In this document: positions 1 to 64,000 of the stretch, one piece after another
How positions within the stretch are numbered: the first letter of the stretch is position 1
Layout of the letters: each line of letters opens with the position of its first letter
DNA from: an uncultured bacterium
GTDB lineage: Bacteria; Margulisbacteria; WOR-1; CAZGTC01
Assembly: GCA_964528395.1 (NCBI GenBank)
Contig: CAZGTC010000005.1
Coordinates: forward strand, 80,840-144,839
DNA: 64,000 nt
Reading direction: 5' to 3'
The notes under the pieces: model-generated
The model's input: the letters and a program-made list of their open reading frames with translations, nothing else
What the model was told of the DNA's origin: nothing
Database searches by the model: none
Translations under genes and position numbers: made by a program

Positions 1-969
1 ATTGCCGCCCATGTACATGCCGAAAACATGGTTGCCTAGCCCTTCTTTTTCTATGGTTTTGATGAATTTTTTCTGTCCTTTTTTCTCGTTGCGGCGCGAA
101 AACTCAAAAACCGTGATATCAAAAAAGGCCTTGAGATCTTCTTCAAACTTGACGGGATCAAAATTTTCCTTTTTCACCAGCCGATGGATGGGCAGGAGCA
201 AAAGGTTCTTGTCTTCCAGCGGGCTAAAGTACATCATAATATAATTGTAGGGCTCGTCTTCTGCGATGCGCTGGTTTTTTTCCTGCATTTCATCCCGATA
301 GCGCAGCGATGCTTCATAACGATGGTGGCCGTCAGCAATAAATACCCAGCGGTCTTTCATGTCCTGCATAATTTTCTTGATTGCCGGCTTTTTGTCGATT
401 TTCCAAATACGATGGGTGTAGCGGTCTAGGTCTTTTACCTGCAAAAATGGCTTGCAGCGGGTAAATTTTTTCAAGAACTTGATAATCCGGCCTTTTTCAT
501 CAGAGAAGAGGCCGAAAATGCTCTCTAAATTAGCTTTGCATTTTTTCAATATTTCCAAGCGGTCTTGCTTGGGGCGGGAGAGGGTTTCTTCGTGGGGAAA
601 AACCTTGCTCTTGGCCAAATGTTCTAACCGAAGCAGGGCAACAAACCCGAGCCGCTTGAGTTTTTTCCCCTTAAAAGTAAATTCTTCTTCATAAATATAA
701 ATGCAGGGTTTTTCTTCTTTGACCAGGATATTGTGGCGCAGAAGCCCTTCAAAATATTGGGAAGCCCGGATATAGCGATTGTTAAATTCCGTGTCTTCTG
801 CGAATTCTTTTCCCAAAATCAAGCGGATAATATTGTAATCGCTTTGCTTGTAAAGGGATTCCTGCATTTCGGGGCTGATGACATCATACGGAGGGGCAAT
901 TACCTTTTCCAGCCGCTGGATCTTGTCTTCGTTATAATGTATTCCTCGGAAGGGGAATATTTTTACCAT
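1..969 (-). CDS. DUF1015-family protein, 3' end beyond window edge. Reverse-strand translation gives MVKIFPFRGIHYNEDKI...APPYDVISPEMQ...
   Basis: I translated the reverse complement myself. The N-terminus (PF.G..Y, PPYDVIS) is typical of DUF1015. No stop occurs before the window edge, so the C-terminus lies outside. Confidence 0.6.
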   Translation of the reverse strand, partial: MVKIFPFRGIHYNEDKIQRLEKVIAPPYDVISPEMQESLYKQSDYNIIRLILGKEFAEDTEFNNRYIRASQYFEGLLRHNILVKEEKPCIYIYEEEFTFKGKKLKRLGFVALLRLEHLAKSKVFPHEETLSRPKQDRLEILKKCKANLESIFGLFSDEKGRIIKFLKKFTRCKPFLQVKDLDRYTHRIWKIDKKPAIKKIMQDMKDRWVFIADGHHRYEASLRYRDEMQEKNQRIAEDEPYNYIMMYFSPLEDKNLLLLPIHRLVKKENFDPVKFEEDLKAFFDITVFEFSRRNEKKGQKKFIKTIEKEGLGNHVFGMYMGGN

Positions 970-1039
970 AAAAATCTTGGATATTATATCACACATGGGA
1001 AATAAACTGTGATAAAATGTTGGCCTAAGGCGGTATTTT

Positions 1040-1282
1040 ATGCATCCCCAAAATGATAAGATGAATAAAGAAATAGCGGATTTTTTGCAGGTTTACCAGG
1101 CGCTTAGCCCGCAGGCCAAAGGCGAATTTGAGGCTCAAATAACGGCTTTTTTAAAGGATCAGGACGAGAAGACCAAAAGCTTATACCAAGCGCTTTTGCA
1201 AGCAGCCAAAGACGGAGTAAGCCCTAAACAAGCAGTTGAAGATATGACCCAAGCCCATAAAAAGGATTTTCCTAAAAATTAA
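1040..1282 (+). CDS. Small hypothetical protein (80 aa), helical and K/E/Q-rich
   Basis: ORF track. Sits immediately upstream of a ferredoxin gene on the same strand. Confidence 0.4.
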   Translation: MHPQNDKMNKEIADFLQVYQALSPQAKGEFEAQITAFLKDQDEKTKSLYQALLQAAKDGVSPKQAVEDMTQAHKKDFPKN

Positions 1283-1297
1283 ATAGGAGGGAAACTT

Positions 1298-1474
1298 ATG
1301 GTAAAAATTGATCGCGAATTGTGTACTGGCTGCGGGGTTTGCTACAGCATGCGGCCGGATGTTTTTGGGCAGGAAGAAGATGGGAAAGCTATGGTAACCC
1401 GATCTTCAGCGAATGATGAAGAACTCCTGGAAACTATTGATGCTTGTCCAGTTGGAGCAATTGAGCAAGAATAA
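1298..1474 (+). CDS. Small single-cluster [4Fe-4S]/[3Fe-4S] ferredoxin (58 aa)
   Basis: My translation reads MVKIDRELCTGCGVCYSMRPDVFGQEEDGKAMV...ACPVGAIEQE. It has a CxxCxxC...CP motif and a GGAGGG Shine-Dalgarno sequence 7 nt upstream. It is not in the ORF track because it is under 60 aa. Confidence 0.7.
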   Translation: MVKIDRELCTGCGVCYSMRPDVFGQEEDGKAMVTRSSANDEELLETIDACPVGAIEQE

Positions 1475-1475
1475 G

Positions 1476-2333
1476 TTACTTTGAAATTTCTTCAATTAAC
1501 CGTTCTAAATCTTCTTTAGAGAAATAATCGATCTCTATTTTTCCGCGCGTAGTTTGGCCGAAAATCCTAACTTTGGTGGCCAAGCGGGTGGTTAATTGTT
1601 CTTCTATGTTTTTTAGCTCCAAATTGCGGGTAAATTTTTTGCGTACAGTTTGTTTTTGCGGCTTGTTTGGCGACGCAAATCCAGCTACAGTTTCAACATC
1701 CCTTACGCTCATTTTGGTTTCCACGATTTTATTCCAAAGCTCGAGCTGTTTTTCCTTAGTATCAAGGGCTAGGAGGGCGCGGGCGTGGCCAGCTGAAATT
1801 TTATTGCTGCGCAGGCTTTCTTTGATCTCATCCGGCAAAGTTAAAAGGCGCAAGGTGTTGGTAATGGAGGAGCGGCTTTTTCCCACGCGCTTGGCGATCT
1901 CTTCCTGCGGGATATCAAATTCTGAAGACAGTTTTTGGTAAGCTTCGGCAGCTTCCATGGGATTGAGGTCTTCCCTCTGTAAATTTTCGATCAGCGCGAT
2001 TTCCAAAGATTGCTGGTCAGAAAAATCTTTTACAATCGCAGGAATAACATTTAAGCCAGCAATCTTTGCAGCGCGGAAACGGCGCTCCCCAGCAATAAGT
2101 TCATAAGTTCCCTGCTTCATCCTGACCAGAACCGGCTGGATAATGCCTTGTTCTTTGATGGAGTTGGCCAGTTCTTGGATGGCTTTGTCCGAAAAGTGCA
2201 AACGCGGCTGGCGCGGGTTGGGAATAATCTTATTAATATCAATATTAATAATTGTCCTTCCCCCCATAAAAACCGACCCTTCTGGAATCAATGCATTCAA
2301 CCCTTTGCCTAAACCTCGTTTAATGTTTGACAT
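1476..2333 (-). CDS. parB: Chromosome partitioning protein ParB/Spo0J
   Basis: The GERRFRAAKIAGL ParB box and an HTH region are present. It overlaps parA in the classic arrangement. Confidence 0.9.
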   Translation of the reverse strand: MSNIKRGLGKGLNALIPEGSVFMGGRTIINIDINKIIPNPRQPRLHFSDKAIQELANSIKEQGIIQPVLVRMKQGTYELIAGERRFRAAKIAGLNVIPAIVKDFSDQQSLEIALIENLQREDLNPMEAAEAYQKLSSEFDIPQEEIAKRVGKSRSSITNTLRLLTLPDEIKESLRSNKISAGHARALLALDTKEKQLELWNKIVETKMSVRDVETVAGFASPNKPQKQTVRKKFTRNLELKNIEEQLTTRLATKVRIFGQTTRGKIEIDYFSKEDLERLIEEISK

Positions 2334-3100
2334 TCAAACACCTCCTCGGAAATCATTTCTTGCGTTAACTGTTCGTAAGCTTTGGCGCCGGTAGAGCCAG
2401 GATCATAAAAAAGGATCGGCTGCCCGAAACTCGGGGCTTCGGCTAAGCGAACATTTCTTGGGATAATAGTTTTAAAGACCTTAGTGCCGAAGTGTTTTTT
2501 GGTTTCTTCGACCACTTGTTCGGCCAAAACTGTCCGTTTATTATACATGGTCATAACAATTCCGCAAATCTTTAAGTTGGGATTCAAACTGTTCTTAACC
2601 ATGTCCAAAGTTTTGGTTAATTGGCTGATGCCTTCAAGCGCATAATACTCGCATTGTATAGGGATAATTACTTCATGGGCGGCGGTCAAGGCATTCACGG
2701 TTAAAAGGCTAAGGGAAGGCGGGCAGTCAATCAAAATATATTCATATTTATCGCGGATGCATTCCAAGGCTTCTTTTAATTTATATTCTCTTTGATTTTT
2801 ATCCACCAACTCAACATCGGCTCCAGCAAGCTTTGGGGTGGCGGGGATGATGTCTAAGCCGTTTATGGAAGAGGGAATAATCGCGTCTTGGGCAGACATT
2901 TCTCCGATGATTACATCATATAAGCATCTTTCTACGCGCATCCTTTCTACCCCTAGGCCGGACGAAGCATTGCCCTGGGAATCAAGGTCAACGACCAGGA
3001 CTTTTTTTCCGAAATTAGCGAGAAAAGCGGCAAGGTTAACGCAAGTGGTGGTTTTTCCAACCCCGCCTTTTTGATTGACAACTGCGTAGATGGTGGACAT
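2309..3100 (-). CDS. parA: ParA/Soj partition ATPase
   Basis: Deviant Walker A motif VVNQKGGVGKTTT at the N-terminus, and ParA-like throughout. Confidence 0.9.
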   Translation of the reverse strand: MSTIYAVVNQKGGVGKTTTCVNLAAFLANFGKKVLVVDLDSQGNASSGLGVERMRVERCLYDVIIGEMSAQDAIIPSSINGLDIIPATPKLAGADVELVDKNQREYKLKEALECIRDKYEYILIDCPPSLSLLTVNALTAAHEVIIPIQCEYYALEGISQLTKTLDMVKNSLNPNLKICGIVMTMYNKRTVLAEQVVEETKKHFGTKVFKTIIPRNVRLAEAPSFGQPILFYDPGSTGAKAYEQLTQEMISEEVFECQTLNEV

Positions 3101-3240
3101 GAATTTAGTATAGCAGAAAAGGCAAGAAAAAATCCTAATGTCCGAAAGCCCGAAATATTAAGAAGATATTTTATCGAAAGTGAAATTTTTGAATAGGGCG
3201 GACGATAATAAAAAAGATTCCTATTAGGAGGGACAACATA

Positions 3241-5241
3241 ATGAAAAATCAATGTGTAAAGAGAAAGCCTCTGCCAGTTGCCAACAATATAAATAATGTA
3301 GCTGGAATTGAGAGAGCAATAATTTTCTTAAAGAATACAGCTTTTGCTTTCCCTAGTCAGCCTACGATTGTCAAGGTAATGCCTAGTTCTTTAGTTTTAC
3401 ATGAACAATACTTTACGGACTCCAAACTATGTGGAATTTTGCGTGATATGGGGGTTGTTGGTTTCAGAATAATAAAAAGGCATGGAGAACAGAAGGTTTT
3501 AGAAGAACTTCAAAAATTATTTGAGTATGTTTTTGATACAGATGAAAATGCAGTTGCTGCTCTAATGAAGGCGTCTATTGTTTTGGAGAAATTGCCGCAG
3601 ACCGAGGAAGCTAAAAACCCTCAGTTGAATTTAATAGATGATTTACTTACTGTTGATCGTACATCTTTAGATCCAGAGACATGTGGGATATTAGGGAATA
3701 TAGATCAATTATTGTGGGATCTTAATGGTAATAGGCGAGCCATAATAGAAGCAATTCAGACGATAAAAATAAAAGGCAAACCAATCCCTTTTTTTGTTGC
3801 AGAAGGACTTTTTGGTCGCGGCCTTATTATTGAGAGAATTATTAAAATGATCGATTTTTGTCGTTGGCAAGGTGGTAGGTTTTCAATTTCGAATGCTTCG
3901 CAAATGGCATTAACCAAGAATCCCGAAGGAGCTTTTAAAAAAGCTATTGAAATAGTAGAGATGCAAGGTAGTAGTAAAAATAAAATATTTAGTGCGGCTC
4001 AAGCAACAGAAATAGCAACCTCAAAAAATCCCCCAGCCACTTTAACCTTTGTTTTGAGCATTATGGAATTAACAGATGAGAGAAAAGAGTTTATTTTTAA
4101 TGCAGCGCAGGCCGTGCAAATAGCTATTTCTCAAAATCCAGAAGGGGCAAAACAGGACGCATTGGATGCGTATAATTGGATTGATAGCTTAGGTTGCCGA
4201 TGTTTTAATGCTTCCCAAGCTACTCGGCTGGCAACGGCAAGGGATTTTACTGCTTCAGTGGTAATTGCAGTTGATATTTTAGAGTTAAGAGGGGAAGATA
4301 AAAAAAGGTTGTTTAGCCCTAGTCAAGCAATAACAATTGCAACATCAAGTAATCCGGGAGAATCAAAAGAAATAGCTTTGGGTCTTATGCGGAAAAATGT
4401 CCAAGGGGAGAGAGTGTTTGATGCAGCCCAAGCAACAAAAATAGCAACCTCAAGAAAGCCCAGGGAATTAAGTGGGGCTATCAGCGTTATAATGCAGTTA
4501 GAAGACGAAGGTAAAAATCTTTTGTTTAATTCTGCCCAAGCGGTACAAATTGCGACAGCAAAAAATCCCAGCCACGCCCTGAATTTAGTACTAAGCTTGC
4601 TCGGGAAAAAAATTGGAGAGGAAAGAATGTTTACTCCTGCCCAAGCAATAAAAATAGCTAATTCTAAAGATCCTGAAAAAGCTGAAAAAATCCATTTAGA
4701 CATAATAAAATTGCGTGACAAAGCAGGAAACAAAATTTTTACCAGTTCGCAAGCAGCAGATATAGCATCATCTTCGAACCCAGATGTTTCACTAGAAATA
4801 GCTTTAAGAATATTGCGGATAGTAGATGTAAAAGGAAATTGTGTTTTTAATGCAGCGCAAGCAATATCAATAGTCACAGCTAAAAACCCCGAAGAAGCCT
4901 TAAGGCTTTCACAAGAGCTTCTGACTGAAGAAAAACTAGCACAACTGTCTCTTACTGTTGTGCAAGCTGTAGATATTGCAACTTCAAATAATTCACGAGT
5001 AGCTCTCTCCAGGACATTAAAAATAATTAACCTTAAAGGAGATGGAGGCGAAAAGATATTTAGCGTAAAGCAGGCAATTGCTATTGCAACTTCATCTAAT
5101 CCAAGCTTGGTAGAGGGGGCGGTACTTGCGCTTGTAAAGTTTTATGATCCAGGAGAAGCGTTAAGCATAGCATTATCACCTAAGATGGAAGAAGTTCTTA
5201 TCTCCCATGGGATTAAATTAGGAGAGAGTGAAGAAGAGTAA
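3241..5241 (+). CDS. Tandem-repeat protein with ~12 copies of a ~39-aa unit (F.AAQA.QIATSKNP...L..LL...). Function unknown.
   Basis: The periodicity is visible in the translation. The amino-acid composition is coherent and the gene starts with ATG. Confidence 0.6.
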   Translation: MKNQCVKRKPLPVANNINNVAGIERAIIFLKNTAFAFPSQPTIVKVMPSSLVLHEQYFTDSKLCGILRDMGVVGFRIIKRHGEQKVLEELQKLFEYVFDTDENAVAALMKASIVLEKLPQTEEAKNPQLNLIDDLLTVDRTSLDPETCGILGNIDQLLWDLNGNRRAIIEAIQTIKIKGKPIPFFVAEGLFGRGLIIERIIKMIDFCRWQGGRFSISNASQMALTKNPEGAFKKAIEIVEMQGSSKNKIFSAAQATEIATSKNPPATLTFVLSIMELTDERKEFIFNAAQAVQIAISQNPEGAKQDALDAYNWIDSLGCRCFNASQATRLATARDFTASVVIAVDILELRGEDKKRLFSPSQAITIATSSNPGESKEIALGLMRKNVQGERVFDAAQATKIATSRKPRELSGAISVIMQLEDEGKNLLFNSAQAVQIATAKNPSHALNLVLSLLGKKIGEERMFTPAQAIKIANSKDPEKAEKIHLDIIKLRDKAGNKIFTSSQAADIASSSNPDVSLEIALRILRIVDVKGNCVFNAAQAISIVTAKNPEEALRLSQELLTEEKLAQLSLTVVQAVDIATSNNSRVALSRTLKIINLKGDGGEKIFSVKQAIAIATSSNPSLVEGAVLALVKFYDPGEALSIALSPKMEEVLISHGIKLGESEEE

Positions 5242-5251
5242 TTGCTTTTTA

Positions 5252-5986
5252 TTAATTCGCGCAAGATAATTTAGAGATGATCTGTTCGCGCACTTCGTTC
5301 AAGACTTTTTCTTGGTCTTCCCTCTTGTGATTTTCCGGAACTTCGGATTGGATGGCCGGAGAAATAGTTAAATTAACTGTGGTGTAATTTAAAATAAAAC
5401 CGCCTTTTTGCATAATATTGTAACTTCCATCGATAGTAATGGGCAGGATAGGGGCGTGACTAATAAAAGCCAGCATCAAACTGCCTCTCTTAAATTCCCC
5501 GACTTTCCCGTCTTTAGATCGGGTGCCTTCGGGAAAGATCAAGATATTTTCTCCTTGTTTTATCAAGTCTTTAGCCTGGTTTAGGGTTTTGATTGCGCTG
5601 CGGGCCGAATCCCGATCAATTGAAAGATAACCAGCTTTTCTTAAATACCAGCCAAAAATTGGCACCTTGAAAAGCTCTTGTTTTATGATAAAACGAAAAC
5701 TCTGGGGCAGGCCAGCCAAAAGGATCAATATATCAGCTGCGCTTTGATGGTTCGCAACAACTACTAAACCATTATTTTTTGGAAAATTTTCTAATCCATA
5801 CACCTTTAATTTGGATCCGGACATGCAAATTAGCAATTTAGCCCACATTCGAGCGGCAATCAAAAAAGGCCGGGTTTTGTCTTTTTCTTGCATTGAAATT
5901 GCAAAGGCAATTGAAGTGCCGATTACATAAGTTAGCGCAGCAATTAAGTAAACCATAAGAGAATGCGCGATTTTTATGAATTGCAT
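5252..5986 (-). CDS. plsC: 1-acyl-sn-glycerol-3-phosphate acyltransferase
   Basis: NHQSAADILIL (HxxxxD motif) and FPEGTRS motif, with an N-terminal transmembrane helix. Confidence 0.8.
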   Translation of the reverse strand: MQFIKIAHSLMVYLIAALTYVIGTSIAFAISMQEKDKTRPFLIAARMWAKLLICMSGSKLKVYGLENFPKNNGLVVVANHQSAADILILLAGLPQSFRFIIKQELFKVPIFGWYLRKAGYLSIDRDSARSAIKTLNQAKDLIKQGENILIFPEGTRSKDGKVGEFKRGSLMLAFISHAPILPITIDGSYNIMQKGGFILNYTTVNLTISPAIQSEVPENHKREDQEKVLNEVREQIISKLSCAN

Positions 5987-6102
5987 AATGATTTACTATA
6001 ACATAAAAATAAAAAGTCCGAAATCCGAAAGTCCGAACAAGGTAAAATTTTATATATACTATTCCTTGTTAGGAAATTAGGACATTCGGAAATTTTTTGT
6101 TT

Positions 6103-7071
6103 TTATATTATTCTCCATAGTTCTTCTTTTGTGGTTAATCCGAGCTTGATTTTTTCTTTTCCATCTTCAGCAAGAGTTTTAAAATTTTGGCTGATGGCTT
6201 CTTGAAGATTATTTTCAACCATGAACATTTCAAATATTCCGATCCGGCCTCCCTGCGGTTTTCTGGCCAAGCGCTGGGCAACCACGCCGATTAAAGTGGC
6301 ATTGATCAAAAAATTTGGGATCCCGATATCTTTTAAGCGCGTAATCGCAGAAACTGCGTCATTGGTATGCAGGGTTGAAAGCACCAGATGCCCGGTGAGT
6401 GCGGATTGGATGGCAATTTTTGCAGTTTCTTCGTCCCGGATTTCTCCAATCATAATAATATCTGGATCCTGCCGCAAAATAGAGCGCAGCCCGCGGCTAA
6501 AAGTTAAACCAGTTTTATAATTGACCTGGATTTGATTGATTCCTGGCAGTTTATATTCAATCGGGTCTTCGATGGTTGAAATATTTACCTCGCTGGAGTT
6601 CAAAATATTGAGCGAAGCATAAAGCGTGGTAGTTTTTCCAGACCCAGTTGGACCAGTAACCAGCAAGATTCCGGTTTTTCTCTGCAGCATTTTATGGTAA
6701 AGCGTTAAGTGTTCTTTTTGCATGCCGAGATTTTCCAGCGATAAGAGCGAGTGTTCTCGATTGAGAATCCTGATGACGCATTTTTCGCCATGGCATGTCG
6801 GAATTATCGATATCCTAAGGTCCATTTTTTGGTATTGGATTCTCCCGTCTTGCGGCAATCTTTTTTCCGCAATATCCAGATGGGAGATGACTTTAATCCT
6901 GGAAACAATTTGCAAATGGGCGTCTTTTGAGAGGGAATTTATCTCATTTAAAATCCCATCGGTGCGAAAACGGACCCGGCTATTTTCTTCTTGCGGCTCA
7001 ATATGGATATCTGAAGATTTGCATTTTATAGCTTGATCTAATAGTTCGTTTAAAGTATTAATTGTGTTCAT
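6103..7071 (-). CDS. pilT: Type IV pilus retraction/twitching ATPase PilT
   Basis: GPTGSGKTTTLYASL Walker A and PilT/GspE-family sequence throughout. I moved the start to the internal Met (MNTINTLNELL) because the upstream extension lacks PilT similarity and overlaps the next gene. Confidence 0.8.
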   Translation of the reverse strand: MNTINTLNELLDQAIKCKSSDIHIEPQEENSRVRFRTDGILNEINSLSKDAHLQIVSRIKVISHLDIAEKRLPQDGRIQYQKMDLRISIIPTCHGEKCVIRILNREHSLLSLENLGMQKEHLTLYHKMLQRKTGILLVTGPTGSGKTTTLYASLNILNSSEVNISTIEDPIEYKLPGINQIQVNYKTGLTFSRGLRSILRQDPDIIMIGEIRDEETAKIAIQSALTGHLVLSTLHTNDAVSAITRLKDIGIPNFLINATLIGVVAQRLARKPQGGRIGIFEMFMVENNLQEAISQNFKTLAEDGKEKIKLGLTTKEELWRII

Positions 7072-7225
7072 ACAGGGGTAATATGCAATTTTCAGGCCAG
7101 CAATAAATAATGGAACCCACCAGCCGCCTAAAAAAAATATTTTACCAGGTGAAATTTTTTTAAGGATTGTTAGAAGGTACCTTAAGGTTTGTAAGCGTTT
7201 TATAATAAAAGACAGTTTAGTTTTT

Positions 7226-10200
7226 ATGTATATAAATTTTTTACTTGATTGTTTTCCTTTGTTAAGTTCCCCGGTTCTTATCCGCACGGAAATTTCTGAA
7301 GAGAAAAAACAATTGTTATGGAAATTGAAGTGGGAAGCTTCTCCCGAAGAAAGAGTTCGCATTGCTGAAACTTTGGGAGAATTAAAGGATGATAATGCCG
7401 CTATTATTCAAGGCCTTGCAAATGCTTCTTTGGGAGTTAGCTGGAGAGTTAATTATAAAGCCCTGGAAGCTTTGGCGACGATTAATACTTCCAAATCAAT
7501 TTCAAAACTCCTGCAGAGAATTGGCAGCTATGTTGTTTCCGCTAATTTTGCTTCTTTGGTAGAAGTTCTAAATAATCCCAAGTCAACCCTTCCGCAAAGA
7601 TTGTCAGCGCTCATAAATTTGGGGAGAATAAGAGATCGCCGGGCGGTCAAAATTTTGTGTGATATTTTATTGAACCGTAAGGAATGCTGGCAGATGCAAG
7701 CCGTGGCAGCAGAGGCCCTGGCAGAGTTTGGTTTTGAAGCGGTTGAAGCTTTGAAAAAAGCCTTAGAAAATTGCTGCTGGCGGGCAAAACCTTATATTGT
7801 CCAGTCTTTGGGAAGAATTTTTCTGCTGCATACGCTTGCATTAAAAATTACAAAAAATCCAATTTATAAAGATGCGTTGCAAGTTAAGCAAATATGCCAA
7901 AACCACAAGGCTTTGGCCGAGGGTGTTGTAAATGTCCTTATAAAAGCGATTAGGGAAAATAACTGCGTGGTTGGAAAATATGCGGCGGGTGCGCTGGCAA
8001 TGATAAAGGATGAGCAGGGGCTGCCGATTTTATTAAAGGTTTTTAGGAGTGCAGATCTGAATTTTCGCAAGCATATAGCTATGCTGGTGCTGGATAACCT
8101 AAAACAGCATTCTTTTGTTACTGGGTTCGCTTTGTTTTCCAAGCAAATATTTGAAAATATGGAGCTGGAAGAAAAAGGTTTTTTAATTTCTATAGCCAGG
8201 GAGATCTACGGTTCTGAAAAAGGCCATTTAGCGGGTTTCTACCAAATTTATCAAGTATCTCCCCCGCCGCCACAGCCTCAAGTTTATCCTGCCAGTGCCC
8301 CCAAAAAAGCAGTTATCGTAAAAAAACAAACAAAAGAAAAATCGCCGTTGGAAATAAAAAAAGGACAGTTATTAAGATCTTTACAAGAGGGTTTAACTAA
8401 ATTAAATTTTCAGGTGGCAGCGTATGAGAAAAATCGTTCTATTCCAGTACAATTGTTCCATTCATTCAAGGCTGCAATTGCCCAATTTAAGCTGCGCTGG
8501 CTGAATAAAATTAATGCTGAAATAAATAGCGGCTTAAATTTTGCTTCTTTAACAAAAGAAATTCGCCAAAATGTTGAAGGTTTATCAAATTTATTAAAGC
8601 AACAGTACGTTAATGTTTATCAAAAAACCAAGATGTATAGTATTGAAGATAAAGAAAGCGTATGTATGCGAGTGGCCGGGTGCTATGGGCTAAAAAAAAT
8701 AAAATTCCCAACTCCAGGGCTGGAAGCAAGGTGGCAGAAGTGGTGGAAGTTATATAGAAATAGCATGTATAGGGAGATCAATAAAACTATCGCCCGATAT
8801 GATATAGATAAAAAAATCTGGTTGAATAAGGCCAAGCCCGAAGAAAAACTGGCGTTGTATTATAGTTTTCAAAAGTACCGCACTTTTCTGGAAAGAGCAA
8901 AAAAAGATCTGCCCGCAATTGTAAAAACTTTGTTTTTAGCCCTGAAATTCGATGGAAACTACGAAGTCCTAAAAGATTTACTCTTCGAAAGGATTTTTCC
9001 CAGATTAGAAATTCATCAAAAGTTATCTTATAAAAACGCAGCAGGACTATATTATATAGGTAGCAAAAAATATTTGGGTAGAAATGTGCGGCAAGGAACG
9101 ATTAAGTTAAAGCAAAAAAGTACGTGTGAAAGTTATAATTTGTTTTCAGATGTTAATGTCCATGAAATCATGCATTCTTTGCCAGATAGAGGAGTAAATT
9201 ATAAAAAGGAAGCTTACAATTTGTTTTTTGAAGGCGTGACAGAATTTTTGCATCAAGTGTTAAATCAATATTTTTATCTTCCAAAATATGTTGCTTATGC
9301 GAGTGAGGTTGTATTAGTTTACGCTGCTTCGCTTTTTGATTTTAAAGCAGTGGTTGATTATTATCGCGGGGCTAATGCCATAAAATGGATGCATTTAGCT
9401 AATAAACTGTTTTTAAATTATCCAGTTTTAAAAACCGTTTTCCTTTCTTTAGAACCCAAAATCAAATCAGAGGATTCGGCTAAAAGAAAAAAGGCAGCTA
9501 TAGCTATTATCAAGGAGCGCTTTCAAGAATTAAAACCAGAAAAGATTGTGAGCTTGATCTCGCGCCCTTATCTGCCATATGATTTGCCTTTTTGGATGGG
9601 GAATTTTTATAAGTTTCTTATTAGTGAAAAAACAATTCCGGATATAAATAAGAGAAGAAACGTAGCTTATCTTCTCTTGAAAGCGTTTGTTAGGCTGGAA
9701 AAATATTATGTTATTTCTGAAAAGTCAATTATATATTTGACGGGGTTGCTTTCTTTAAAACAAAAACAACAATTGTTTGGAGATTTTTCTAGGCAGTTGC
9801 TGTTCGATTCCGCAAATCATGATATTCGCTATTTTTATCCTATTTATGCTTTAGCTTATGATATGAAAGATCTTCGATATTATATCCGAGGATTTAATCT
9901 ATTAATAAAAGCACTTGATAAGCTCAATTTTTGCACCTCGGTTAATTTGAACATAAATCCATTTAGCGTGGTTGCCCAATTAGCGCAAAGGATATTTGAA
10001 AAAAATTCGGATTTTTCATTTTTTAGGGTTGCTTGGGAGAAAATATCCCATAAATTAGAAGAAACTCCCGGCGAATATTTAAAGGGAGGAGATTATCAAG
10101 TGCTGAAAGATTTATTAAATAATTTTAAGGATGAAGAAAAAGAGGAAAAGGCAAAAAAATTCCGTTTGTTAGTAGAAAAAAAGATTAGGGAATATTTGGA

Positions 10201-10399
10201 TTATTATGTAAAAAAAGATGGTTGCTTGAATATAGTTGCAATCGGCAATTTGGAAGAACTATTTGTTGCTGATGATGAAATAAAGGCCTGGATTATTAAT
10301 CTTTTGAAAGCAAAAGAGCTGAAAGTTACAGAATTGGCAGCGCTTAAATTAAAATCATGGGGAATAAATAATCTTAAGCAAATGGTGAAAGAATGGTGA
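7226..10399 (+). CDS. Large protein (1057 aa) with N-terminal PBS-lyase-type HEAT repeats, a PPPPQPQ linker and a ~700-aa unknown domain containing an HEIMH (HExxH) motif
   Basis: HEAT-like repeats at the N-terminus (LGELKDDNAAIIQGLANA..., LGRIRDRRAVKILCDIL...AVAAEALAEFG). It is the first gene of the same-strand cluster. Confidence 0.6.
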   Translation: MYINFLLDCFPLLSSPVLIRTEISEEKKQLLWKLKWEASPEERVRIAETLGELKDDNAAIIQGLANASLGVSWRVNYKALEALATINTSKSISKLLQRIGSYVVSANFASLVEVLNNPKSTLPQRLSALINLGRIRDRRAVKILCDILLNRKECWQMQAVAAEALAEFGFEAVEALKKALENCCWRAKPYIVQSLGRIFLLHTLALKITKNPIYKDALQVKQICQNHKALAEGVVNVLIKAIRENNCVVGKYAAGALAMIKDEQGLPILLKVFRSADLNFRKHIAMLVLDNLKQHSFVTGFALFSKQIFENMELEEKGFLISIAREIYGSEKGHLAGFYQIYQVSPPPPQPQVYPASAPKKAVIVKKQTKEKSPLEIKKGQLLRSLQEGLTKLNFQVAAYEKNRSIPVQLFHSFKAAIAQFKLRWLNKINAEINSGLNFASLTKEIRQNVEGLSNLLKQQYVNVYQKTKMYSIEDKESVCMRVAGCYGLKKIKFPTPGLEARWQKWWKLYRNSMYREINKTIARYDIDKKIWLNKAKPEEKLALYYSFQKYRTFLERAKKDLPAIVKTLFLALKFDGNYEVLKDLLFERIFPRLEIHQKLSYKNAAGLYYIGSKKYLGRNVRQGTIKLKQKSTCESYNLFSDVNVHEIMHSLPDRGVNYKKEAYNLFFEGVTEFLHQVLNQYFYLPKYVAYASEVVLVYAASLFDFKAVVDYYRGANAIKWMHLANKLFLNYPVLKTVFLSLEPKIKSEDSAKRKKAAIAIIKERFQELKPEKIVSLISRPYLPYDLPFWMGNFYKFLISEKTIPDINKRRNVAYLLLKAFVRLEKYYVISEKSIIYLTGLLSLKQKQQLFGDFSRQLLFDSANHDIRYFYPIYALAYDMKDLRYYIRGFNLLIKALDKLNFCTSVNLNINPFSVVAQLAQRIFEKNSDFSFFRVAWEKISHKLEETPGEYLKGGDYQVLKDLLNNFKDEEKEEKAKKFRLLVEKKIREYLDYYVKKDGCLNIVAIGNLEELFVADDEIKAWIINLLKAKELKVTELAALKLKSWGINNLKQMVKEW

Positions 10400-10408
10400 G
10401 GTAATTTT

Positions 10409-11722
10409 ATGAGTAGTTATATACCAGGAATATCTTCTAAACCAATAAAAGTTGCCCGGGCAGATATTGATCCCCGCTGGCAGCAGGCTAAAGAATTGCT
10501 GAATAAACTCTTTAGGGAAGGCGCTATAAACAAAACTATATATAATTTGTTGTTGAATAAAATTGAAAAAAGAGAGTGGGGCCTTGAGCAGATTCAAAAT
10601 CTGGAAAAACTTTATCGGTTATATGTTCTGGTAAAAGCCTGGTTCCAAAACAATGGGCAAGCATTAATTAATTATTATGAAAGCAATTTTTCTTCCCCAA
10701 CGGCTAAAAGTATAAAATTGCCAGTAGTTTTTATGCGAGAAGCTAGAAGATACCTAATGCCAAGCGAGGTTGGGCTTAGCCGATTAAAAACTAAAATTGG
10801 CGCATTGACGCAGGCATTAAATTCTGTTGGGTTTAAAAATGCCAACGAAAACTATTTGAAATTCGGCAAATATCTTTTGGATAAGTCGGGCATTGATTGG
10901 CTGCAATACTCAATGGAAAAAATCCTGGGTATTCTAAGGCAAAATTGCCAAATAATTTTTCCCAAGTACCAAAGCCTAAAGCATCGTTACCCGATAACCT
11001 TTGCCTGTAATTTCCAAAAACCCGGCCAATTCAGGACCGACCGGATTTTGTGGAAGCCGTGGGCAGGCTACGACCTTTCCACCGGGGCAAAGAGAAGAGA
11101 GTTTTTGAAAAATAATCTTTGGGGCGAATTATTATTTATGCATATTATAACAACCCCGGAGAAATTCGGCATTACAAAAGATGATCCAGCGTATGCGGAT
11201 GTTGCCATGCTGATGCGGCACCGTTTTAGCCGTCTTTTGCAGGATTTAGCAAAGAGAAAAAAAGCAATTTTATATAGGGATGTTTGGCATATTACAAGCT
11301 ATTATCAAACAACCCCTTGGCCGCAGTGGTTTAAGGATATCTGGGAAGTCTTTTTAAGAAATCATCCTTTTATTAATCTTGGGCATAAGGTAATGGCGAT
11401 CTTGAAAGAAAAAGGATTGCCTTTGGAACTCTACGACTTTGACAGCCTTTTCAAGGTCAACCAAGCCTTGCGGCGTTTTGGGGCAGATTATTCTGCTCGG
11501 CCAGAAAAAAGGGGGACAATCGTTTTTTCAATTGCCCGACTGATACATTATCGCTCCCATTTGAGAATAAAACTTTTGCTTCCAAAGGCATTGCAAAAAG
11601 AATTCCTTTTTCTCTTGGGCCAGAAACTGCGCGAGTTGGGAATAAACGATATAAACATTTTAACTATTTTTAGTAAAATGACTAGAAGTAAAAATCAGGC
11701 AATTGTTTTTGAGGTATTCTAG
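10409..11722 (+). CDS. Hypothetical protein (437 aa)
   Basis: ORF track. Begins 10 bp after the previous gene, so it is probably co-transcribed. Confidence 0.5.
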   Translation: MSSYIPGISSKPIKVARADIDPRWQQAKELLNKLFREGAINKTIYNLLLNKIEKREWGLEQIQNLEKLYRLYVLVKAWFQNNGQALINYYESNFSSPTAKSIKLPVVFMREARRYLMPSEVGLSRLKTKIGALTQALNSVGFKNANENYLKFGKYLLDKSGIDWLQYSMEKILGILRQNCQIIFPKYQSLKHRYPITFACNFQKPGQFRTDRILWKPWAGYDLSTGAKRREFLKNNLWGELLFMHIITTPEKFGITKDDPAYADVAMLMRHRFSRLLQDLAKRKKAILYRDVWHITSYYQTTPWPQWFKDIWEVFLRNHPFINLGHKVMAILKEKGLPLELYDFDSLFKVNQALRRFGADYSARPEKRGTIVFSIARLIHYRSHLRIKLLLPKALQKEFLFLLGQKLRELGINDINILTIFSKMTRSKNQAIVFEVF

Positions 11723-11774
11723 GTTTTTAGCAGTATAATTTCATTAATGTATTATTTTTGAAAAGGAGAAAAAA

Positions 11775-12314
11775 GTGGGAATAATATCTACATCAAACTA
11801 TCATTGTTTTCTCGAAGGGCCAAGGCATCGGATCGCGATTCCGTGGACGGCAAACCTTGAACAGAGATTAAAACCAATTTATTCAGGGCATCCCCAAGAG
11901 AAACTATGCAAAGATTTGTTGATGATAAGTGAAAATATTAAAGAATTAAAAAAAGAACGGGAAGCAACGGATATCTGGTCCTGGTTAGTGCGTTGGTTTA
12001 CTAGAGGAAAATATGTTTATATTCCCGAAAAATGCCAATGCAAGCCCCGGCCTATTTATCGCCATTCTTTGCCGCCAGAAAAACAACCGTCTCGAAAAAG
12101 ACAAGCCCCACAAGTAAAGATAGAACAAACCCCTGCGGTTGTTGTTCCTCCTACTCCTAAAAAAAAGATAGATCCCAAAGTTATTCGTCAATGTACGCAG
12201 GATGAATTTCTAAGGAAAAGAAGTGCGGATAACGCCCAGGCAAAGCAATGTATAAAGGAATGTAATGGAAAGTCCGGTGCAAAGCTAGGGAATTGTACTG
12301 CTAGATTTTGGTGA
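11775..12314 (+). CDS. Small Cys-motif protein (179 aa) with a P-rich linker, paralogous to the 20159..20815 product
   Basis: Shares the YSGHPQ...C...W..W..RG....PEKCQC block with the 20159 ORF. Confidence 0.5.
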   Translation: MGIISTSNYHCFLEGPRHRIAIPWTANLEQRLKPIYSGHPQEKLCKDLLMISENIKELKKEREATDIWSWLVRWFTRGKYVYIPEKCQCKPRPIYRHSLPPEKQPSRKRQAPQVKIEQTPAVVVPPTPKKKIDPKVIRQCTQDEFLRKRSADNAQAKQCIKECNGKSGAKLGNCTARFW

Positions 12315-12339
12315 TTATTACTATAGAGGAGTTAAAAAA

Positions 12340-15300
12340 ATGGGAATGAAAGTAGAAAGAAATAATGTTCAGCATCCGCGAGGGGCTCCAAATGGAGTAG
12401 GGAGAGCAGGACAACCTTTTAACCTTCAAAAAGGTTCTTCTGCCGGAGGAATTCAAGCTTTTAGGCCGATGGTTGAAGAGAGATTAAATAAACACCCCCA
12501 TTTACAATCTTTTGATATTCTGGGAAAAATCGAAAGAATTGAAGCAGTCTTAAAAGAAGACGGCTTAAAAATAGATGTATTCGGAATTTTTGAAAAAATC
12601 CTTACTTTTTATAATCCAAATTTAGAAGGTATTGAATTAGAAGGAAAAATTGTTGCAATTGTTGATGAGGCATTATCTAATTTAAGCAATAAGGAAGATA
12701 TTTGGAAAAAATTATTGGTTTTTGATGTTCCGGGAGAGGAAACGTTTTTCCCCTTAGCAACAATGGTTCAAGTAGCGCATTTGATTTTTTTGCATAAAGA
12801 AAGCAAAGCTGGCAATCTTCCTATAACTTCTCCTTTGCAGAGCGGCCAAAATATAAAGATACTATTAGAAACATTGAGCCCTAAATCGGAAATCTATAAT
12901 TTTTATCGAATAGCAAAAGAAAAAAAATTGATTGGAACGAATCAAGCTGAAATAGAACAATTTGTAGGTAAAAATTTTGTAATCGCGGGAGAAAAAATAA
13001 AAGGGCAATGGGAAGCTCTTTATGCCACTAATCGAGAAAATGAAATTAATGACCCATTAGGGCACTTGGGTTATTTAAGTGAATTGTGGCAAAGAAGAAT
13101 TGGAACAGAAGAAGAATTAAAACTTATTGTTAAGGCTTTATGCCAGTCTGTTGGGGTTCCGTTTAGTGATGCAGCTAGTAAAAACTTTAACCCTACAGTA
13201 ATTAATTCTTCGGAGGAATTAGAAACGTTTAGGAAAAAAGAGAGAGAGATTCCTCTTTTGTCTAATGTTTTATCTGTTTGGAATTTTTCAAAAGATTCAA
13301 GAAATACATTAGTTTGTAATGATCGTAGTTTGTTTCGAAATAATTTATCTGCCCCAAAGGGTATGTGGAGAGAAAGCGATGAGGGGGTATCTTTAGAAGG
13401 AGACGCTTATTTGGAAGCTCCAATGACCGCTTCCTTGAAGAGCTTAGGCGGTCAATTTTCTTTTTCTGCCAGGATAAAGCCAGCAAATTCAGATAAATGG
13501 CGTGATTTATTGGTTACTTGTCAAAATGGAAAAACAGTGATTCTGCTGGATGGTAAAGAAACAGGCACAACTGATGTGTCTTATGTACAACTTGGAGAAG
13601 AAAAATTACAGCTTTTTAAGGGGTTTAAAGGGGTCATTGAAAACGGGTTCTCTCTCTGGTATACGGTCATGTCCCCAGAAAAAATAAAGGAAGAACAAGA
13701 GAAACAAAAAAAGGAATCATTGCAAGCAAGCTCACCGATAGTTTTCCCTCCAGTACAGAATATGAATATTTCAAGAGTTGTAGATCCAGCTCCTAAAGTT
13801 TCTGCGATGCGAGAAATTAAAGAAACTGATAAAAACCATAATGCGGGTTTAGAGCTATGGAATAAATATCTTAAATATCAAGAATATGCTGCAAAGTTAG
13901 AACGAAATCAATTGAAAAGAGCAGCAAAAATTGGTCTTTGGTTTGGAGTCCCAACTCCGCTGGTTGTTCAAACTGCAATTAAAACATGGCTAATGCTAAA
14001 TTCTGTCGAATATTTTGGAAGCTTGGGTTTTCCTATTTTTGAACTAGGGGCTGGAGTGGTAATTTTTTCCTTAGCATTTAGCATATCTTATTTTGTGAAT
14101 AAATTAATCATGAGATCAACAGAAAAGGGGTTGGGTCTTCTTGGGAAAAAAGCCGAAGATGAAAAGATGGAAAAGTTTTTGGGAATTATAAAGGGATGGT
14201 CTCAAACTGATCCGGAAAGATTTAAGGTAGCGCAAGCATTCATTACAAAGGCTGAAACTTCAGCACAAGTAGATTGGGTAATAAATTGTGTTCTTAGTGC
14301 TAAAGAAGATGAACCCCTGATGCGCTTATCTCAAGCTAGTAATGACTTAATGCAAGGTTATGCTGTTCGTGATGGGGTTTTAAGAAGAGAGGCTCCTGCT
14401 GAACTTAAAGAAAAATTGAGCAATATTCAGAAAGAGATAAAACTATTGCCATCATCAATGAGAGATTTATCTTGTGCAGAAGAAGTAAAATATGCAAAAC
14501 AAATAGCCGACTTGCAAAATAGGCTGAATAAATTATCAGAAGAGCGCGACAACAATTTTAAAAAAGATCGAGAAGATTTGCCAGTCTTGCTTGGAGAAAT
14601 AAAAATATTTTGGCAGGTTATAAAAAAGATTTCAACAGAGGGAAAAAATGAAACAGAAAAATTGGGAGATTGTTTTGGCCACCTGTGGAAGCAAATAAAT
14701 GATATTTTATGTGAACAAAATATAAGCAAAACAGGGACGATTATTTGGGAGGAATCACCGTCAATCCCAAGAGAAGATAAGCCCTTAACAGAAGAATCTT
14801 TGGAAAAGAGATTTTTTGATGCTATCAATAGAGTACAGCAGAAAACGGATTTTTTTAGGGCGAGCATTAATTTGTCAAAGAAGGAGTTAGAAGAAAAGCA
14901 GGGGTCAATTTTAGAGAGTGCTCTTACTGAAGCAGATTTTGTTGCTCTTCCCATAAAACTTCAAGGGTTTGCTCGTAACTTGATAAGCGACATATTGGCA
15001 AGCAATTTAATTTTTACCCCTCCTTCAACAGACTCTGAAGAATGGGAGGACGTTGGAGGATATAAGGTTTGTAAATTAGGGGCAGGGGGATTTGCAGATA
15101 TATATCTTACGCAAGACCAAAAAAAGATTCTAAAAATCTTAAAGCTTCAATATTTATATAGTGAAGAATCGCGCCGTTTAGTGAGAGAAGCACTAGCACA
15201 ACAACTCGTTGTACATCCTAATATTGCGAAAGTTTATGGGAGGGATGAAAAAAATGGTTGGCTAATAACAGAATATGTTAAAGGGATTACTCTTGAGGAA

Positions 15301-15915
15301 TGGATGCAGACAAACGAAAAAGGATTAACAATTATACGAGCTTTGGCTATTTTATTCCAGATTGCCGATGGATTGGAAGCAGCTTTAGTAGAAGGAGTTT
15401 TTCATCGGGATATTTCTTCTCGTAATATTATGTTAAGCGTGGAAAACCCAGCGGAACTTGTAAAAATACTTGATTTTGGAATGTGTAAATTTTTTGAAGG
15501 AGGACCGGCTTATGAAGAAGCTGCGTCAAACCCCAGGCTAAATACAGCATCAGCTCAATTTTCTAAAATGTCAGGAGGAACCCTTGATTATATTGCGCCA
15601 GAACAAGCTATAACATCTTTACAAGAGAAAGGGAAACTTAACTTTAAAGTTGATCTGTTTGCTTTGGGAGTATTATTATATCGAATGTTAACTGGTAATT
15701 TGCCTTTTAATTATGAAAATAAAGGGGTTGAACCACGTGTCCAACATGGAATAGCTTGGTTAGACGAGCAGGTAAATCCAGACTTAACAAATATTCCAGA
15801 AAAAATTCATTCCTTATTGGAGAGATTATTAAAACGAAATCCTCTAGACCGTTATGATGATTACCAAGAATTAAAAGAAGATATACTTAAAATTGCACGG
15901 TTCTATGTAATTTAG
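12340..15915 (+). CDS. Giant membrane protein (1191 aa) with a LamG/ConA-like domain, transmembrane helices, a coiled-coil region and a C-terminal Hanks-type Ser/Thr kinase-like domain with a variant catalytic loop
   Basis: Hanks subdomains are visible: LGAGGFADIY (G-loop), ILKILK, HRDISSRN, DFG, YIAPE and DLFALGVLLYRMLTG. The LamG-like stretch reads FSFSARIKP...LVTCQNGKTVILLDGKETG. Hydrophobic segments are at about residues 530-590. Confidence 0.7.
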   Translation: MGMKVERNNVQHPRGAPNGVGRAGQPFNLQKGSSAGGIQAFRPMVEERLNKHPHLQSFDILGKIERIEAVLKEDGLKIDVFGIFEKILTFYNPNLEGIELEGKIVAIVDEALSNLSNKEDIWKKLLVFDVPGEETFFPLATMVQVAHLIFLHKESKAGNLPITSPLQSGQNIKILLETLSPKSEIYNFYRIAKEKKLIGTNQAEIEQFVGKNFVIAGEKIKGQWEALYATNRENEINDPLGHLGYLSELWQRRIGTEEELKLIVKALCQSVGVPFSDAASKNFNPTVINSSEELETFRKKEREIPLLSNVLSVWNFSKDSRNTLVCNDRSLFRNNLSAPKGMWRESDEGVSLEGDAYLEAPMTASLKSLGGQFSFSARIKPANSDKWRDLLVTCQNGKTVILLDGKETGTTDVSYVQLGEEKLQLFKGFKGVIENGFSLWYTVMSPEKIKEEQEKQKKESLQASSPIVFPPVQNMNISRVVDPAPKVSAMREIKETDKNHNAGLELWNKYLKYQEYAAKLERNQLKRAAKIGLWFGVPTPLVVQTAIKTWLMLNSVEYFGSLGFPIFELGAGVVIFSLAFSISYFVNKLIMRSTEKGLGLLGKKAEDEKMEKFLGIIKGWSQTDPERFKVAQAFITKAETSAQVDWVINCVLSAKEDEPLMRLSQASNDLMQGYAVRDGVLRREAPAELKEKLSNIQKEIKLLPSSMRDLSCAEEVKYAKQIADLQNRLNKLSEERDNNFKKDREDLPVLLGEIKIFWQVIKKISTEGKNETEKLGDCFGHLWKQINDILCEQNISKTGTIIWEESPSIPREDKPLTEESLEKRFFDAINRVQQKTDFFRASINLSKKELEEKQGSILESALTEADFVALPIKLQGFARNLISDILASNLIFTPPSTDSEEWEDVGGYKVCKLGAGGFADIYLTQDQKKILKILKLQYLYSEESRRLVREALAQQLVVHPNIAKVYGRDEKNGWLITEYVKGITLEEWMQTNEKGLTIIRALAILFQIADGLEAALVEGVFHRDISSRNIMLSVENPAELVKILDFGMCKFFEGGPAYEEAASNPRLNTASAQFSKMSGGTLDYIAPEQAITSLQEKGKLNFKVDLFALGVLLYRMLTGNLPFNYENKGVEPRVQHGIAWLDEQVNPDLTNIPEKIHSLLERLLKRNPLDRYDDYQELKEDILKIARFYVI

Positions 15916-15928
15916 GAGGTAAAAAAAT

Positions 15929-17275
15929 ATGTTTATTGCTCCGCTTTCTTTTGTCCACGGGTTATTCGAATCTAATTTATTGGTTAATGCGGGGAACCCT
16001 AGAAAACCGCGGGTTTCCAAGCGCTTATTGGATTTGTTAAAAAAAATGGAAAAAGAAAAGGATCCTGCAAAAAGAGAGTTTGCTTATCTGACCTTAAAGT
16101 CATTGCTAAAGCATTCTAGGGAAAAAAATAATATGGTGCTGGTTTTAATTAATAAATTAAATTCAAAGAAATCATTGATAGATGATAAAGACGACCATAG
16201 CTTTTGTGTTAGAGTCATTGATATATTAGGAGAAACAAGAGATAAAAGAGCAACCCCGATTTTATTAAGATGGTTTAAAAATTGTCCACAAATTGCTGAG
16301 TCTCCATATGGTTTTGAAAATTGTATTACAATTAAGAAGAATATTGCAAAAGTTTTGGGAAAAATAAAGGATCATCGAGCTGTGCCGGATTTGATAGCTA
16401 TTGGGCTAGGGCATCAAGATGGAGAAGTGAGAGAAGCTTCGGCTTGGGCTTTGGGAGAAATTAGGGATCCACGAGCAATAATATCTTTGGTTAAAATGCT
16501 TGAGAGAAGGGATTATTTGTGTAATCTTTATTTTTTTGACCTTGTTATCCGAGCTTTGGCGAAGATTAAAACGAGAGATACTATTCTTGCATTAATAGGT
16601 TGTTTTAAAAAGATAGAAAAGTGTCGCATTATTACTGTCACCATAAGAATAAAAATGATTGGCAGGCGGATCTACAAATCTCATCAAAATTCTTTAGAAA
16701 AAATTTTTTTAGAAATCGCGGATGAAAAAGTGGTGAAAATGTTGAAAAATGCGGCTAAGGATACTCTTCGCAGATCTGGGAATTGGGGAACAATTGCTAG
16801 AATTATCGAAGTTTTTAAGAAAGCGGTTAAGAAAATAATTGATATAAAATATAATCAATATAGGTCAATCATTGAGGCGGCTATAATCATCAATTCACGA
16901 TATTTAACCGCATCTCGCTATCAAAAACAACAAATAATTTCGCAGTTGAGAAGAAAAGTACCGCCAAGACTAATTTCTGTGCTCTTAAGACAGGGAGCCA
17001 GGGGCTTTAATATGCAAATGTTATTAATGCTTCCCCTGGATCTTCGCCAGAGCCTTATTGCTAAAAAGCAACGAGGCGGGCAAACGGTCAAAGTATTGAG
17101 AGCGGTTTTGGGCGAAATCGAAGCCAGCAAGAACAAAGAATATTCACGGCGCATCTGTGAATTACCCTCTAAGGATAAGGCTTTTTGCAATATTATAAAA
17201 GAACTTAAGCGGAGAAAAGCGGAAGGCTCTCCTGTTTATATAGGACAACCTTCTTCTCCATGGGATGTCAAATGA
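15929..17275 (+). CDS. HEAT-repeat (PBS lyase-like) protein, 448 aa
   Basis: Repeats such as DKRATPILLRWF, DHRAVPDLIAIGLGHQDGEVREASAWALGEIRDPRAIISLVKML. Confidence 0.65.
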   Translation: MFIAPLSFVHGLFESNLLVNAGNPRKPRVSKRLLDLLKKMEKEKDPAKREFAYLTLKSLLKHSREKNNMVLVLINKLNSKKSLIDDKDDHSFCVRVIDILGETRDKRATPILLRWFKNCPQIAESPYGFENCITIKKNIAKVLGKIKDHRAVPDLIAIGLGHQDGEVREASAWALGEIRDPRAIISLVKMLERRDYLCNLYFFDLVIRALAKIKTRDTILALIGCFKKIEKCRIITVTIRIKMIGRRIYKSHQNSLEKIFLEIADEKVVKMLKNAAKDTLRRSGNWGTIARIIEVFKKAVKKIIDIKYNQYRSIIEAAIIINSRYLTASRYQKQQIISQLRRKVPPRLISVLLRQGARGFNMQMLLMLPLDLRQSLIAKKQRGGQTVKVLRAVLGEIEASKNKEYSRRICELPSKDKAFCNIIKELKRRKAEGSPVYIGQPSSPWDVK

Positions 17276-17324
17276 TCTGGAGCGTCTAGATAGTATTATG
17301 CATCTAGTTTTTAGAAGGTAAAGT

Positions 17325-18947
17325 ATGGGAAGTTTTTTGATTAATTTGTATCCGAGATTGTCTGGCTATTTGTTGGCAAGCGGGATAGATTTTGCTCGAT
17401 TGAACTCTAAAGAATTAATTGAGAAATTAAATAATAGTTTGGATTGTCGCGAGCGGGCCAAAGCTGCAGAAGAATTAGGACGAAGAAATGAAACATCAGC
17501 TATCCTGCATTTAAGAAAGACAGCAGAAAATGATCCTAGTTTTGTAGTTCGATACCAAGCAAAAAGAGCATTAGCTGAATTAGCTAAAAGAGGCTCAAGC
17601 GAAGCAGCGGAAGCAATAGTTGGCGACGCACCGCTTGAAGTTTATGTAGGATCGCTTAGAGAAGGGAAAGTTACATATTCTATTCCTAACGTTTATTCAA
17701 AAATCAAATATTCAGAACTAATTGAATATTTAGGAAAACCCTTGAGCAATACTCCTTTTTCTGATTGGAGAAATCCCAATGATACAGGACTTGTTTCTAG
17801 CAAAGCAGCCCTTAAAATATTTGGAAACAAGGATAATTTTTGGAAGAAATTTTTTAGAGATACTAGCGCGGACGAGCTAGTTTTTAAGCCAGATACAACG
17901 GAAAAGACCTTTACGGGTTTTTATAATAAAGAGCAACGGAATAAATTTTATGTGCTCTGGCGCCGAATCCAGGAAGAAAGTAAATGGACAAATCGATTTT
18001 TAAGCCAACCCTATTTTGGCGGAAGTTTTTTCTATCGGGGTTTGGCGCGTTTCTTGCTTAATGGTGAGGAAGGAAGCATGCTTGATCCAGAAAAGGAATA
18101 TCAAGCTTTGGACTTACGGGGAAGCATGGAGAGAATTGGGCTTAATTTAGCAATAGATATGCGCGATTTTTATTTTCCTTTTATTGCTGGTTTTGGGGGA
18201 GCCTTTGATTTTCGTTTCAATTTTTTTACTGGTGATGTAAATGGTAGGGCAAAGGGAAAGGCGGATCTCGATGCTTATCCTCGATTATATCTAAGAAATA
18301 GAAATTGGTTGGCAGAAATAGGATTTTATACCAAATCTTGGGGCGAACAAGCATTTGGAGGAAAGGCCGCGATTTCTTTTTCGCTAGAGAATTTTTTTTC
18401 AAAGCTTTCAGTCGCATATTATAAAAAAAGGACTAACTCGGATTCTGGCTTCTTTGATATTCGATTAGACGGGGGATTAAAATTTGGAAAAAAACATGAT
18501 TTTTTCTTTTTATTTAATGGGATAATTTTTCATACTGCTTCAATTAGTGCTACCCTCTTTTTTCAAACTGGAATTGGATACCGTTACTTAGACTTTTTTT
18601 ACTCGTCTTTATATTTAGATTTTTCCGAATCTTATTTTTCTTACAAAATTCTTATGGGGAGCAGGCCGTTAAAATACTTTAGCGTGGAATTATTTCACCA
18701 GAATTTTCCTTATATTAAGCAGAATCTTTTTATTAGTAACGTTGTTTCTTTTGGTGCTTTGGTGTCCGCAGGTCTGGGAAAAGAATTTGAAGTATTTTTT
18801 GAATATAGATTTTGTAAAGCTGAAAAAGGAATGTTTGGAGATATTAATACCAGCGAACATTGGCTGGCGGCTGGGATCCGATGGGTGATTGCTGGAAAAA
18901 ATAATCCGCGCAATCCGATTTCAAGGTTAGAATATGTTAGTTATTAG
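17325..18947 (+). CDS. Protein (540 aa) with an N-terminal HEAT repeat and an aromatic/Gly-rich C-terminal region resembling beta-barrel amphipathic strands
   Basis: N-terminus reads RERAKAAEELGRRNETSAILHLRKTAENDPSFVVRYQAKRALAEL. The C-terminal region has alternating aromatic residues (FDFRFNFF, FFFLFNGIIFHTASISATLFFQTGIGYRYLDFFY). Confidence 0.55.
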   Translation: MGSFLINLYPRLSGYLLASGIDFARLNSKELIEKLNNSLDCRERAKAAEELGRRNETSAILHLRKTAENDPSFVVRYQAKRALAELAKRGSSEAAEAIVGDAPLEVYVGSLREGKVTYSIPNVYSKIKYSELIEYLGKPLSNTPFSDWRNPNDTGLVSSKAALKIFGNKDNFWKKFFRDTSADELVFKPDTTEKTFTGFYNKEQRNKFYVLWRRIQEESKWTNRFLSQPYFGGSFFYRGLARFLLNGEEGSMLDPEKEYQALDLRGSMERIGLNLAIDMRDFYFPFIAGFGGAFDFRFNFFTGDVNGRAKGKADLDAYPRLYLRNRNWLAEIGFYTKSWGEQAFGGKAAISFSLENFFSKLSVAYYKKRTNSDSGFFDIRLDGGLKFGKKHDFFFLFNGIIFHTASISATLFFQTGIGYRYLDFFYSSLYLDFSESYFSYKILMGSRPLKYFSVELFHQNFPYIKQNLFISNVVSFGALVSAGLGKEFEVFFEYRFCKAEKGMFGDINTSEHWLAAGIRWVIAGKNNPRNPISRLEYVSY

Positions 18948-18960
18948 GAGCTAAATTATT

Positions 18961-28032: not shown

Positions 28033-29202
28033 ATGAAAAAAATATACATGGACCATGCAGCTACGACCCCTTGTGATAGCGAAGTTTTAGAGGCTATGCA
28101 GCCTTATTTTACGGAAGTTTTTGGCAATCCTTCTTCTTTGCACTCTTTTGGCCGGGAAGCAAAAAAAGCGATTAATGAAGCACGGGAAAAAGTAGCGGCT
28201 TTGATCGGGGCAGATCCTACGGAAATTATTTTTACTTCAGGCGGCACAGAATCCAATAACTTTGCACTGCAGGGCATTGCTTTTGCTAATGAAAGAAAAA
28301 ACCATATTATTACTTCAAAAGTAGAGCATGCGGCAATCTTAGAAACCTGTAAATTTCTAGAAAAAAGAGGGTTTCAAGTTACTTATTTGCCAGTGGATCA
28401 ATTTGGCATGATTAATCCAAAAGATGTAGCAACATTTATTACGGATAAAACGATCCTGGTTTCCATTATGCATGCAAATAATGAAGTCGGCACGATTGAA
28501 CCTATTGCGGAAATTGCTGAAATCGTTAAGAAAAAAGGAATTTATTTTCATACGGATGCAGTGCAGACAGTTGGCCAAATTCCAGTGAATGTAAACGAGC
28601 TAAAAGTTGATTTGCTCTCTGCTTCTTCCCATAAATTTTACGGACCAAAAGGCGTGGGTTTTCTTTATGTAAAAAAAGGCACAAAAATTACCCCGTTTTT
28701 ACATGGAGGGGAGCAGGAGAGGGGGCGGCGGGGTTCAACGGAAAATGTTCCAGGGATTGTGGGGTTGGGCAAGGCCGCAGAAATAGCAGCAAGGGACATG
28801 GGGTCAAGGGTTAAGCATCTTAAAAGTTTAAGAGATAAATTGATTGAAGGGATTTTAAAAAATATTCCGGATACGAAGCTCAACGGCCATCCGGAAAAAC
28901 GTTTACCCAAAAATGCGGACTTTTTGGTTAAATATATAGAAGGTGAATCCATGCTTTTGAAGCTGGACTTGGCTGGAATTGCGGTTTCAACCGGCTCTGC
29001 TTGCAGTTCGGGTTCGCTTGAACCATCGCATGTTCTTTTGGCCTGCGGAATAGATAAAGTTGATGCGCACGGGTCGCTGCGTTTTACCTTGGGCAAGAAT
29101 AATACAGAAGAAGATATTAACTATGTGTTAAGAGTTTTTCCAGAGATAGTTAGTAAGCTTAGAGAACTATCTCCATTATACGAGAAAGGAGTTTCTCGAT
29201 GA
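28033..29202 (+). CDS. iscS: Cysteine desulfurase (IscS/NifS)
   Basis: MDHAATTP at the N-terminus, SASSHKFYGPKG with the PLP lysine, and GSAC. Confidence 0.9.
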   Translation: MKKIYMDHAATTPCDSEVLEAMQPYFTEVFGNPSSLHSFGREAKKAINEAREKVAALIGADPTEIIFTSGGTESNNFALQGIAFANERKNHIITSKVEHAAILETCKFLEKRGFQVTYLPVDQFGMINPKDVATFITDKTILVSIMHANNEVGTIEPIAEIAEIVKKKGIYFHTDAVQTVGQIPVNVNELKVDLLSASSHKFYGPKGVGFLYVKKGTKITPFLHGGEQERGRRGSTENVPGIVGLGKAAEIAARDMGSRVKHLKSLRDKLIEGILKNIPDTKLNGHPEKRLPKNADFLVKYIEGESMLLKLDLAGIAVSTGSACSSGSLEPSHVLLACGIDKVDAHGSLRFTLGKNNTEEDINYVLRVFPEIVSKLRELSPLYEKGVSR

Positions 29203-29621
29203 GTGAAGGTTATAGTAATAAAGTGATGGATCATTTTGCGCATCCGCATAATATGGGAGAAATCCCAGATGCAGATGGGGTGGGAACTGTGGGAAATCCG
29301 ACCTGCGGCGATATTATGAAAATGTATATTAAGGTTAAGGATAATAAAATCGAGGACGTTAAATTTAAAACTTTTGGTTGCGGGGCGGCTATAGCAACTT
29401 CTTCCATTGCCACAGACCTGATCAAGGGAAAAACCATTGAAGAAGCGTTGAAGTTGACCAATCAAGCGGTGGTTGAAGCTTTGGACGGCTTGCCCCCAGT
29501 AAAAAGGCATTGTTCGGTCTTGGCAGAAGATGCGGTCAAAGCTGCGATTGACGATTACCTCAAGAAAACAACTGGCAAAGGCATCCCGGATTTTAAGCCC
29601 AGGTCAGATCATGAGCACTAA
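29199..29621 (+). CDS. iscU: Fe-S cluster scaffold IscU/NifU
   Basis: GNPTCGD, FKTFGCGAAIATSS and KRHCS motifs. Confidence 0.85.
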   Translation: MSEGYSNKVMDHFAHPHNMGEIPDADGVGTVGNPTCGDIMKMYIKVKDNKIEDVKFKTFGCGAAIATSSIATDLIKGKTIEEALKLTNQAVVEALDGLPPVKRHCSVLAEDAVKAAIDDYLKKTTGKGIPDFKPRSDHEH

Positions 29622-30774
29622 AGTTTTGGTAGCGATGTCGGGTGGGGTGGATTCCTCGGTTGCTGCAGCGCTTTTAAAAGAACAAGGCTACGAAGTTTAT
29701 GGCGCAACCATGCAGATCTGGCCGGATGAGTCCAAAAGAGAAGATGGTTGTTGTTCTCTTACTGCAGTAGAAGATGCGCGTCGGGTTTGCGAAATCTTAA
29801 ATATTCCCCATTATGTCTTTAATTTTAAGGATAAATTCAGAGATAAAGTAATCGAAAATTTTTGTGCAGAATATTTGTGCGGCAGGACGCCTAATCCCTG
29901 CATTCGTTGCAATCAATTTATAAAATTTGAAGATTTTATGCGAAGAGCTAAAGAATTGGATATCGAATATATTGCTACAGGACACTATGCCCGAATCGGG
30001 AAATCCAAATGTCAAATATCAAATGTCAAAACAAATCCAAAAACCAAAATCCAAAAATTCAAATATTCGTTGTTAAAAGGGCGGGATAAGCAGAAGGACC
30101 AGTCGTATGCGCTGTATATGATGGACCAGAAGACCTTGGCGCATACTTTATTTCCCATTGGCAATTTAACTAAGCCCGAGGTTCGAAAAATTGCAGAAAA
30201 ATATAAGCTGCCAGTGGCCAAAAAAAGCGAGTCGCAAGAAATTTGCTTTGTGCCGGACAAAAATTACACGGGTTTTATGGAAAAGTACTTAAGTAAAAAA
30301 GCCAAGCCCGGACCAATTGTTGATTTAACTGGTAAAAGATTGGGAACTCACAAAGGCTTGTGGTCATATACCATTGGCCAGCGCAAAGGCCTAGGGATTG
30401 CGCATCCGGTGCCATTGTATGTGATTAAAATTGATGTTAAAAAAAATCAATTGGTGGTTGGCGAGAAAAAAGATGTTTTGCAAAAAGAATTATTAGCTTC
30501 CAATGTTGTTTTTACGGCGGACACCTCGACTTCCTGCCTGCCGGCGGGCACGGCGCTCGGTGTCCGCGCCAAGATCCGCTACAATGATACTGAAAAGCCA
30601 GCTACTTTAAAAGTTCTTCCAAAAGGAAAGGCCAAAGTCACTTTTAAATCTCCCAAAGAAGCTATTACCCCTGGCCAGTCTGTGGTTTTTTATAAGGGGC
30701 AAGAGGTGTTGGGTGGGGGGATTATAATTTCGCCCGCCTCCTCCATTGACCTCCCCAGCACCAAAAACCCATGA
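29611..30774 (+). CDS. mnmA: tRNA-specific 2-thiouridylase MnmA
   Basis: VLVAMSGGVDSSVAA PP-loop and DQSYALY motif. I moved the start to MSTKVLVAMSGG. The gene contains a K-rich low-complexity insertion. Confidence 0.85.
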   Translation: MSTKVLVAMSGGVDSSVAAALLKEQGYEVYGATMQIWPDESKREDGCCSLTAVEDARRVCEILNIPHYVFNFKDKFRDKVIENFCAEYLCGRTPNPCIRCNQFIKFEDFMRRAKELDIEYIATGHYARIGKSKCQISNVKTNPKTKIQKFKYSLLKGRDKQKDQSYALYMMDQKTLAHTLFPIGNLTKPEVRKIAEKYKLPVAKKSESQEICFVPDKNYTGFMEKYLSKKAKPGPIVDLTGKRLGTHKGLWSYTIGQRKGLGIAHPVPLYVIKIDVKKNQLVVGEKKDVLQKELLASNVVFTADTSTSCLPAGTALGVRAKIRYNDTEKPATLKVLPKGKAKVTFKSPKEAITPGQSVVFYKGQEVLGGGIIISPASSIDLPSTKNP

Positions 30775-31271
30775 TTTTTCATGATGATAAAGTTGTTATT
30801 CCCCAGAACTTCCAAAACACTATCTACTAATTCAATGGTTCCATAGGGTTTTTCTTCTTTGGTTTCAATAGCGGTTTTTAAGTCTAATTTTTCGCAATTG
30901 TGGCCGTGAAAGACAGCGTTTATCTCTGGTCTTTTCTGATAGATAGCAAAATGCAAAAGGCTTTCAGAGGAGGGCTCCCTTGAGCCTTGTGCCGAGATTA
31001 AATTATTCTTAAAATCGCAGTTGATGACTTTTACAAAGCAATCATTAGTTAAATTATCTTTTAACCCGATCTTGGATCCAGTGATAATAAATTCATTTTG
31101 CCCTTCTTTTAACCGGAAGCTCAAATTTCCAAAAGATCCCCCTTCATAAGCTGGGGCTAAATTAAGATCATGGAATATTTTGCACCATTTTTTTAATTCC
31201 TCGATCCGGGGATCATTGGGGATTTCTCGAAAAACGAATTCAGTCTTAAATTTTACTCCGTGATATGTCAT
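30690..31271 (-). CDS. Class II aldolase/adducin-family protein (MtnB/FucA-like)
   Basis: GSFGNLSFR and PSSESLLHFAIY...HGH motifs. Overlaps the convergent mnmA gene by about 85 bp. Confidence 0.6.
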   Translation of the reverse strand: MTYHGVKFKTEFVFREIPNDPRIEELKKWCKIFHDLNLAPAYEGGSFGNLSFRLKEGQNEFIITGSKIGLKDNLTNDCFVKVINCDFKNNLISAQGSREPSSESLLHFAIYQKRPEINAVFHGHNCEKLDLKTAIETKEEKPYGTIELVDSVLEVLGNNNFIIMKNHGFLVLGRSMEEAGEIIIPPPNTSCPL

Positions 31272-32220
31272 GCGGATTAAAAATTCCTTTTTCTGTAATA
31301 ATGCCGGTGATAAATTTAGCAGGGGTTACGTCAAAAGCTGGGTTTAGGGCGCTTGAACCAGGAGAAGCAACACGGATTTTTTCTATGTAGAGAACTTCGT
31401 CTTGCGACCTTTCTTCAATGGGAATGTTTTTTCCAGACGAACAATTTAAGTCAATGGTTGAAGTCGGGGCTGCAATATAAAAAGGAACCCCATATTCTTT
31501 AGCACAAATGGCTTTTTCGAGTGTGCCAATTTTATTTGCGGTATCCCCATTTTTTGCAATGCGGTCTGCGCCAACAATCATTAAATTGATTTTCCCCTGG
31601 GACATATAATAAGCACCAGCATTATCTGGAATAATGGCATGAGGTACATTTTCATTCTTTAATTCCCAAGCAGTTAGCCGAGCGCCTTGGCTGCGGGGCC
31701 GGGTTTCATCCACATAAACAAAAACTTTTTTTCCAGCATTTTTCGCAGTATAAATAGGGGACAGGGCACTGCCATAATCTACAAAAGCCAGCCAGCCGGC
31801 ATTGCAATGGGTTTCGATATTGAACCCATCTTTTATCAGCGCATTTCCAAATTCCCCAATTTTTTTGCAATTATCGGCGTCTTCATCTGCAATGGCTTGG
31901 GCTTCTTTAACCGGGTCTTTGGAATTGTAAACTCGATTAGTTGCATAAAATAAGTTTTGGGCTGTGGGGCGGGTGGCTTCAATTTCTACCTTAGCCTTTT
32001 CCGGATTCCCTTCTAAAAAACCCTGGGCCATGGCAAAACCTGCAGCTGCGCCAATTGCGCCAGCCCCCCGGACAATCATGGTTTTTATGGCAAAACAGGT
32101 ATCGGCACAGGTTTTGGCTTCAAAAATCTTGAATTCAAAAGGCAGGAGGTTTTGTTCGATCAGGAAAACCGAGTTTCCATTCATCCAAACCGTTCTATAA
32201 TTTTTATCATTAACTTGCAT
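31246..32220 (-). CDS. eIF-2B alpha/beta/delta-like (e2b2) isomerase: methylthioribose-1-phosphate isomerase MtnA, or ribose-1,5-bisphosphate isomerase
   Basis: GAGAIGAAAGFAMA, RPTAQNL and IVGADRIAKNGDTANKIGT motifs. Confidence 0.75.
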   Translation of the reverse strand: MQVNDKNYRTVWMNGNSVFLIEQNLLPFEFKIFEAKTCADTCFAIKTMIVRGAGAIGAAAGFAMAQGFLEGNPEKAKVEIEATRPTAQNLFYATNRVYNSKDPVKEAQAIADEDADNCKKIGEFGNALIKDGFNIETHCNAGWLAFVDYGSALSPIYTAKNAGKKVFVYVDETRPRSQGARLTAWELKNENVPHAIIPDNAGAYYMSQGKINLMIVGADRIAKNGDTANKIGTLEKAICAKEYGVPFYIAAPTSTIDLNCSSGKNIPIEERSQDEVLYIEKIRVASPGSSALNPAFDVTPAKFITGIITEKGIFNPHDISRSKI

Positions 32221-32857
32221 GTTTAATTACGATTAATTGTCTTTTTAATTCGCCAATCTCAACTAGGATTTTTTTATCAATTATACCGCGATATTCTTTT
32301 AGCACGGGCAGGGCTTCTTTTATTTCTTCTTCGATATTTTCACCTTTTTGTGCGATAAATATTCCATTGGGCTTAAGATAGGGCAAGCAGTACTTTACTA
32401 GTTCGTTAAGCTTGGCTACAGCTCGGGCACACACAATATCAAAGCTGTTTTTATATTTATCCGGCAAATCTTCAGCCCGCTGCCAAATAACTTCAACATT
32501 TTGCAGGTTTAAAGCTTTGATTATATGTTCAAGGAAAGTAGTTTTCTTTTTCGTAGCTTCAACTAAAGTTAAATGGATTCCAGGGAAGGCGATTTTAAGC
32601 GGAATTCCGGGAAACCCTCCGCCAGTTCCAATATCTAAAACCTTTTGTTTCGTAAACTGAAGGGCTTTTGCCAAACTAAGGGAATCTAAAAAGTGCTTAT
32701 TTATAATATCTGGGTCTTCTGTTATAGCGGTTAAATTAAATTTCTGGTTCCATTCCTTTAACTCGCGCATAAAGGCCAAAAAAGAATTTGTCTGATGGCT
32801 AGACAGCTCAAGCCCTAGATTTTGCGCGCCTTTAGCTAGATTTCCCTCTAAATTCAT
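32210..32857 (-). CDS. rsmG: 16S rRNA (guanine527-N7)-methyltransferase RsmG/GidB
   Basis: FNLTAI and LDIGTGGGFPGIPL motifs. Confidence 0.85.
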   Translation of the reverse strand: MNLEGNLAKGAQNLGLELSSHQTNSFLAFMRELKEWNQKFNLTAITEDPDIINKHFLDSLSLAKALQFTKQKVLDIGTGGGFPGIPLKIAFPGIHLTLVEATKKKTTFLEHIIKALNLQNVEVIWQRAEDLPDKYKNSFDIVCARAVAKLNELVKYCLPYLKPNGIFIAQKGENIEEEIKEALPVLKEYRGIIDKKILVEIGELKRQLIVIKHAS

Positions 32858-32865
32858 AAATTGCC

Positions 32866-33002
32866 TTTAATTAACAATTAACAATGACCTCAATTAACAA
32901 TGTAGTGTCGCTTTCAGCGACTTATTGCTTTATAATAATTATATAATAATTAGTGCTGGAAGCACACATTGTTGTTAATTATTAATTGTGTAATTGTTAA
33001 TT
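32866..33002. promoter_or_regulatory. Divergent promoter region with three direct TTAACAAT repeats, a central hairpin and inverted ATTGTTAA copies. Probable operator array.
   Basis: Read directly from the sequence between rsmG and the ABC transporter substrate-binding protein gene. Confidence 0.5.
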
Positions 33003-33012
33003 GGAGTTAAAA

Positions 33013-33819
33013 ATGTTTCGAACATATGTATTTATGCTTTTAATTGTTATCTTAATGGGCAGTAGCCTTTGTGCTAAAACGTCTTCAAGCGTGATTTCCC
33101 TTGCTCCGAATATTACGGAGATCATATATTTTTTGGGAGTGCAGGATAAATTGGCTGGAGTTACAACTGCCTGCAATTTTCCATTGGAAGCTAGCAGAAA
33201 AGAAAAAGTTGGCGAATTTGGAAAGGTTAATGTTGAAAAAATTGTTAACTTAAAGCCAGGCCTCATTATAACTGCAAATTTTCCGGATTATCTTTTAGCC
33301 AAGCTCAAACCGTTTAAATATCAAGTCCTTAACTATAAAATGGAAACTATTGATGAGCTTTTGTCTTCAATGGAAGACATGGCTAAAAAACTAGGCGGCA
33401 ATGTTTCAAAGGTTGAGGAATTAAGACAAAGGGTCAAGGGGCAAGTAGCAAGGGGCAAGGATCGGCCGAAAGTTTTAGTCCTTATTTGGGATAAGCCATT
33501 AATGGCAGCAGGAGGCAAGTCTTTTTTGAATGAAATAATTTCCCTTGCTGGCGGGGAAAATGTTTTTAGCAAAATTCCGCAAGATTATCCCAAAGTTACC
33601 TATGAGCAAATTGTAGCGGCTAAGCCAGATATCGTGATTTTTACGCACAAAACTTCGAATTTAGAAAAATTTAAAAATTACAAAATTTATACTAATATCA
33701 ATCCAGACATTTTGCTGCGGCCCGGACCACGACTAATAACTGAAGGATTGGAACAGTTGATTCGAATCATCCAAACTAACCAAAAACCTGCGACTAAAGT
33801 CGCGGTTCCGAAAAAGTAA
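33013..33819 (+). CDS. ABC transporter periplasmic substrate-binding protein, iron-siderophore/cobalamin (BtuF/FepB) type
   Basis: Signal peptide and ISLAPNITEIIYFLG...LKPGLIITANF. I prefer the ATG at 33013 over the TTG at 33001. Confidence 0.75.
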   Translation: MFRTYVFMLLIVILMGSSLCAKTSSSVISLAPNITEIIYFLGVQDKLAGVTTACNFPLEASRKEKVGEFGKVNVEKIVNLKPGLIITANFPDYLLAKLKPFKYQVLNYKMETIDELLSSMEDMAKKLGGNVSKVEELRQRVKGQVARGKDRPKVLVLIWDKPLMAAGGKSFLNEIISLAGGENVFSKIPQDYPKVTYEQIVAAKPDIVIFTHKTSNLEKFKNYKIYTNINPDILLRPGPRLITEGLEQLIRIIQTNQKPATKVAVPKK

Positions 33820-33855
33820 GGAAGCCGAGACTTTAGTCTCAGGCTAATAAAAAAC

Positions 33856-34803
33856 ATGAAAAATTTAAGTTTGTTTTTATTATCAATTATTGTTCTTGTC
33901 TTTGTTATTCTACTAGCGCTGGCCCTTGGCCCGGTCCAACTGGATTGGAATAATCTTGGCGCTCAAGACCAGATGATCTTGTTTGATGTGCGCTTGCCGC
34001 GCGTTATTTTAGCGCTTTTGGTAGGGGCAGCACTGGCAGTTGCTGGATTAATTATGCAAAGCCTTTTACAAAATCCGCTGGCTGACCCATTTGTCCTTGG
34101 CGTTTCTTCTGGTGCGAGTTTGGGAGCTGTAATTGCTATGATCTTAGGTGTTTTTGTTTTGATAATTCCAGGGTTTGCTTTTGCGGGCGCGGTTTTTACC
34201 ATTAGCCTGGTCTATTTTTTGGCGCAGGGGCGCGGCCGGTTTTTGAACTTGAACCTGATTTTAGCGGGCTTAGTAGTAAATGCCTTTTTTTCTGCCTTGG
34301 TCATGTTTTTGATTTATATTTCAGGCTCCAAATTCCAAGGCATTATGTATTGGATCATGGGGGATTTGGGGGTTGGGGATAAAAATTTAATCTTGGCAGT
34401 GGCAATTGCGGTTTTGGCGGGGATTCTTTTGGCGCTTTTTTATTTTCGAGAGCTCAATATTTTAAGCGGGGGAGAAGAACAAGCCCTGCAGGTTGGTTTA
34501 GAAGTAGAAAAAACAAAAAAAGCGCTTTTCCTAATTGCTTCACTTTTAGCCGGAGCAGTGGTTTCTATCTCTGGAGTAATTGGATTTGTAGGCTTGATTA
34601 TTCCGCATGCCGTGCGCTCGGTTTTTGGCTTGAACCATAAAATTTTGATTCCTGCGTGCGCGGTTTGGGGCGCGATTTTTCTTATCCTCGCAGATATTTT
34701 ATCCCGCATATTAATTCCTAATGTGGAAATGCCGATTGGCGTAGTAACTGCTTTATTCGGCGGTCCTTTTTTCTTATATTTGATGCGAAGGCAAGCTAAA
34801 TGA
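33856..34803 (+). CDS. FecCD-family ABC permease
   Basis: About nine transmembrane segments and FecCD-like sequence throughout. Confidence 0.85.
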   Translation: MKNLSLFLLSIIVLVFVILLALALGPVQLDWNNLGAQDQMILFDVRLPRVILALLVGAALAVAGLIMQSLLQNPLADPFVLGVSSGASLGAVIAMILGVFVLIIPGFAFAGAVFTISLVYFLAQGRGRFLNLNLILAGLVVNAFFSALVMFLIYISGSKFQGIMYWIMGDLGVGDKNLILAVAIAVLAGILLALFYFRELNILSGGEEQALQVGLEVEKTKKALFLIASLLAGAVVSISGVIGFVGLIIPHAVRSVFGLNHKILIPACAVWGAIFLILADILSRILIPNVEMPIGVVTALFGGPFFLYLMRRQAK

Positions 34804-35552
34804 TAAAAGCGAATAATTTAAGAGTTAATTATGGCAGCCGGGCAGTTTTGAAAGATCTGTGTTTTCAAGTTGATCCTGGGAAAATCACCGGAATCCTTGG
34901 GCCGAATGGCTCGGGAAAAACAACTTTGTTGAAAACCTTCTATCGCGCGGTAAAAATTATAAGCGGCGATATTTTTTTAGCGGACCAAAATATTCATTCT
35001 TTAAACCAAAGAGAAATTGCAAAAATTGTTGGGGTAGTGCCGCAAAAAATAGAAGCGCAATTTCCCTTTACCGTGCGAGAAATAGTTAGCCAAGGACGAT
35101 ATCCTTATTTAAATAAGTTGGCTCCGCTTCATAAGAAGGATAATGAGGCTATCGATAAAGCATTAAAATTAACCGATAGTTTTGATTTATCCAATCGTTT
35201 TGTAAATGAGTTGAGCCAAGGGGAGGCGCAGAGAGTTTTTATTGCTCGGGCTTTGGCTTCTGAACCCCAAATTTTACTTCTGGATGAGCCGACTTCAAAT
35301 CTTGATATAAACCACGAAATAGAGTTAGCTCGCTTGTTAAAAAAACTGCAAGGGGAGGGGCTTTCAATTGTTTTAGTTTCGCATGATTTGAATTTAGCTG
35401 CACAAATTTGCGATAAGGTTTTTCTCTTGAAGGCCGGGCGGGTTCTTTGTCAAGGAACTCCACGCGAGGTTTTAACTTCTGCCAACATACAAGAGATTTT
35501 TCAGGCGGATGTTAGCGTTGATTCTGCTTCTCGCGTGTTTTGGAATATTTAA
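34800..35552 (+). CDS. ABC transporter ATP-binding protein (FepC/BtuD-like)
   Basis: GPNGSGKTTLL Walker A, LSQGEAQR signature and LLLDEPTSNLD Walker B. Confidence 0.85.
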   Translation: MIKANNLRVNYGSRAVLKDLCFQVDPGKITGILGPNGSGKTTLLKTFYRAVKIISGDIFLADQNIHSLNQREIAKIVGVVPQKIEAQFPFTVREIVSQGRYPYLNKLAPLHKKDNEAIDKALKLTDSFDLSNRFVNELSQGEAQRVFIARALASEPQILLLDEPTSNLDINHEIELARLLKKLQGEGLSIVLVSHDLNLAAQICDKVFLLKAGRVLCQGTPREVLTSANIQEIFQADVSVDSASRVFWNI

Positions 35553-35705
35553 TATGCAGCTTGTGTCCTCGGTTCTGAAAAGTAAAATTATTTCTCGCTA
35601 TGAAATTTTTTATAATTTTGTTCGATAGAAAATCAAGGAGATAGGCGCGAGGGCAAAGCCCGAGCCTATGTTCTATATAGCTAGAATAAAAAGGTTGCTG
35701 ACCTA

Positions 35706-38474
35706 ATGATGACAATAGCGCCCAAAATACAAATAGCTAAGAATAGGATTTCTGAAAGATGGCATTCTTGTAGCCCATTTTTTAATAGGAATTACAAAAT
35801 TAGGAGGATAAAGAGAACTACAGCAGGGACATTGAAAATAATTGATACTTTAAGCGTTTCTCTTTGTCCTAATGGTGTTTTTCTGGAAAGATTAAGGAAC
35901 CGAATATTAAAATCTTACCAAAGTGTTGATTTAAATAGGTTGCCTTCCTCAAAAGAACTAGATTCCTATATTAATTATTTATCTCGTTCTCCGGATATTA
36001 TTTTTTTAGATATTGATGGAACGCTGGCGTTAAATGAAAACACAGGATTATTAATAGCGGCTTTGTTAAAAAGTAATATTAGGCTTTGTATCATTTCTCA
36101 TCGTGATAAAGAATATATTGTTCAAAATATTTTTTCTTCCTCTTCCTCTTTGAACATTGATCAAAATACTTTGTCGAAATATAAAGAAAACATTTGGATT
36201 TATCCGCGCGGAGGAATGGAAAAGTATCGGTATGATAAATCTGGGGGATTAGAAAGAGTAGAAGAATATCCAGTATGTACAATGACTGACCTGGAGGCCA
36301 AAGCAATTGAAGAAGATTTTGTGAGCGGTGGCATCTTGGGAGAAAGAAAAATCGCCTCCTATTTTTTGAAACTAGAGAATAAGGATCCTCAGAAAGCAAG
36401 AGCCCTGGCAACGACAGCTAAAGAACAATATGGAGAAAAATATAAGGTGTATGTGTTTGATGATAAAACAATCTCTATTTCTAAAACATCAAAGAATCTA
36501 GCAGTAGAAGAGGCCTTTGATTCTTCCAAAACGCTAACTGGCATATATATCGGTGATTGTTTTGATGAGTTTGGGAATGATCGCCCGGTTTTAGAAGCTC
36601 AATATGGGGAGAACAAACTTGTAGCCATCAATGTTGGAGTAAAAATTAATCCTGTCGAAAAAAACAAATTTATACAAACTGATATAAGTTCAACGGAATG
36701 GTTAACTGTTGTATTGCTTCATCGAATTGGAGAAGCTTTGGGATGCCACAACAACATTCGTCTAGCTGCACGGTTTCTCAATGAACAAACAAGCTTATTA
36801 GGACGGTTTACAGGTTTAGCCTATAAAGATTCATATAGTCCGGGAAAAGAACAACGCGAATTTGATGGGACTCAAGCAGGAATTATAGACAGTATTTTTA
36901 ATATTGATCCAAGGCCCGGTTATATAAATTTTAATAGGCGATATTTGTTTCCAGAAGAAGAAGCAATTCATATGCTGCCAATTATAAAAAAGATGAAAGA
37001 AAATGGAAGTTTGCCGGTCCTGTTAGCAACTGGAGCCCTTAGATTTAGTTATCCATTATCTGTCTGGATGGAAAAACTTGGAATTAATAAAAAATATCGA
37101 AGAATAAAAATTCCTAGAACTCACGAGGGCCAAGCAAGAGATATAGGGAATTTAGTAACCTGTTTTTTAAGTGAAGAAGAAAAAAAGGCACATTTAAGTG
37201 AGACAGGCATGAAAAAACTCTTAGAGCATCCTAAGTTAAGAGGTAAGGATATTTCAAAACTTAATCGCGAAGATTTAATAGCTTTTTTCCTGCCGCTTCT
37301 TTTAGGCGACGAACTGCTAGCTTATTATGAACTTTTATCAAAAGCAGAATATATTAGTCAGTGTATAAGTAGAGATGGTTCTTGGGAATTAAATATTAAC
37401 TTTCTTTCTTCAAAGAATCGTTTTGCGAATGGTTGCCTGGAGCAAATAGCATCAAAGCTGAAGGATGAGTATGGCGAAAAACCTATTAAAGATAAATTAG
37501 GACTAAAAAATATATTTGAAGAAAGTCAGCCCCTATTAAAAGGGTATAAAGGAATAATAGATGGCCTAGATTTTCCAATCATTGAATTATTACTCGATGG
37601 AACCAAGATTTCAAGGCAATTTTTAGAAAATAATATAATTGGGATTGATGATACCTGTTCAAGGGGAGAATCTTTTTTGAGTTTTCTGCTTCTTATGAGA
37701 ATGCTTGGCAAAAAAATAACCTTTGCTGTAATAGAAGATGGATATTCTATTCGAAGAGGAGAAAACTCTTCTGGTATTGATACTGTTACTGGAGAGTACG
37801 GTTTGCAAATAAGGCCTAAGCAACTGCGAATAAGAGTATTGGAAGATATGCCGGGATATTTTGATGAATTAAGAAAAAGAGATGAATGGATATCTTATAC
37901 TTCTTATGTGCAAAGTGATATTGGTAATATTAGCAGACAGCGAGCTTATAGGGTGAAAATGAATTTGAGTAAAAAAGTAAAGAAATTTGTTTGTCAGCAT
38001 AATATAGAAATTCCCGAAGTGCTTAGATTAGCGGGTTTTTCTATTCGAGAATTATTCAGTGCGTATTTAAGGCAACCTGTTACAGATAAGCCTATAGAAG
38101 ATGAAAAGCAGATTACTTTTGTCGAATTATTTTGCCGCCGTTATTCCTGGAAACATCAATGGCCAATTAGGCACGAAATTGATAATGGCGTAAAAAAGCT
38201 TTTCTCAAGTCTTAGGGAAAGAGAAAAATTAGATGAATATAAATCGACTTTTGCTGACTTTAGAAAATGTGATTACGAATTAAAAGATTTTGAAGAGAAA
38301 AGGCTTGTAATGCAATGGCTGAAAGACAGAGAAAAAATTAAAAGCGAACAAGAAATATTTATTGATGATCTTTTATGCAGAGAAGGGACTTTAATTAGTC
38401 AGTATTTTGACGATAAAATAAGTTTCGAAGAACTTTTAGAAAATTTGCTTTCTTGTATTGATATCAAGAATTAA
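35706..38474 (+). CDS. Large hypothetical protein (922 aa) with an N-terminal HAD-like DxDGT motif (IIFLDIDGTLAL)
   Basis: ORF track. Only motif I of the HAD family is visible, so the assignment is tentative. Confidence 0.5.
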   Translation: MMTIAPKIQIAKNRISERWHSCSPFFNRNYKIRRIKRTTAGTLKIIDTLSVSLCPNGVFLERLRNRILKSYQSVDLNRLPSSKELDSYINYLSRSPDIIFLDIDGTLALNENTGLLIAALLKSNIRLCIISHRDKEYIVQNIFSSSSSLNIDQNTLSKYKENIWIYPRGGMEKYRYDKSGGLERVEEYPVCTMTDLEAKAIEEDFVSGGILGERKIASYFLKLENKDPQKARALATTAKEQYGEKYKVYVFDDKTISISKTSKNLAVEEAFDSSKTLTGIYIGDCFDEFGNDRPVLEAQYGENKLVAINVGVKINPVEKNKFIQTDISSTEWLTVVLLHRIGEALGCHNNIRLAARFLNEQTSLLGRFTGLAYKDSYSPGKEQREFDGTQAGIIDSIFNIDPRPGYINFNRRYLFPEEEAIHMLPIIKKMKENGSLPVLLATGALRFSYPLSVWMEKLGINKKYRRIKIPRTHEGQARDIGNLVTCFLSEEEKKAHLSETGMKKLLEHPKLRGKDISKLNREDLIAFFLPLLLGDELLAYYELLSKAEYISQCISRDGSWELNINFLSSKNRFANGCLEQIASKLKDEYGEKPIKDKLGLKNIFEESQPLLKGYKGIIDGLDFPIIELLLDGTKISRQFLENNIIGIDDTCSRGESFLSFLLLMRMLGKKITFAVIEDGYSIRRGENSSGIDTVTGEYGLQIRPKQLRIRVLEDMPGYFDELRKRDEWISYTSYVQSDIGNISRQRAYRVKMNLSKKVKKFVCQHNIEIPEVLRLAGFSIRELFSAYLRQPVTDKPIEDEKQITFVELFCRRYSWKHQWPIRHEIDNGVKKLFSSLREREKLDEYKSTFADFRKCDYELKDFEEKRLVMQWLKDREKIKSEQEIFIDDLLCREGTLISQYFDDKISFEELLENLLSCIDIKN

Positions 38475-38655
38475 ATCAAGCTGTATTTCCTTTGAGGGGA
38501 TTCTAAGAGCGCAAGAATATTTAAAAAGCTTAGAACAAGTGCCAAGGGCGTAAAAAAATAAACCTTTTTTGAGCATTTTGTGAAAGCCTCTTATAATACT
38601 GACAAATATCACATATTGGCGTAAAATTTGAACTACGCAACATAAAAACACGAAC

Positions 38656-38912
38656 TGGAATAAAGTAGCAGGCTGGTATGACGGCTTGGTCGGAGAAAAA
38701 GGCTCGGATTTTCACCAAATATTGTAACGTGGAGTTTCCATCGGCCACCGCAAGAATATTTTAAAGCCTTAGCTGCTGCTGGATTTTGTGTAAAAAATTT
38801 AGAGGAATTAAGCTCTCGTCGTTATAGCCTAGCTGGTAAAACCCAAAAAATGGAAGATCGCGCTCGCTCCGAAATCCCTCTTTTTCTATTGATTAGTGCA
38901 GTAAGAATTTGA
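38656..38912 (+). pseudogene. Remnant of a class I SAM-dependent methyltransferase gene: N-terminal stub (N)WYDGLVGEKGSDFHQIL*, then a frameshifted C-terminal stub ...EYFKALAAAGFCVKNLEEL...
   Basis: My translation shows a conserved methyltransferase N-terminal motif followed by a stop. The catalytic core is missing and a C-terminal fragment appears in a different frame. Confidence 0.4.
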
Positions 38913-38974
38913 CAAGAAAACTAATATGGTATATTATTTCCGCAGATACTCAAAAATGAGTATTTGGAGAAATA

Positions 38975-39589
38975 ATGAATTTTAAGGAATTTCGAGAAAA
39001 AACCAAACAAGTCCCTTTTTTACAGAGCGATTTAGCTAAATTATTTTCTGTGGAACCCCAGGCTATGCGTAACCAGCTCCAGCGCTGGAAAAACAAGGGG
39101 CTAATCATTTCTCTGAAGAGGGGGGTTTATCTTTTAAACCAAGAGGAAAGAACAAATTCTATTTCAAGGCAGGTAATTGCGGCTAATCTCTATACTCCTT
39201 CATATATTAGCCTAGAAACAGCGCTAAGCTATTATAAATTGATTCCCGAAAAAATTGTGAGTCTAACTTCGGTCACTACCCGTAAAACAAAAACTTTCCA
39301 AAATAAAGAGGGGTTATTTATCTACCGGCATTTAATGAAAGAAGCCTATTTTGGTTTCCAGCTTATGCGTGATGAATATGGGTTTCCATATTTTATGGCA
39401 GAACCAGAAAAAGCGCTTCTTGATTTTCTATATCTTAATCTGGGAAGTATTCAATCGGACAATAATGATTATTATGCTTTATCTCTAAGGTTGCAAAATC
39501 GGTCTCTTTTAAATAAGAAAAAATTAACCTTGTATGCCAAGCGTTATGCCGTAAAAAAACTATTAAAAATTGTGGAGAAGCTAAAATGA
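38975..39589 (+). CDS. AbiEi-like antitoxin/transcriptional regulator (type IV TA)
   Basis: AbiEi-like N-terminal winged helix. Overlaps the toxin gene by 4 bp. Confidence 0.6.
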   Translation: MNFKEFREKTKQVPFLQSDLAKLFSVEPQAMRNQLQRWKNKGLIISLKRGVYLLNQEERTNSISRQVIAANLYTPSYISLETALSYYKLIPEKIVSLTSVTTRKTKTFQNKEGLFIYRHLMKEAYFGFQLMRDEYGFPYFMAEPEKALLDFLYLNLGSIQSDNNDYYALSLRLQNRSLLNKKKLTLYAKRYAVKKLLKIVEKLK

Positions 39590-40392
39590 AAGAAGTTCTC
39601 TTTAATAAAATCAAGAAACTGACCACTCATGAAGAAAAATATAATATTACTCGTGAGTTTTTGCAAGAGTTAATTTTGCAGATTATTGATAAAAAAGGCT
39701 ATTTTGCCAATCTGGCTTTTGTTGGTGGCACGGCGTTAAGAATTTTGTATGATCTGCCTAGGTTTTCAGAAGATCTTGATTTTTCACTTGTGAATAAAAA
39801 GGATTTCAATTTTGGGCAATTATTGGAAGATTTAAGAACCGAACTTCAACTAAATAACCTTGAGATAGAAATCATTCGAAAAGATAAAAAACGTACGGTT
39901 TTAAATGAATTTATTCGATTTAAATCTTTATTGTTTGATTTGGGATTATCTCAACATAAAAATGAGAAACTCTTAATTAAATTAGAAATTGATTCTAATC
40001 CGCCGAGAGAATATCAAACGGAGATTGTTTTGGTTAATAAAGATTTTCTTTTTAAGGTACAAGCTTATGATCTTCCTTCTTTATTTGCAGGGAAATTACA
40101 CGCTTTTCTTTTTCGCAAATACGCGAAGGGCCGGGATTATTATGATCTTTTATGGTTTCTGGCAAAAAAAGCCCCGATTAATTATAAATTTTTATTATCT
40201 GGAGCCCAGCAAACCCAAGGAAAAGATTTTTATATAGATAAAAAAAACTTAAAAAACTTTTTAGAAAAAAAAATTCAGCATACTAATTTTACTCACATTG
40301 CTAATGATACTGCTATTTTTTTAAGTAAAAAAGAAGAACAAGCTTATTTTAAGAAAGAATATTTTCTGGCTGCTATTGATAAGGGTATTTAG
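39586..40392 (+). CDS. AbiEii/DUF1814 nucleotidyltransferase toxin
   Basis: LAFVGGTALRILYDLPRFSEDLDFS motif. Confidence 0.75.
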   Translation: MKEVLFNKIKKLTTHEEKYNITREFLQELILQIIDKKGYFANLAFVGGTALRILYDLPRFSEDLDFSLVNKKDFNFGQLLEDLRTELQLNNLEIEIIRKDKKRTVLNEFIRFKSLLFDLGLSQHKNEKLLIKLEIDSNPPREYQTEIVLVNKDFLFKVQAYDLPSLFAGKLHAFLFRKYAKGRDYYDLLWFLAKKAPINYKFLLSGAQQTQGKDFYIDKKNLKNFLEKKIQHTNFTHIANDTAIFLSKKEEQAYFKKEYFLAAIDKGI

Positions 40393-40400
40393 GGATTTAT

Positions 40401-41432
40401 ATGCCAAAAGATATTCGAATATCAAACTTTGATTATGATTTGCCGGAGCAATTTATTGCCCAAGAGCCCAAAGAGCAAAGGGAGCAGTCTCGGCTTTTGG
40501 TTCTTGACCGCAAAACCGGGCAGATAGAACATCACAAGTTTTTTGAAATTGCGGATTTTCTCAATCCGAATGACCTATTAATTTTGAACGATACCCGCGT
40601 GATCCCAGCCCGCTTGTTTGGCCATAAAAAAAGCGAAGGCCAGGCGCAAATTGAAGTCTTGCTTTTAAAAGACTTAGGAAATAATACTTGGCAAGTATTG
40701 GTTAAGCCGGGAAAAAGGTTGAAACCTGATTCTGAAGTTATTTTTGGTTCAGGCAAGCTGATCGGCAAGGTTTTAAAAGTTTTCCCCTCTGGCGAGCAGG
40801 TTATGCAGTTTAATGCCCAAGGGGAATTTAGCCGGATTTTGTCTGAAATTGGACAAGTCCCGCTTCCGCCTTATATCAAAGAAGAAGCAACCACGGCTTT
40901 AACCAATAGATATCAAACAGTTTATGCGAATAAAGACGGGGCCGTGGCTGCCCCAACTGCGGGCTTACATTTTACCCAAGATCTTTTGGATAAATTAAAG
41001 GCCAAAGGCGTAAGCATAGAAAAAATTACCCTGCATACTGGCTTGGGCACTTTTCAGCCGGTCAAGGCAGAAACTGTTGAGGAACATGAGATCCATGAAG
41101 AATATTGCGAGGTCAATAAAAAAGCAATTGAAAAAATTAATCTAGCCCATAAGAATAATGGACGGGTAGTTGCAGTTGGGACAACGACAGTTCGGGCGCT
41201 AGAAACTTGCGAAGGGAAACCTTTCCAGGGAGAAACAGATGTTTTTATTTATCCGGGTTTTCAATTTAGGATAGTGGATGCCATGATTACCAATTTTCAT
41301 GTACCGCGCTCAACCCTATTGCTGCTTGTTTCTGCTTTTGCTTCGCGCGAAATGATTATGCATGCCTATGAAGAAGCGAAAAAATCCCATTACCGTTTCT
41401 TTTCTTTTGGGGATGCCATGTTTATCAAATAA
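40401..41432 (+). CDS. queA: S-adenosylmethionine:tRNA ribosyltransferase-isomerase
   Basis: The FDYDLPEQFIAQEP N-terminus and the rest of the sequence are typical of QueA. Confidence 0.9.
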   Translation: MPKDIRISNFDYDLPEQFIAQEPKEQREQSRLLVLDRKTGQIEHHKFFEIADFLNPNDLLILNDTRVIPARLFGHKKSEGQAQIEVLLLKDLGNNTWQVLVKPGKRLKPDSEVIFGSGKLIGKVLKVFPSGEQVMQFNAQGEFSRILSEIGQVPLPPYIKEEATTALTNRYQTVYANKDGAVAAPTAGLHFTQDLLDKLKAKGVSIEKITLHTGLGTFQPVKAETVEEHEIHEEYCEVNKKAIEKINLAHKNNGRVVAVGTTTVRALETCEGKPFQGETDVFIYPGFQFRIVDAMITNFHVPRSTLLLLVSAFASREMIMHAYEEAKKSHYRFFSFGDAMFIK

Positions 41433-41467
41433 AAAGGGGCAGCGGCCATCTGCAATAGCGCTACCCC
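41426..41467 (-). terminator. Intrinsic-terminator-like hairpin (ggggcagcg...cgctacccc stem) followed by a U-run on the minus strand
   Basis: Read from the sequence. Lies downstream of the convergent minus-strand outer-membrane protein gene. Confidence 0.45.
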
Positions 41468-41611
41468 CCATAAAAAATAAATCCCAATGACAAAATCCAA
41501 AAATAATCAGGTTGGGACAACCTGCTTTACGTTTATTTATCTGTTGCGTTATTGATCTGCTAAGTTGTTGATCTGTTACGTAGTTGAGGTTGTCTCAACC
41601 TCAACAGGCTG

Positions 41612-42730
41612 TTACTTTTTCTCTCCGAGTTTGATTAGTTGTTTGAGGCCTTCGTCAAGATTGGACTGGTTGTCTTTTATTGGTTCAGTTAATTTGCTTT
41701 CCGGCAATGAATAGAATTTTGAAAGGGATTCTTTTTCTTGTTTTTGCTTTTGGGCAAAGGTATCGGTTTTTGGCAAGCTATAGGAAAGGGAGAAAAAGTG
41801 GGCAGAGTTGCCTTCAATCTGGCTGTCTTGGCGGAAAGCATAGTCAAATGAGAACCCTTTATAATTCAAGCCAACCCCAGCGCTGATATGGCTAAGCGTG
41901 CCTTCTACAGAAGGGTCTTGGTCTAGCCCCAAGCGCAGGGAGATAAAATCAACTGGCGCATATTCTGTTCCAATGTGCACGGTCAAAGGCCGGTCCTGGG
42001 TAATGTTTAAATTTGTTTCAAGGGACAAAAGCAGCTTGTTTTCCCAGATTTTTTTGCTCATTCCAGCATTAAAGCTGGTAGGCAGGTTTTCTTTTGTGCC
42101 AGATTCCCATAAAAGGCCGTTTTTCCCGTTGATGGCATTTTTTACGGTTAATCCAAAGGCTGCATCATCTTCTTTAACAAGCAAAAGCCCGATGTCTAAG
42201 CTGGTTCCGCTGGCTTGGGCTTTGGACAAATTACTTCCTCCGGAAAAGCCTTTTTGAAAAGCCTTAGCAGTAATTCCAATGCAAAAACTGCCGATTTCAG
42301 AAGGGGCATAAAGGATCTCGTTTAAATTCAACCCATAAGATAATAGAATGGTAGTATCTTGATAACTGATAGCTTGCGCAGAATTTAGGGACGCTTTATC
42401 CGTTGTATAGTATCCAGCTGGAGTGGCTGCAGAAATAAAGCCAATTCCTAGGGTTCCGGTATTGACTGGAATGGATCCGCTAGCTAGCTGATAATTTACA
42501 CGGTCCAAAAGCCGGGTAGACATGCTGCTAATGGACCAGGTTTTGGTATAACCTAATCCTGCGGGGTTGGAGAAAACAGCGTTAGAATTATCTGCGATGG
42601 CGATATAGCTGCGTCCCAAACCGATGGCCCGGGCACCGATCCCAATAGAAGAAGTATCAACGTTAGTTTTGGCCCAACATAAAGTACTGGATAAAACGGC
42701 AATTAATACGAAAATTAAAATTTTTCTCAT
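41612..42730 (-). CDS. Outer-membrane beta-barrel protein with signal peptide, possibly a PorV/UPF0164-like shuttle
   Basis: Signal peptide MRKILIFVLIAVLSSTLCWA followed by GIGARAIGLGRSYIAIADNSNAVFSNPAGL and beta-strand periodicity. Confidence 0.6.
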   Translation of the reverse strand: MRKILIFVLIAVLSSTLCWAKTNVDTSSIGIGARAIGLGRSYIAIADNSNAVFSNPAGLGYTKTWSISSMSTRLLDRVNYQLASGSIPVNTGTLGIGFISAATPAGYYTTDKASLNSAQAISYQDTTILLSYGLNLNEILYAPSEIGSFCIGITAKAFQKGFSGGSNLSKAQASGTSLDIGLLLVKEDDAAFGLTVKNAINGKNGLLWESGTKENLPTSFNAGMSKKIWENKLLLSLETNLNITQDRPLTVHIGTEYAPVDFISLRLGLDQDPSVEGTLSHISAGVGLNYKGFSFDYAFRQDSQIEGNSAHFFSLSYSLPKTDTFAQKQKQEKESLSKFYSLPESKLTEPIKDNQSNLDEGLKQLIKLGEKK

Positions 42731-42885
42731 TGCTCTTTTTGTCCTTTAGATTAAAGCAAAAATGGGCCTAGCCATCTTGCTAAAGCCCATTCTCACTTTA
42801 AACTATTTATTTAATTTTTGCAGATGGCTTGTCCGCCTGCGGCGGGCTTGGCGACCTCTAAGGGGCGCTCTGTACCTATATTATC

Positions 42886-42900
42886 GGGGGAGGGGGGGGG
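42886..42900. repeat. Homopolymer tract G5-A-G9
   Basis: Read directly. Lies between the giant surface protein gene and the outer-membrane protein gene. Confidence 0.8.
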
Positions 42901-42920
42901 TAACTTGCATGCTTTTTTGA

Positions 42921-45900
42921 CTATTCAAAGACCGCGATTTCACCTCTAGCCAGGACCTTTCCGCCACTGGTAATAGCCAAAAGATAGACCCCGTTGCCAA
43001 CGATTTCATTAGAAAAGTCCTTGCCGTTCCATGCAACGGAGTTTTCTCCGGGGTGGGCGCCTTCTTGGCCTGGGAGCAGGGCTTTTCGCCAAACTTGCTC
43101 CCCAGCTATGTTATATAGATATAGGGTGATTTCAGCATCCTGGGACAGGGTATAGACAATATTGGTAGATTCGCCGCTGGACGGCTTAAAGGGGTTGGGA
43201 TAGTTCCTTGGGCTGCCGATAATGCTTAATCCAGCCATGACCGTAAGATCATTGATTTCCCTTTCGGTTTTGTAATTTTCCGTATCATAAGCTTCAATAA
43301 AAAGCGTGTTTTTGCCTTCGGAGAGCTTTTCGGTTGGAGCATAAGCAGCGATGATATTAATATCAGAAGCGCTAGATGCAGACTGTATGGATAATCCCTG
43401 TGAAACCGCTTTGCCGTTTAAGGTTAATTTTATCGAATCTTTTTTCACCCCATTGGGGTCTTGCAGTTCTATGGTGAATTTGGGGTTGGCATTGATTATA
43501 TCCCCATTATTTACTTCCCGGTTGTCTATTTTTACGGTTATGATCGGGCCTTTTATATTAACAATAAACGTAAACGGAGCTGCTTCTCTTTTATTCCCGA
43601 GCTTGTCAAAAGCTGCCACGATCCAGGTATAGGTGCCGTCTTTTAAGTCTTTAGCTGGAATAGTATAAGTATTGGTTTTTGTATCCGTTTCTCCGATTTT
43701 TGTTCCATTGAGCATAATTTCGTACTTGTCCATTCCAGAGCCATTAGGATCATCTTTCGTGAGTTCCCATTTTAAGGTTATGGGTTCTTCTTTATTAATG
43801 CGCTTTTGGTTGGATGGTTCTAGAAGGTTGAAAGAATCAGGCGGGGTGTGGTCAGCCTGATAAACCTCGATATTAGCCGAGGCTTTTAGCTGCTTGTATT
43901 GTGCGGAAACAGTATAGGTGCCTTTTTGGTTCGCAGAAAATATCCCTTGATTGCCCGAACCTTGGATATTGGCAGGGGCAGGGGATGCGGTCCAGGAGGG
44001 GTTAATAATAACCGTATTATTGGCAGCATCTTTTCCAATGACCGTAAAGGTAAAAGACTGGTCGGTCGCGGTTTTTGCGCCTTGAGCCGGGTCGATTTCG
44101 ATCTTAACCGGTTCTTCGGTAATATTGATTTCGATCTCATCGGTTTTGCCATTGTCAGAAGCAGCTTTGATTTTTACTTTTCCTAATGTATTGGAAGCGG
44201 TGAATTCGCCGGTATCTTTATTTATATCTCCTTCTCCCTCGGTTTTTTCCCAAGAAAAACTGGAATAGCCGATAATTTCTTGATTTTTGTTGTCATAGGC
44301 TTTGGCAGAGAAAGTAAATTTAGCGCCTCTTACAATAGAAATGCCTTTATCCTTGATCTGGATTGATTCTGGCTGGGGCATGGCGTAAGTAAAAGTTTTT
44401 ATCGCTGAAGATAAGCCCGCATTATCCAAAGCTTTTACATTCAAATAATAAGTTTTTCCGCTCACAAGGTTCTTGGCCTGGTATTTAATGTCGGTTATAG
44501 TATCCGTTGGTTCTTTTTTTGAATCTTCAGAAATGCTAACTAAATATCCTTGGATGCCAGACAAATTATCTGCCGGGGCAGTCCATTCAAAATAAGGGTT
44601 TTCATAGCCATACGATTTATTTTCTTCAATAATATCTTTTTTTGAACTGTCTGCATAAGCCTTGATAGTATCAATGGCATTGGGAGGGGTGGTGTCAATC
44701 GTAACTGTTTTTTCAATAGTAGTAGTTAGGTTTTTTTTGTCCAGTACTTTGAGGGTGAATTTATATTTTCCTTCCTTGAGAGGAGTAATAATATTCTCGA
44801 ATGATTTAGAGCTAGTTGATCCGCTGCCTTCATCAAGGGGTTTAGGATTTCCTTCCAGATAAAGCCCAAAAAACTGACTTAAGTTGGAGTTTAAGGCCAG
44901 TTCAAAATCAATCGCATATTTAGGGGATTTGGGATATTCGGTTAAGGAGAATTTTTGAATAAGAGTGTTTGGATCAACATCTATGAGTTTAGATACAAAT
45001 GTTCCAATATTTCCGCATTTATCAATTGCTAATAATTTTAAAAGGAAATAGCCTTCATAAGGCAAGGTAATTTTTTCCGCATACTCATTTTTGTTTTTAT
45101 CAAAAGCAATGGTTGACAATGTGCGGTCTGGTAATTCATAGAAAGCATCCGGTTCCCCTTCACGCTTGAATTGGATAACATATTTTTCTATACCTGAAAG
45201 AGTGTCAGTTCCTGGCGCCCATTTTATGGTAAATTCTTTTGAGCCAATAATAAAGCGATTGTTTTCTTCCAGCGCCCCTTCAATCTTCAAATTGCTTTTG
45301 TTAATGCTAATGTCCGGCGGCGTGCGGTCTATAATTAAGGTGTAATAAGATATATTTTTATATTGCAAGAGGGTGTAATTTCCAGCTTTATCATATATAT
45401 CTAAGCGAAAATCAATTTTTTCTTCCGGCATCTTTTCAAAAGTAAAACTTTTTTCCCCGGCTTTAACTGTCTGGAAAGTGACAGGAAAAGGTAAGCCTCC
45501 AAAAATAGTAGATTTTATAATTTGTGTTTCGCCCAAGCCAGAAGGGGAAATCCCTTTATCTTCGGCATTCCAGGAAATGGTTCCTTTATCTTTGATGTAC
45601 AGAGTTCTTGGAAAATTGGCGGAAGCAGTCGGCGGGGTGGTGTCGACTTCGATGCTGGCAATCTCAATATTAGACCATTCTTCAGTTTCATTTGCTACTG
45701 CAACTCCCACAATTTTTTTGCCTTCAATCCCATTGTAGGTACTTAATTTCCATTTTTGTGGAGAACTAAAGGCAGAAAAATGAGTTACGTTTGTATGTGC
45801 GCTTGGATTAAATCCCGCAGCTAGTGCTGGGTCAGCTATATAATTCATAATGTCCATTTTTTTTATAGGAGAGAGAGCTGTTGGTGTTATTGTAAGAGAC

Positions 45901-47702
45901 ACTTCTTCTTTGTTGGTGTATTGCTTTCCTCCTTCAATTATAAAAGTTACTTTTGGTTTCAGCATATCAATGCCAAATTTATATTCTTTAGAAAAATAAC
46001 TATCTTGGCTGTCTTTGGCAACAACATATAAATACCATTGGCCATTGTAAGGGGATCCAGAAATCATATTTATTTTTTGAGGATCAAAATAATTAATTGT
46101 TTCTATGTCCGTTGGCCCATAAAGAGTTTCGGCATTGTTATAGAGGGTGGCAATAAGATTAAGGGTATTTTCTTTTTCTTTCTTTTTAGCTTCGTCAATA
46201 ATTAGTTGGGAAGTTCTCGAAGTTTTGGTAACAATGTAAAAATAGGGTTTTGTTGCGAGTTGCGCTCCAGCGGTTAGTTTGGCAGCATAAGTAAATTCTG
46301 CAGGGGTTTTGCTGCTCCAGGAGTCTTTATTATGATTGGTGGGGGAGGTTATGGTGATGTCGGTAATTAGTGCTAAGGTGGTTTTATAATAAATAGTATA
46401 AGTTTTGTAGCTGCGATTTCCTAAGTTATCTTCTGCTCCTAAATAAACATAATAAGCTCCTGGTCCAGAGGTGAAGTTGATAGTTTCAGTTGTTTTTGTG
46501 TTATCAATTTTGTATTTATCTTGAAAAAGGTTTGTTTGGGGGTCTGATAGTGGATTAAGAGGATAAAGGACATAATAAATTTGTTTTAATCCCGAATTAT
46601 TTTGAGAGGGTAAATCGGTTATTGACCACGTTAGGTTAGCTCCAGTTTTATCGGTAAATATTTTTTCTGGGACATCGGCAGTTATTTTTATTTCGGGAGC
46701 TAGGTCATCAAAATTTATTTCATAGTAGGTTAAATTACTGTATCCGATATTGTTTACGGCTAGGGCATAAATATAGTTTTTTCCGCTGACGATTTTTGGA
46801 GATAGAGTTTCTTCTTGAGGTGGATTTGTCCAGTTTATCGCGGAGATGTTTTTCAGGTCGGTTTCGGTTTTATTATTAGTGGAGCTAACGAGAAAATGAT
46901 GTTTTAAGCTGGTGGTAGACCCTTCTTCCAGTTTTATTTTTATAATTGCGGAGGGGTTTTTGTACCAAATTGTATTGTCAGGATGGGAAGATGAGCTTAA
47001 TGAAATAATGGGTTTTCTATTTAAAAAATCAACTGAAAATTTAGTTGAAATCGCAGAAGAATTGTTTCCGGCTTTATCAACTGCAATTAAATTTAGATAA
47101 TAATCTCCTTTATCTATTCCAGAGAAAGGAATTTGGCTTCCTTTTAACCACGTGCTGTTTCCAAACCAATGGCTGCCAGTAGCATCGGTTTTATTGGGAT
47201 CATAGGTCATCAAAGGGGTTTCTGGAGATTTGGAAATAGTATATGCGTATCCTTCAATTCCACTAATAGGATCAGTCGCAAGGGAAAAGGCAACTTCTAT
47301 ATAACTTTTAGTAGAATTTCCATATATTATTGTTGCGTTTAAATTTTTAGGAGGATTAGGAAGGGTGTTATCAAATTTTAAACTAAAAGATTGAGATCCA
47401 AGTTCTTGTGCGCCAATAATTCCTCCGGGTGCTTTATAAGCTTTTACTGTAAGGGTATGGCTATTGTTTAGTAGATGGGTATCTATTTTTACGGTTCCGG
47501 TTGTTGTTTGTTGAGGGGCGTTGCTATCAATATAATATTCAATATAGTCAGCTCCTGTTAATGCCCAGCGGAAAGTTAAATTTTTAGCATGCCAACCATT
47601 TAAATAATCTTCTACTGTAACAAAAGTTGCAGCTTCGGTGATTTGAAAAAATATTAAACATGAAAAAAGCATTAGAATAAAAAAAAATCTTATTGATTTC
47701 AT
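42921..47702 (-). CDS. Giant secreted surface protein (1593 aa) with multiple Ig-like/FN3-like domains and a C-terminal FlgD-Ig/T9SS-type sorting domain
   Basis: Signal peptide, a BIG2-like segment, and the C-terminus NYPNPFKP...ITLYLYNIAGEQV...NGVYLLAITSGGKVLARGEIAVFE. Confidence 0.75.
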   Translation of the reverse strand: MKSIRFFFILMLFSCLIFFQITEAATFVTVEDYLNGWHAKNLTFRWALTGADYIEYYIDSNAPQQTTTGTVKIDTHLLNNSHTLTVKAYKAPGGIIGAQELGSQSFSLKFDNTLPNPPKNLNATIIYGNSTKSYIEVAFSLATDPISGIEGYAYTISKSPETPLMTYDPNKTDATGSHWFGNSTWLKGSQIPFSGIDKGDYYLNLIAVDKAGNNSSAISTKFSVDFLNRKPIISLSSSSHPDNTIWYKNPSAIIKIKLEEGSTTSLKHHFLVSSTNNKTETDLKNISAINWTNPPQEETLSPKIVSGKNYIYALAVNNIGYSNLTYYEINFDDLAPEIKITADVPEKIFTDKTGANLTWSITDLPSQNNSGLKQIYYVLYPLNPLSDPQTNLFQDKYKIDNTKTTETINFTSGPGAYYVYLGAEDNLGNRSYKTYTIYYKTTLALITDITITSPTNHNKDSWSSKTPAEFTYAAKLTAGAQLATKPYFYIVTKTSRTSQLIIDEAKKKEKENTLNLIATLYNNAETLYGPTDIETINYFDPQKINMISGSPYNGQWYLYVVAKDSQDSYFSKEYKFGIDMLKPKVTFIIEGGKQYTNKEEVSLTITPTALSPIKKMDIMNYIADPALAAGFNPSAHTNVTHFSAFSSPQKWKLSTYNGIEGKKIVGVAVANETEEWSNIEIASIEVDTTPPTASANFPRTLYIKDKGTISWNAEDKGISPSGLGETQIIKSTIFGGLPFPVTFQTVKAGEKSFTFEKMPEEKIDFRLDIYDKAGNYTLLQYKNISYYTLIIDRTPPDISINKSNLKIEGALEENNRFIIGSKEFTIKWAPGTDTLSGIEKYVIQFKREGEPDAFYELPDRTLSTIAFDKNKNEYAEKITLPYEGYFLLKLLAIDKCGNIGTFVSKLIDVDPNTLIQKFSLTEYPKSPKYAIDFELALNSNLSQFFGLYLEGNPKPLDEGSGSTSSKSFENIITPLKEGKYKFTLKVLDKKNLTTTIEKTVTIDTTPPNAIDTIKAYADSSKKDIIEENKSYGYENPYFEWTAPADNLSGIQGYLVSISEDSKKEPTDTITDIKYQAKNLVSGKTYYLNVKALDNAGLSSAIKTFTYAMPQPESIQIKDKGISIVRGAKFTFSAKAYDNKNQEIIGYSSFSWEKTEGEGDINKDTGEFTASNTLGKVKIKAASDNGKTDEIEINITEEPVKIEIDPAQGAKTATDQSFTFTVIGKDAANNTVIINPSWTASPAPANIQGSGNQGIFSANQKGTYTVSAQYKQLKASANIEVYQADHTPPDSFNLLEPSNQKRINKEEPITLKWELTKDDPNGSGMDKYEIMLNGTKIGETDTKTNTYTIPAKDLKDGTYTWIVAAFDKLGNKREAAPFTFIVNIKGPIITVKIDNREVNNGDIINANPKFTIELQDPNGVKKDSIKLTLNGKAVSQGLSIQSASSASDINIIAAYAPTEKLSEGKNTLFIEAYDTENYKTEREINDLTVMAGLSIIGSPRNYPNPFKPSSGESTNIVYTLSQDAEITLYLYNIAGEQVWRKALLPGQEGAHPGENSVAWNGKDFSNEIVGNGVYLLAITSGGKVLARGEIAVFE

Positions 47703-48090
47703 GTATTACCTCCAGATTTGTTGAGTGACTCTCATTCTAGCTAAAAAAAGAGGAAAATGGAATAGAGGCCTCACCCTGTCCAGATGTTAATTGTTGGCTG
47801 TTAGTTTTGCGTCCCTCTCCTGCAGAGAGGGAAAAATTTTACGCGAAGGCGTAATTGATAGTTTAGCGTCGACTATCAACCATATATGTATTCAGTTCTT
47901 TTGCAAAAAAAATGTTTCCTTCTCCGCGTAGCCACCCCTCTTAGGGGCGGGAAATATTAATTACATTTGTCGCGCTCACTTCAACAACTCTGAATACTTA
48001 CTTTTTTTGTGTTTGACTCCTTTTGTAAAATATGCTATTAGTAATAGCATATTTTAAGCAAAAATATGTCATTAGAAATAGGAGATATTT

Positions 48091-49377
48091 ATGGAAATTG
48101 AAGTTTTAAAGAAAGTGATTATTGGACAGAGGGAAGAAATTGATGATCTTTTTAAAAGAGAAAGAATTATTGAAAGGGATATAGATAAAGAAGAACTCTT
48201 GAAATTCTTAAAATATCCCAATGTACTTATTATTTCTGGAGTTCGAAGGAGTGGTAAATCTATATTGGCAATGTCTTTGCCAGGAAAAGAGAAATACGGA
48301 TATATTAATTTTGACGACGAACGTTTATCCGATTTTAAGAGTGATGATTTTGATAGATTGTTACAAAGTTTTTATGAGCTTTATGGGGAAGAACTAAGTT
48401 TTTTTGTTTTTGATGAAATTCAAAACATAAAAAATTGGCAGTTGTTTATAAATCGATTAAGAAGAACAAAAAAAATTATAATTACTGGCAGCAATGCTAA
48501 TCTTTTATCCGGTGAATTAGCTACATATCTTACCGGCCGTTATATCGATGTTACTTTGTATCCATTTTCTTTCAAAGAATTTTTGGCATTAAAAGGAGAA
48601 ATAATCCAAAAAGTTGATGAGTATTCAACAATTAAAATTTCTCGAATAAAAAATCTATTGAAGGAATATTTAGATTATGGCGGATTTCCCGAAGTATATA
48701 AATTTGGGAAAAGAATTATTGAAAAAGTTTACGAAGATATAATTAATAAAGACATTCTTTTACATTATAAGCTTAGAAATAAATCTGCTTTTAAAGAAAT
48801 GTCAAAATATCTTTTGTCTAATTTTGGTGCGGAAATGAGCTATTCAAAATTAAAAAATATTTTTTCCATTAAGAATGTCCATACTATAAAAAATTACGTC
48901 GATTATTTATCCGCCACATATTTGATGCTGATTATTGAAAAGTTTTCTTATAAACTTAAACAACAATTTTTGGCAACGAAAAAAGTTTATGCCATAGATA
49001 CAGGATTAATCAATTTTTTGAGTTTTCAATTTTCTGAGAATATTGGACGTATTATGGAAAATGTTGTTTTTCTTGAGCTTTTGCGTAAAAAGGAGATGCA
49101 TGATAAAAAAACTGACATTTATTTTTGGAAGAATTATCAAGGAGAAGAAATAGATTTCATTCTTAGAGAAGGAAACACAGTGCGAGAACTTATACAAGTT
49201 TCTTTTAGTTTAGGTAGCTTTGATACTAAAAAAAGGGAGCTAGGATCATTAATAAAAGCAAGCGAGGAATTGAAGTGCCATAATTTAACTCTTATAACTT
49301 GGGAAGAATCGAAAAAGGAAAAATTTATGAACAAAATAATAGAAATTATACCTCTTTGGAAATGGCTCTTAAAATAA
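48091..49377 (+). CDS. AAA+ ATPase with C-terminal DUF4143
   Basis: ISGVRRSGKS Walker A and FVFDEIQ Walker B. Confidence 0.75.
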   Translation: MEIEVLKKVIIGQREEIDDLFKRERIIERDIDKEELLKFLKYPNVLIISGVRRSGKSILAMSLPGKEKYGYINFDDERLSDFKSDDFDRLLQSFYELYGEELSFFVFDEIQNIKNWQLFINRLRRTKKIIITGSNANLLSGELATYLTGRYIDVTLYPFSFKEFLALKGEIIQKVDEYSTIKISRIKNLLKEYLDYGGFPEVYKFGKRIIEKVYEDIINKDILLHYKLRNKSAFKEMSKYLLSNFGAEMSYSKLKNIFSIKNVHTIKNYVDYLSATYLMLIIEKFSYKLKQQFLATKKVYAIDTGLINFLSFQFSENIGRIMENVVFLELLRKKEMHDKKTDIYFWKNYQGEEIDFILREGNTVRELIQVSFSLGSFDTKKRELGSLIKASEELKCHNLTLITWEESKKEKFMNKIIEIIPLWKWLLK

Positions 49378-49383
49378 ATTAGG

Positions 49384-49962
49384 CTACGCAAAGGTGCTGA
49401 AGCTAGACGCGTCCCAGCCATTAGCATCGTATTTGGGGTATTCGAGCTGGCCGGCTATGTGCAGGTTTATCATTTGCCGCAGGATTTCCATTTCAGTGGG
49501 GGTTATATTTTCGGATAATTTGGGCCGGCCGGTTTTTATATCAATTACTGTGATGCCGTGATTATTAATTACCAATATCTCAACTGGCAGGACCTGGTTG
49601 TATCCCACCACTTCAAAAGCGCGCAGCTCGGGGTTGTAGCGGTCTTTTAAACCAATGATAAAAAGATATTTTTGCCCCTGTTTTAAATCCTGCTCTGAAG
49701 GAAAAGCTTCTCCCTCGGGGTGGGTGTGGTAAACCCCAAAATATTGGAGATTGTGCTTGGTAAAAAAGCCATAGGCCCTTTCCATGTCTTCGTTGGTTAG
49801 GCCATAGGTTTGGGTGCGGTCCCCGAGGAATTTATTCGGCTCGGGCAGGACCCCAAGAACCGTGTCTTCCCGCCCTCCCAAAAACCCGCCAGTTTCCTTA
49901 GGATAGCAAGCCTGGGCCTGCTGCATGATTATTTCGTATTGACGCTGGGTAATCCTAAACAT
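49384..49962 (-). CDS. JAB/MPN+ (JAMM) family metalloprotease
   Basis: Complete JAMM motif: E in KETGGFLGG, then VYHTHPEGEAFPSEQD (H-x-H...S-x-x-D). Confidence 0.7.
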   Translation of the reverse strand: MFRITQRQYEIIMQQAQACYPKETGGFLGGREDTVLGVLPEPNKFLGDRTQTYGLTNEDMERAYGFFTKHNLQYFGVYHTHPEGEAFPSEQDLKQGQKYLFIIGLKDRYNPELRAFEVVGYNQVLPVEILVINNHGITVIDIKTGRPKLSENITPTEMEILRQMINLHIAGQLEYPKYDANGWDASSFSTFA

Positions 49963-50397
49963 TTAAGCGCTTAGTTTTTCTTTTACAATTTTCGATACGA
50001 GTGAATTGTCGATTCCGGGATAATTGGCTCCGATTTCCTTCATGACTTTTCCCATGTCTTTGATCGAAGCAGCTCCGAGTTTTTGGATGGTGTCAGCCAC
50101 GGCTTTTTTAATTTCTTCTTCGGATAATTGTTTAGGCAGATATGTCTTTACGATGGCAAGTTCGCTTTCCAGAACCAAAACTTCGTCCAAGCGGTTCACT
50201 TTCCGCGTTTCAGCAATGGCTTCTTCCAGACTTTTAGCATACTTGCTGATGATTTTTATAATTTCTGCGTCCTCTAGATCGCCGCGGGCATTCACATTCA
50301 GAATCTTGCTTTTTACCATGCGCAAGACCGAGAGTTTTAGCTCATCTTTTTGTTTCATGGCTTGAATAATATCGGAACTGATTTGTTGGAATAACAT
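49963..50397 (-). CDS. GatB/YqeY domain protein
   Basis: YqeY-like sequence throughout; size 144 aa. Confidence 0.8.
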   Translation of the reverse strand: MLFQQISSDIIQAMKQKDELKLSVLRMVKSKILNVNARGDLEDAEIIKIISKYAKSLEEAIAETRKVNRLDEVLVLESELAIVKTYLPKQLSEEEIKKAVADTIQKLGAASIKDMGKVMKEIGANYPGIDNSLVSKIVKEKLSA

Positions 50398-50450
50398 ATT
50401 TTTTCTCCTTTCAAAAATAGGCTCTAATTATAGCATGTTATAATTGTGCG

Positions 50451-51533
50451 ATGTTTAAATTTGAAGTTTTAAAAAAGAGCAAAAAGAGCAAAGCGCGCAT
50501 TGGCAGAATCCATACTCCACATGGGATTGTGGATACTCCGACTTTTTGTCCAGTGGGCACGCAGGGAACCGTTAAAACTATTTTCCCCCGAGATGTCCGC
50601 GAGGCTGGCGCACAGATGGTTTTGGCCAATACTTACCATTTATTTCTTAGGCCTGGGCCAGAGGTAGTAAAAGCTGCGGGCGGGATCCAGAAATTTATGG
50701 GGTGGAATGGGCCAGTGATGACAGATTCGGGCGGATTTCAAGTTTTTAGTTTGGCTAAGATCAGAGAATTAAATGATGAAGGCGTAACTTTTCAATCGCA
50801 TATTGACGGCGTTTACCATCATTTTACTCCGGAAAAAGTCATTGATATCCAATTAGCCTATGGCTCGGACATTATTCTGCCATTGGACGAATGCCCTCCG
50901 TATCCAAGCACTAAAGATGAAGTTAATAATGCTGTAAAACGAACAACGGAATGGGCAAAAAGAAGTTTAAAACAGATGCAGAGCACAGAGCACAGAACAC
51001 TGAACACAGTTTTGTTTGGGATAGTACAAGGCGGGGTATACGATGATCTTCGAAAAGAATCCGCTAAACAAATTCAAGATTTGAATTTTCCCGGTTATGG
51101 GATTGGCGGAGTGTCAGTGGGCGAGCCGCGGGAGGATATGTATCGAACCGTGGATGTTGTTACGGATATTTTGGAAAGTGATAAGCCGCGGCATCTGCTT
51201 GGGGTGGGGTTTGAAGATGATATTGTAGAGGGCATTAAGCTGGGGATTGATACTTTTGACTGCGTAATTCCGACTCGCTTGGCGCGGCATGGGACGTATA
51301 TTGGGTCAGAGGGGCATAAGTCGGTTAAGCAATCTGATTTTACAAAAGATTTTCGGCCGCTGGTGGCGGGGTGCGACTGCTACACCTGCCAGAATTTTTC
51401 GCGTGCTTATCTTCGCCATCTTTTTATGGCGCACGAAATATTATCCTACACTCTTTTAACCCTGCACAATATCCGCTACCTGATGAACCTAGTTTCTCAT
51501 CTGCGCGAACAAATAAAAACTGATCAGATCTGA
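50451..51533 (+). CDS. tgt: Queuine tRNA-ribosyltransferase
   Basis: HTPHGIVDTPTFCPVGTQGTVK, GGFQ, and the zinc site CDCYTC...H. Confidence 0.9.
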   Translation: MFKFEVLKKSKKSKARIGRIHTPHGIVDTPTFCPVGTQGTVKTIFPRDVREAGAQMVLANTYHLFLRPGPEVVKAAGGIQKFMGWNGPVMTDSGGFQVFSLAKIRELNDEGVTFQSHIDGVYHHFTPEKVIDIQLAYGSDIILPLDECPPYPSTKDEVNNAVKRTTEWAKRSLKQMQSTEHRTLNTVLFGIVQGGVYDDLRKESAKQIQDLNFPGYGIGGVSVGEPREDMYRTVDVVTDILESDKPRHLLGVGFEDDIVEGIKLGIDTFDCVIPTRLARHGTYIGSEGHKSVKQSDFTKDFRPLVAGCDCYTCQNFSRAYLRHLFMAHEILSYTLLTLHNIRYLMNLVSHLREQIKTDQI

Positions 51534-51642
51534 AATTTCACCCCATTTTTGACGATAATTATAGTAGTGGATGCAAGAAACAAGGTTTGTAAAACGATTA
51601 TATAGCTTGTAAAAATAAAGATTCCCTAGGAGGAACAAAATT

Positions 51643-52917
51643 ATGGCTATAAATGGAAACGGCAAGACCCCGCCTTTAGGTTCTCGTGCTGTAAGATTAC
51701 GTATTCCTACAGGAGAATTTGCTTCTTCTTTACAATCCACACGATTACATATTCCAGAGCCTGTTAAATTAACGCCAGAAGCTAAATTAGTTTTCGATAG
51801 AATGAAACAAGCAGCTCAACCGGATTTAACTCCAAGACCAATAGATCCTTTGGAACTCACGCGATATATTAATGTTGAGCCGGTTCAAAAAAAGCTTGAA
51901 CAAATGAACGAGCAGCATCAAGAAAGGCTTTTAGGAGAAAAAGCAGGAAGCACCAATTTGCTTAAATGGCAGGTTGATACGGCGATAGGCAGCTTGCATG
52001 AAAAAAATGAAGATGCTGCAGCCGTGAGTCGGATTAAAATTTTCTTGAAGGATAAGAACGGTAGAGCAATTCAAAAAGAAGCCCTATTGGCAGTTGTTTG
52101 TGATGGAGTTTCGCGTTCTCACAGAGGTGGAAGCGGGGCTTTGGCTAGTATAAAAGCAGTGGAAGATTTTATGTTCTCTATTTTGGCGAAATTTTCATAT
52201 CAAGATTTGAGTAATTGGTCGCCAGAATCCATATTGGATGAGATAAAAAAATCTGTAGAAAGTACAAATGAGCAAATAAAAAATATTGAAGGCGCTGGCA
52301 ATACTACTATAGCTGCAAGCTTGATCATAGAAAATAAGTTGTATGTAGTTTATGCGGGAGATTCCAGATTATATGTTCTAAGGGGAGAGCAAATAGCGGC
52401 CATGACGCTTGATCATTCTCTTAAGCAACAACTGGCTCAATTTGGCATAACGGGTACGGTGCTTCACGGATTAAGTGCTATGCTTGGGCGGATACCAGAA
52501 GAAAACCATTTTGTTGGTTCTTCTGTAGCAAAAGGAGTAATAGAAATTAACCTACCATTTAGTTTATTTGAGCAAACTCCAATAGAAGAAGTTTCTCCAA
52601 ATAATCCAATTTATCGGGACGCCCAGAATGATTTTATTTTGTTGGGACAAAATATAGGGGGAGGGGATGCGCGTAAAAGTTCGCTGGAGGGTTTGAAAAC
52701 TGCTTGTTTTGAGCTCCAGCCAAACGATTTTATCTTTATAGTATCAGATGGGGTTCCATTTGGAGATCTTTTGCCAGCAGCTAGAATGGTTGCTTCAGGG
52801 ACACTTCAGGCCGCGGCAGCTGAAGCAATTAAAAAAGCAAGAGAAAACGCAGCTAATACAGATAATGCTACTGTGATTGCGATTTCTTTTGATTATGGAA
52901 ACAGGAAAAAAAGTTAA
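51643..52917 (+). CDS. PP2C-family Ser/Thr phosphatase with a ~130-aa N-terminal extension
   Basis: NEDAAAV, VCDGVSRSHRGGSGA, AGDSRLYVL...TLDHS, IVSDGV and DNATVIAI motifs. Confidence 0.75.
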   Translation: MAINGNGKTPPLGSRAVRLRIPTGEFASSLQSTRLHIPEPVKLTPEAKLVFDRMKQAAQPDLTPRPIDPLELTRYINVEPVQKKLEQMNEQHQERLLGEKAGSTNLLKWQVDTAIGSLHEKNEDAAAVSRIKIFLKDKNGRAIQKEALLAVVCDGVSRSHRGGSGALASIKAVEDFMFSILAKFSYQDLSNWSPESILDEIKKSVESTNEQIKNIEGAGNTTIAASLIIENKLYVVYAGDSRLYVLRGEQIAAMTLDHSLKQQLAQFGITGTVLHGLSAMLGRIPEENHFVGSSVAKGVIEINLPFSLFEQTPIEEVSPNNPIYRDAQNDFILLGQNIGGGDARKSSLEGLKTACFELQPNDFIFIVSDGVPFGDLLPAARMVASGTLQAAAAEAIKKARENAANTDNATVIAISFDYGNRKKS

Positions 52918-52920
52918 AGT

Positions 52921-52956
52921 ACCCCCCCCCTTTTTTTTATTATACCTGCAGGTATA
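52921..52956. repeat. C9-T8 homopolymer junction followed by the 16-bp palindrome tatacctgcaggtata
   Basis: Read directly. Lies upstream of the endonuclease Q-like gene. Confidence 0.7.
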
Positions 52957-52994
52957 GGAGAAAAACTTTCTTCTATTCTGATATACTGTCCCTC

Positions 52995-54185
52995 ATGCCA
53001 TTTATCGCTGATTTTCACATCCACACCAAATACTCCCGCGCCACCTCCCCGGATATGGATCTCGAGCATCTTTCCAAATGGGCCAAGATTAAAGGCATTG
53101 ATGTTATAGGCACCGGCGACTTTACCCATCCTCTCTGGATCAAAGAATTAAAACAAAAATTAAAATCCCTGGGCAATGGCCTTTTTGAGTTTGATGGCAC
53201 CAAATTTATCTTAACTGTAGAAATTGCTGGGATTTATAAGCAGGGTGGAGAAGTGCGAAAGATTCACAATTTATTAATTGTTCCGTCATTTGAAACTGCG
53301 GATAAAATTATTGCCCAGCTTTCAAAAATCGGGAATCTCCATTCCGATGGCCGGCCGATTTTAGGATTGTCTGCCAAAAAGCTCTTGGAAATAGTTTTGG
53401 AAATTGATAAAACTGCCATGGTTATTCCTTGTCATGCCTGGACTCCGTGGTTTTCAATCTTCGGTTCAAAGTCCGGTTTTGATTCTTTGGAAGAATGTTT
53501 TGAAGAATATACTAAATATGTTTTTGCCATTGAAACTGGACTATCTTCTGACCCAGCCATGAACTGGCGGCTTTCGCAACTGGATAATATTGCTTTGATT
53601 TCAAACTCTGATGCGCATTCCCCGGCAAAATTGGGCCGCGAAGCCAATGTGTTTGATTGCGATATGGACTATAAATCAATTAGAAACGCGCTCAAGACCA
53701 AAGACCCCTCAAAGTTTTTGCGCACGATTGAATTTTTTCCCGAAGAAGGCAAATACCATTTTGACGGGCATCGGGATTGCGATATTTTATGGGATCCCAA
53801 GCAAACCAAAAAACATAATAAGATTTGTCCGGTTTGTAAAACCGAAGTTACCGTTGGAGTTTTGCATCGCGTGGATGATCTGGCGGATCGCGACAATGGT
53901 TTTAAGCCAAAAAATGCGATTCCTTATTTATCCATTATTCCCTTGGTTGAACTGATCGCAGAAGCTTTTGGCAAAAGGCCGGCCGCTAAAGCTGTTCAAA
54001 TAGAATACGATAAGATCATTTCTTTGCTTGGCCCGGAATTTTCCATTCTTTTGGATGTTCCCTTTGAAAAGATTCAATCCGCAGCTGAACCAAAAGTTTT
54101 TGAAGCCATAAAAAGGATGCGGGCCGGGCAGGTTAATATTCGCCCGGGCTATGACGGGGTTTTTGGGCAAATTAAGATCTTTTAG
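52995..54185 (+). CDS. Endonuclease Q-like PHP-domain nuclease with a zinc finger
   Basis: N-terminus ADFHIHTKYSRATSPDMDLEHLSKWAKIKGIDVIGTGDFTHPLW matches the EndoQ (Pyrococcus/Bacillus pumilus) pattern DxHxHxxxS...G...GTGD. CPVCKTE zinc finger. Confidence 0.65.
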   Translation: MPFIADFHIHTKYSRATSPDMDLEHLSKWAKIKGIDVIGTGDFTHPLWIKELKQKLKSLGNGLFEFDGTKFILTVEIAGIYKQGGEVRKIHNLLIVPSFETADKIIAQLSKIGNLHSDGRPILGLSAKKLLEIVLEIDKTAMVIPCHAWTPWFSIFGSKSGFDSLEECFEEYTKYVFAIETGLSSDPAMNWRLSQLDNIALISNSDAHSPAKLGREANVFDCDMDYKSIRNALKTKDPSKFLRTIEFFPEEGKYHFDGHRDCDILWDPKQTKKHNKICPVCKTEVTVGVLHRVDDLADRDNGFKPKNAIPYLSIIPLVELIAEAFGKRPAAKAVQIEYDKIISLLGPEFSILLDVPFEKIQSAAEPKVFEAIKRMRAGQVNIRPGYDGVFGQIKIF

Positions 54186-54195
54186 TCTCTTTTGA

Positions 54196-54960
54196 TTGTA
54201 TGCTATACTCTTAAAAAAAGGGGGCAAAGTGAATGCCAAGACAACGACAAAAAGAAATATCGCGCCGCAGAATTCGACGTCGCAAAAGATTAAAACAGAA
54301 AAACTCAAAATAAATCCGAAAAGCCTTTTGCTTAGCACAATTTATAAAGCTCTGTTTAAAAAGTTTGGTCCGCAGGGGTGGTGGCCGGGTGATACGCCGC
54401 TTGAGATAGCCATTGGCGCGATTTTGACCCAGCAAACTACTTGGAAAAATGTGGAAAAAGCCATTGCCAGCCTAAAAAAAGCCAAAGCTTTGTCAGCTAA
54501 GGCGATTTGGGATCTGCCGGATAAAGAAGTTGAAGCTTTAATCCGTTCGGCAGGGTATTTCCGCCAAAAAACCAAAAAATTAAAAATATTTTGCCAGCAT
54601 CTTTTGCGTTATTATGATGGAAAAATTGAAGCTTTGGTGGAAAAACCTTTAGAAGAAGCTAGAAAAGAACTTTTGCACCTTTGGGGCATTGGCGATGAAA
54701 CCGCGGATTCAATCCTCTGCTATGCCGGGAACCGCAAAACTTTTGTAATTGATGCTTATACCAAGAGAATCTTTTCCCGCTTAAAAATTCTTACCACCGA
54801 CAGCTATGAAAAGCTCAAGCGCTTTTGCGAAGAAAAACTTCCGCAAGATTTATATGTTTATCAGGAATTTCACGCGCTCCTGGTTGCTTTGGGAAAAGAT
54901 TTTTGCAAGCCTCGGCCGAAGTGCGACAAATGCCCGCTTTCCAAGGCTTGCAGGGCCTAG
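54196..54960 (+). CDS. HhH-GPD-superfamily DNA glycosylase (endonuclease III/MagIII-like) with a C-terminal 4Cys cluster loop
   Basis: AILTQQTTW, LWGIGDETADSILCYA and CKPRPKCDKCPLSKAC motifs. Confidence 0.7.
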   Translation: MYAILLKKGGKVNAKTTTKRNIAPQNSTSQKIKTEKLKINPKSLLLSTIYKALFKKFGPQGWWPGDTPLEIAIGAILTQQTTWKNVEKAIASLKKAKALSAKAIWDLPDKEVEALIRSAGYFRQKTKKLKIFCQHLLRYYDGKIEALVEKPLEEARKELLHLWGIGDETADSILCYAGNRKTFVIDAYTKRIFSRLKILTTDSYEKLKRFCEEKLPQDLYVYQEFHALLVALGKDFCKPRPKCDKCPLSKACRA

Positions 54961-55012
54961 CTTAAATAGCGTATAATATCTCTTCCAAATTCGTTTTCCG
55001 GAGGGTATTTTT

Positions 55013-64000: not shown

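Follow-up and report, generated by a model that had tools for sequence, protein, structure and literature searches.

The gene studied here lies near the start of a 64,000-nucleotide stretch of a Margulisbacteria contig (the window) and encodes a complete protein of 666 amino acids, P0001 (Table 1). The plus-strand ORF had already been delimited in a preliminary description of this DNA, and we confirmed both its limits and an AGGAGG sequence upstream. Also as described there, the gene is divergent from parA, itself accompanied by parB; the spacer measures 140 bp. A consensus scan of this spacer picked out a weak sigma-70-like promoter match, which is tentative, the region being no richer in such matches than shuffled sequences. 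A T2SS/T4P-type ATPase is encoded past plsC on the opposite strand, and the 666-aa gene stands alone. We found no T3SS genes among the ∼45 window proteins scanned, no tRNA genes in the window, and 0 RNA families in the window with Rfam. PADLOC gave no defence-system match for P0001, for its homologues, or for the genes neighbouring them. An identical protein sequence is present in a public collection, on a 247-kb contig, where it carries no name.

Table 1. Features of the P0001 locus, with positions in the window
Feature	Position	Strand	Basis
parB	1476..2333		
parA	2309..3100	-	
Sigma-70-like promoter match, weak, GTGAAA-18-GATAAT	3180..3209	+	Consensus scan only, 9/12 positions
Shine-Dalgarno AGGAGG	3226-3231	+	9 nt 5' of ATG, read directly from sequence
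TALE-like repeat ORF, 666 aa, complete (P0001)	3241..5241	+	TAA stop at 5239-5241, read from sequence
Non-repeat N-terminal domain, aa 1-183 (domain end about 180-213)	3241..3789	+	Alignment; kept only in homologues P0003 and P0004
Candidate degenerate unit R-1, aa 184-213, FFVAEGLFGRGLIIERIIKMIDFCRWQGGR	3790..3879	+	By-eye likeness to second half of repeat
Repeat R0, aa 214-249, FSISNASQMALTKNP..., degenerate first unit, Q5 -> N	3880..3987	+	Family unit HMM, 19.7 bits
Repeats R1-R11, aa 250-642, 35-36 aa each	3988..5166	+	Anchors, unit HMM, AlphaFold model
C-terminal cap, aa 643-666, ending with acidic tail GESEEE (6 residues)	5167..5238	+	Sequence and model
T2SS/T4P-type ATPase	6103-7362	-	

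The protein had been described as made of about 12 tandem repeats with a strictly regular period of ∼39 aa. The number of units and their consensus (F, AAQA, IATS-x-NP, and a Leu-rich second half) held up in our analysis: 12 tandem units, apparently followed by a truncated last one, carry Phe at position 1, Ala-Gln-Ala at 4-6, Ile-Ala-Thr-Ser at 9-12, and Asn-Pro at 14-15, with a second half rich in Leu and Ile. The array, however, covers only aa 214-642 (65% of the protein) and leaves an N-terminal part of ∼180-213 aa without repeats. The period is also shorter than proposed, with anchors spaced by 36, 36, 36, 35, 36, 35, 36, 36, 35, and 36 aa; it is regular to within one residue rather than strictly so. 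Comparison of the two halves of the array by BLASTP (E = 7e-28, 31% identity) placed the repetition far above chance. The units share 33-47% pairwise identity as protein and a mean of 48% as DNA. Tandem Repeats Finder, for which they are too far diverged, reported no repeat in the DNA. As DNA, the units of P0001 are old.

The N-terminal domain has no Pfam or NCBIfam match and no hydrophobic signal or TM-like window; a TPR-S Pfam match stayed below threshold (E = 0.005, 17.8 bits versus a cutoff of 27.6). The candidate unit R-1 is without statistical support, and its counterpart in P0003 scored -0.2 bits with the unit HMM. At the other end, the sequence beginning at aa 638, GEALSIALSPKMEEVLISHGIKL, looks like a last unit cut short; the AlphaFold model places short helices at aa 637-644 and 649-655. 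We infer that this cap would correspond to the terminal half-repeat of TALEs.

The affinity of the repeats emerged from profile comparisons. A family profile built from P0001 and five homologues, with zero TALE rows (A6), was compared with 177,635 distinct PDB sequences. The best 31 matches, with E between 1e-33 and 2e-14, comprised TAL effectors and BurrH and nothing else (PthXo1 3ugm, 1.4e-33; BurrH 4cj9, 1.3e-22; AvrBs3 2ypf, 3.8e-22), and the first match outside this group came at E = 0.23. A phmmer search of 1.84 billion representative proteins with P0001 returned five relatives, one genuine TALE (P0007, E = 3.6e-4), and nothing else. HMMER E-values are inflated for repeat proteins, and in a different comparison we saw spurious matches at 4e-10 and 2.6e-9. 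P0007 matches the Pfam TAL_effector family at 7e-70. BLASTP aligned it with P0001 over 125 aa at 31% identity with 2 gaps (E = 1e-11), in register across 3.5 repeats, and hhalign of A6 against P0007 gave 92% probability over 150 columns (E = 5.7e-7). When single-unit profiles of the P0001 family and of TALEs were aligned, positions 2-27 paired with 2-27. In a control that kept the repeat structure and permuted the columns, 1 of 2000 permuted TALE arrays reached the real score.

Other comparisons were silent or marginal. No Pfam family was significant on P0001, and TAL_effector (PF03377) gave no match; the NCBIfam AvrBs3 model matched P0001 at a sub-threshold 2.2e-8, was absent for P0003 and P0004, and is unreliable alone. 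P0001 by itself found nothing in the PDB with phmmer, and a single-unit profile was marginal at best against the PDB (dTale2, E = 0.81). Taken together, we consider it very probable that the repeats of P0001 are homologous to those of TALEs.

We then turned to predicted structure. An AlphaFold2 model of aa 393-666, computed from an alignment without TALEs and with no templates, reached a pLDDT of 89 and a pTM of 0.73. Foldseek against the PDB returned TALE structures at all of ranks 1-48 (E from 5e-6 to 8e-4), BurrH at rank 49, and a first non-TALE at E = 0.075; as AlphaFold was trained on TALE structures, the model could lean towards them. Model and TALE structures fitted each other moderately, with a TM of about 0.52 and an rmsd of about 6.8 Å. 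A single-sequence model of P0001 was unusable (pLDDT 47), and confidence in the N-terminal domain was low. The aa 393-666 model gives the layout assigned to units R1-R11: helix 1 (positions 3-10), a loop (11-14, T/S-S/A-x-N/D), helix 2 (15-26), and a beta-bridge hairpin linker (27-36). Stacked on one another, the units would form a solenoid of TALE-like type. The predicted fold thus supports the alpha-helical solenoid of the preliminary description, which had recognised no TPR, Sel1, or Ank pattern and had judged the unit longer than PBS-HEAT, rightly so. Indeed, PBS-HEAT, TPR, Sel1, Ank, and PPR folds account for 0 of the top 50 Foldseek PDB matches, and no significant Pfam match was obtained. 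PPR, PUF, HEAT, and TPR were likewise rejected as candidates, being absent from the top 50 fold matches and from the profile matches. Contrary to what had been proposed, the solenoid is not of a novel type, since both profiles and predicted fold place the repeat with TALE. Assignment to an already known family whose function is established was the outcome that the preliminary description had named as refuting its reading.

Compared with the TAL effectors of Xanthomonas (AvrBs3/PthXo1/Hax3; PF03377), P0001 shares tandem helix-loop-helix repeats of similar length and, in register, [L/F]1, Q5, [V/A]6, I9, A10, [S/T]11, A18, and L19, with a Gly close to where the repeat ends. TAL effector arrays open with degenerate units and close with a truncated one, and the P0001 array would do likewise. 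TAL effectors have 34 aa per unit, with H/N12 and G14-G15, whereas P0001 has 35-36 aa, with Ser or Ala at position 12 and N/D14-P15. From R1 to R11, position 13 of P0001 is successively K, Q, R, S, R, K, K, S, K, N, and S (K4 S3 R2 Q1 N1) and K in R0, with no deletion and none of the D, G, and I by which TALEs read C, T, and A. It is not the most variable column, and Lys or Arg occupies it in 15 of 24 family units. The Lys16 and Gln17 of TALEs, which contact phosphate (PMC4787788), are often replaced in P0001 by Glu or Asp, giving an N-P-E-E helix cap. The single long kinked helix 2 of TALEs contrasts with the short helix and beta-bridge hairpin predicted here. The N-terminal domain is unrelated to that of TALEs, alignments with P0007 spanning the repeats only, and P0001 has no detectable T3S signal, NLS (judged by eye), or activation-domain architecture.

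Measured against the features held to define TALE-like repeats, P0001 agrees in its tandem array, in the in-register homology of its repeat, and, as predicted, in a two-helix unit with the loop between the helices. Its unit length accords with the ∼33-35 aa of TALE-likes, slightly above the classical range. It departs from the motif of de Lange et al. 2015 (PMC4787788), X6-V-X6-G-X13-L-X4-6, which calls for Val7, Gly14, and Leu29. At position 7, I, T, V, or A occurs, with V in 3 of 11 units; N, D, or K fills position 14, with Gly in 0 of 11 units here and 0 of 24 in the family; and the conserved Leu is at position 28. Nor do positions 12 and 13 use the alphabet of the RVD code (HD, NG, NI, NN, and others).

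Each TALE-like group described so far differs from P0001. Among the 1.84 billion representatives, the nearest sequence outside the family is the metagenomic, RipTAL-like 35-aa TALE P0007, whose period means that one gap per repeat suffices in the alignment; it has canonical RVDs (NG, HD, NN, NT), G14-G15, K16-Q17, and a PF03377 match, all of which P0001 lacks. The Bat proteins and BurrH of Mycetohabitans (Burkholderia) rhizoxinica (PDB 4cj9/4cja) share divergent, non-identical repeats and the lack of an activation domain, but in their 33-aa repeats, unlike in those of P0001, the neighbourhood of the base-specifying position retains the TALE residues (PMC4787788). Bats are reported to be delivered by T3SS into a fungal host. 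MOrTL1 and MOrTL2, compared here by description only, are likewise highly divergent orphans found only in metagenomes, with unusual residues around position 13 and a consensus identity to other groups of 30-40% (de Lange et al. 2015, PMC4787788). Their 33-aa units nonetheless keep the Val7, Leu29, and Gly14, the last absent from the P0001 family, and obey the TALE code experimentally (PMC4787788). The STARs (PqSTAR1/AspSTAR1) were also obtained by large-scale mining as distant TALE-likes, with low TALE identity and an AlphaFold helix-loop-helix (PMC11417379), but they have canonical RVDs at 12/13, follow the TALE code, and have predicted T3S signals (Hu et al. 2024, PMC11417379). The P0001 family has neither canonical RVDs nor predicted T3S signals. 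We rejected MOON, pTERF, and STAR as belonging to the same family as P0001. Altogether, P0001 is a remote, hitherto unnamed member of the TALE-like repeat superfamily. Its family differs from every described TALE-like without being a new fold, and this remote homology with a different loop chemistry makes it a new, almost unsampled branch of the TALE family.

MAGs of Candidatus Omnitrophota and of Candidatus Desantisbacteria supplied the named relatives of P0001, and metagenomes the others; their units measure 30-36 aa. In two of the five, the repeats form modules within a giant protein, one of 2,875 aa and the other of 7,186 aa. A sigma-factor fusion in P0005 was considered and rejected, the only sign of it being a weak NCBIfam match (E = 0.039) with no Pfam backing. 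The family is extremely rare and patchy, with only these five relatives of P0001 among the 1.84 billion representatives. A scan of 185,579 GTDB species representatives found no member, a scan of viral contigs found no relatives, a word-indexed homologue search returned the query alone, and a di-repeat profile gave no match.

Homogenised arrays in the giant proteins, with 92-93% nucleotide identity from unit to unit, show where the repeats vary. Amino acid changes cluster at positions 4, 8, 11, and 13 and not at 12/13, Ser12 and Lys16 being invariant, and the codon differences are multi-nucleotide (CGC/AAA at position 13). Four unit types occur in the giant homologue, Q8-V11-R13, R8-I11-R13, R8-T11-K13, and R8-R11-K13. 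The pattern resembles in kind that of TALEs, where polymorphism sits at positions 4, 12, and 13 (PMC4787788). The number of units in giant arrays was 4+7 versus 12+25 between loci with 100% identical flanking genes, a difference that could reflect short-read assembly collapse. In P0003 and in the homologue L010, position 13 is almost always Ser.

Gene context was readable for several homologues. P0003 lies between BipA with a hypothetical gene on one side and a deoxyhypusine-synthase gene on the other, P0004 is preceded by a 506-aa hypothetical, and the giant homologues are situated between SpoIID and QueA; L010 has no parAB. QueA and TGT are 43-49% identical to the copies on the contig of a giant homologue.

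What the array does can be approached from its loops. P0001 is most likely a modular binder of nucleic acid that uses a non-canonical code, and as the best explanation overall we cautiously favor a remote TALE-like member whose array binds nucleic acid through its loops. In this protein, T/S11-S/A12-x13-N/D14 stand where the RVD loop of TALEs stands. The array would wrap a nucleic acid, each repeat accounting for one base step, and double-stranded DNA is the most likely ligand; residue 13 of the loop (K, R, S, Q, or N) would make the contact, probably assisted by the neighbouring residues 8 and 11, which share a face of helix 1. Given the mostly basic or Ser residues at position 13 and the acidic ones often present at 16/17, a non-canonical readout is expected rather than the four-letter TALE code, and it would probably be purine-biased or of low stringency. 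A naive TALE-code target, GGNGAGGGAGRA, had no exact match in the window; with up to 2 mismatches, there were 41 matches versus 23 expected, which is uninformative, the pattern being purine-rich. A DNA-associated role is plausible from the homology to TALEs and not from gene position. The protein might serve its own cell as a DNA-binding regulator, or it might be delivered into host or prey cells.

Delivery of this kind, as a DNA-binding effector that is exported like TALEs, RipTALs, and Bats and binds foreign DNA in the host or prey, is possible, but we doubt it. It is a claim on role and is compatible with the mechanism favored above. The occurrence of relatives in giant proteins of the Omnitrophota type hints at such delivery, and named relatives come from both candidate phyla mentioned above. 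For predatory or host-dependent Omnitrophota cells, giant proteins have been interpreted as extracellular effectors (bioRxiv 10.1101/2023.11.21.568195, 10.64898/2026.06.07.730766), and one of our two giant homologues carries 22 ASSLG-type linkers and starts with a hydrophobic N-terminal segment. The patchy distribution and the difference in unit number between loci with identical flanks also fit an effector, although the latter is weakened by the possible assembly collapse. Against export, P0001 is without a signal peptide, TM segment, or obvious NLS, has no T3SS context, and has no secretion-system gene linked in a conserved way; the nearby T2SS/T4P-type ATPase is on the other strand, beyond plsC.

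Binding of nucleic acid itself would be lost if the TALE-like solenoid had been reused to bind a protein or another ligand, positions 4, 8, 11, and 13 forming a protein-recognition stripe. This would accord with the loss of Gly14, the frequent exchange of the phosphate-contacting Lys16/Gln17 for acidic helix-capping residues, and the narrow alphabet of position 13 (K/R/S, and almost always Ser in P0003 and L010). It would also accord with a modeled beta-hairpin linker that TALEs lack, a TM-score to TALEs of about 0.5, and the presence of family modules beside phosphatase and methyltransferase modules in giant multi-domain proteins. Yet all characterized superfamily members matched by the profile bind DNA (TALE and BurrH, with MOrTL and STAR according to the literature), basic or hydrogen-bonding residues prevail at the loop position that corresponds to the base-specifying residue of TALEs, and Lys16 is retained in every unit of the homogenised giant arrays. 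We regard reuse for another ligand as rather unlikely and lean, with reserve, towards nucleic-acid binding through the P0001 loops.

A partition- or nucleoid-associated scaffold acting with ParA/ParB, suggested by the spacer shared with parA-parB and by the plausibility of DNA binding, is very improbable, since no homologue with readable context (P0003, P0004, the giants, and L010) adjoins parA or parB, so that their adjacency in the window looks incidental, and the family is missing from GTDB species representatives while parAB is near-universal.

A broader scenario, which we consider speculative and unlikely as a whole, would join these elements. The family would form a branch of the TALE superfamily that is deep and lies outside the Proteobacteria, in candidate phyla such as Omnitrophota and Desantisbacteria, with a second, independent modular nucleic-acid code. 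In place of the 12/13 RVD, this code would be read through a different and larger set of residues, positions 8, 11, and 13, while Ser12 and Asn/Asp14-Pro15 stay invariant. It would be used both stand-alone and as cassettes in giant multi-effector proteins, the bacteria being predatory or dependent on a host.

TALE repeats are among the very few natural readers of DNA that use one module per base and are the basis of TALENs and TALE base editors. To our knowledge, their known diversity is tiny, being confined to Xanthomonas, Ralstonia, Mycetohabitans, two marine orphans, and the recent STARs. The P0001 clade replaces the supposedly universal Gly14-Gly15 and His/Asn12 and thus tests which features of the repeat are truly required, and it provides an outgroup for the question of TALE origin. 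For annotation, a few hypothetical proteins become a testable class. If nucleic acid is bound, the clade would offer a new scaffold, possibly with new specificities. Its occurrence in candidate phyla and in giant-protein cassettes would carry TALE-type biology past plant and fungal symbioses.

The predicted open reading frame of the window protein (P0001) was present, with a Shine-Dalgarno site and a stop codon, and is listed with its neighbors in the table below. By anchoring on the motif [FL]xxxQ[AV]xx[IL][AV], we located 11 clear units, beginning at aa 250, 286, 322, 358, 393, 429, 464, 500, 536, 571, and 607, and a degenerate unit immediately upstream at aa 214-249 (FSISNASQMALTKNP...). 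The preliminary description was thus right in counting ∼12 tandem units and in its consensus (F1, AQA at 4-6, IATS at 9-12, NP at 14-15, and a hydrophobic second half). However, the units are spaced by 35 or 36 residues rather than ∼39, and repeats make up 65% of a protein that had been described as made of them. The two halves of the array aligned with each other at 31% identity (BLASTP, E = 7e-28), a repetition that is beyond chance. As the units are just 48% identical at the DNA level and Tandem Repeats Finder detected no repeat in the DNA of the array, the array is old. A hydrophobic signal or transmembrane segment was absent from P0001 and from its homologues P0003 and P0004.

Positions of the repeat gene and other features in the window
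Feature	Position	Strand	Remark
parB	1476..2333	-	divergent from the repeat gene
parA	2309..3100	-	divergent from the repeat gene
Shine-Dalgarno AGGAGG	3226-3231	+	nine bases ahead of the ATG of P0001
Repeat gene (P0001)	3241..5241	+	666 aa, stop TAA
PlsC-type acyltransferase gene	5252..5986		convergent with the repeat gene
PBS-type HEAT-repeat series	7226-22857	+	1,057, 448, 540, 393, 613 aa
Kinase-domain protein in HEAT-repeat run	12340-15915		1,191 aa
204-aa ORF plus AbiEii gene	38975-40392	+	
AbiEii toxin gene	39586-40392	+	
queA	40401-41432		
PorP/SprF-like protein	41612-42730	-	
FN3/Ig-like protein	42921-47702	-	1,593 aa
tgt	50451-51533		9 kb beyond queA
FtsH homologue	55013-58165	+	1,050 aa

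In a word-indexed search of 5.8 billion proteins, the query itself was the only protein found. An exhaustive phmmer search over 1.84 billion cluster representatives recovered seven proteins, query included: P0002 (7,186 aa, two blocks of the repeat; E = 1e-60), P0003 (567 aa, with the N-terminal domain of the window protein and 32-36-aa units; E = 3e-46), P0004 (844 aa; E = 5e-25), P0005 (658 aa; E = 3e-7), P0006 (2,875 aa; E = 9e-6), and P0007 (740 aa; E = 3.6e-4). The last is a genuine TAL effector (TALE) with 35-aa units (LTTEQVVAIASNGGGKQALE...) and with matches to Pfam TAL_effector (7e-70) and AvrBs3 (1e-142), so the sole nonfamily match among 1.84 billion representatives is a TALE. Source records name no function for the relatives: P0003 is a JGI "hypothetical protein," P0005 (MEK9148796.1, from a MAG; locus L011) a [quoted passage not shown] and P0006 a [quoted passage not shown] A metagenome scan added a second copy of the giant P0002 locus (L008/L009) and one more member, L010, on a Loki's Castle sediment contig (SDBU01003377.1). 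No relatives were found among 185,579 GTDB species representatives or among IMG/VR viral contigs. The L010 member (8978-10449) runs off the contig end, starts with a hydrophobic (signal or TM-like) segment, and has units 30-32 aa apart that alternate between ...VSSDPTEA... and ...TSSKRDDA..., with Ser-Ser at 12/13. P0005, a partial protein, has a distinct architecture built around the repeat: three N-terminal TALE-like units, a central part that very weakly resembles sigma factors (NCBIfam SigB/F/G, E = 0.039) without backing from Pfam, and several C-terminal hydrophobic segments.

Pfam assigned no repeat family to the window protein, and the NCBIfam model for AvrBs3 TAL effectors matched aa 429-597 far below threshold (E = 2.2e-8, 32 bits). 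Since HMMER E-values are inflated for repeat proteins (spurious matches included an aldolase at 4e-10 for a family fragment and CheB at 2.6e-9 for a true TALE), we considered this match as a lead only. The unit F-x-x-A-Q-A-x-x-I-A-T-S-x-N-P-x-x-A-L is similar to the TALE unit L-T-P-E-Q-V-V-A-I-A-S-[HD]-G-G-K-Q-A-L, and BLASTP aligned 125 aa of P0001 with P0007 (31% identity, two gaps, E = 1e-11), keeping register through 3.5 consecutive repeats; additional HSPs had E-values of 5e-8 and 6e-4. We then used a 10-row family alignment, A6, composed of the window protein and fragments of P0002 to P0006 and containing no TALE. Against all distinct PDB sequences, its first 31 entries were TALEs or BurrH (PthXo1, 1.4e-33; BurrH, 1.3e-22; AvrBs3, 3.8e-22; dHax3, 1e-17 to 1e-21), and the next entry had an E of 0.23. 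With hhalign, A6 matched P0007 at 92% probability (E = 5.7e-7, 150 columns), and single-unit profiles aligned 2-27 to 2-27 (P = 6.7e-5). As a control for repeat inflation, we permuted the columns of the TALE array 2000 times, each time in one random order shared by all units; the family unit HMM scored the permuted array as high as the real one in only 1/2000 cases. Together, BLASTP, the PDB profile search, hhalign, and the permutation control agree, and at the sequence level they make a solid case that the repeat is homologous to TALE repeats.

AlphaFold predicted the window protein from its single sequence at a pLDDT of 47, whereas aa 393-666 modeled with A6, hence with no TALE rows, and with no templates reached a pLDDT of 89 and a pTM of 0.73. 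Each modeled unit consists of helix 1 (positions 3-10), a four-residue loop (11-14), and helix 2 (15-26) and is closed at ∼28-36 by a short hairpin with a beta bridge, L-x-D-x-x-G-x-x-[IL]. A Foldseek search of 350,542 PDB chains gave 48 matches at E <= 1e-3, all 48 being TAL effectors or engineered TALE arrays; the best was dHax3 (3v6t, 5e-6), followed by dTALE2, PthXo1, and TALE-deaminase fusions. BurrH ranked 49th, and the first non-TALE was a designed toroid (E = 0.075). The fit to TALE structures was moderate (query-normalized TM ∼0.52, rmsd ∼6.8 Å, ∼20% identity), as expected if the superhelical parameters of the predicted array differ from those of TALEs.

TALE-like repeats are defined by Val7, Gly14, and Leu29; G14-G15 is thought to be needed for loop flexibility, and K16/Q17 form the electropositive stripe (de Lange et al., PMC4787788). 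In the window protein, by contrast, I, T, V, or A occupies position 7; Asn (8/11), Asp (2/11), or Lys (1/11) occupies position 14, and Gly never does so, either in this protein or in the 24 family units; Pro follows at 15; the conserved Leu falls at 28; and positions 16/17 are often Glu or Asp (an N-P-E-E helix N-cap). Position 12 is Ser or Ala instead of the His or Asn of TALEs. At position 13, which corresponds to the residue that specifies the base in TALEs, the units from R0, the degenerate one, to R11 have K K Q R S R K K S K N S: all residues are polar and hydrogen-bonding, 7 are basic, and none is Asp, Gly, or Ile. Position 13 is not the most variable column (entropy of 2.1 bits versus 2.9 at position 8), and nearly all units of P0003 and L010 have Ser there. 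Given the departures at 7, 12, 13, 14, 15, 16/17, and Leu28, we filed the window protein, judged by its residues, not as a canonical TALE-like but as a distinct, though homologous, variant.

The giant homologues carry homogenized arrays. On contig Ga0315338_1000074, the L009 ORF (from nt 2) has 24-25 units of 35 aa from aa 2844, and the L008 ORF (at nt 4367) has 10-12 units from aa 1844, the units being 92-93% identical to each other in nucleotide sequence. Their amino acid differences cluster at positions 4 (A/S), 8 (Q/R or S/K/G/Q), 11 (V/I/T/R), and 13 (R/K), and Ser12 and Lys16 are invariant. Position 11 has an entropy of 1.75 to 1.85 bits, the highest in L009 and second to position 8 in L008; the position-13 codons, CGC versus AAA, differ at all three bases; and positions 4, 8, and 11 share one helix-1 face (i, i+4, i+7) running into the loop. 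TALEs likewise have homogenized repeats with few maintained variable positions beside the loop, but in the giant arrays this RVD-like pattern involves positions 4, 8, 11, and 13 instead of 12/13. Such arrays suggest per-repeat ligand recognition through 8, 11, and 13 in the family, as read from the homologue and not from the window protein. At L007 (ENA ERZ27248688 k141_320602), which encodes P0002, the QueA and TGT genes are 100% identical to those of L008/L009, whereas the same giant gene has 4+7 units versus 12+25; this could result from rapid array expansion or from short-read collapse of near-identical repeats. P0002 (L007 10001-31561) has an N-terminal hydrophobic segment (aa 21-50). Its modules, which are metallophosphatase-like, methyltransferase-like, and the two TALE-like cassettes, are bracketed by 22 [AS][AS]S[LM]G linkers, which could be polyprotein processing sites. 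Looser xSLG linker variants occur in P0006, from an Omnitrophota MAG, and an 8,002-aa gene just upstream of the P0002 gene (L007 1-2937) runs off the locus.

Counting homology and predicted fold as established, we infer the function of the window protein as follows. The array would fold into a solenoid of the TALE type, with the 11-14 loops lining its inner side and touching a nucleic acid at one unit per base step; the most probable ligand is duplex DNA. The position-13 residues (Lys, Arg, Ser, Gln, or Asn) would make the contacts, assisted by positions 8 and 11, and readout would be G/A-biased or of low stringency, since under the TALE code these position-13 residues favor purines or are permissive. 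The naive TALE-code target GGNGAGGGAGRA had no exact match within the window; 41 sites with up to 2 mismatches were observed versus 23 expected, from which we drew nothing, as a purine-rich, Shine-Dalgarno-like pattern would give such enrichment anyway. The acidic residues at 16/17 and the missing Gly14 argue against a binding mode identical to that of TALEs and would fit a scaffold without a nucleic acid ligand, which we regard as unlikely. There is also a hint that the protein may be exported for interorganism conflict instead of acting on the cell's own DNA, as relatives occur in Omnitrophota and Desantisbacteria, cassettes lie inside giant proteins, and Omnitrophota giant proteins have been read as extracellular effectors (bioRxiv 10.1101/2023.11.21.568195; 10.64898/2026.06.07.730766), but the window holds no sign of export. 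The partition- or nucleoid-associated scaffold first proposed from the adjacency to parAB is not supported, because this adjacency is unique to the window, with no parAB found near P0003, P0004, the giant homologues, or L010.

On three contigs, P0003 is flanked by BipA and a 237-aa hypothetical gene on one side and by a 229-aa hypothetical gene and deoxyhypusine synthase on the other; P0004 is preceded by a 506-aa hypothetical, and the giant homologues sit between SpoIID and QueA. Defense-system models matched neither family members nor their neighbors. The P0003 contig carries a Big/FlgD_ig protein (L001 18215-19636) similar to the FN3/Ig-like protein of the window, whose C terminus matches FlgD_ig and which adjoins a PorP/SprF-like (type IX secretion) membrane protein; the latter two may be a T9SS-type cargo pair and may give a clue to the lineage of the source bacterium. 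The window's large HEAT-repeat proteins, of unassigned function, may form one long codirectional gene cluster, within which one protein ends in a Ser/Thr protein-kinase domain. An AbiEii nucleotidyltransferase toxin gene overlaps an unannotated ORF just upstream, probably as a type IV toxin-antitoxin pair, just before queA, and the FtsH homologue contains an intein (Pfam Intein_splicing, aa 256-685) within its AAA ATPase domain.

The family lies outside the models of Pfam and NCBIfam, and all its named members are annotated "hypothetical." The literature searched describes TALEs, RipTALs, Bats, MOrTLs, and STARs, none with this unit, and TAL-like repeats go unmentioned in the Omnitrophota giant-protein papers (bioRxiv 10.1101/2023.11.21.568195; 10.64898/2026.06.07.730766). 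By sequence comparison, the family is homologous to TALE repeats yet fails two defining TALE-like features, and its linker element and taxonomic setting are new relative to the TALE-likes, with MOrTLs compared by description. The homology would surprise TALE specialists.

Follow-up and report, generated by a model that had tools for sequence, protein, structure and literature searches.

We found that two small proteins, 179 and 218 amino acid residues long and encoded in the same gene cluster, share a homologous domain of about 90 residues, which on present evidence forms a new sequence family and cannot be assigned to any superfamily. Both genes lie in the window, by which we mean the whole 64,000-nucleotide stretch of DNA that was analysed. 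The two copies of the domain (Table 1) were aligned by BLASTP at E = 1e-10 with two single-residue gaps, and 27 of the 91 positions are identical (30%) and 45 of the 91 similar. Their Smith-Waterman score is 114, compared with a mean of 39.8, a standard deviation of 6.7 and a maximum of 82 over 2000 shuffles (z = 11.0). Because the aligned block leaves out the low-complexity proline segments, the similarity is not compositional. The paralogy of a ~90-residue block, which an earlier note on this DNA had put forward, is thus significant by pairwise alignment; the sequences given in that note were exact and both ORFs are as it described them, but its coordinates, 11775-12314, span only one of the two copies. 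A two-copy profile, searched without any filter through all six translated frames of the window, found no further copy of the domain.

The domain is built into two protein architectures. In the 179-aa protein, the Pro/Lys-rich linker follows the domain and leads to a 44-residue tail bearing four cysteines, which has no counterpart in the alignment with the other two members of the family, whereas in the 218-aa protein the Pro-rich linker precedes the domain and is itself preceded by a basic extension. The positions of the linkers on opposite sides uphold the earlier proposal of one domain placed in two architectures. A perfect trinucleotide microsatellite, (CCA)5.7(CCT)8.3 at positions 20435-20474, codes for the poly-proline run in the 218-aa protein and could change in length in frame by slippage. 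The domain proteins of the window were found in NCBI, ENA and Logan assemblies and are singletons at 90% identity. Two further assemblies are 100% identical to the window over this region, microsatellite included, and dN/dS is therefore not computable. The scan for promoters and terminators stayed at chance level, and Rfam gave zero matches within the window.

Table 1. Positions in the window of the two domain genes, of the segments of their products and of the neighbouring genes in the cluster.
Feature	Start	End	Strand	Basis or remark
Co-directional, tightly spaced cluster with both domain genes	7226	22857	+	gaps of 9-52 nt, one of 200 nt
Gene, 1057-aa HEAT protein	7226		+	HEIMH at residues 646-650
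Gene, 437-aa protein	10409		+	no known family
Gene, 179-aa domain protein	11775	12314	+	ORF; GTG start; AGGAG ribosome-binding site ~7 nt upstream; P0001 in public assemblies
Domain copy 1, residues 4-94 of the 179-aa protein	11784	12056	+	BLASTP, alignments, AF2 model (pLDDT 75.7)
Pro/Lys-rich linker, residues 95-135 of the 179-aa protein, C-terminal to the domain	12057	12179	+	translation
C-terminal tail, residues 136-179 of the 179-aa protein, with C140, C159, C163 and C174	12180	12311	+	translation
Gene, 1191-aa protein, Ser/Thr kinase domain at the C-terminus, hydrophobic segment near residues 560-591	12340		+	Pkinase, 3.9e-34
Gene, 448-aa protein	15929		+	HEAT
Gene, 540-aa protein	17325		+	HEAT at the N-terminus
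Gene, 393-aa protein	18961		+	HEAT
Gene, 218-aa domain protein	20159	20815	+	ORF; identical call on a Logan contig
N-terminal extension, residues 1-88 of the 218-aa protein, basic, Lys/Arg/Glu/Gln-rich	20159	20422	+	translation
Poly-proline / Pro-rich linker (S-PP-S-P14...), residues 89-123 of the 218-aa protein, N-terminal to the domain	20423	20527	+	translation, repeat analysis
Domain copy 2, residues 124-212 of the 218-aa protein	20528	20794	+	BLASTP, alignments
Gene, 613-aa protein	21016		+	multi-HEAT

When 1.84 billion representative proteins were scanned exhaustively with HMMER, four came out at E ≤ 1e-3, namely the 179-aa protein itself, P0006, P0005 and P0007. P0006, a protein of 140 residues from a second metagenome-assembled genome (MAG) labelled "Pseudomonadota bacterium" by its submitter, matched profile positions 12-101 at E = 3.7e-5 and is a third member of the family; BLASTP aligned it with both window copies, at 2e-10 and 5e-8, and the shuffle statistics gave z = 14.3 and 14.2. 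P0007 is a repeat protein that matches dozens of unrelated Pfam families and was dropped as promiscuous; P0005 is discussed below. P0006 consists of the domain at the N-terminus followed by a basic, Lys/Arg-rich tail that contains no Cys, and it shares the domain-first order with the 179-aa protein (domain, linker, Cys-rich tail). In view of this layout of P0006, the ancestral form probably had an N-terminal domain followed by a tail, with the N-terminal extension of the 218-aa protein a probable later gain. The family as sampled amounts to three proteins in two metagenome-assembled genomes, among ~15 billion proteins. A word-indexed search of 5.8 billion clusters returned nothing with the two-copy alignment, and such a search with all three sequences gave only the input sequences back. 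The species genomes of GTDB yielded the P0006 contig only, the JGI metagenomes yielded nothing with either the domain alignment or the neighbouring 437-aa protein, and tblastn against phage records and plasmid records found nothing.

Fifteen positions are invariant in all three sequences, which are 25-30% identical to one another. In the numbering of the 179-aa protein these are C11, L13, E14, G15, S37, G38, H39, P40, C45, F75, R77, G78, P84, C87 and C89, and the same set in the 218-aa protein reads C131, L133-E134-G135, S157-G158-H159-P160, C165, F193, R195-G196, P202, C205 and C207. Four Cys and one His make up a third of the invariant positions, three sequences being too few to tell the conservation of ligands from that of the core in general. 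The products of both window genes and P0006 all contain the pattern C-[KF]-L-E-G ... S-G-H-P-x4-C ... F-x-R-G-x5-P-x2,3-C-x-C within ~90 residues, and the spacing of the putative ligands is C-x27-H-x5-C-x41-C-x-C. The domain had been described in the earlier note by a Cys/Trp motif. The conserved Cys pattern, for which the note left metal binding and disulfide formation open, holds in three sequences at this low identity, but the Trp half of the motif does not: W24 and W74 are Phe in P0006, and what is kept there is the aromatic character alone.

The structure of the domain was predicted with AF2. With two sequences the model reached a pLDDT of 48.5, was unusable and was left out of the fold search, and with the three-sequence alignment the mean pLDDT was 75.7 and the pTM 0.58, with 81 of the 93 residues at pLDDT 70-90. 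The predicted domain contains a first β-hairpin (strands 6-19), four α-helices (25-29, 39-47, 50-60 and 64-72) and a last β-hairpin (strands 76-88). In the numbering of the model, C8 is placed in the first hairpin, H36 and C42 at the start of the helical core, and C84 and C86 in the last hairpin. A Foldseek search with the model of pLDDT 75.7 found no structural neighbour (best PDB match E = 2.5, TM ≤ 0.28; best BFVD match E = 1.5) and no DNA-binding fold. Judged by these comparisons of a predicted model with the PDB and BFVD, the fold may provisionally be called new.

Comparisons with sequence families gave the same picture. Pfam had no family for the domain even at E ≤ 10 on the three isolated domains, NCBIfam gave noise only (E 0.045-0.38, in the poly-Pro region), the best PHROGs match had E = 0.035 with no family match, and PADLOC had nothing in the domain. 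Profiles run against all PDB sequences reached E = 0.034 (titin) and 0.5 at best, which is noise; titin, the AMPK alpha-2 chain 2ltu and Rns, with E-values of 0.03-0.7, were all rejected on this ground. The statement in the earlier note that the domain matches no known family therefore stands, by sequence (Pfam, NCBIfam, PHROGs, PADLOC and PDB) as well as by predicted structure (Foldseek against PDB and BFVD).

The nearest concept is a small domain of the zinc-ribbon type, yet no search supports membership. Zinc ribbons carry two β-hairpin 'knuckles' that donate Cys ligands, and CxxC knuckles define them. The present domain is likewise small and probably cytoplasmic, with Cys in or beside the N- and C-terminal β-hairpins of the predicted model. 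It differs in having neither a CxxC nor a CPxCG knuckle, with a single Cys in the first hairpin and C-x-C in the last, and in having ~55 helical residues between the hairpins as well as an additional invariant SGHPxxxxC. Pfam, NCBIfam, PDB sequences and Foldseek all gave no zinc-ribbon match.

Both domain genes belong to a cluster of genes for HEAT-repeat proteins and a Ser/Thr kinase. A gap of 25 nt separates the 179-aa gene from the downstream kinase gene, whose kinase domain looks intact. The 218-aa gene starts ~4.2 kb after the kinase gene has ended, has HEAT genes as neighbours and is directly followed by the multi-HEAT gene at 21016. This last arrangement has a counterpart in the second MAG, in which the P0006 gene is followed directly downstream by a gene for a 349-aa HEAT protein and then by one for a 668-aa multi-HEAT protein; the latter matches the 21016 product at E = 4.5e-35. 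The association of the domain with HEAT-repeat genes thus recurs in a second genome. At the P0006 locus, no kinase is encoded within the 10 kb of contig covered, the upstream side being cut by the contig start, 236 nt from the P0006 gene. Since HEAT-repeat genes are common, their presence next to the domain genes in two genomes argues weakly for a physical interaction. The recurrent partners are HEAT proteins of the PBS-lyase type (HEAT_PBS / HEAT_2), whereas the domain proteins themselves carry no HEAT repeat. Against the models of CpcE, CpcF and NblB, the HEAT neighbours score 21-41 bits, far below cut-offs of 220-330, and the cluster HEAT proteins are therefore generic scaffolds and not phycobilin lyases. 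The 437-aa, 1057-aa and 540-aa neighbours showed HEAT/alphaRep similarity only when compared with the PDB. The cluster was also considered as a defence system; this reading was rejected, the PADLOC matches being generic kinase and HEAT matches only.

Several further features of the cluster were observed. Its G+C content is 0.345-0.373 (~8000-22000), compared with 0.39-0.43 in the housekeeping flanks; patches of low G+C also occur at 36-40 kb and 44-50 kb of the window, and such regions may be islands or lineage-specific genes. Short hydrophobic N-termini without a basic n-region are found on several cluster proteins (7226, 15929, 17325, 18961, 20159 and 21016), unlike the clear Sec signals on the products of 41612, 42921 and 33001. 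The products of 18961 and 20159 have their first ~20 residues in common (MYGI[TS]L[IL]...; z = 8.4 for the local alignment, equalled by 0 of 500 shuffles), and the shared N-termini may be a targeting or recognition tag, or the trace of a duplication of 5' ends. In the 1057-aa protein, an HExxH motif (HEIMH, 9161-9175) lies within the large C-terminal part that is not HEAT; this motif has no Pfam or PDB support and could mark a metalloprotease-like site. The 5' ends of this ORF (7226-10399, + strand) and of the divergent ORF 6103-7362 (- strand), which encodes a GspE/PilB-like ATPase, overlap by 137 nt (7226-7362); the ATPase domain starts at residue ~100, and at least one of the two start codons has probably been set too far upstream. 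The 540-aa protein (17325-18947, + strand) has one N-terminal HEAT_2 and a long Gly/aromatic-rich C-terminal region ending in ...LEYVSY, which by eye looks like an outer-membrane β-barrel and has no family or PDB match. In the 613-aa HEAT protein, positions 21885-22795 hold 9.7 tandem units of 93 nt (31 aa) with 75% DNA identity, a recently expanded HEAT_PBS array. The long antisense ORF 21354-22007 over this gene is an artefact.

Elsewhere in the window, a PorV/PorQ-family outer-membrane protein (41612-42730, - strand) scores 107 bits against a cut-off of 90, and next to it lies a gene for a protein of 1593 aa (42921-47702, - strand) that combines fn3/Big domains with a C-terminal region resembling PorU and a weak T9SS sorting domain; together the PorV/PorQ protein and this giant PorU-like protein indicate a type IX secretion system (T9SS), a hint at the affinity of the organism. 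For QueA, some homologues reach 80% identity and those from named organisms are Clostridia at ≤58%, which does not inform on its placement. An FtsH homologue (55013-58165, + strand) is 1050 aa long, FtsH usually having about 600-650 aa, and Pfam Intein_splicing matches its residues 256-685, inside the AAA region, so that it appears to contain an intein. The 666-aa product of 3241-5241 (+ strand) has no Pfam match and is probably a helical repeat protein of another kind than the TAL effector AvrBs3, with whose repeat region it scores a weak 32 bits against a cut-off of 1000.

The explanation that we prefer for the domain is that of a binding module with a metal site, docking on the HEAT scaffolds and/or the kinase, and as a composite it falls a little short of an even chance. 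Conserved Cys and His residues of proteins in the reducing cytoplasm are usually metal ligands. As for the location of these proteins, no segment of either window protein reaches the hydropathy threshold for a membrane helix, and no signal peptide was detected in the domain proteins. Two members, the 179-aa protein and P0006, have the domain at their very N-terminus (start at residue 1-4), and an in-frame stop shortly before leaves their ORFs no room to be longer, nine codons being the upper limit for the 179-aa ORF. From this start of the domain, the lack of an upstream extension and the lack of a membrane-helix segment, the domain proteins should be soluble and cytoplasmic, as far as their sequences tell. 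The Cys of the first hairpin, the His and Cys of SGHPxxxxC and the C-x-C of the last hairpin would then form a structural metal site, the metal most likely being zinc, as Zn(Cys)3-4/His, and this site would tie both hairpins to the helical core. The chances of this putative metal-binding step, taken by itself, are about balanced. Against the preferred explanation, no metal-binding family, zinc ribbon or other known fold was matched by sequence or structure, and C-x27-H-x5-C-x41-C-x-C is no recognised zinc motif. The domain would serve as a small binding module tethered by the Pro-rich linker, as a flexible or rigid spacer, to a variable second segment, which may be the Cys-rich tail, the basic tail or the basic Lys/Arg/Glu/Gln-rich N-terminal extension, and its docking partners would be the HEAT-repeat scaffolds of the cluster and/or the membrane-associated Ser/Thr kinase. 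For this putative adaptor step our expectation is lower than for metal binding.

The domain might alternatively be a nucleic-acid-binding zinc finger. The proteins would then be small regulators or nucleoid-associated factors, not adaptors, and their basic tails and linkers would touch DNA or RNA. The charge of the proteins fits such a role: the three have pI values of 9.8, 10.3 and 10.4, the domains alone have 9.3-9.9, and the C-terminal tail of P0006 is rich in Lys/Arg. Nearly all cluster proteins, however, have a pI of 9.3-10.2, so that basicity is unspecific. A weak, repeat-amplified profile match to the zinc-finger repeats of P0005, a protein of 1151 aa with a MULE transposase domain, points in the same direction. 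The two-copy profile gave a summed E of 2.8e-6 over five repeats, with the local match 'SHNHPTQEILKDKMVISQNIKE' vs 'SGHPQEKLCKDLLMISENIKE', but this score is a sum over five near-identical repeats, and the likeness fails the profile-profile test, the hhalign probability being 10.5% over 24 columns in the helical SGHP region only. The P0005 repeats, which precede the MULE domain and which we take to resemble the FLYWCH / WRKY-GCM1 class, use C-x4-C...H-x-H ligands; the present domain has neither the second Cys of the C-x4-C pair nor the H-x-H pair. A Pfam scan of P0005 at E ≤ 0.01 gave MULE and one sub-threshold match and no zinc-finger family, and we treat the likeness as a chance local match. 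With no DNA-binding fold from Foldseek either, a nucleic-acid-binding role is unlikely.

The position of the 179-aa gene, directly upstream of the intact-looking kinase gene, also allows the domain proteins to be primarily docking or regulatory partners, or substrates, of that Ser/Thr kinase, with phosphorylation of their Ser/Thr-Pro-rich linkers. S-P and T-P sites do occur in the linkers (SPPSPP, TPAVVVPPTPK). This reading overlaps with the preferred one, in which the kinase is a candidate docking partner. The second window copy, however, is distant from the kinase gene and next to HEAT genes, the P0006 locus has HEAT genes and no kinase in the 10 kb covered, and the tail of P0006 is without S-P or T-P sites. 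A specific tie to the kinase is accordingly rather improbable.

The even number of invariant Cys residues (4) could instead belong to disulfides that stabilise an extracytoplasmic module, exported by a non-classical route, perhaps by way of the short hydrophobic, non-basic N-termini that the 218-aa protein has in common with several HEAT neighbours. Secretion machinery is encoded in the window (T9SS PorV/PorQ family, GspE-like ATPase). But a hydrophobic segment is absent from the N-termini of the 179-aa protein and P0006, and no T9SS C-terminal sorting domain and no Sec/Tat signal were detected in the domain proteins; the lack of an export signal and the start of the domain at residue 1-4 in two members favour a metal site over disulfides. 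The invariant His beside Cys likewise suits a metal site better, and we hold the disulfide reading to be very improbable.

The layout of the 179-aa protein, a domain followed by a linker and a Cys-rich tail, resembles that of a RiPP precursor, in which the domain would be the leader or recognition domain, the tail the core, and the kinase-domain neighbour an aid to processing. Kinase-domain processing enzymes are found in class III/IV lanthipeptide systems, and the kinase domain does match the LanL and LanKC models weakly, but its 38.7 and 19.1 bits stand against cut-offs of 650 and 575 and reflect a generic kinase domain only. Furthermore, lyase and cyclase domains are missing from the cluster, the 218-aa protein carries the conserved domain at its C-terminus, where a leader would not be, the tail of P0006 contains no Cys, and leader models of the NHLP/Nif11 type in NCBIfam match neither window protein at E ≤ 1. 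The RiPP reading is far-fetched. Finally, chance or compositional similarity, or ORFs that are not genes, could be argued only from the shortness of the proteins and from their low-complexity linkers, and this reading is refuted by BLASTP, by the third member found with HMMER, which keeps the same invariant residues in an unrelated assembly, by the shuffle statistics (z = 11-14, with the alignment outside the low-complexity linkers), and by the ribosome-binding sites of both genes within a co-directional array, leaving it a negligible chance.

Starting again from the preferred reading, a metal-site module that docks on HEAT scaffolds and/or the kinase, a bolder version can be drawn, which we consider quite doubtful. 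The domain would be a new metal-binding fold and would serve specifically in the assembly of, or in recognition within, a machine restricted to the lineage and associated with the envelope, and its paralogues would bridge pairs of partners. The parts of such a machine would be the PBS-type HEAT scaffolds, the membrane Ser/Thr kinase and the HEAT protein with the possible β-barrel C-terminal region, and the shared short N-termini would be a possible targeting tag. With the domain before a rigid poly-proline spacer in one paralogue and after it in the other, the two would then join different partner pairs.

If confirmed, the domain would be a new family and possibly a new small metal-binding fold. 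"New" here covers the sequence family and, provisionally, the fold; a small Cys/His module as an idea is not new. Given how narrowly it is distributed, its impact on general biology will probably be small, unless more divergent relatives widen the family. The practical value is modest and consists of a family entry and a compact fold, for which three sequences are enough to give a reasonable AlphaFold model. For the biology of this poorly sampled bacterial lineage, the domain would, if confirmed, give the first handle on otherwise featureless HEAT-repeat/kinase genes, and it becomes testable whether small Cys/His modules are linked to the HEAT scaffolds of bacteria.

Follow-up and report, generated by a model that had tools for sequence, protein, structure and literature searches.

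A membrane-anchored bacterial Hanks-type kinase with Ser in place of the catalytic-loop Lys and Arg at the D+4 position

According to the kinase atlas, the hallmarks of the bacterial Ser/Thr kinases (STKs) are a Met in the Gly-rich loop, a Met gatekeeper and the alphaC RF motif (bioRxiv 10.1101/2025.01.12.632604), and among its 42 bSTK families only CCM1 has the order N-terminal region, transmembrane (TM) helix and kinase (bioRxiv 10.1101/2025.01.12.632604). A domain that lacks any one of three residues, namely the Lys of beta3 and the Asp of HRD and of DFG, is defined as a pseudokinase (PMC12599244, bioRxiv 10.1101/2025.01.12.632604). In the tyrosine kinases and in JAK2 JH2, the base that replaces Lys168 of PKA is supplied from the D+4 position of the catalytic loop (PMC4718504, PMC4771162), and the HRDLAARN loop of the tyrosine kinases has been set against HRDLKPEN (PMC4771162). 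The Arg at D+4 is a hallmark of tyrosine kinases, in which it hydrogen-bonds the hydroxyl of the substrate Tyr (PMC4771162). In this study, we analysed a kinase gene in a window of 64,000 nucleotides of DNA from an uncultured bacterium. On balance, we lean towards an explanation of the whole in which the gene product is a membrane-anchored bacterial Hanks-type kinase, probably active, with R1028 replacing the missing Lys.

Kinase fold and catalytic loop

The gene and the signature residues of its kinase domain are located as follows.

12340..15915, + strand: kinase protein gene, complete including the stop codon (ORF list; 1191 aa)
12326..12331, + strand: Shine-Dalgarno GAGGAG, read off the sequence, with the ATG 8 nt downstream
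15073..15858, + strand: Hanks-type protein kinase domain, aa 912-1173 (Pfam Pkinase, PDB phmmer, AF2, Foldseek)
15076..15105, + strand: Gly-rich loop LGAGGFADIY, aa 913-922, with Phe at the usual bacterial Met (sequence)
15133..15135, + strand: beta3 Lys K932 (invariant column in the 21-sequence MAFFT alignment)
15187..15189, + strand: alphaC Glu E950, after R946-L947 at the bacterial 'RF' position (invariant column)
15403..15426, + strand: catalytic loop H1022 R1023 D1024 I S1026 S1027 R1028 N1029 (alignments, codons)
15472..15480, + strand: DFG motif D1045 F1046 G1047 (D and G columns invariant)
15481..15576, + strand: long activation loop, aa 1048-1079 (sequence; low pLDDT here)
15577..15603, + strand: P+1 loop and APE, G1080 T1081 LDYI A1086 P E1088, of the Ser/Thr-kinase type
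15652..15654, + strand: alphaF Asp D1105, in DLFALG, aa 1105-1110 (invariant column)
15850..15852, + strand: conserved Arg R1171, which pairs with the APE Glu (invariant column)

Every one of the Hanks subdomain motifs that a sequence-only reading of this DNA had quoted was found in the ORF at 12340..15915, and the kinase fold was confirmed by both profile and predicted structure. Pfam Pkinase (PF00069) matched aa 912-1173 (E=3.9e-34). The match scored 118.7 bits, where the cut-off is 31.7, and it covered positions 6-253 of the 263 in the profile, while the score for PK_Tyr_Ser-Thr was 78.5 bits. A PDB phmmer search retrieved Stk1 (6e-24). The AF2 model of the domain (pLDDT 84.7, pTM 0.87) had Stk1 and PknB as its top Foldseek matches, with a probability of 1.00 to Stk1, PknB, Aurora A and ULK1 and target-normalised TM-scores of 0.77-0.82. 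The domain is a member of PF00069 that passes the profile threshold, has the bilobal kinase fold and carries the signature residues of the family. The last 280 aa make up an entire kinase fold, in which the catalytic and structural signature residues are all kept except for the D+2 Lys.

The HRDISSRN loop pairs without gaps with HRDIKPQN of S. aureus Stk1 and HRDLKPQN of StkP. In a MAFFT alignment of 21 sequences, which comprised the query and 20 bacterial kinases, the H, R, D and N of the catalytic loop were invariant, and the query differed only at the Lys (present in 20/20 of the others) and the Pro (19/20). Because the loop is free of gaps and its H, R, D and N are invariant, the Lys-to-Ser replacement is not an alignment artefact. 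The loop is encoded by cat cgg gat att tct tct cgt aat, and since going from a Lys codon (AAR) to TCT takes three base changes, a sequencing slip can be ruled out as well. The claim that the Lys of HRDLKxxN is a Ser here therefore stands on both the alignment and the codons. The query thus lacks the Lys of the canonical HRDxKxxN pattern at Ser1026, a D+2 Lys that was present in 327 of the 377 nearest kinase domains. Arg1028 lies at D+4, the same position as the Arg of HRDLAARN; this Arg of HRDISSRN had been overlooked earlier.

The alignment also showed that the beta3 Lys K932, the alphaC Glu E950, the HRD Asp D1024 and the DFG Asp D1045 are present, which settles the status of the catalytic residues. 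The invariant columns that include the query are K932, E950, H1022, R1023, D1024, N1029, D1045, G1047, G1080, P1087, D1105 and R1171. Within ILKILK (aa 930-935), pairwise alignments placed either K932 or, in an alternative register, K935 on the VAIK Lys. The query was altered at 16 of the 42 columns that are >=90% conserved in the 21 sequences, yet the invariant set was kept, so the losses spare the catalytic core apart from position 1026. The departures include Phe for the Gly-loop Met, Thr (T977) for the Met of the gatekeeper and Leu for the alphaE His, and they extend to other conserved positions. Among 317 related domains, the Gly-loop residue was M in 234 and F, as in F918 of the query, in 27, and RL was found at the bacterial 'RF' position in 24. 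With F918, T977 and R946-L947, only the Arg of the bacterial STK hallmarks is retained. The P+1 region GGTLDYIAPE, including T1081, follows the Ser/Thr-type pattern G-T/S-x-x-Y/F-x-x-P-E; the role of the P+1 Thr has been described previously (PMC6213207). The column of the usual activation-loop Thr is occupied by Gln1073, and the candidate phospho-acceptors in this loop are Y1058, S1063, T1069, S1071, S1075 and S1078.

Catalytic activity and substrate specificity

Because K932, D1024 and D1045 are all present, the query is not a pseudokinase by the definition that is used in the field. The sequence-only reading had offered either a pseudokinase scaffold or an atypical mechanism; these three residues and the Arg at D+4 favour the latter and speak against the former. 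The domain is of the RD type. Most likely it is an active enzyme whose active-site layout is unusual but recurrent, rather than a dead pseudokinase. In the proposed mechanism, R1028 would reach the gamma-phosphate and the substrate hydroxyl and so substitute for the Lys, by analogy with the Arg of HRDLAARN and Lys677 of JAK2 JH2. Phosphotransfer by Asp1024 would proceed while K932-E950, N1029 and D1045 hold the Mg-ATP. A precedent for a loop without the D+2 Lys is the HRDLNSHN of LIMK1, whose sequence was checked in 3S95; LIMK1 is a well-studied active kinase.

A pseudokinase or a scaffold of very low activity, which would bind nucleotide or partners such as the neighbouring HEAT-repeat proteins and signal by conformation instead of phosphotransfer, is in our opinion unlikely. 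In its favour, the lost Lys, which contacts the gamma-phosphate, is found in 20/20 of the aligned bacterial kinases and in 327/377 of the nearest domains, and mutation of the Lys with the equal role in POMK (HsPOMK K210A) strongly impaired catalysis (PMC5142810). The 16 of 42 highly conserved columns that are lost in the query, with the usual activation-loop Thr among them, and the orphan status of the protein within a low-GC cluster point in the same direction. However, this reading has to contend with the presence not only of the three defining residues but also of N1029, E950 and the full APE/alphaF/Arg network, with the compensating Arg at D+4 and with the existence of active kinases that lack the D+2 Lys (the tyrosine kinases and LIMK1). 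The selective retention of the core within a much-altered domain also argues for catalysis.

The active-kinase reading aligns well with what was found in environmental kinases. A metagenome scan for the pattern H-R-D-h-S-[SPTA]-[RS]-N was restricted by codon choice, and among the matches listed 97 of 121 were kinase domains. The other catalytic residues were all kept in 50 of the 60 listed kinase matches that had the N-lobe on the contig. Where D+4 was Arg, the P+1 residue in the matches listed was T/S in 28 and K/R in seven, and where it was Ser, the P+1 residue was K/R in 23 and T/S in four; this association among the matches listed (OR 23, Fisher p=4e-7) is uncorrected for phylogeny. Among the closest relatives, 6/44 of the Lys-less loops had a base at D+4, compared with 7/327 of the Lys loops (p=0.002, likewise without correction for phylogeny). 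Judged from these sequences, Lys-to-Ser is a recurrent rather than a rare variant of otherwise intact bacterial kinases, and the Lys-to-Ser domains carry a putatively compensating base, an Arg at D+4 or else GK for GT in the P+1 loop. In the related proteins P0168, P0134, P0086, P0148 and P0052, the Lys-to-Ser domain lies in tandem beside a canonical kinase domain, an arrangement that is frequent enough to count in favour of a pseudokinase; such pairs recall regulatory pseudokinase-kinase pairs, and the Ser-type loops could have low activity.

The loop also raises the question of specificity. Its GT P+1 loop and its likeness to Stk1 and PknB suggest that an active kinase would have Ser/Thr substrates, possibly with some Tyr. 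A tyrosine-specific or dual-specificity enzyme, i.e., a bacterial Hanks-type tyrosine kinase whose specificity was shifted to Tyr by the HRDxxxRN loop, seems improbable. It draws on the tyrosine-kinase hallmark Arg at D+4, and when a 55-aa query centred on the loop was used, receptor tyrosine kinases led, with VEGFR2 (5e-5) first, followed by PknE (3e-4) and PknB (1e-3). Moreover, the gatekeeper Thr and the Gly-loop Phe replace the Met that most bacterial relatives have in both places, and HRDLS[ST]RN occurs with a P+1 loop of the tyrosine-kinase type (PIPWRWTAPE) in the eukaryote-like metagenome kinases L031, L097 and L111. In comparison with HRDLAARN and HRDLRAAN, the query has the Arg at D+4 as in AAR and Ser-Ser for both Ala. 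On the other hand, a search of the query for the tyrosine-kinase P+1 loop (P-I/V-K/R-W-x-A-P-E) returned GTLDYIAPE, which has neither the Pro nor the Trp and is of the Ser/Thr type, without P-x-x-W. The Pkinase score exceeds that of PK_Tyr_Ser-Thr, bacterial Ser/Thr kinases match the query best over the whole domain and in fold, and Tyr phosphorylation in bacteria is mostly not performed by Hanks kinases.

Membrane topology and gene neighbourhood

Upstream of the kinase domain, the protein comprises the following segments.

12340..13344, + strand: N-terminal region, aa 1-335, with no recognised family and no signal peptide (Pfam, PDB, hydropathy)
13357..13674, + strand: sub-threshold LamG / concanavalin-A-like beta segment, aa ~340-445 (Pfam Laminin_G_3)
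13924..13995, + strand: helix of weak hydrophobicity, aa 529-552, which may form the first arm of a membrane hairpin (Kyte-Doolittle)
14023..14109, + strand: strong TM helix, aa 562-590 (Kyte-Doolittle)
14137..15039, + strand: juxtamembrane linker, aa 600-900, rich in E/K/Q/L/R and probably partly coiled coil (composition, Pfam)

Searches of Pfam, the PDB and homologues with aa 1-335 gave no match, and the single-sequence AF2 model of the N-terminal region was unusable (pLDDT 36). The Laminin_G_3 match (E=1.4e-4) reached 22.5 bits, under the cut-off of 27.6, and aa 343-442 were modelled, with low AF2 confidence, as beta-strands only. The helix at aa 562-590 has the highest 19-residue Kyte-Doolittle maximum of the protein (1.94), with five K/R in the 21 aa after it; that at aa 529-552 reaches 1.15, with six K/R in the 21 aa before it. 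In the linker, E, K, Q, L and R account for 42% of the residues, and aa 684-745 gave weak Pfam matches to coiled-coil families only.

The description of the protein as membrane receptor-like held in part: the TM helix at aa 562-590 supports the membrane, and the missing signal peptide and the basic flanks speak against a receptor. A true receptor kinase, single-pass and N-out, with a LamG-like region that would bind a ligand outside the cell, such as a glycan, and signal across the membrane to the kinase, is possible, if rather unlikely. Only one segment (aa 562-590) passes the usual TM threshold, and it separates the N-terminal region from the kinase, an order that eukaryotic receptor kinases share but that is seldom seen in bacteria. 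The LamG-like match lies in the N-terminal region, and LamG-like domains are commonly extracellular. However, this match is under the Pfam cut-off, and a Kyte-Doolittle scan for an export signal found no hydrophobic N-terminus (15-residue maximum of 0.65 in the first 75 aa). A 560-aa N-terminal domain would have to be exported without a signal peptide, which is very unusual in bacteria, and the second, weaker helix with the K/R-rich flanks fits an in-in hairpin. The absence of a signal peptide and the basic flanks on both sides of the hydrophobic region agree better with an N-terminus in the cytoplasm than with a sensor outside it. In the favoured membrane-anchored arrangement, the N-terminal 530 aa (a helical region and the LamG-like beta segment) and the kinase would both be cytoplasmic, joined by a hairpin of the weak (529-552) and the strong (562-590) helix, and the charged linker of 300 aa would promote both the formation of dimers and the autophosphorylation of the long activation loop in trans.

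The kinase gene lies in a cluster, and a phosphatase gene is found further downstream.

7226..22857, + strand: nine-gene co-directional low-GC cluster that includes the kinase gene (spacing, GC, Pfam)
51643..52917, + strand: PP2C-like phosphatase, candidate antagonist, unlinked (NCBIfam, Pfam, PDB)

Five genes of the cluster (at 7226, 15929, 17325, 18961 and 21016) encode HEAT-repeat proteins (Pfam HEAT_2 / HEAT_PBS), and those at 10409, 11775 and 20159 had no family match. The gaps are 9-52 bp, with 200 bp ahead of the last gene, most genes have an AGGAG-like Shine-Dalgarno sequence, and the GC content is 0.35-0.37 compared with about 0.40-0.43 in the flanks. The cluster is a fast-evolving orphan of low GC. 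The host genome is Margulisiibacteriota-like. The kinase probably has the co-transcribed HEAT-repeat proteins as its partners or substrates. It is very improbable that a tyrosine-kinase-style loop was acquired convergently together with a eukaryote-like receptor layout (LamG-like ectodomain, one TM helix and C-terminal kinase) that signals to the HEAT-repeat proteins; if it were true, the protein would be the bacterial counterpart to receptor tyrosine or dual-specificity kinases, with dedicated HEAT-repeat targets.

The PP2C reported at 51643-52917 proved to be real but a weak or partial match: NCBIfam Stp1_PP2C (7e-21) covers the N-terminal half, Pfam PP2C scored 21.1 bits against a cut-off of 20.3 and the PDB match was 5f1m (1e-7). 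It may antagonise the kinase. A cognate STK/PP2C pair by adjacency was rejected, as the gene is 36 kb downstream of the kinase with about 25 genes between them, many of which are unrelated.

The exact 1191-aa protein is a singleton (P0001, on an NCBI contig of 247 kb) in the public collection, and homologue searches found no homologue of the N-terminal 880 aa or of the full architecture, making the protein an orphan. This, together with the low GC and the many altered conserved positions, would suit a decaying or non-functional lineage-specific gene in which the kinase domain is drifting and the loss of the Lys is one step of degradation. We give that reading hardly any credence, as the ORF is unbroken over 3.6 kb in AT-rich DNA and has a strong Shine-Dalgarno sequence, the gene is tightly packed into an operon-like cluster, the remaining catalytic residues are all kept and the AF2 kinase model is confident.

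Comparison with known systems

The best sequence and fold matches are kinases of the PknB / Stk1 / PrkC type (PF00069), with which the query shares the kinase fold and all of the subdomain motifs as well as the alphaC Arg of the 'RF' motif, the RD arrangement and the GT P+1 loop. Unlike them, it has HRDISSRN instead of HRDxKPxN, Phe and Thr instead of Met at the Gly loop and the gatekeeper, no PASTA domains, and a C-terminal kinase after the TM helix, whereas their order is usually kinase-TM-sensor. Assignment as a PASTA kinase was rejected because NCBIfam PknB_PASTA_kin (NF033483) scored 133 bits against a cut-off of 450, with the kinase part alone matching. In bSTK family CCM1, the TM helix is N-terminal to the kinase as in the query, a likeness by architecture and description only; the description of CCM1 refers to Chloroflexota and Cyanobacteria and mentions FHA or PQQ-DH domains, neither of which was seen in the query.

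As in the tyrosine kinases (HRDLAARN) and JAK2 JH2 (Lys677), the base is at D+4 and not at D+2, the residues at D+2/D+3 are small, and VEGFR2, EGFR and PDGFR come closest to the loop segment. Membership in the tyrosine-kinase group was rejected in view of the P+1 loop without PxxW, the overall likeness to bacterial Ser/Thr kinases and a Pfam tyrosine-kinase score that was 40 bits lower. LIM kinase 1 (TKL group, HRDLNSHN) resembles the query in the absence of the D+2 Lys, the Ser at D+3 and a basic/polar residue at D+4, but it is eukaryotic, has His at D+4 and a different architecture, and no specific relationship is indicated.

The replacement pattern itself is shared with the environmental kinases L019/L096 (HRDVSSRN), L015/L042 (HRDISARN) and P0168 (HRDVSPRN). 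These HRD-h-S-[PSA]-R-N kinases have Ser at D+2, Arg at D+4, a retained T/S at P+1 and an otherwise intact domain in common with the query. They score no more than 79 bits to it, whereas canonical Lys-type kinases reach 107 bits, and their kinase domain is N-terminal, with no similarity to the N-terminal part of the query. That they are no closer to the query and differ from it in architecture points to independent origins of the loop.

The kinase domain and its catalytic residues

The kinase region forms the C-terminal part of a long protein, whose gene and hydrophobic segments are as follows:

12340..15915, + strand: open reading frame of 3576 nt encoding the 1191-aa kinase protein, with the kinase region at its 3' end
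8 nt before the ATG of this gene, + strand: Shine-Dalgarno sequence GAGGAG
aa 529-552 of the protein: weaker hydrophobic helix (hydropathy, KD 1.15)
aa 562-590 of the protein: strong transmembrane helix (hydropathy, KD 1.94)

Residues 912-1173 matched the Pfam family Pkinase with an E-value of 3.9e-34 (118.7 bits, cut-off 31.7) and scored 78.5 bits against the mixed Tyr/Ser-Thr Pfam model. The closest solved structures by sequence were Stk1/PknB of S. aureus (6e-24), StkP of S. pneumoniae and PknB of M. tuberculosis. An AlphaFold2 model that was built from an alignment of 21 sequences (the query and 20 others) was confident (pLDDT 84.7, pTM 0.87), and its nearest structural neighbours were Stk1, PknB, Aurora A, ULK1 and BRAF. 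The Pkinase match, the confident model and its proximity to Stk1/PknB confirm the kinase fold, and every Hanks motif that was quoted in the sequence-only reading was found in its place. A recent eukaryotic origin of the domain was rejected because canonical bacterial kinases were the top per-domain matches and the Arg of alphaC is retained. No second kinase and no paralogue of the N-terminal region of this protein were found elsewhere in the window.

The replacement of the catalytic-loop Lys by Ser is real. The loop HRDISSRN pairs residue by residue and without a gap with HRDIKPQN and HRDLKPQN of the solved kinases, and the absence of a gap between the invariant HRD and N rules out an alignment artefact. 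The loop is encoded by cat cgg gat att tct tct cgt aat; the Ser codon TCT differs from both Lys codons by three substitutions, which excludes a sequencing slip. In an alignment of the query with 20 bacterial kinases, the invariant columns that the query shares were K932 (beta3) and E950 (alphaC) in the N-lobe, H1022, R1023, D1024 and N1029 in the catalytic loop, D1045 and G1047 of DFG, G1080 and P1087 in the P+1 loop (the substrate loop before APE) and APE, as well as D1105 (alphaF) and R1171. Thus, the beta3 Lys, the alphaC Glu and the Asp residues of HRD and DFG are all present, and the catalytic core is retained save for the Lys at D+2, i.e., two residues after D1024. The domain is nevertheless much diverged, since the query has changed in 16 of the 42 columns with a conservation of at least 90% among the other aligned sequences; among these changes are K1026S, P1027S, F918 for the Gly-loop Met, T977 for the gatekeeper Met, RF to RL in alphaC, one alphaE His and Q1073 for the usual activation-loop Thr. 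By the standard definition, in eukaryotes as well as in recent bacterial surveys, a pseudokinase has lost the Lys of beta3 or the Asp of either HRD or DFG (PMC12599244, bioRxiv 10.1101/2025.01.12.632604). Because K932, D1024 and D1045 are all present, the protein is no pseudokinase by this definition; of the two possibilities offered by the sequence-only reading, a pseudokinase or an atypical mechanism, the latter is favoured.

The N-terminal region, the gene cluster and the rest of the window

The strong helix at aa 562-590 bears out the membrane part of the proposed receptor-like fusion; the receptor part fared less well, as no N-terminal signal sequence was detected in the protein by hydropathy and K/R-rich stretches lie at either side of the hydrophobic region. 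Long N-terminal domains are very rarely exported by bacteria unless a signal peptide precedes them, and for this reason an in-in hairpin anchor that keeps both large regions in the cytoplasm seems a likelier arrangement than a single-pass receptor. The linker of 300 aa is rich in E, K, Q, L and R and has weak matches to coiled-coil families. A word-indexed search of 5.8 billion proteins with the N-terminal 880 aa revealed no homologue of this region, and with the full-length protein it returned only the protein itself or kinase-domain matches. Likewise, the best 150 proteins of an exhaustive phmmer search of 1.84 billion representatives matched via the kinase domain only, the search of genome contigs gave only two unrelated kinases and that of metagenome contigs gave no match. 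The N-terminal region had no match in the PDB even with E=10, and its sole family hint was Laminin_G_3 at aa ~354-405 (E=1.4e-4, 22.5 bits, below the cut-off of 27.6); an AlphaFold2 prediction from the single sequence was unusable (pLDDT 36). The TGT of the window shares ~60% identity with proteins labelled Candidatus Margulisbacteria, Margulisiibacteriota, WOR-1 and Saganbacteria, which places the organism in or near a sparsely sampled lineage and accounts in part for the orphan status of the protein.

The surroundings of the kinase gene include the following features:

3241-5241, + strand: 666-aa protein without a Pfam family, with a weak match to the NCBIfam TAL-effector AvrBs3 repeat
6103-7362, - strand: PilB/T2SSE-type ATPase gene adjoining the cluster
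7226-22857, + strand: nine co-directional, tightly spaced genes, with the kinase gene as the fourth
41612-47702, - strand: 1593-aa protein with fn3, bacterial Ig-like and C-terminal FlgD_ig-like domains, adjoining a PorP/SprF-like gene
51643-52917: genuine but divergent PP2C-like gene, 36 kb from the kinase gene
55013-58165, + strand: FtsH of 1050 aa (FtsH_ext, AAA, Peptidase_M41) with an intein-splicing-domain match at aa 256-685 within the AAA module

The cluster has a lower GC content than its flanks, and five of its nine genes encode HEAT/PBS-lyase-type repeat proteins while three others have no family match. The proteins starting at 7226, 15929, 17325, 18961, 20159 and 21016 (all + strand) share a similar short hydrophobic N-terminus that is followed by a K/R-rich stretch (MYGITLISALNVLS, MYGISLLAGYNFLLS, MSSISLLSWQGYVFG, MFIAPLSFVHGLFES, MGSFLINLYPRLSGYLL and MYINFLLDCFPLLSS, respectively). 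This motif, which is absent from the kinase, differs from a classical signal peptide and vaguely recalls the prepilin G|xTLI motif; a loose regular expression for it matched five of the 237 Met positions in the window, four of which are these gene starts. As listed, the first cluster gene (7226-10399, + strand) overlaps the opposite-strand T2SSE ATPase gene by 137 bp at its start, which lacks a Shine-Dalgarno sequence; the real start is probably a downstream ATG. The 540-aa product of 17325-18947 (+ strand) carries a HEAT repeat at its N-terminus and then ~400 very aromatic-rich residues with alternating patterns and the end ...RLEYVSY; this part looks like an outer-membrane beta-barrel and matched no Pfam family. 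A promoter and terminator scan was uninformative, with counts equal to the shuffled expectation.

The PP2C phosphatase that the sequence-only reading had noted was borne out, and its gene lies among housekeeping genes (TGT and the intein-containing FtsH); it is a candidate antagonist of the kinase solely as the only one visible. Elsewhere in the window, the organisation at 41612-47702 hints at a cargo protein of type IX secretion together with its partner, and the product of 3241-5241, which scored 2.2e-8 and 32 bits (cut-off 1000) against the AvrBs3 repeat model, may be a repeat protein of some kind. The GC content is 0.33-0.37 at 8000-22000, 36000-40000 and 44000-50000 compared to 0.40-0.43 elsewhere, and these three stretches correspond to large genes with few family matches or none.

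Lys-to-Ser replacement in other kinases and the position of the base

Among 377 kinase domains of the 190 nearest proteins, D+2 was occupied by Lys in 327, Ser in 16, Arg in seven and Asn in seven, and the Ser variants that look intact have the loops HRDISPDN, HRDLSPDN, HRDVSPRN and HRDVSPAN. Metagenome contigs were additionally scanned with a fixed DNA pattern for H-R-D-h-S-[SPTA]-[R/S]-N-[IV]-h that covered the TCN codons of Ser only. Among the 121 matches listed, 97 lay in kinase-like ORFs in which DFG and xPE follow the loop; the loops included HRDLSPRN (at least 26), HRDVSPSN (at least 19), HRDVSSRN (at least four), HRDLSSRN and HRDISARN (at least two each). The beta3 Lys, alphaC Glu, HRD Asp, Asn and DFG were retained in 50 of the 60 listed matches whose N-lobe was on the contig. 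Judged by these sequences, the Lys-to-Ser change alone is a recurrent natural variant, and the query kinase is nothing categorically new. Common descent of the query with the other Ser-type loops was rejected: against the query their best score is 79 bits, whereas canonical Lys-type kinases reach 107 bits, and these proteins have an N-terminal kinase domain and nothing in common with the N-terminal region of the query. Their lower scores and different architecture indicate that the change arose independently in the query. A literature search for loop variants such as HRDISS and HRDVSP found nothing relevant.

The residue at D+4, which is R1028 in the query, covaried with the P+1 loop. In the 71 unique loop/P+1 combinations among the matches listed, each counted as independent, D+4 Arg was accompanied by a P+1 Thr or Ser in 28 and by Lys or Arg in seven, while D+4 Ser was accompanied by Lys or Arg in 23 and by Thr or Ser in four (odds ratio 23, Fisher p=4e-7, kinship ignored). 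Similarly, a D+4 base was enriched in the Lys-less loops of the nearest relatives (six of 44, compared to seven of 327 Lys loops; p=0.002, kinship ignored). Such a pattern would be expected if the gamma-phosphate had to be contacted by one basic residue, whether from D+2, D+4 or the P+1 loop. The query falls in the class with D+4 Arg and a GT P+1 loop. Another bacterial class, with HRD-h-S-P-[SD]-N and GK instead of GT in the P+1 loop (e.g., KGKIPYMSPE), is widespread, as seen in the related proteins P0052, P0086, P0134 and P0148 and the metagenome loci L034, L037, L043, L055 and L062; here, the Lys appears to have shifted from the catalytic loop into the P+1 loop.

On balance, we lean towards an active Ser/Thr, possibly dual-specificity, kinase in which the base of the catalytic loop would be supplied from D+4. 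Its main rival, a low-activity or pseudokinase scaffold, is considerably less probable given the intact catalytic residues, but it gains from several relatives in which the Ser-type domain stands in tandem with a canonical kinase domain, as the GK-class domain does in P0052, P0086, P0134 and P0148; such an arrangement of the Ser-type domain could mean a regulatory role. By itself, the kinase protein is one additional divergent bacterial kinase, and the covariation of D+2, D+4 and P+1 is the most reusable result. The base that contacts the gamma-phosphate in Hanks kinases appears to be movable. Should this hold after phylogenetic correction and biochemistry, it would refine the sequence-based calling of kinases and pseudokinases, flag a set of kinase classes for testing and imply that the catalytic-loop solution of tyrosine kinases evolved repeatedly in bacteria.

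Comparison with tyrosine kinases, LIMK1 and the CCM1 family

LIMK1 is a catalytically active kinase. Its loop, HRDLNSHN (checked in PDB 3S95), lacks the D+2 Lys as does that of the query, and this Lys is therefore dispensable for a working kinase. With Arg at D+4, H-R-D-I-S-S-R-N of the query resembles HRDLAARN of tyrosine kinases, in which the AAR Arg forms a hydrogen bond to the hydroxyl of the substrate, as opposed to HRDLKPEN of Ser/Thr kinases (PMC4771162). When the 55 aa from alphaE to DFG were used as a query, the top matches were receptor tyrosine kinases, EGFR followed by VEGFR2 (5e-5; the alignment with the latter spans FQ[IV]A.G[LM]E...HRD[IL]..RNI[ML]LS), and PknE (3e-4) and PknB (1e-3) ranked below them; the margin is small and its direction as expected. 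However, the P+1 loop of the query, GGTLDYIAPE, is of the Ser/Thr type, unlike that of tyrosine kinases. The metagenome loci L031, L097 and L111 encode eukaryote-like TKL/TK-type kinases that combine HRDLS[ST]RN with the tyrosine-kinase P+1 loop PIPWRWTAPE, and thus the S-S/T-R loop is also found beside a true tyrosine-kinase-type substrate loop.

Of the 42 bacterial families in the kinase atlas, the Ser/Thr kinase family CCM1 alone has a transmembrane region N-terminal to the kinase (bioRxiv 10.1101/2025.01.12.632604). The query is like CCM1 in this order, architecture alone being compared, and the arrangement, which is rare in bacteria, is now seen in a poorly sampled, Margulisiibacteriota-like phylum.

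Follow-up and report, generated by a model that had tools for sequence, protein, structure and literature searches.

A candidate two-gene surface-display cassette in Margulisiibacteriota that pairs a T9SS type A-like C-terminal domain with a PorV/PorQ-family barrel

Among the components of the T9SS, PorU and PorZ stay on the cell surface through PorV and PorQ, and their C-terminal domains (CTDs) are retained. The solved T9SS complex shows the CTD bound to extracellular loops of PorV (PMC10994853). Type B CTDs use cognate shuttles (PMC12618676), and the PorE–PorP–PG1035 and SprB–SprF complexes have been published (PMC9143113). Both in SprB–SprF of F. johnsoniae and in PG1035–PorP–PorE of P. gingivalis, the barrel acts as the cell-surface anchor of the cargo (PMC9143113, PMC12618676). 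The T9SS itself has been described as confined to Bacteroidota/FCB (PMC12365241, PMC12398890), its CTD/PorV recognition included. Here we describe a locus in which a giant protein with a CTD of this kind is encoded next to a PorV-like barrel in a host that is probably a Margulisiibacteriota-type bacterium. The gene linkage of CTD and barrel is the new result.

The window, by which we mean the whole stretch of 64,000 nucleotides analysed (GCA_964528395.1 CAZGTC010000005.1:80840-144839), carries the two genes on the same strand, exactly where an earlier note on this DNA had placed them (Table 1). A protein identical to the 1593-aa product of the larger gene, hereafter the cargo, is present on a 247,286-bp NCBI contig. 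Behind the predicted signal peptide the cargo consists of ~1470 aa of Ig-like/fn3/Big repeats, followed by the C-terminal CTD, and the label ‘multi-Ig’ proved to be right, as fn3, Big_13, Big_7, Big_3_2 and OmpL47-type domains were all identified (Pfam/NCBIfam). The motifs singled out in the earlier note were likewise all present, namely NYPNPF (aa 1500-1505, 43188-43205), LYNIAG (aa 1529-1534) and NGVYLL (aa 1570-1575) in the cargo and GARAIGLGRSYIAIADNSNAVFSNPAGL (aa 32-59, 42554-42637) in the barrel. The pattern N[YVF]PNPF occurs a single time in the six frames of the window, and tblastn with the CTD detected one copy of the domain in 64 kb. The GC content is ~0.36-0.44. Upstream of the barrel RBS, the sequence separating the two genes contains a C9-T-C5 tract (42886-42900) as well as two hairpin-like stretches rich in GC, and a terminator scan made no call inside this spacer. 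With a 190-nt gap and hairpin-like sequence separating the genes, co-transcription in the window is not certain; in most relatives the cargo and barrel genes overlap by 4-25 nt. Across the window, promoter and terminator scans gave site numbers not above shuffle expectation, and there was no Rfam match.

Table 1. Features of the cargo–barrel locus (window coordinates)
Feature	Position	Strand	Basis
Cargo gene, 1593-aa protein	42921..47702	(-)	ORF call, Pfam/NCBIfam domains
Sec signal peptide of cargo, predicted, MKSIRFFFILMLFSCLIFFQITEA/ATF	47631..47702	(-)	Read by eye from sequence
CTD, aa 1494-1593, 7-strand beta-sandwich, T9SS type A-like/FlgD-Ig	42924..43223	(-)	TIGR04183 + AF2
Spacer between cargo and barrel genes, 190 nt	42731..42920	(-)	Sequence read
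PorV/PorQ-family outer-membrane barrel gene, 372 aa	41612..42730	(-)	NF033709, AF2, Foldseek
N-terminal segment of barrel protein, aa 25-61, most conserved motif of the family	42548..42658	(-)	Invariant alignment columns
14 transmembrane beta-strands, aa 66-318	41777..42535	(-)	DSSP on AF2 model
C-terminal tail of barrel, ~54 aa, two low-confidence predicted helices	41615..41776	(-)	Model; site of paralog SLH repeats
Terminator-like hairpin separating barrel gene and convergent queA, T-runs on both strands	41508..41524		Consensus match

The isolated 100-aa CTD scored 29.4 bits with TIGR04183 (cutoff 23), compared with 20.4 bits against the same cutoff when the whole 1593-aa protein was used. 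FlgD_ig reached 27.9 on the cargo (cutoff 27), the model for the PorU C-terminal region matched it with an E value of 9e-16, and Pfam PF18962 gave no reported hit on the cargo and sub-threshold scores in its relatives. The AF2 model of the CTD (pLDDT 93.5) has seven strands and, together with the TIGR04183 score of the isolated domain, identifies the C-terminus as a T9SS type A-like/FlgD-Ig sandwich, as had been proposed. A fold search returned generic Ig matches with weak PDB hits (E ~1e-4), FlgD among them. The earlier note had allowed that the domain might turn out to be a generic FlgD-Ig fold only; this part of the doubt falls away, since the T9SS model is matched too. Across the CTD family, profile matches were found to TIGR04183 in 34/41 members, to the PorU C-terminus in 36/41 and to the PorZ C-terminus in 23/41, a likeness to the retained domains of those two proteins. 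The type B model TIGR04131 did not match the window CTD, on which ground a type B identity was rejected, and it touched only 3/41 family members weakly (best E 0.0028). A protein search with a 114-aa CTD alone gave at least four matches, and a repeat search with the 41-sequence CTD alignment returned short proteins and fragments only.

The product of the downstream gene matched the PorV/PorQ-family model NF033709 over aa 25-318 with 107.2 bits (cutoff 90, E 1.2e-30), as did all of the barrel homologs (42/42). Its AF2 model (pLDDT 86.9, pTM 0.78) is a 14-stranded barrel whose top PDB matches in Foldseek are the PorV chains 8gl6_F and 6h3i_F (TM 0.63 and 0.61, respectively), and PorV is also its only genuine PDB sequence match. 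The PorV-like character suggested in the earlier note is thereby established at the level of the PorV/PorQ family. Unlike PorV, PorQ and PorV2 themselves, however, the window barrel fails all three equivalog cutoffs (NF033710, 21.9/250; NF033711, 34.5/220; NF052325, 46.7/325). The PorP/SprF models gave a mixed outcome: the barrel narrowly exceeds the gathering score of Pfam PorP_SprF (PF11751; 26.1 vs 22.3) and falls well below the cutoff of TIGR03519 (30.3 vs 90.55 bits). FadL/TodX provide the next-best fold matches. They share with the window barrel the 14 strands, an N-terminal segment before the strands, modelled here as short helices ahead of strand 1, and an NPA motif, which is invariant in our family alignment (N55-P56-A57) and which we take to resemble the NPA hatch motif of FadL. 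The similarity of fold is lower than that to PorV (TM ~0.5 vs 0.63), and there is no Pfam Toluene_X (PF03349) match in the window barrel; among the homologs PF03349 appears only in the most distant ones (P0038-P0041). The C-terminal tail of the barrel is presumably periplasmic.

The NPA motif and the TodX/FadL fold matches, along with the many paralogs that are solitary SLH-barrels, would suit a barrel that acts as a channel of the FadL type, taking up hydrophobic compounds, or as a mere outer-membrane tether, and that lies beside the giant by coincidence. The arrangement of genes in related loci, which were retrieved by searches seeded with subsets of the protein alignments, argues strongly against this. 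Barrel relatives come almost exclusively from Margulisiibacteriota/Saganbacteria MAGs. Of 48 CTD genes, all drawn from barrel-selected loci (the window, L002 and L004 together with 79 from a scan of species-representative genomes), 38 have a barrel gene as their immediate downstream neighbour on the same strand, at a distance of -385 to +250 nt and frequently with a 4-nt overlap. In look-ups that started from the CTD the barrel was adjacent in 3/3 loci, whereas a family barrel followed only 2/78 generic NYPNPF-type CTD genes among the matches listed in a broad metagenome scan, a set composed mostly of distant generic CTDs that served as a control and not as a census. Moreover, the barrels of L002 and L004 are only ~40% identical to that of the window and have different flanking genes, yet the gene directly upstream of each encodes a giant whose passenger domains are unrelated and whose CTD is the same, at 46-50% identity to the window CTD in otherwise unrelated proteins. 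Adjacency thus tracks the CTD and not the passenger. The distances among CTDs and among barrels also co-vary (Mantel r = 0.66, reached in 0/2000 permutations), a correlation that shared descent confounds. The absence of a Toluene_X match in the window barrel points the same way, and we regard coincidental proximity as very improbable; a simple FadL channel next to an unrelated gene was rejected on the synteny statistics. The functional link between the two genes presumed in the earlier note is therefore upheld by conserved adjacency across relatives; the linkage is strong and lineage-specific, and makes cargo and barrel a conserved two-gene cassette of Margulisiibacteriota.

Several CTD–barrel cassettes are found per genome, and it looks as though each cargo has its own barrel, as PorZ has PorQ, rather than sharing one PorV with many others. 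Cargo size ranges from ~110 aa, a signal peptide and CTD alone, to 3332 aa, and the cargo domains are of extracellular type (CBM11/30, TIG, fn3, FG-GAP and beta-helix/PMP). The pairing of barrels with mini-proteins of 109-136 aa, made up of a signal peptide plus CTD, suggests that the CTD is itself the subunit that partners the barrel, and we propose it as the module that docks there. C-terminal SLH repeats occur in about half of the CTD-linked barrels. In the wider set, SLH is present in 59/86 barrel relatives, C-terminal to the barrel, and 41/86 are solitary SLH-barrels without a CTD neighbour; the family must therefore serve at least one function in which no CTD takes part. In two loci (L053 and L062) the CTD gene is separated from the barrel by ORFs for BNR/Ycf48-like propellers, and in a third (L037) the ORF after the CTD gene encodes a tRNA synthetase; no sortase or peptidase was seen among these extra ORFs.

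The order of genes, a cargo followed by its own PorV/PorP-superfamily barrel, with one barrel per cargo, is that of the type B CTD/PorP-SprF pairs, and the peptidoglycan link made by PorE in PG1035–PorP–PorE is paralleled by the SLH repeats of the relatives described here (PMC9143113, PMC12618676). The differences are that our CTD is type A-like, that the host belongs to Margulisiibacteriota and not Bacteroidota, that the peptidoglycan link is a fused SLH region in place of a separate OmpA-like protein, and that the published pairs need the T9SS translocon, none of which was found among the window ORFs scanned. A second point of comparison is offered by the OmpM/SLH-porin tethers of diderm Terrabacteria, as SLH-plus-barrel proteins have been reported from the same phyla (bioRxiv 10.1101/2021.05.31.446380). 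Relatives of the window barrel also join an outer-membrane barrel to SLH repeats, but in the reverse order (barrel first, SLH last) and with a 14-stranded PorV/FadL-type barrel in place of a porin-type one. Since Pfam detects no SLH domain in the window barrel, its membership of OmpM was rejected.

We favour, with a probability of about 0.55, a surface-display cassette of two genes in which the CTD of the cargo is docked on a dedicated cognate barrel. The giant multi-Ig cargo would be exported by Sec, and the T9SS type A-like beta-sandwich made up of its last ~100 residues would dock non-covalently on the 14-strand PorV/PorQ-family barrel encoded immediately downstream. The docking site would probably be the extracellular loops of the barrel, as for T9SS CTDs on PorV; the CTD would be retained, and the barrel would be both carrier and anchor for its one cargo. 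In many paralogs the barrel would also be tied to the cell wall through its C-terminal SLH repeats, resulting in a chain from surface protein to outer-membrane barrel to peptidoglycan. The closest working models are the type B CTD proteins with their PorP/SprF-like partners, together with PorZ and PorU on PorQ and PorV, respectively.

Two other geometries of the same pair need to be weighed. The CTD protein could stay in the periplasm and bind the barrel there, at its inward face or its tail, contributing to a sub-membrane layer or regulating the barrel: the cargo has no known export route, the even number of strands would place both the tail of the barrel and the SLH repeats in the periplasm, and the CTD-only mini-proteins could be small periplasmic partners. 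However, modules such as CBM11/30, FG-GAP and PMP-like beta-helices, in cargo of up to 3332 aa, are typically extracellular, and the CTD lies on the extracellular loops of PorV in the solved T9SS complex (PMC10994853), which makes a periplasmic complex improbable. We attach a similarly small likelihood to a split-autotransporter-like route, by which the barrel, together with BAM, would bring the cargo to the surface and the CTD would finally plug or cap the barrel. Conservation of just two genes, translational coupling suggestive of 1:1 assembly and the failure to find another translocon nearby would fit such a route. Against it, the barrel model has a segment at its N-terminus that precedes the strands, and in FadL/PorV such a segment occludes the lumen; as far as is known, the closest solved relative, PorV, acts as a carrier rather than as a pore; and the cargo is made as a polypeptide of its own, with a folded-sandwich docking domain. 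To our knowledge, no 14-strand FadL-type barrel exports proteins.

With respect to how the cargo of the proposed display cassette crosses the outer membrane, the canonical T9SS is the less likely route. It would require SprA/Sov, PorKLMN and a PorU-type sortase to be encoded elsewhere, with the barrel as a PorV-like shuttle and the CTD as a cleaved signal; a type A sorting domain in the strict sense would be cut off by PorU, its cargo becoming attached to anionic LPS. In favour of this route, both proteins score above the cutoffs of their models (TIGR04183 for the CTD, the PorV/PorQ family model for the barrel), PGAP annotates relatives as ‘T9SS type A sorting domain-containing’ and as ‘PorV/PorQ family’, and the part of the genome seen amounts to 64 kb plus ~3.7 kb past one end. 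Nevertheless, NCBIfam/Pfam scans of the window ORFs revealed no SprA/Sov, PorK-N, PorU or PorZ, so that the other half of the earlier doubt, that machinery might be missing, stands for the ORFs scanned. The ~3.7-kb extension past the right end of the window (L092) contains housekeeping genes only, with no T9SS core or sortase gene, and no T9SS core gene was seen in those neighbourhoods of relatives that have precomputed Pfam annotation. None of ten paired cargo proteins scanned (0/10) contains a C25 peptidase. The layout also differs, since one PorV is shared by many dispersed cargoes and the CTD genes described here have a barrel each, with several cassettes per genome. Furthermore, the CTD-only mini-proteins have no passenger to secrete, and the SLH-fused half of the CTD-linked barrels would presumably be fixed to the wall, unlike a diffusing shuttle. 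Finally, the cited reviews and papers confine the T9SS to Bacteroidota/FCB, and we found no published report of a T9SS in Margulisiibacteriota nor any paper that mentions it together with Margulisbacteria. Among the ORFs scanned, no machinery points to the Por/T9SS pathway envisaged in the earlier note, and we consider it unlikely.

Beyond the preferred cassette, it is tentatively conceivable, at rather less than an even chance, that the type A-like CTD and PorV-type barrel form an autonomous, T9SS-independent module in Margulisiibacteriota, multiply duplicated per genome and often tied by SLH to peptidoglycan. If so, CTD–barrel recognition would be evolutionarily separable from the SprA/PorKLMN machine, whether as an ancestor of the T9SS or as a capture from the FCB group, and very large adhesins would cross the outer membrane by an undescribed route. 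Cassettes that work without SprA/PorKLMN would represent a recognition and anchoring module independent of the T9SS machine, with a bearing on the origin of that system, would point to a new mode of anchoring in diderms (from surface protein through outer-membrane barrel and SLH repeats to the cell wall), and would prompt the question by what route uncultured bacteria bring proteins as long as 3332 aa through their outer membrane. Should a full T9SS be present instead, this would be a large phylogenetic extension of the system with an unusual one-barrel-per-cargo layout. Parts of the T9SS, a tail domain and a carrier barrel, appear to be reused in Margulisiibacteriota, relatives of cyanobacteria, as a widespread and tightly linked cassette in a cyanobacteria-sister phylum of Terrabacteria that includes CTD-only partners and SLH-tethered barrels. 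As a simple two-protein system, the cassette is testable in a heterologous host.

The assignment of the host to a Margulisiibacteriota-type bacterium is suggested by the distribution of homologs. It agrees with the placement outside Bacteroidota in the earlier note, and extends to the FCB group, the named relatives being Margulisiibacteriota/Saganbacteria (Bacillati, Cyanobacteriota/Melainabacteria group). The diderm envelope predicted at the same time is consistent with a 14-strand barrel that bears a signal peptide and with its SLH-fused paralogs.

The two genes singled out in the earlier note, a barrel gene for an outer-membrane protein and upstream of it the gene for a multi-Ig 'giant' protein, were recovered with exactly matching ORF coordinates and with all quoted motifs in place. 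NYPNPF, LYNIAG and NGVYLL were read at residues 1500-1575 of the giant and GARAIGLG...NPAGL at residues 32-59 of the barrel protein, and both proteins start with signal-peptide-like N-termini.

Features located in the window and in loci (L-numbers, own coordinates) from other genomes and metagenomes
Feature	Locus	Position	Strand	Size
Barrel gene	window	41612-42730	(-)	372 aa
Giant gene	window	42921-47702	(-)	1593 aa
C9-T-C5 tract	window	42886-42900	(-)	
PilB/GspE-type ATPase gene	window	6103-7362	(-)	
HEAT/PBS-lyase-like repeat cluster	window	7226-22857		
Segment missing from L008	window	35553-40400		~4.85 kb
Intein-split FtsH gene	window	55013-58165	(+)	1050 aa
Signal peptide + CTD mini-protein	L045	9681-10010		
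Signal peptide + CTD mini-protein	L084	9672-10007		
Signal peptide + CTD mini-protein	L081	1368-1778		
Signal peptide + CTD mini-protein	L088	6001-6330		
Signal peptide + CTD mini-protein	L103	4929-5276		
Additional giant gene	L002	2332-6675		1447 aa
Additional giant gene	L004	575-4459		1294 aa
Solitary SLH-barrel	L006	10001-11653		
Tandem array	L010/L011 (CAVSGV010000006.1)	423.9-456.9 kb		
Propeller gene between CTD gene and SLH-barrel	L053	8239-9933		
Propeller gene between CTD gene and SLH-barrel	L062	257-1942		

The barrel passed the NCBIfam PorV/PorQ family model NF033709 (107.2 bits, cutoff 90) and, narrowly, Pfam PorP_SprF. It failed all equivalog models (PorV 21.9/250, PorQ 34.5/220, PorV2 46.7/325) and the PorP/SprF family model TIGR03519 (30.3 versus 90.55). 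An AlphaFold2 model based on an alignment of 42 homologs was confident (pLDDT 86.9, pTM 0.78), with a short-helix N-terminal segment followed by 14 strands and a tail of ~54 aa. The top PDB fold matches were the PorV chains 8gl6_F and 6h3i_F (TM 0.63 and 0.61) from F. johnsoniae SprA translocon structures, ahead of TodX/FadL (TM ~0.5), and PorV was the only genuine PDB match by sequence profile. Invariant residues of the family include N55-P56-A57, a motif reminiscent of the FadL-family NPA signature.

The giant contains Ig-like domains of the fn3, Big_13, Big_7, Big_3_2 and OmpL47 types and ends in the single C-terminal domain (CTD) copy of the 64-kb window. Scanned alone, the last 100 aa scored 29.4 bits with TIGR04183 (T9SS type A sorting domain, cutoff 23); the whole protein scored 20.4, below cutoff. 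The segment also matches the PorU and PorZ C-terminal domains and FlgD-Ig. It was modelled as a 7-strand sandwich (pLDDT 93.5), for which the fold search was undiscriminating, returning PorZ, PorU and FlgD amid generic Ig matches (E ~1e-4). Judged by sequence and predicted fold, the barrel and the CTD are members of the PorV/PorQ and T9SS type A CTD families, which upholds that part of the earlier interpretation. No T9SS core or sortase gene accompanied them when most of the window's ORFs of at least 110 aa were scanned with NCBIfam or Pfam models; these ORFs include parAB, housekeeping genes, HEAT-repeat proteins, a Ser/Thr kinase, an isolated PilB/GspE-type ATPase, a toxin-antitoxin pair and an intein-bearing FtsH; nor did the ~3.7 kb past the window end contribute anything of relevance. 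That a canonical T9SS is encoded elsewhere in the genome seems rather unlikely. Our literature search returned no published report that links T9SS to Margulisbacteria or that combines PorV and an SLH domain.

Only 43 barrel homologs were found among 5.8 billion proteins searched, those named being nearly all from Candidatus Margulisiibacteriota or Saganbacteria. Scanning species-representative genomes turned up 79 barrel loci, nearly all in Margulisiibacteriota/WOR-1/Saganbacteria MAGs and with several paralogs per genome; identity was no higher than 41% for the best of them. From this distribution, the window would come from the same phylum. NCBI taxonomy places Margulisiibacteriota in Bacillati, in the Cyanobacteriota/Melainabacteria group, far from the FCB group.

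Identity to the window barrel is ~40% for the barrels at L002 and L004, where the flanking genes are different and a giant gene has its end overlapped by the barrel gene. These giants have unrelated passenger domains (He_PIG/Big_2/BACON in one, cadherin-like in the other) and share the window-type CTD at their ends (46-50% identity over 108 aa). At both loci a further giant gene lies upstream, lacking a CTD and almost devoid of family matches. HMMs for CTD, barrel and SLH repeats, run over ~1.3 Mb of fetched loci, yielded 93 ORFs for barrels and 51 for CTD proteins; in all 51 the CTD occupies the extreme C-terminus. In this locus set, chosen through the barrel, a barrel gene comes next on the same strand (-385 to +250 nt, commonly with a 4-nt overlap) after 38 of 48 non-redundant CTD genes. 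The remaining 10 are mostly tandem CTD-CTD-barrel arrays, barrel-then-CTD arrangements, cases with an intervening ORF (a BNR/Ycf48-like propeller or a 768-aa ORF) or locus ends; two are orphans, with a tRNA synthetase gene next in one case and no ORF next in the other. Because the loci had been selected through the barrel, two reciprocal tests were run. Look-ups begun from CTD proteins found an adjacent barrel in 3/3 cases. When the CTD was used for a broad scan of metagenomes, at least 80 loci with more distant NYPNPF-type CTDs came back, and among the matches listed a barrel of the window family followed only 2 of 78 evaluable CTD genes; the Margulisiibacteriota barrel HMM matched both of these barrels at E ~1e-70. 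The adjacency is thus a specific feature of the Margulisiibacteriota-type family and not one of T9SS-like CTDs at large; that giant and barrel are coincidental neighbours is highly improbable. Distances among CTDs track those among barrels (Mantel r = 0.66, a value attained in 0/2000 permutations), consistent with inheritance as a unit, although shared descent confounds this correlation.

Several cassettes showed further peculiarities. The L010/L011 array has CTD genes of 201, 1205, 1200 and 745 aa; its two 402-aa barrels, separated by ~11.9 kb, are identical, pointing to a recent duplication of the cassette. The Prado142 genome has a BNR/Ycf48-like beta-propeller gene between the CTD gene and the SLH-barrel of two separate cassettes. 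The homopolymeric tract in the window's 190-nt cargo-barrel spacer could be slippage-prone; most relatives lack the spacer altogether.

Cargo sizes range up to 3332 aa from mini-proteins of 109-136 aa comprising only signal peptide and CTD, some named 'T9SS type A sorting domain-containing protein' by PGAP. Each tabulated mini-protein gene overlaps a barrel gene start. Given these CTD-only proteins, the CTD is, as far as sequence indicates, a subunit that partners the barrel, beyond any role as a passenger tag. Sampled passengers were extracellular-type binding modules (CBM11/CBM30 with TIG, fn3, Big_5, FG-GAP, beta-helix/PMP), and a C25 peptidase occurred in 0/10 scanned cargo proteins.

The 86 barrels divide into 38 linked to a CTD gene (20 lacking and 18 carrying SLH), 41 solitary SLH-barrels, mostly of one clade, and seven that are neither, the upstream region being truncated in several. 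The window barrel groups with SLH-free barrels in a clade whose members are mostly CTD-linked. Fusion proteins have the barrel at the N-terminal and the SLH repeats at the C-terminal side, the opposite order to OmpM. Barrels like that at L006, solitary, PorV-like and carrying three SLH repeats at the C-terminus, occur at ~40 other Margulisiibacteriota/Saganbacteria loci (e.g. L019, L029, L044); this clade is a candidate outer-membrane-to-peptidoglycan tether on a FadL/PorV-type barrel.

From their N-termini, barrel and giant would be exported by Sec, and BAM would insert the barrel in the outer membrane. Export of the cargo through the barrel with BAM appears improbable. The linkage and analogy suggest that the CTD docks on its cognate barrel, possibly at the external loops, where the CTD lies in the substrate-bound SprA-PorV structure (PMC10994853). 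A periplasmic complex of CTD protein and barrel is similarly doubtful. The barrel docked by its CTD may anchor its cargo, a role established for PorP-PG1035, SprF-SprB and the cognate shuttles of type B (PMC9143113, PMC12618676). The peptidoglycan link, which in P. gingivalis comes from PorE, would here be provided by SLH repeats of barrel paralogs. The pieces already carry labels from annotation pipelines, and we found no published description of the system. It is set apart from known systems by its one-barrel-per-cargo cassette, CTD-only partners, SLH fusions and Terrabacterial host.

Elsewhere in the window, scanned ORFs adjoining the PilB/GspE-type secretion ATPase gene included no GspF/GspD-like gene. 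The nearby clustered large repeat proteins (1057, 448, 540, 393 and 613 aa) surround a 1191-aa protein with a C-terminal Ser/Thr kinase domain, and several adjoining ORFs have no family match. The segment missing from the syntenic relative L008 is inserted between a FecCD-type ABC transporter and queA, and holds a 922-aa ORF without family match and an AbiEi-like/AbiEii toxin-antitoxin pair. The FtsH intein was recognized from matches to an intein N-terminal splicing region and Intein_splicing between AAA segments.
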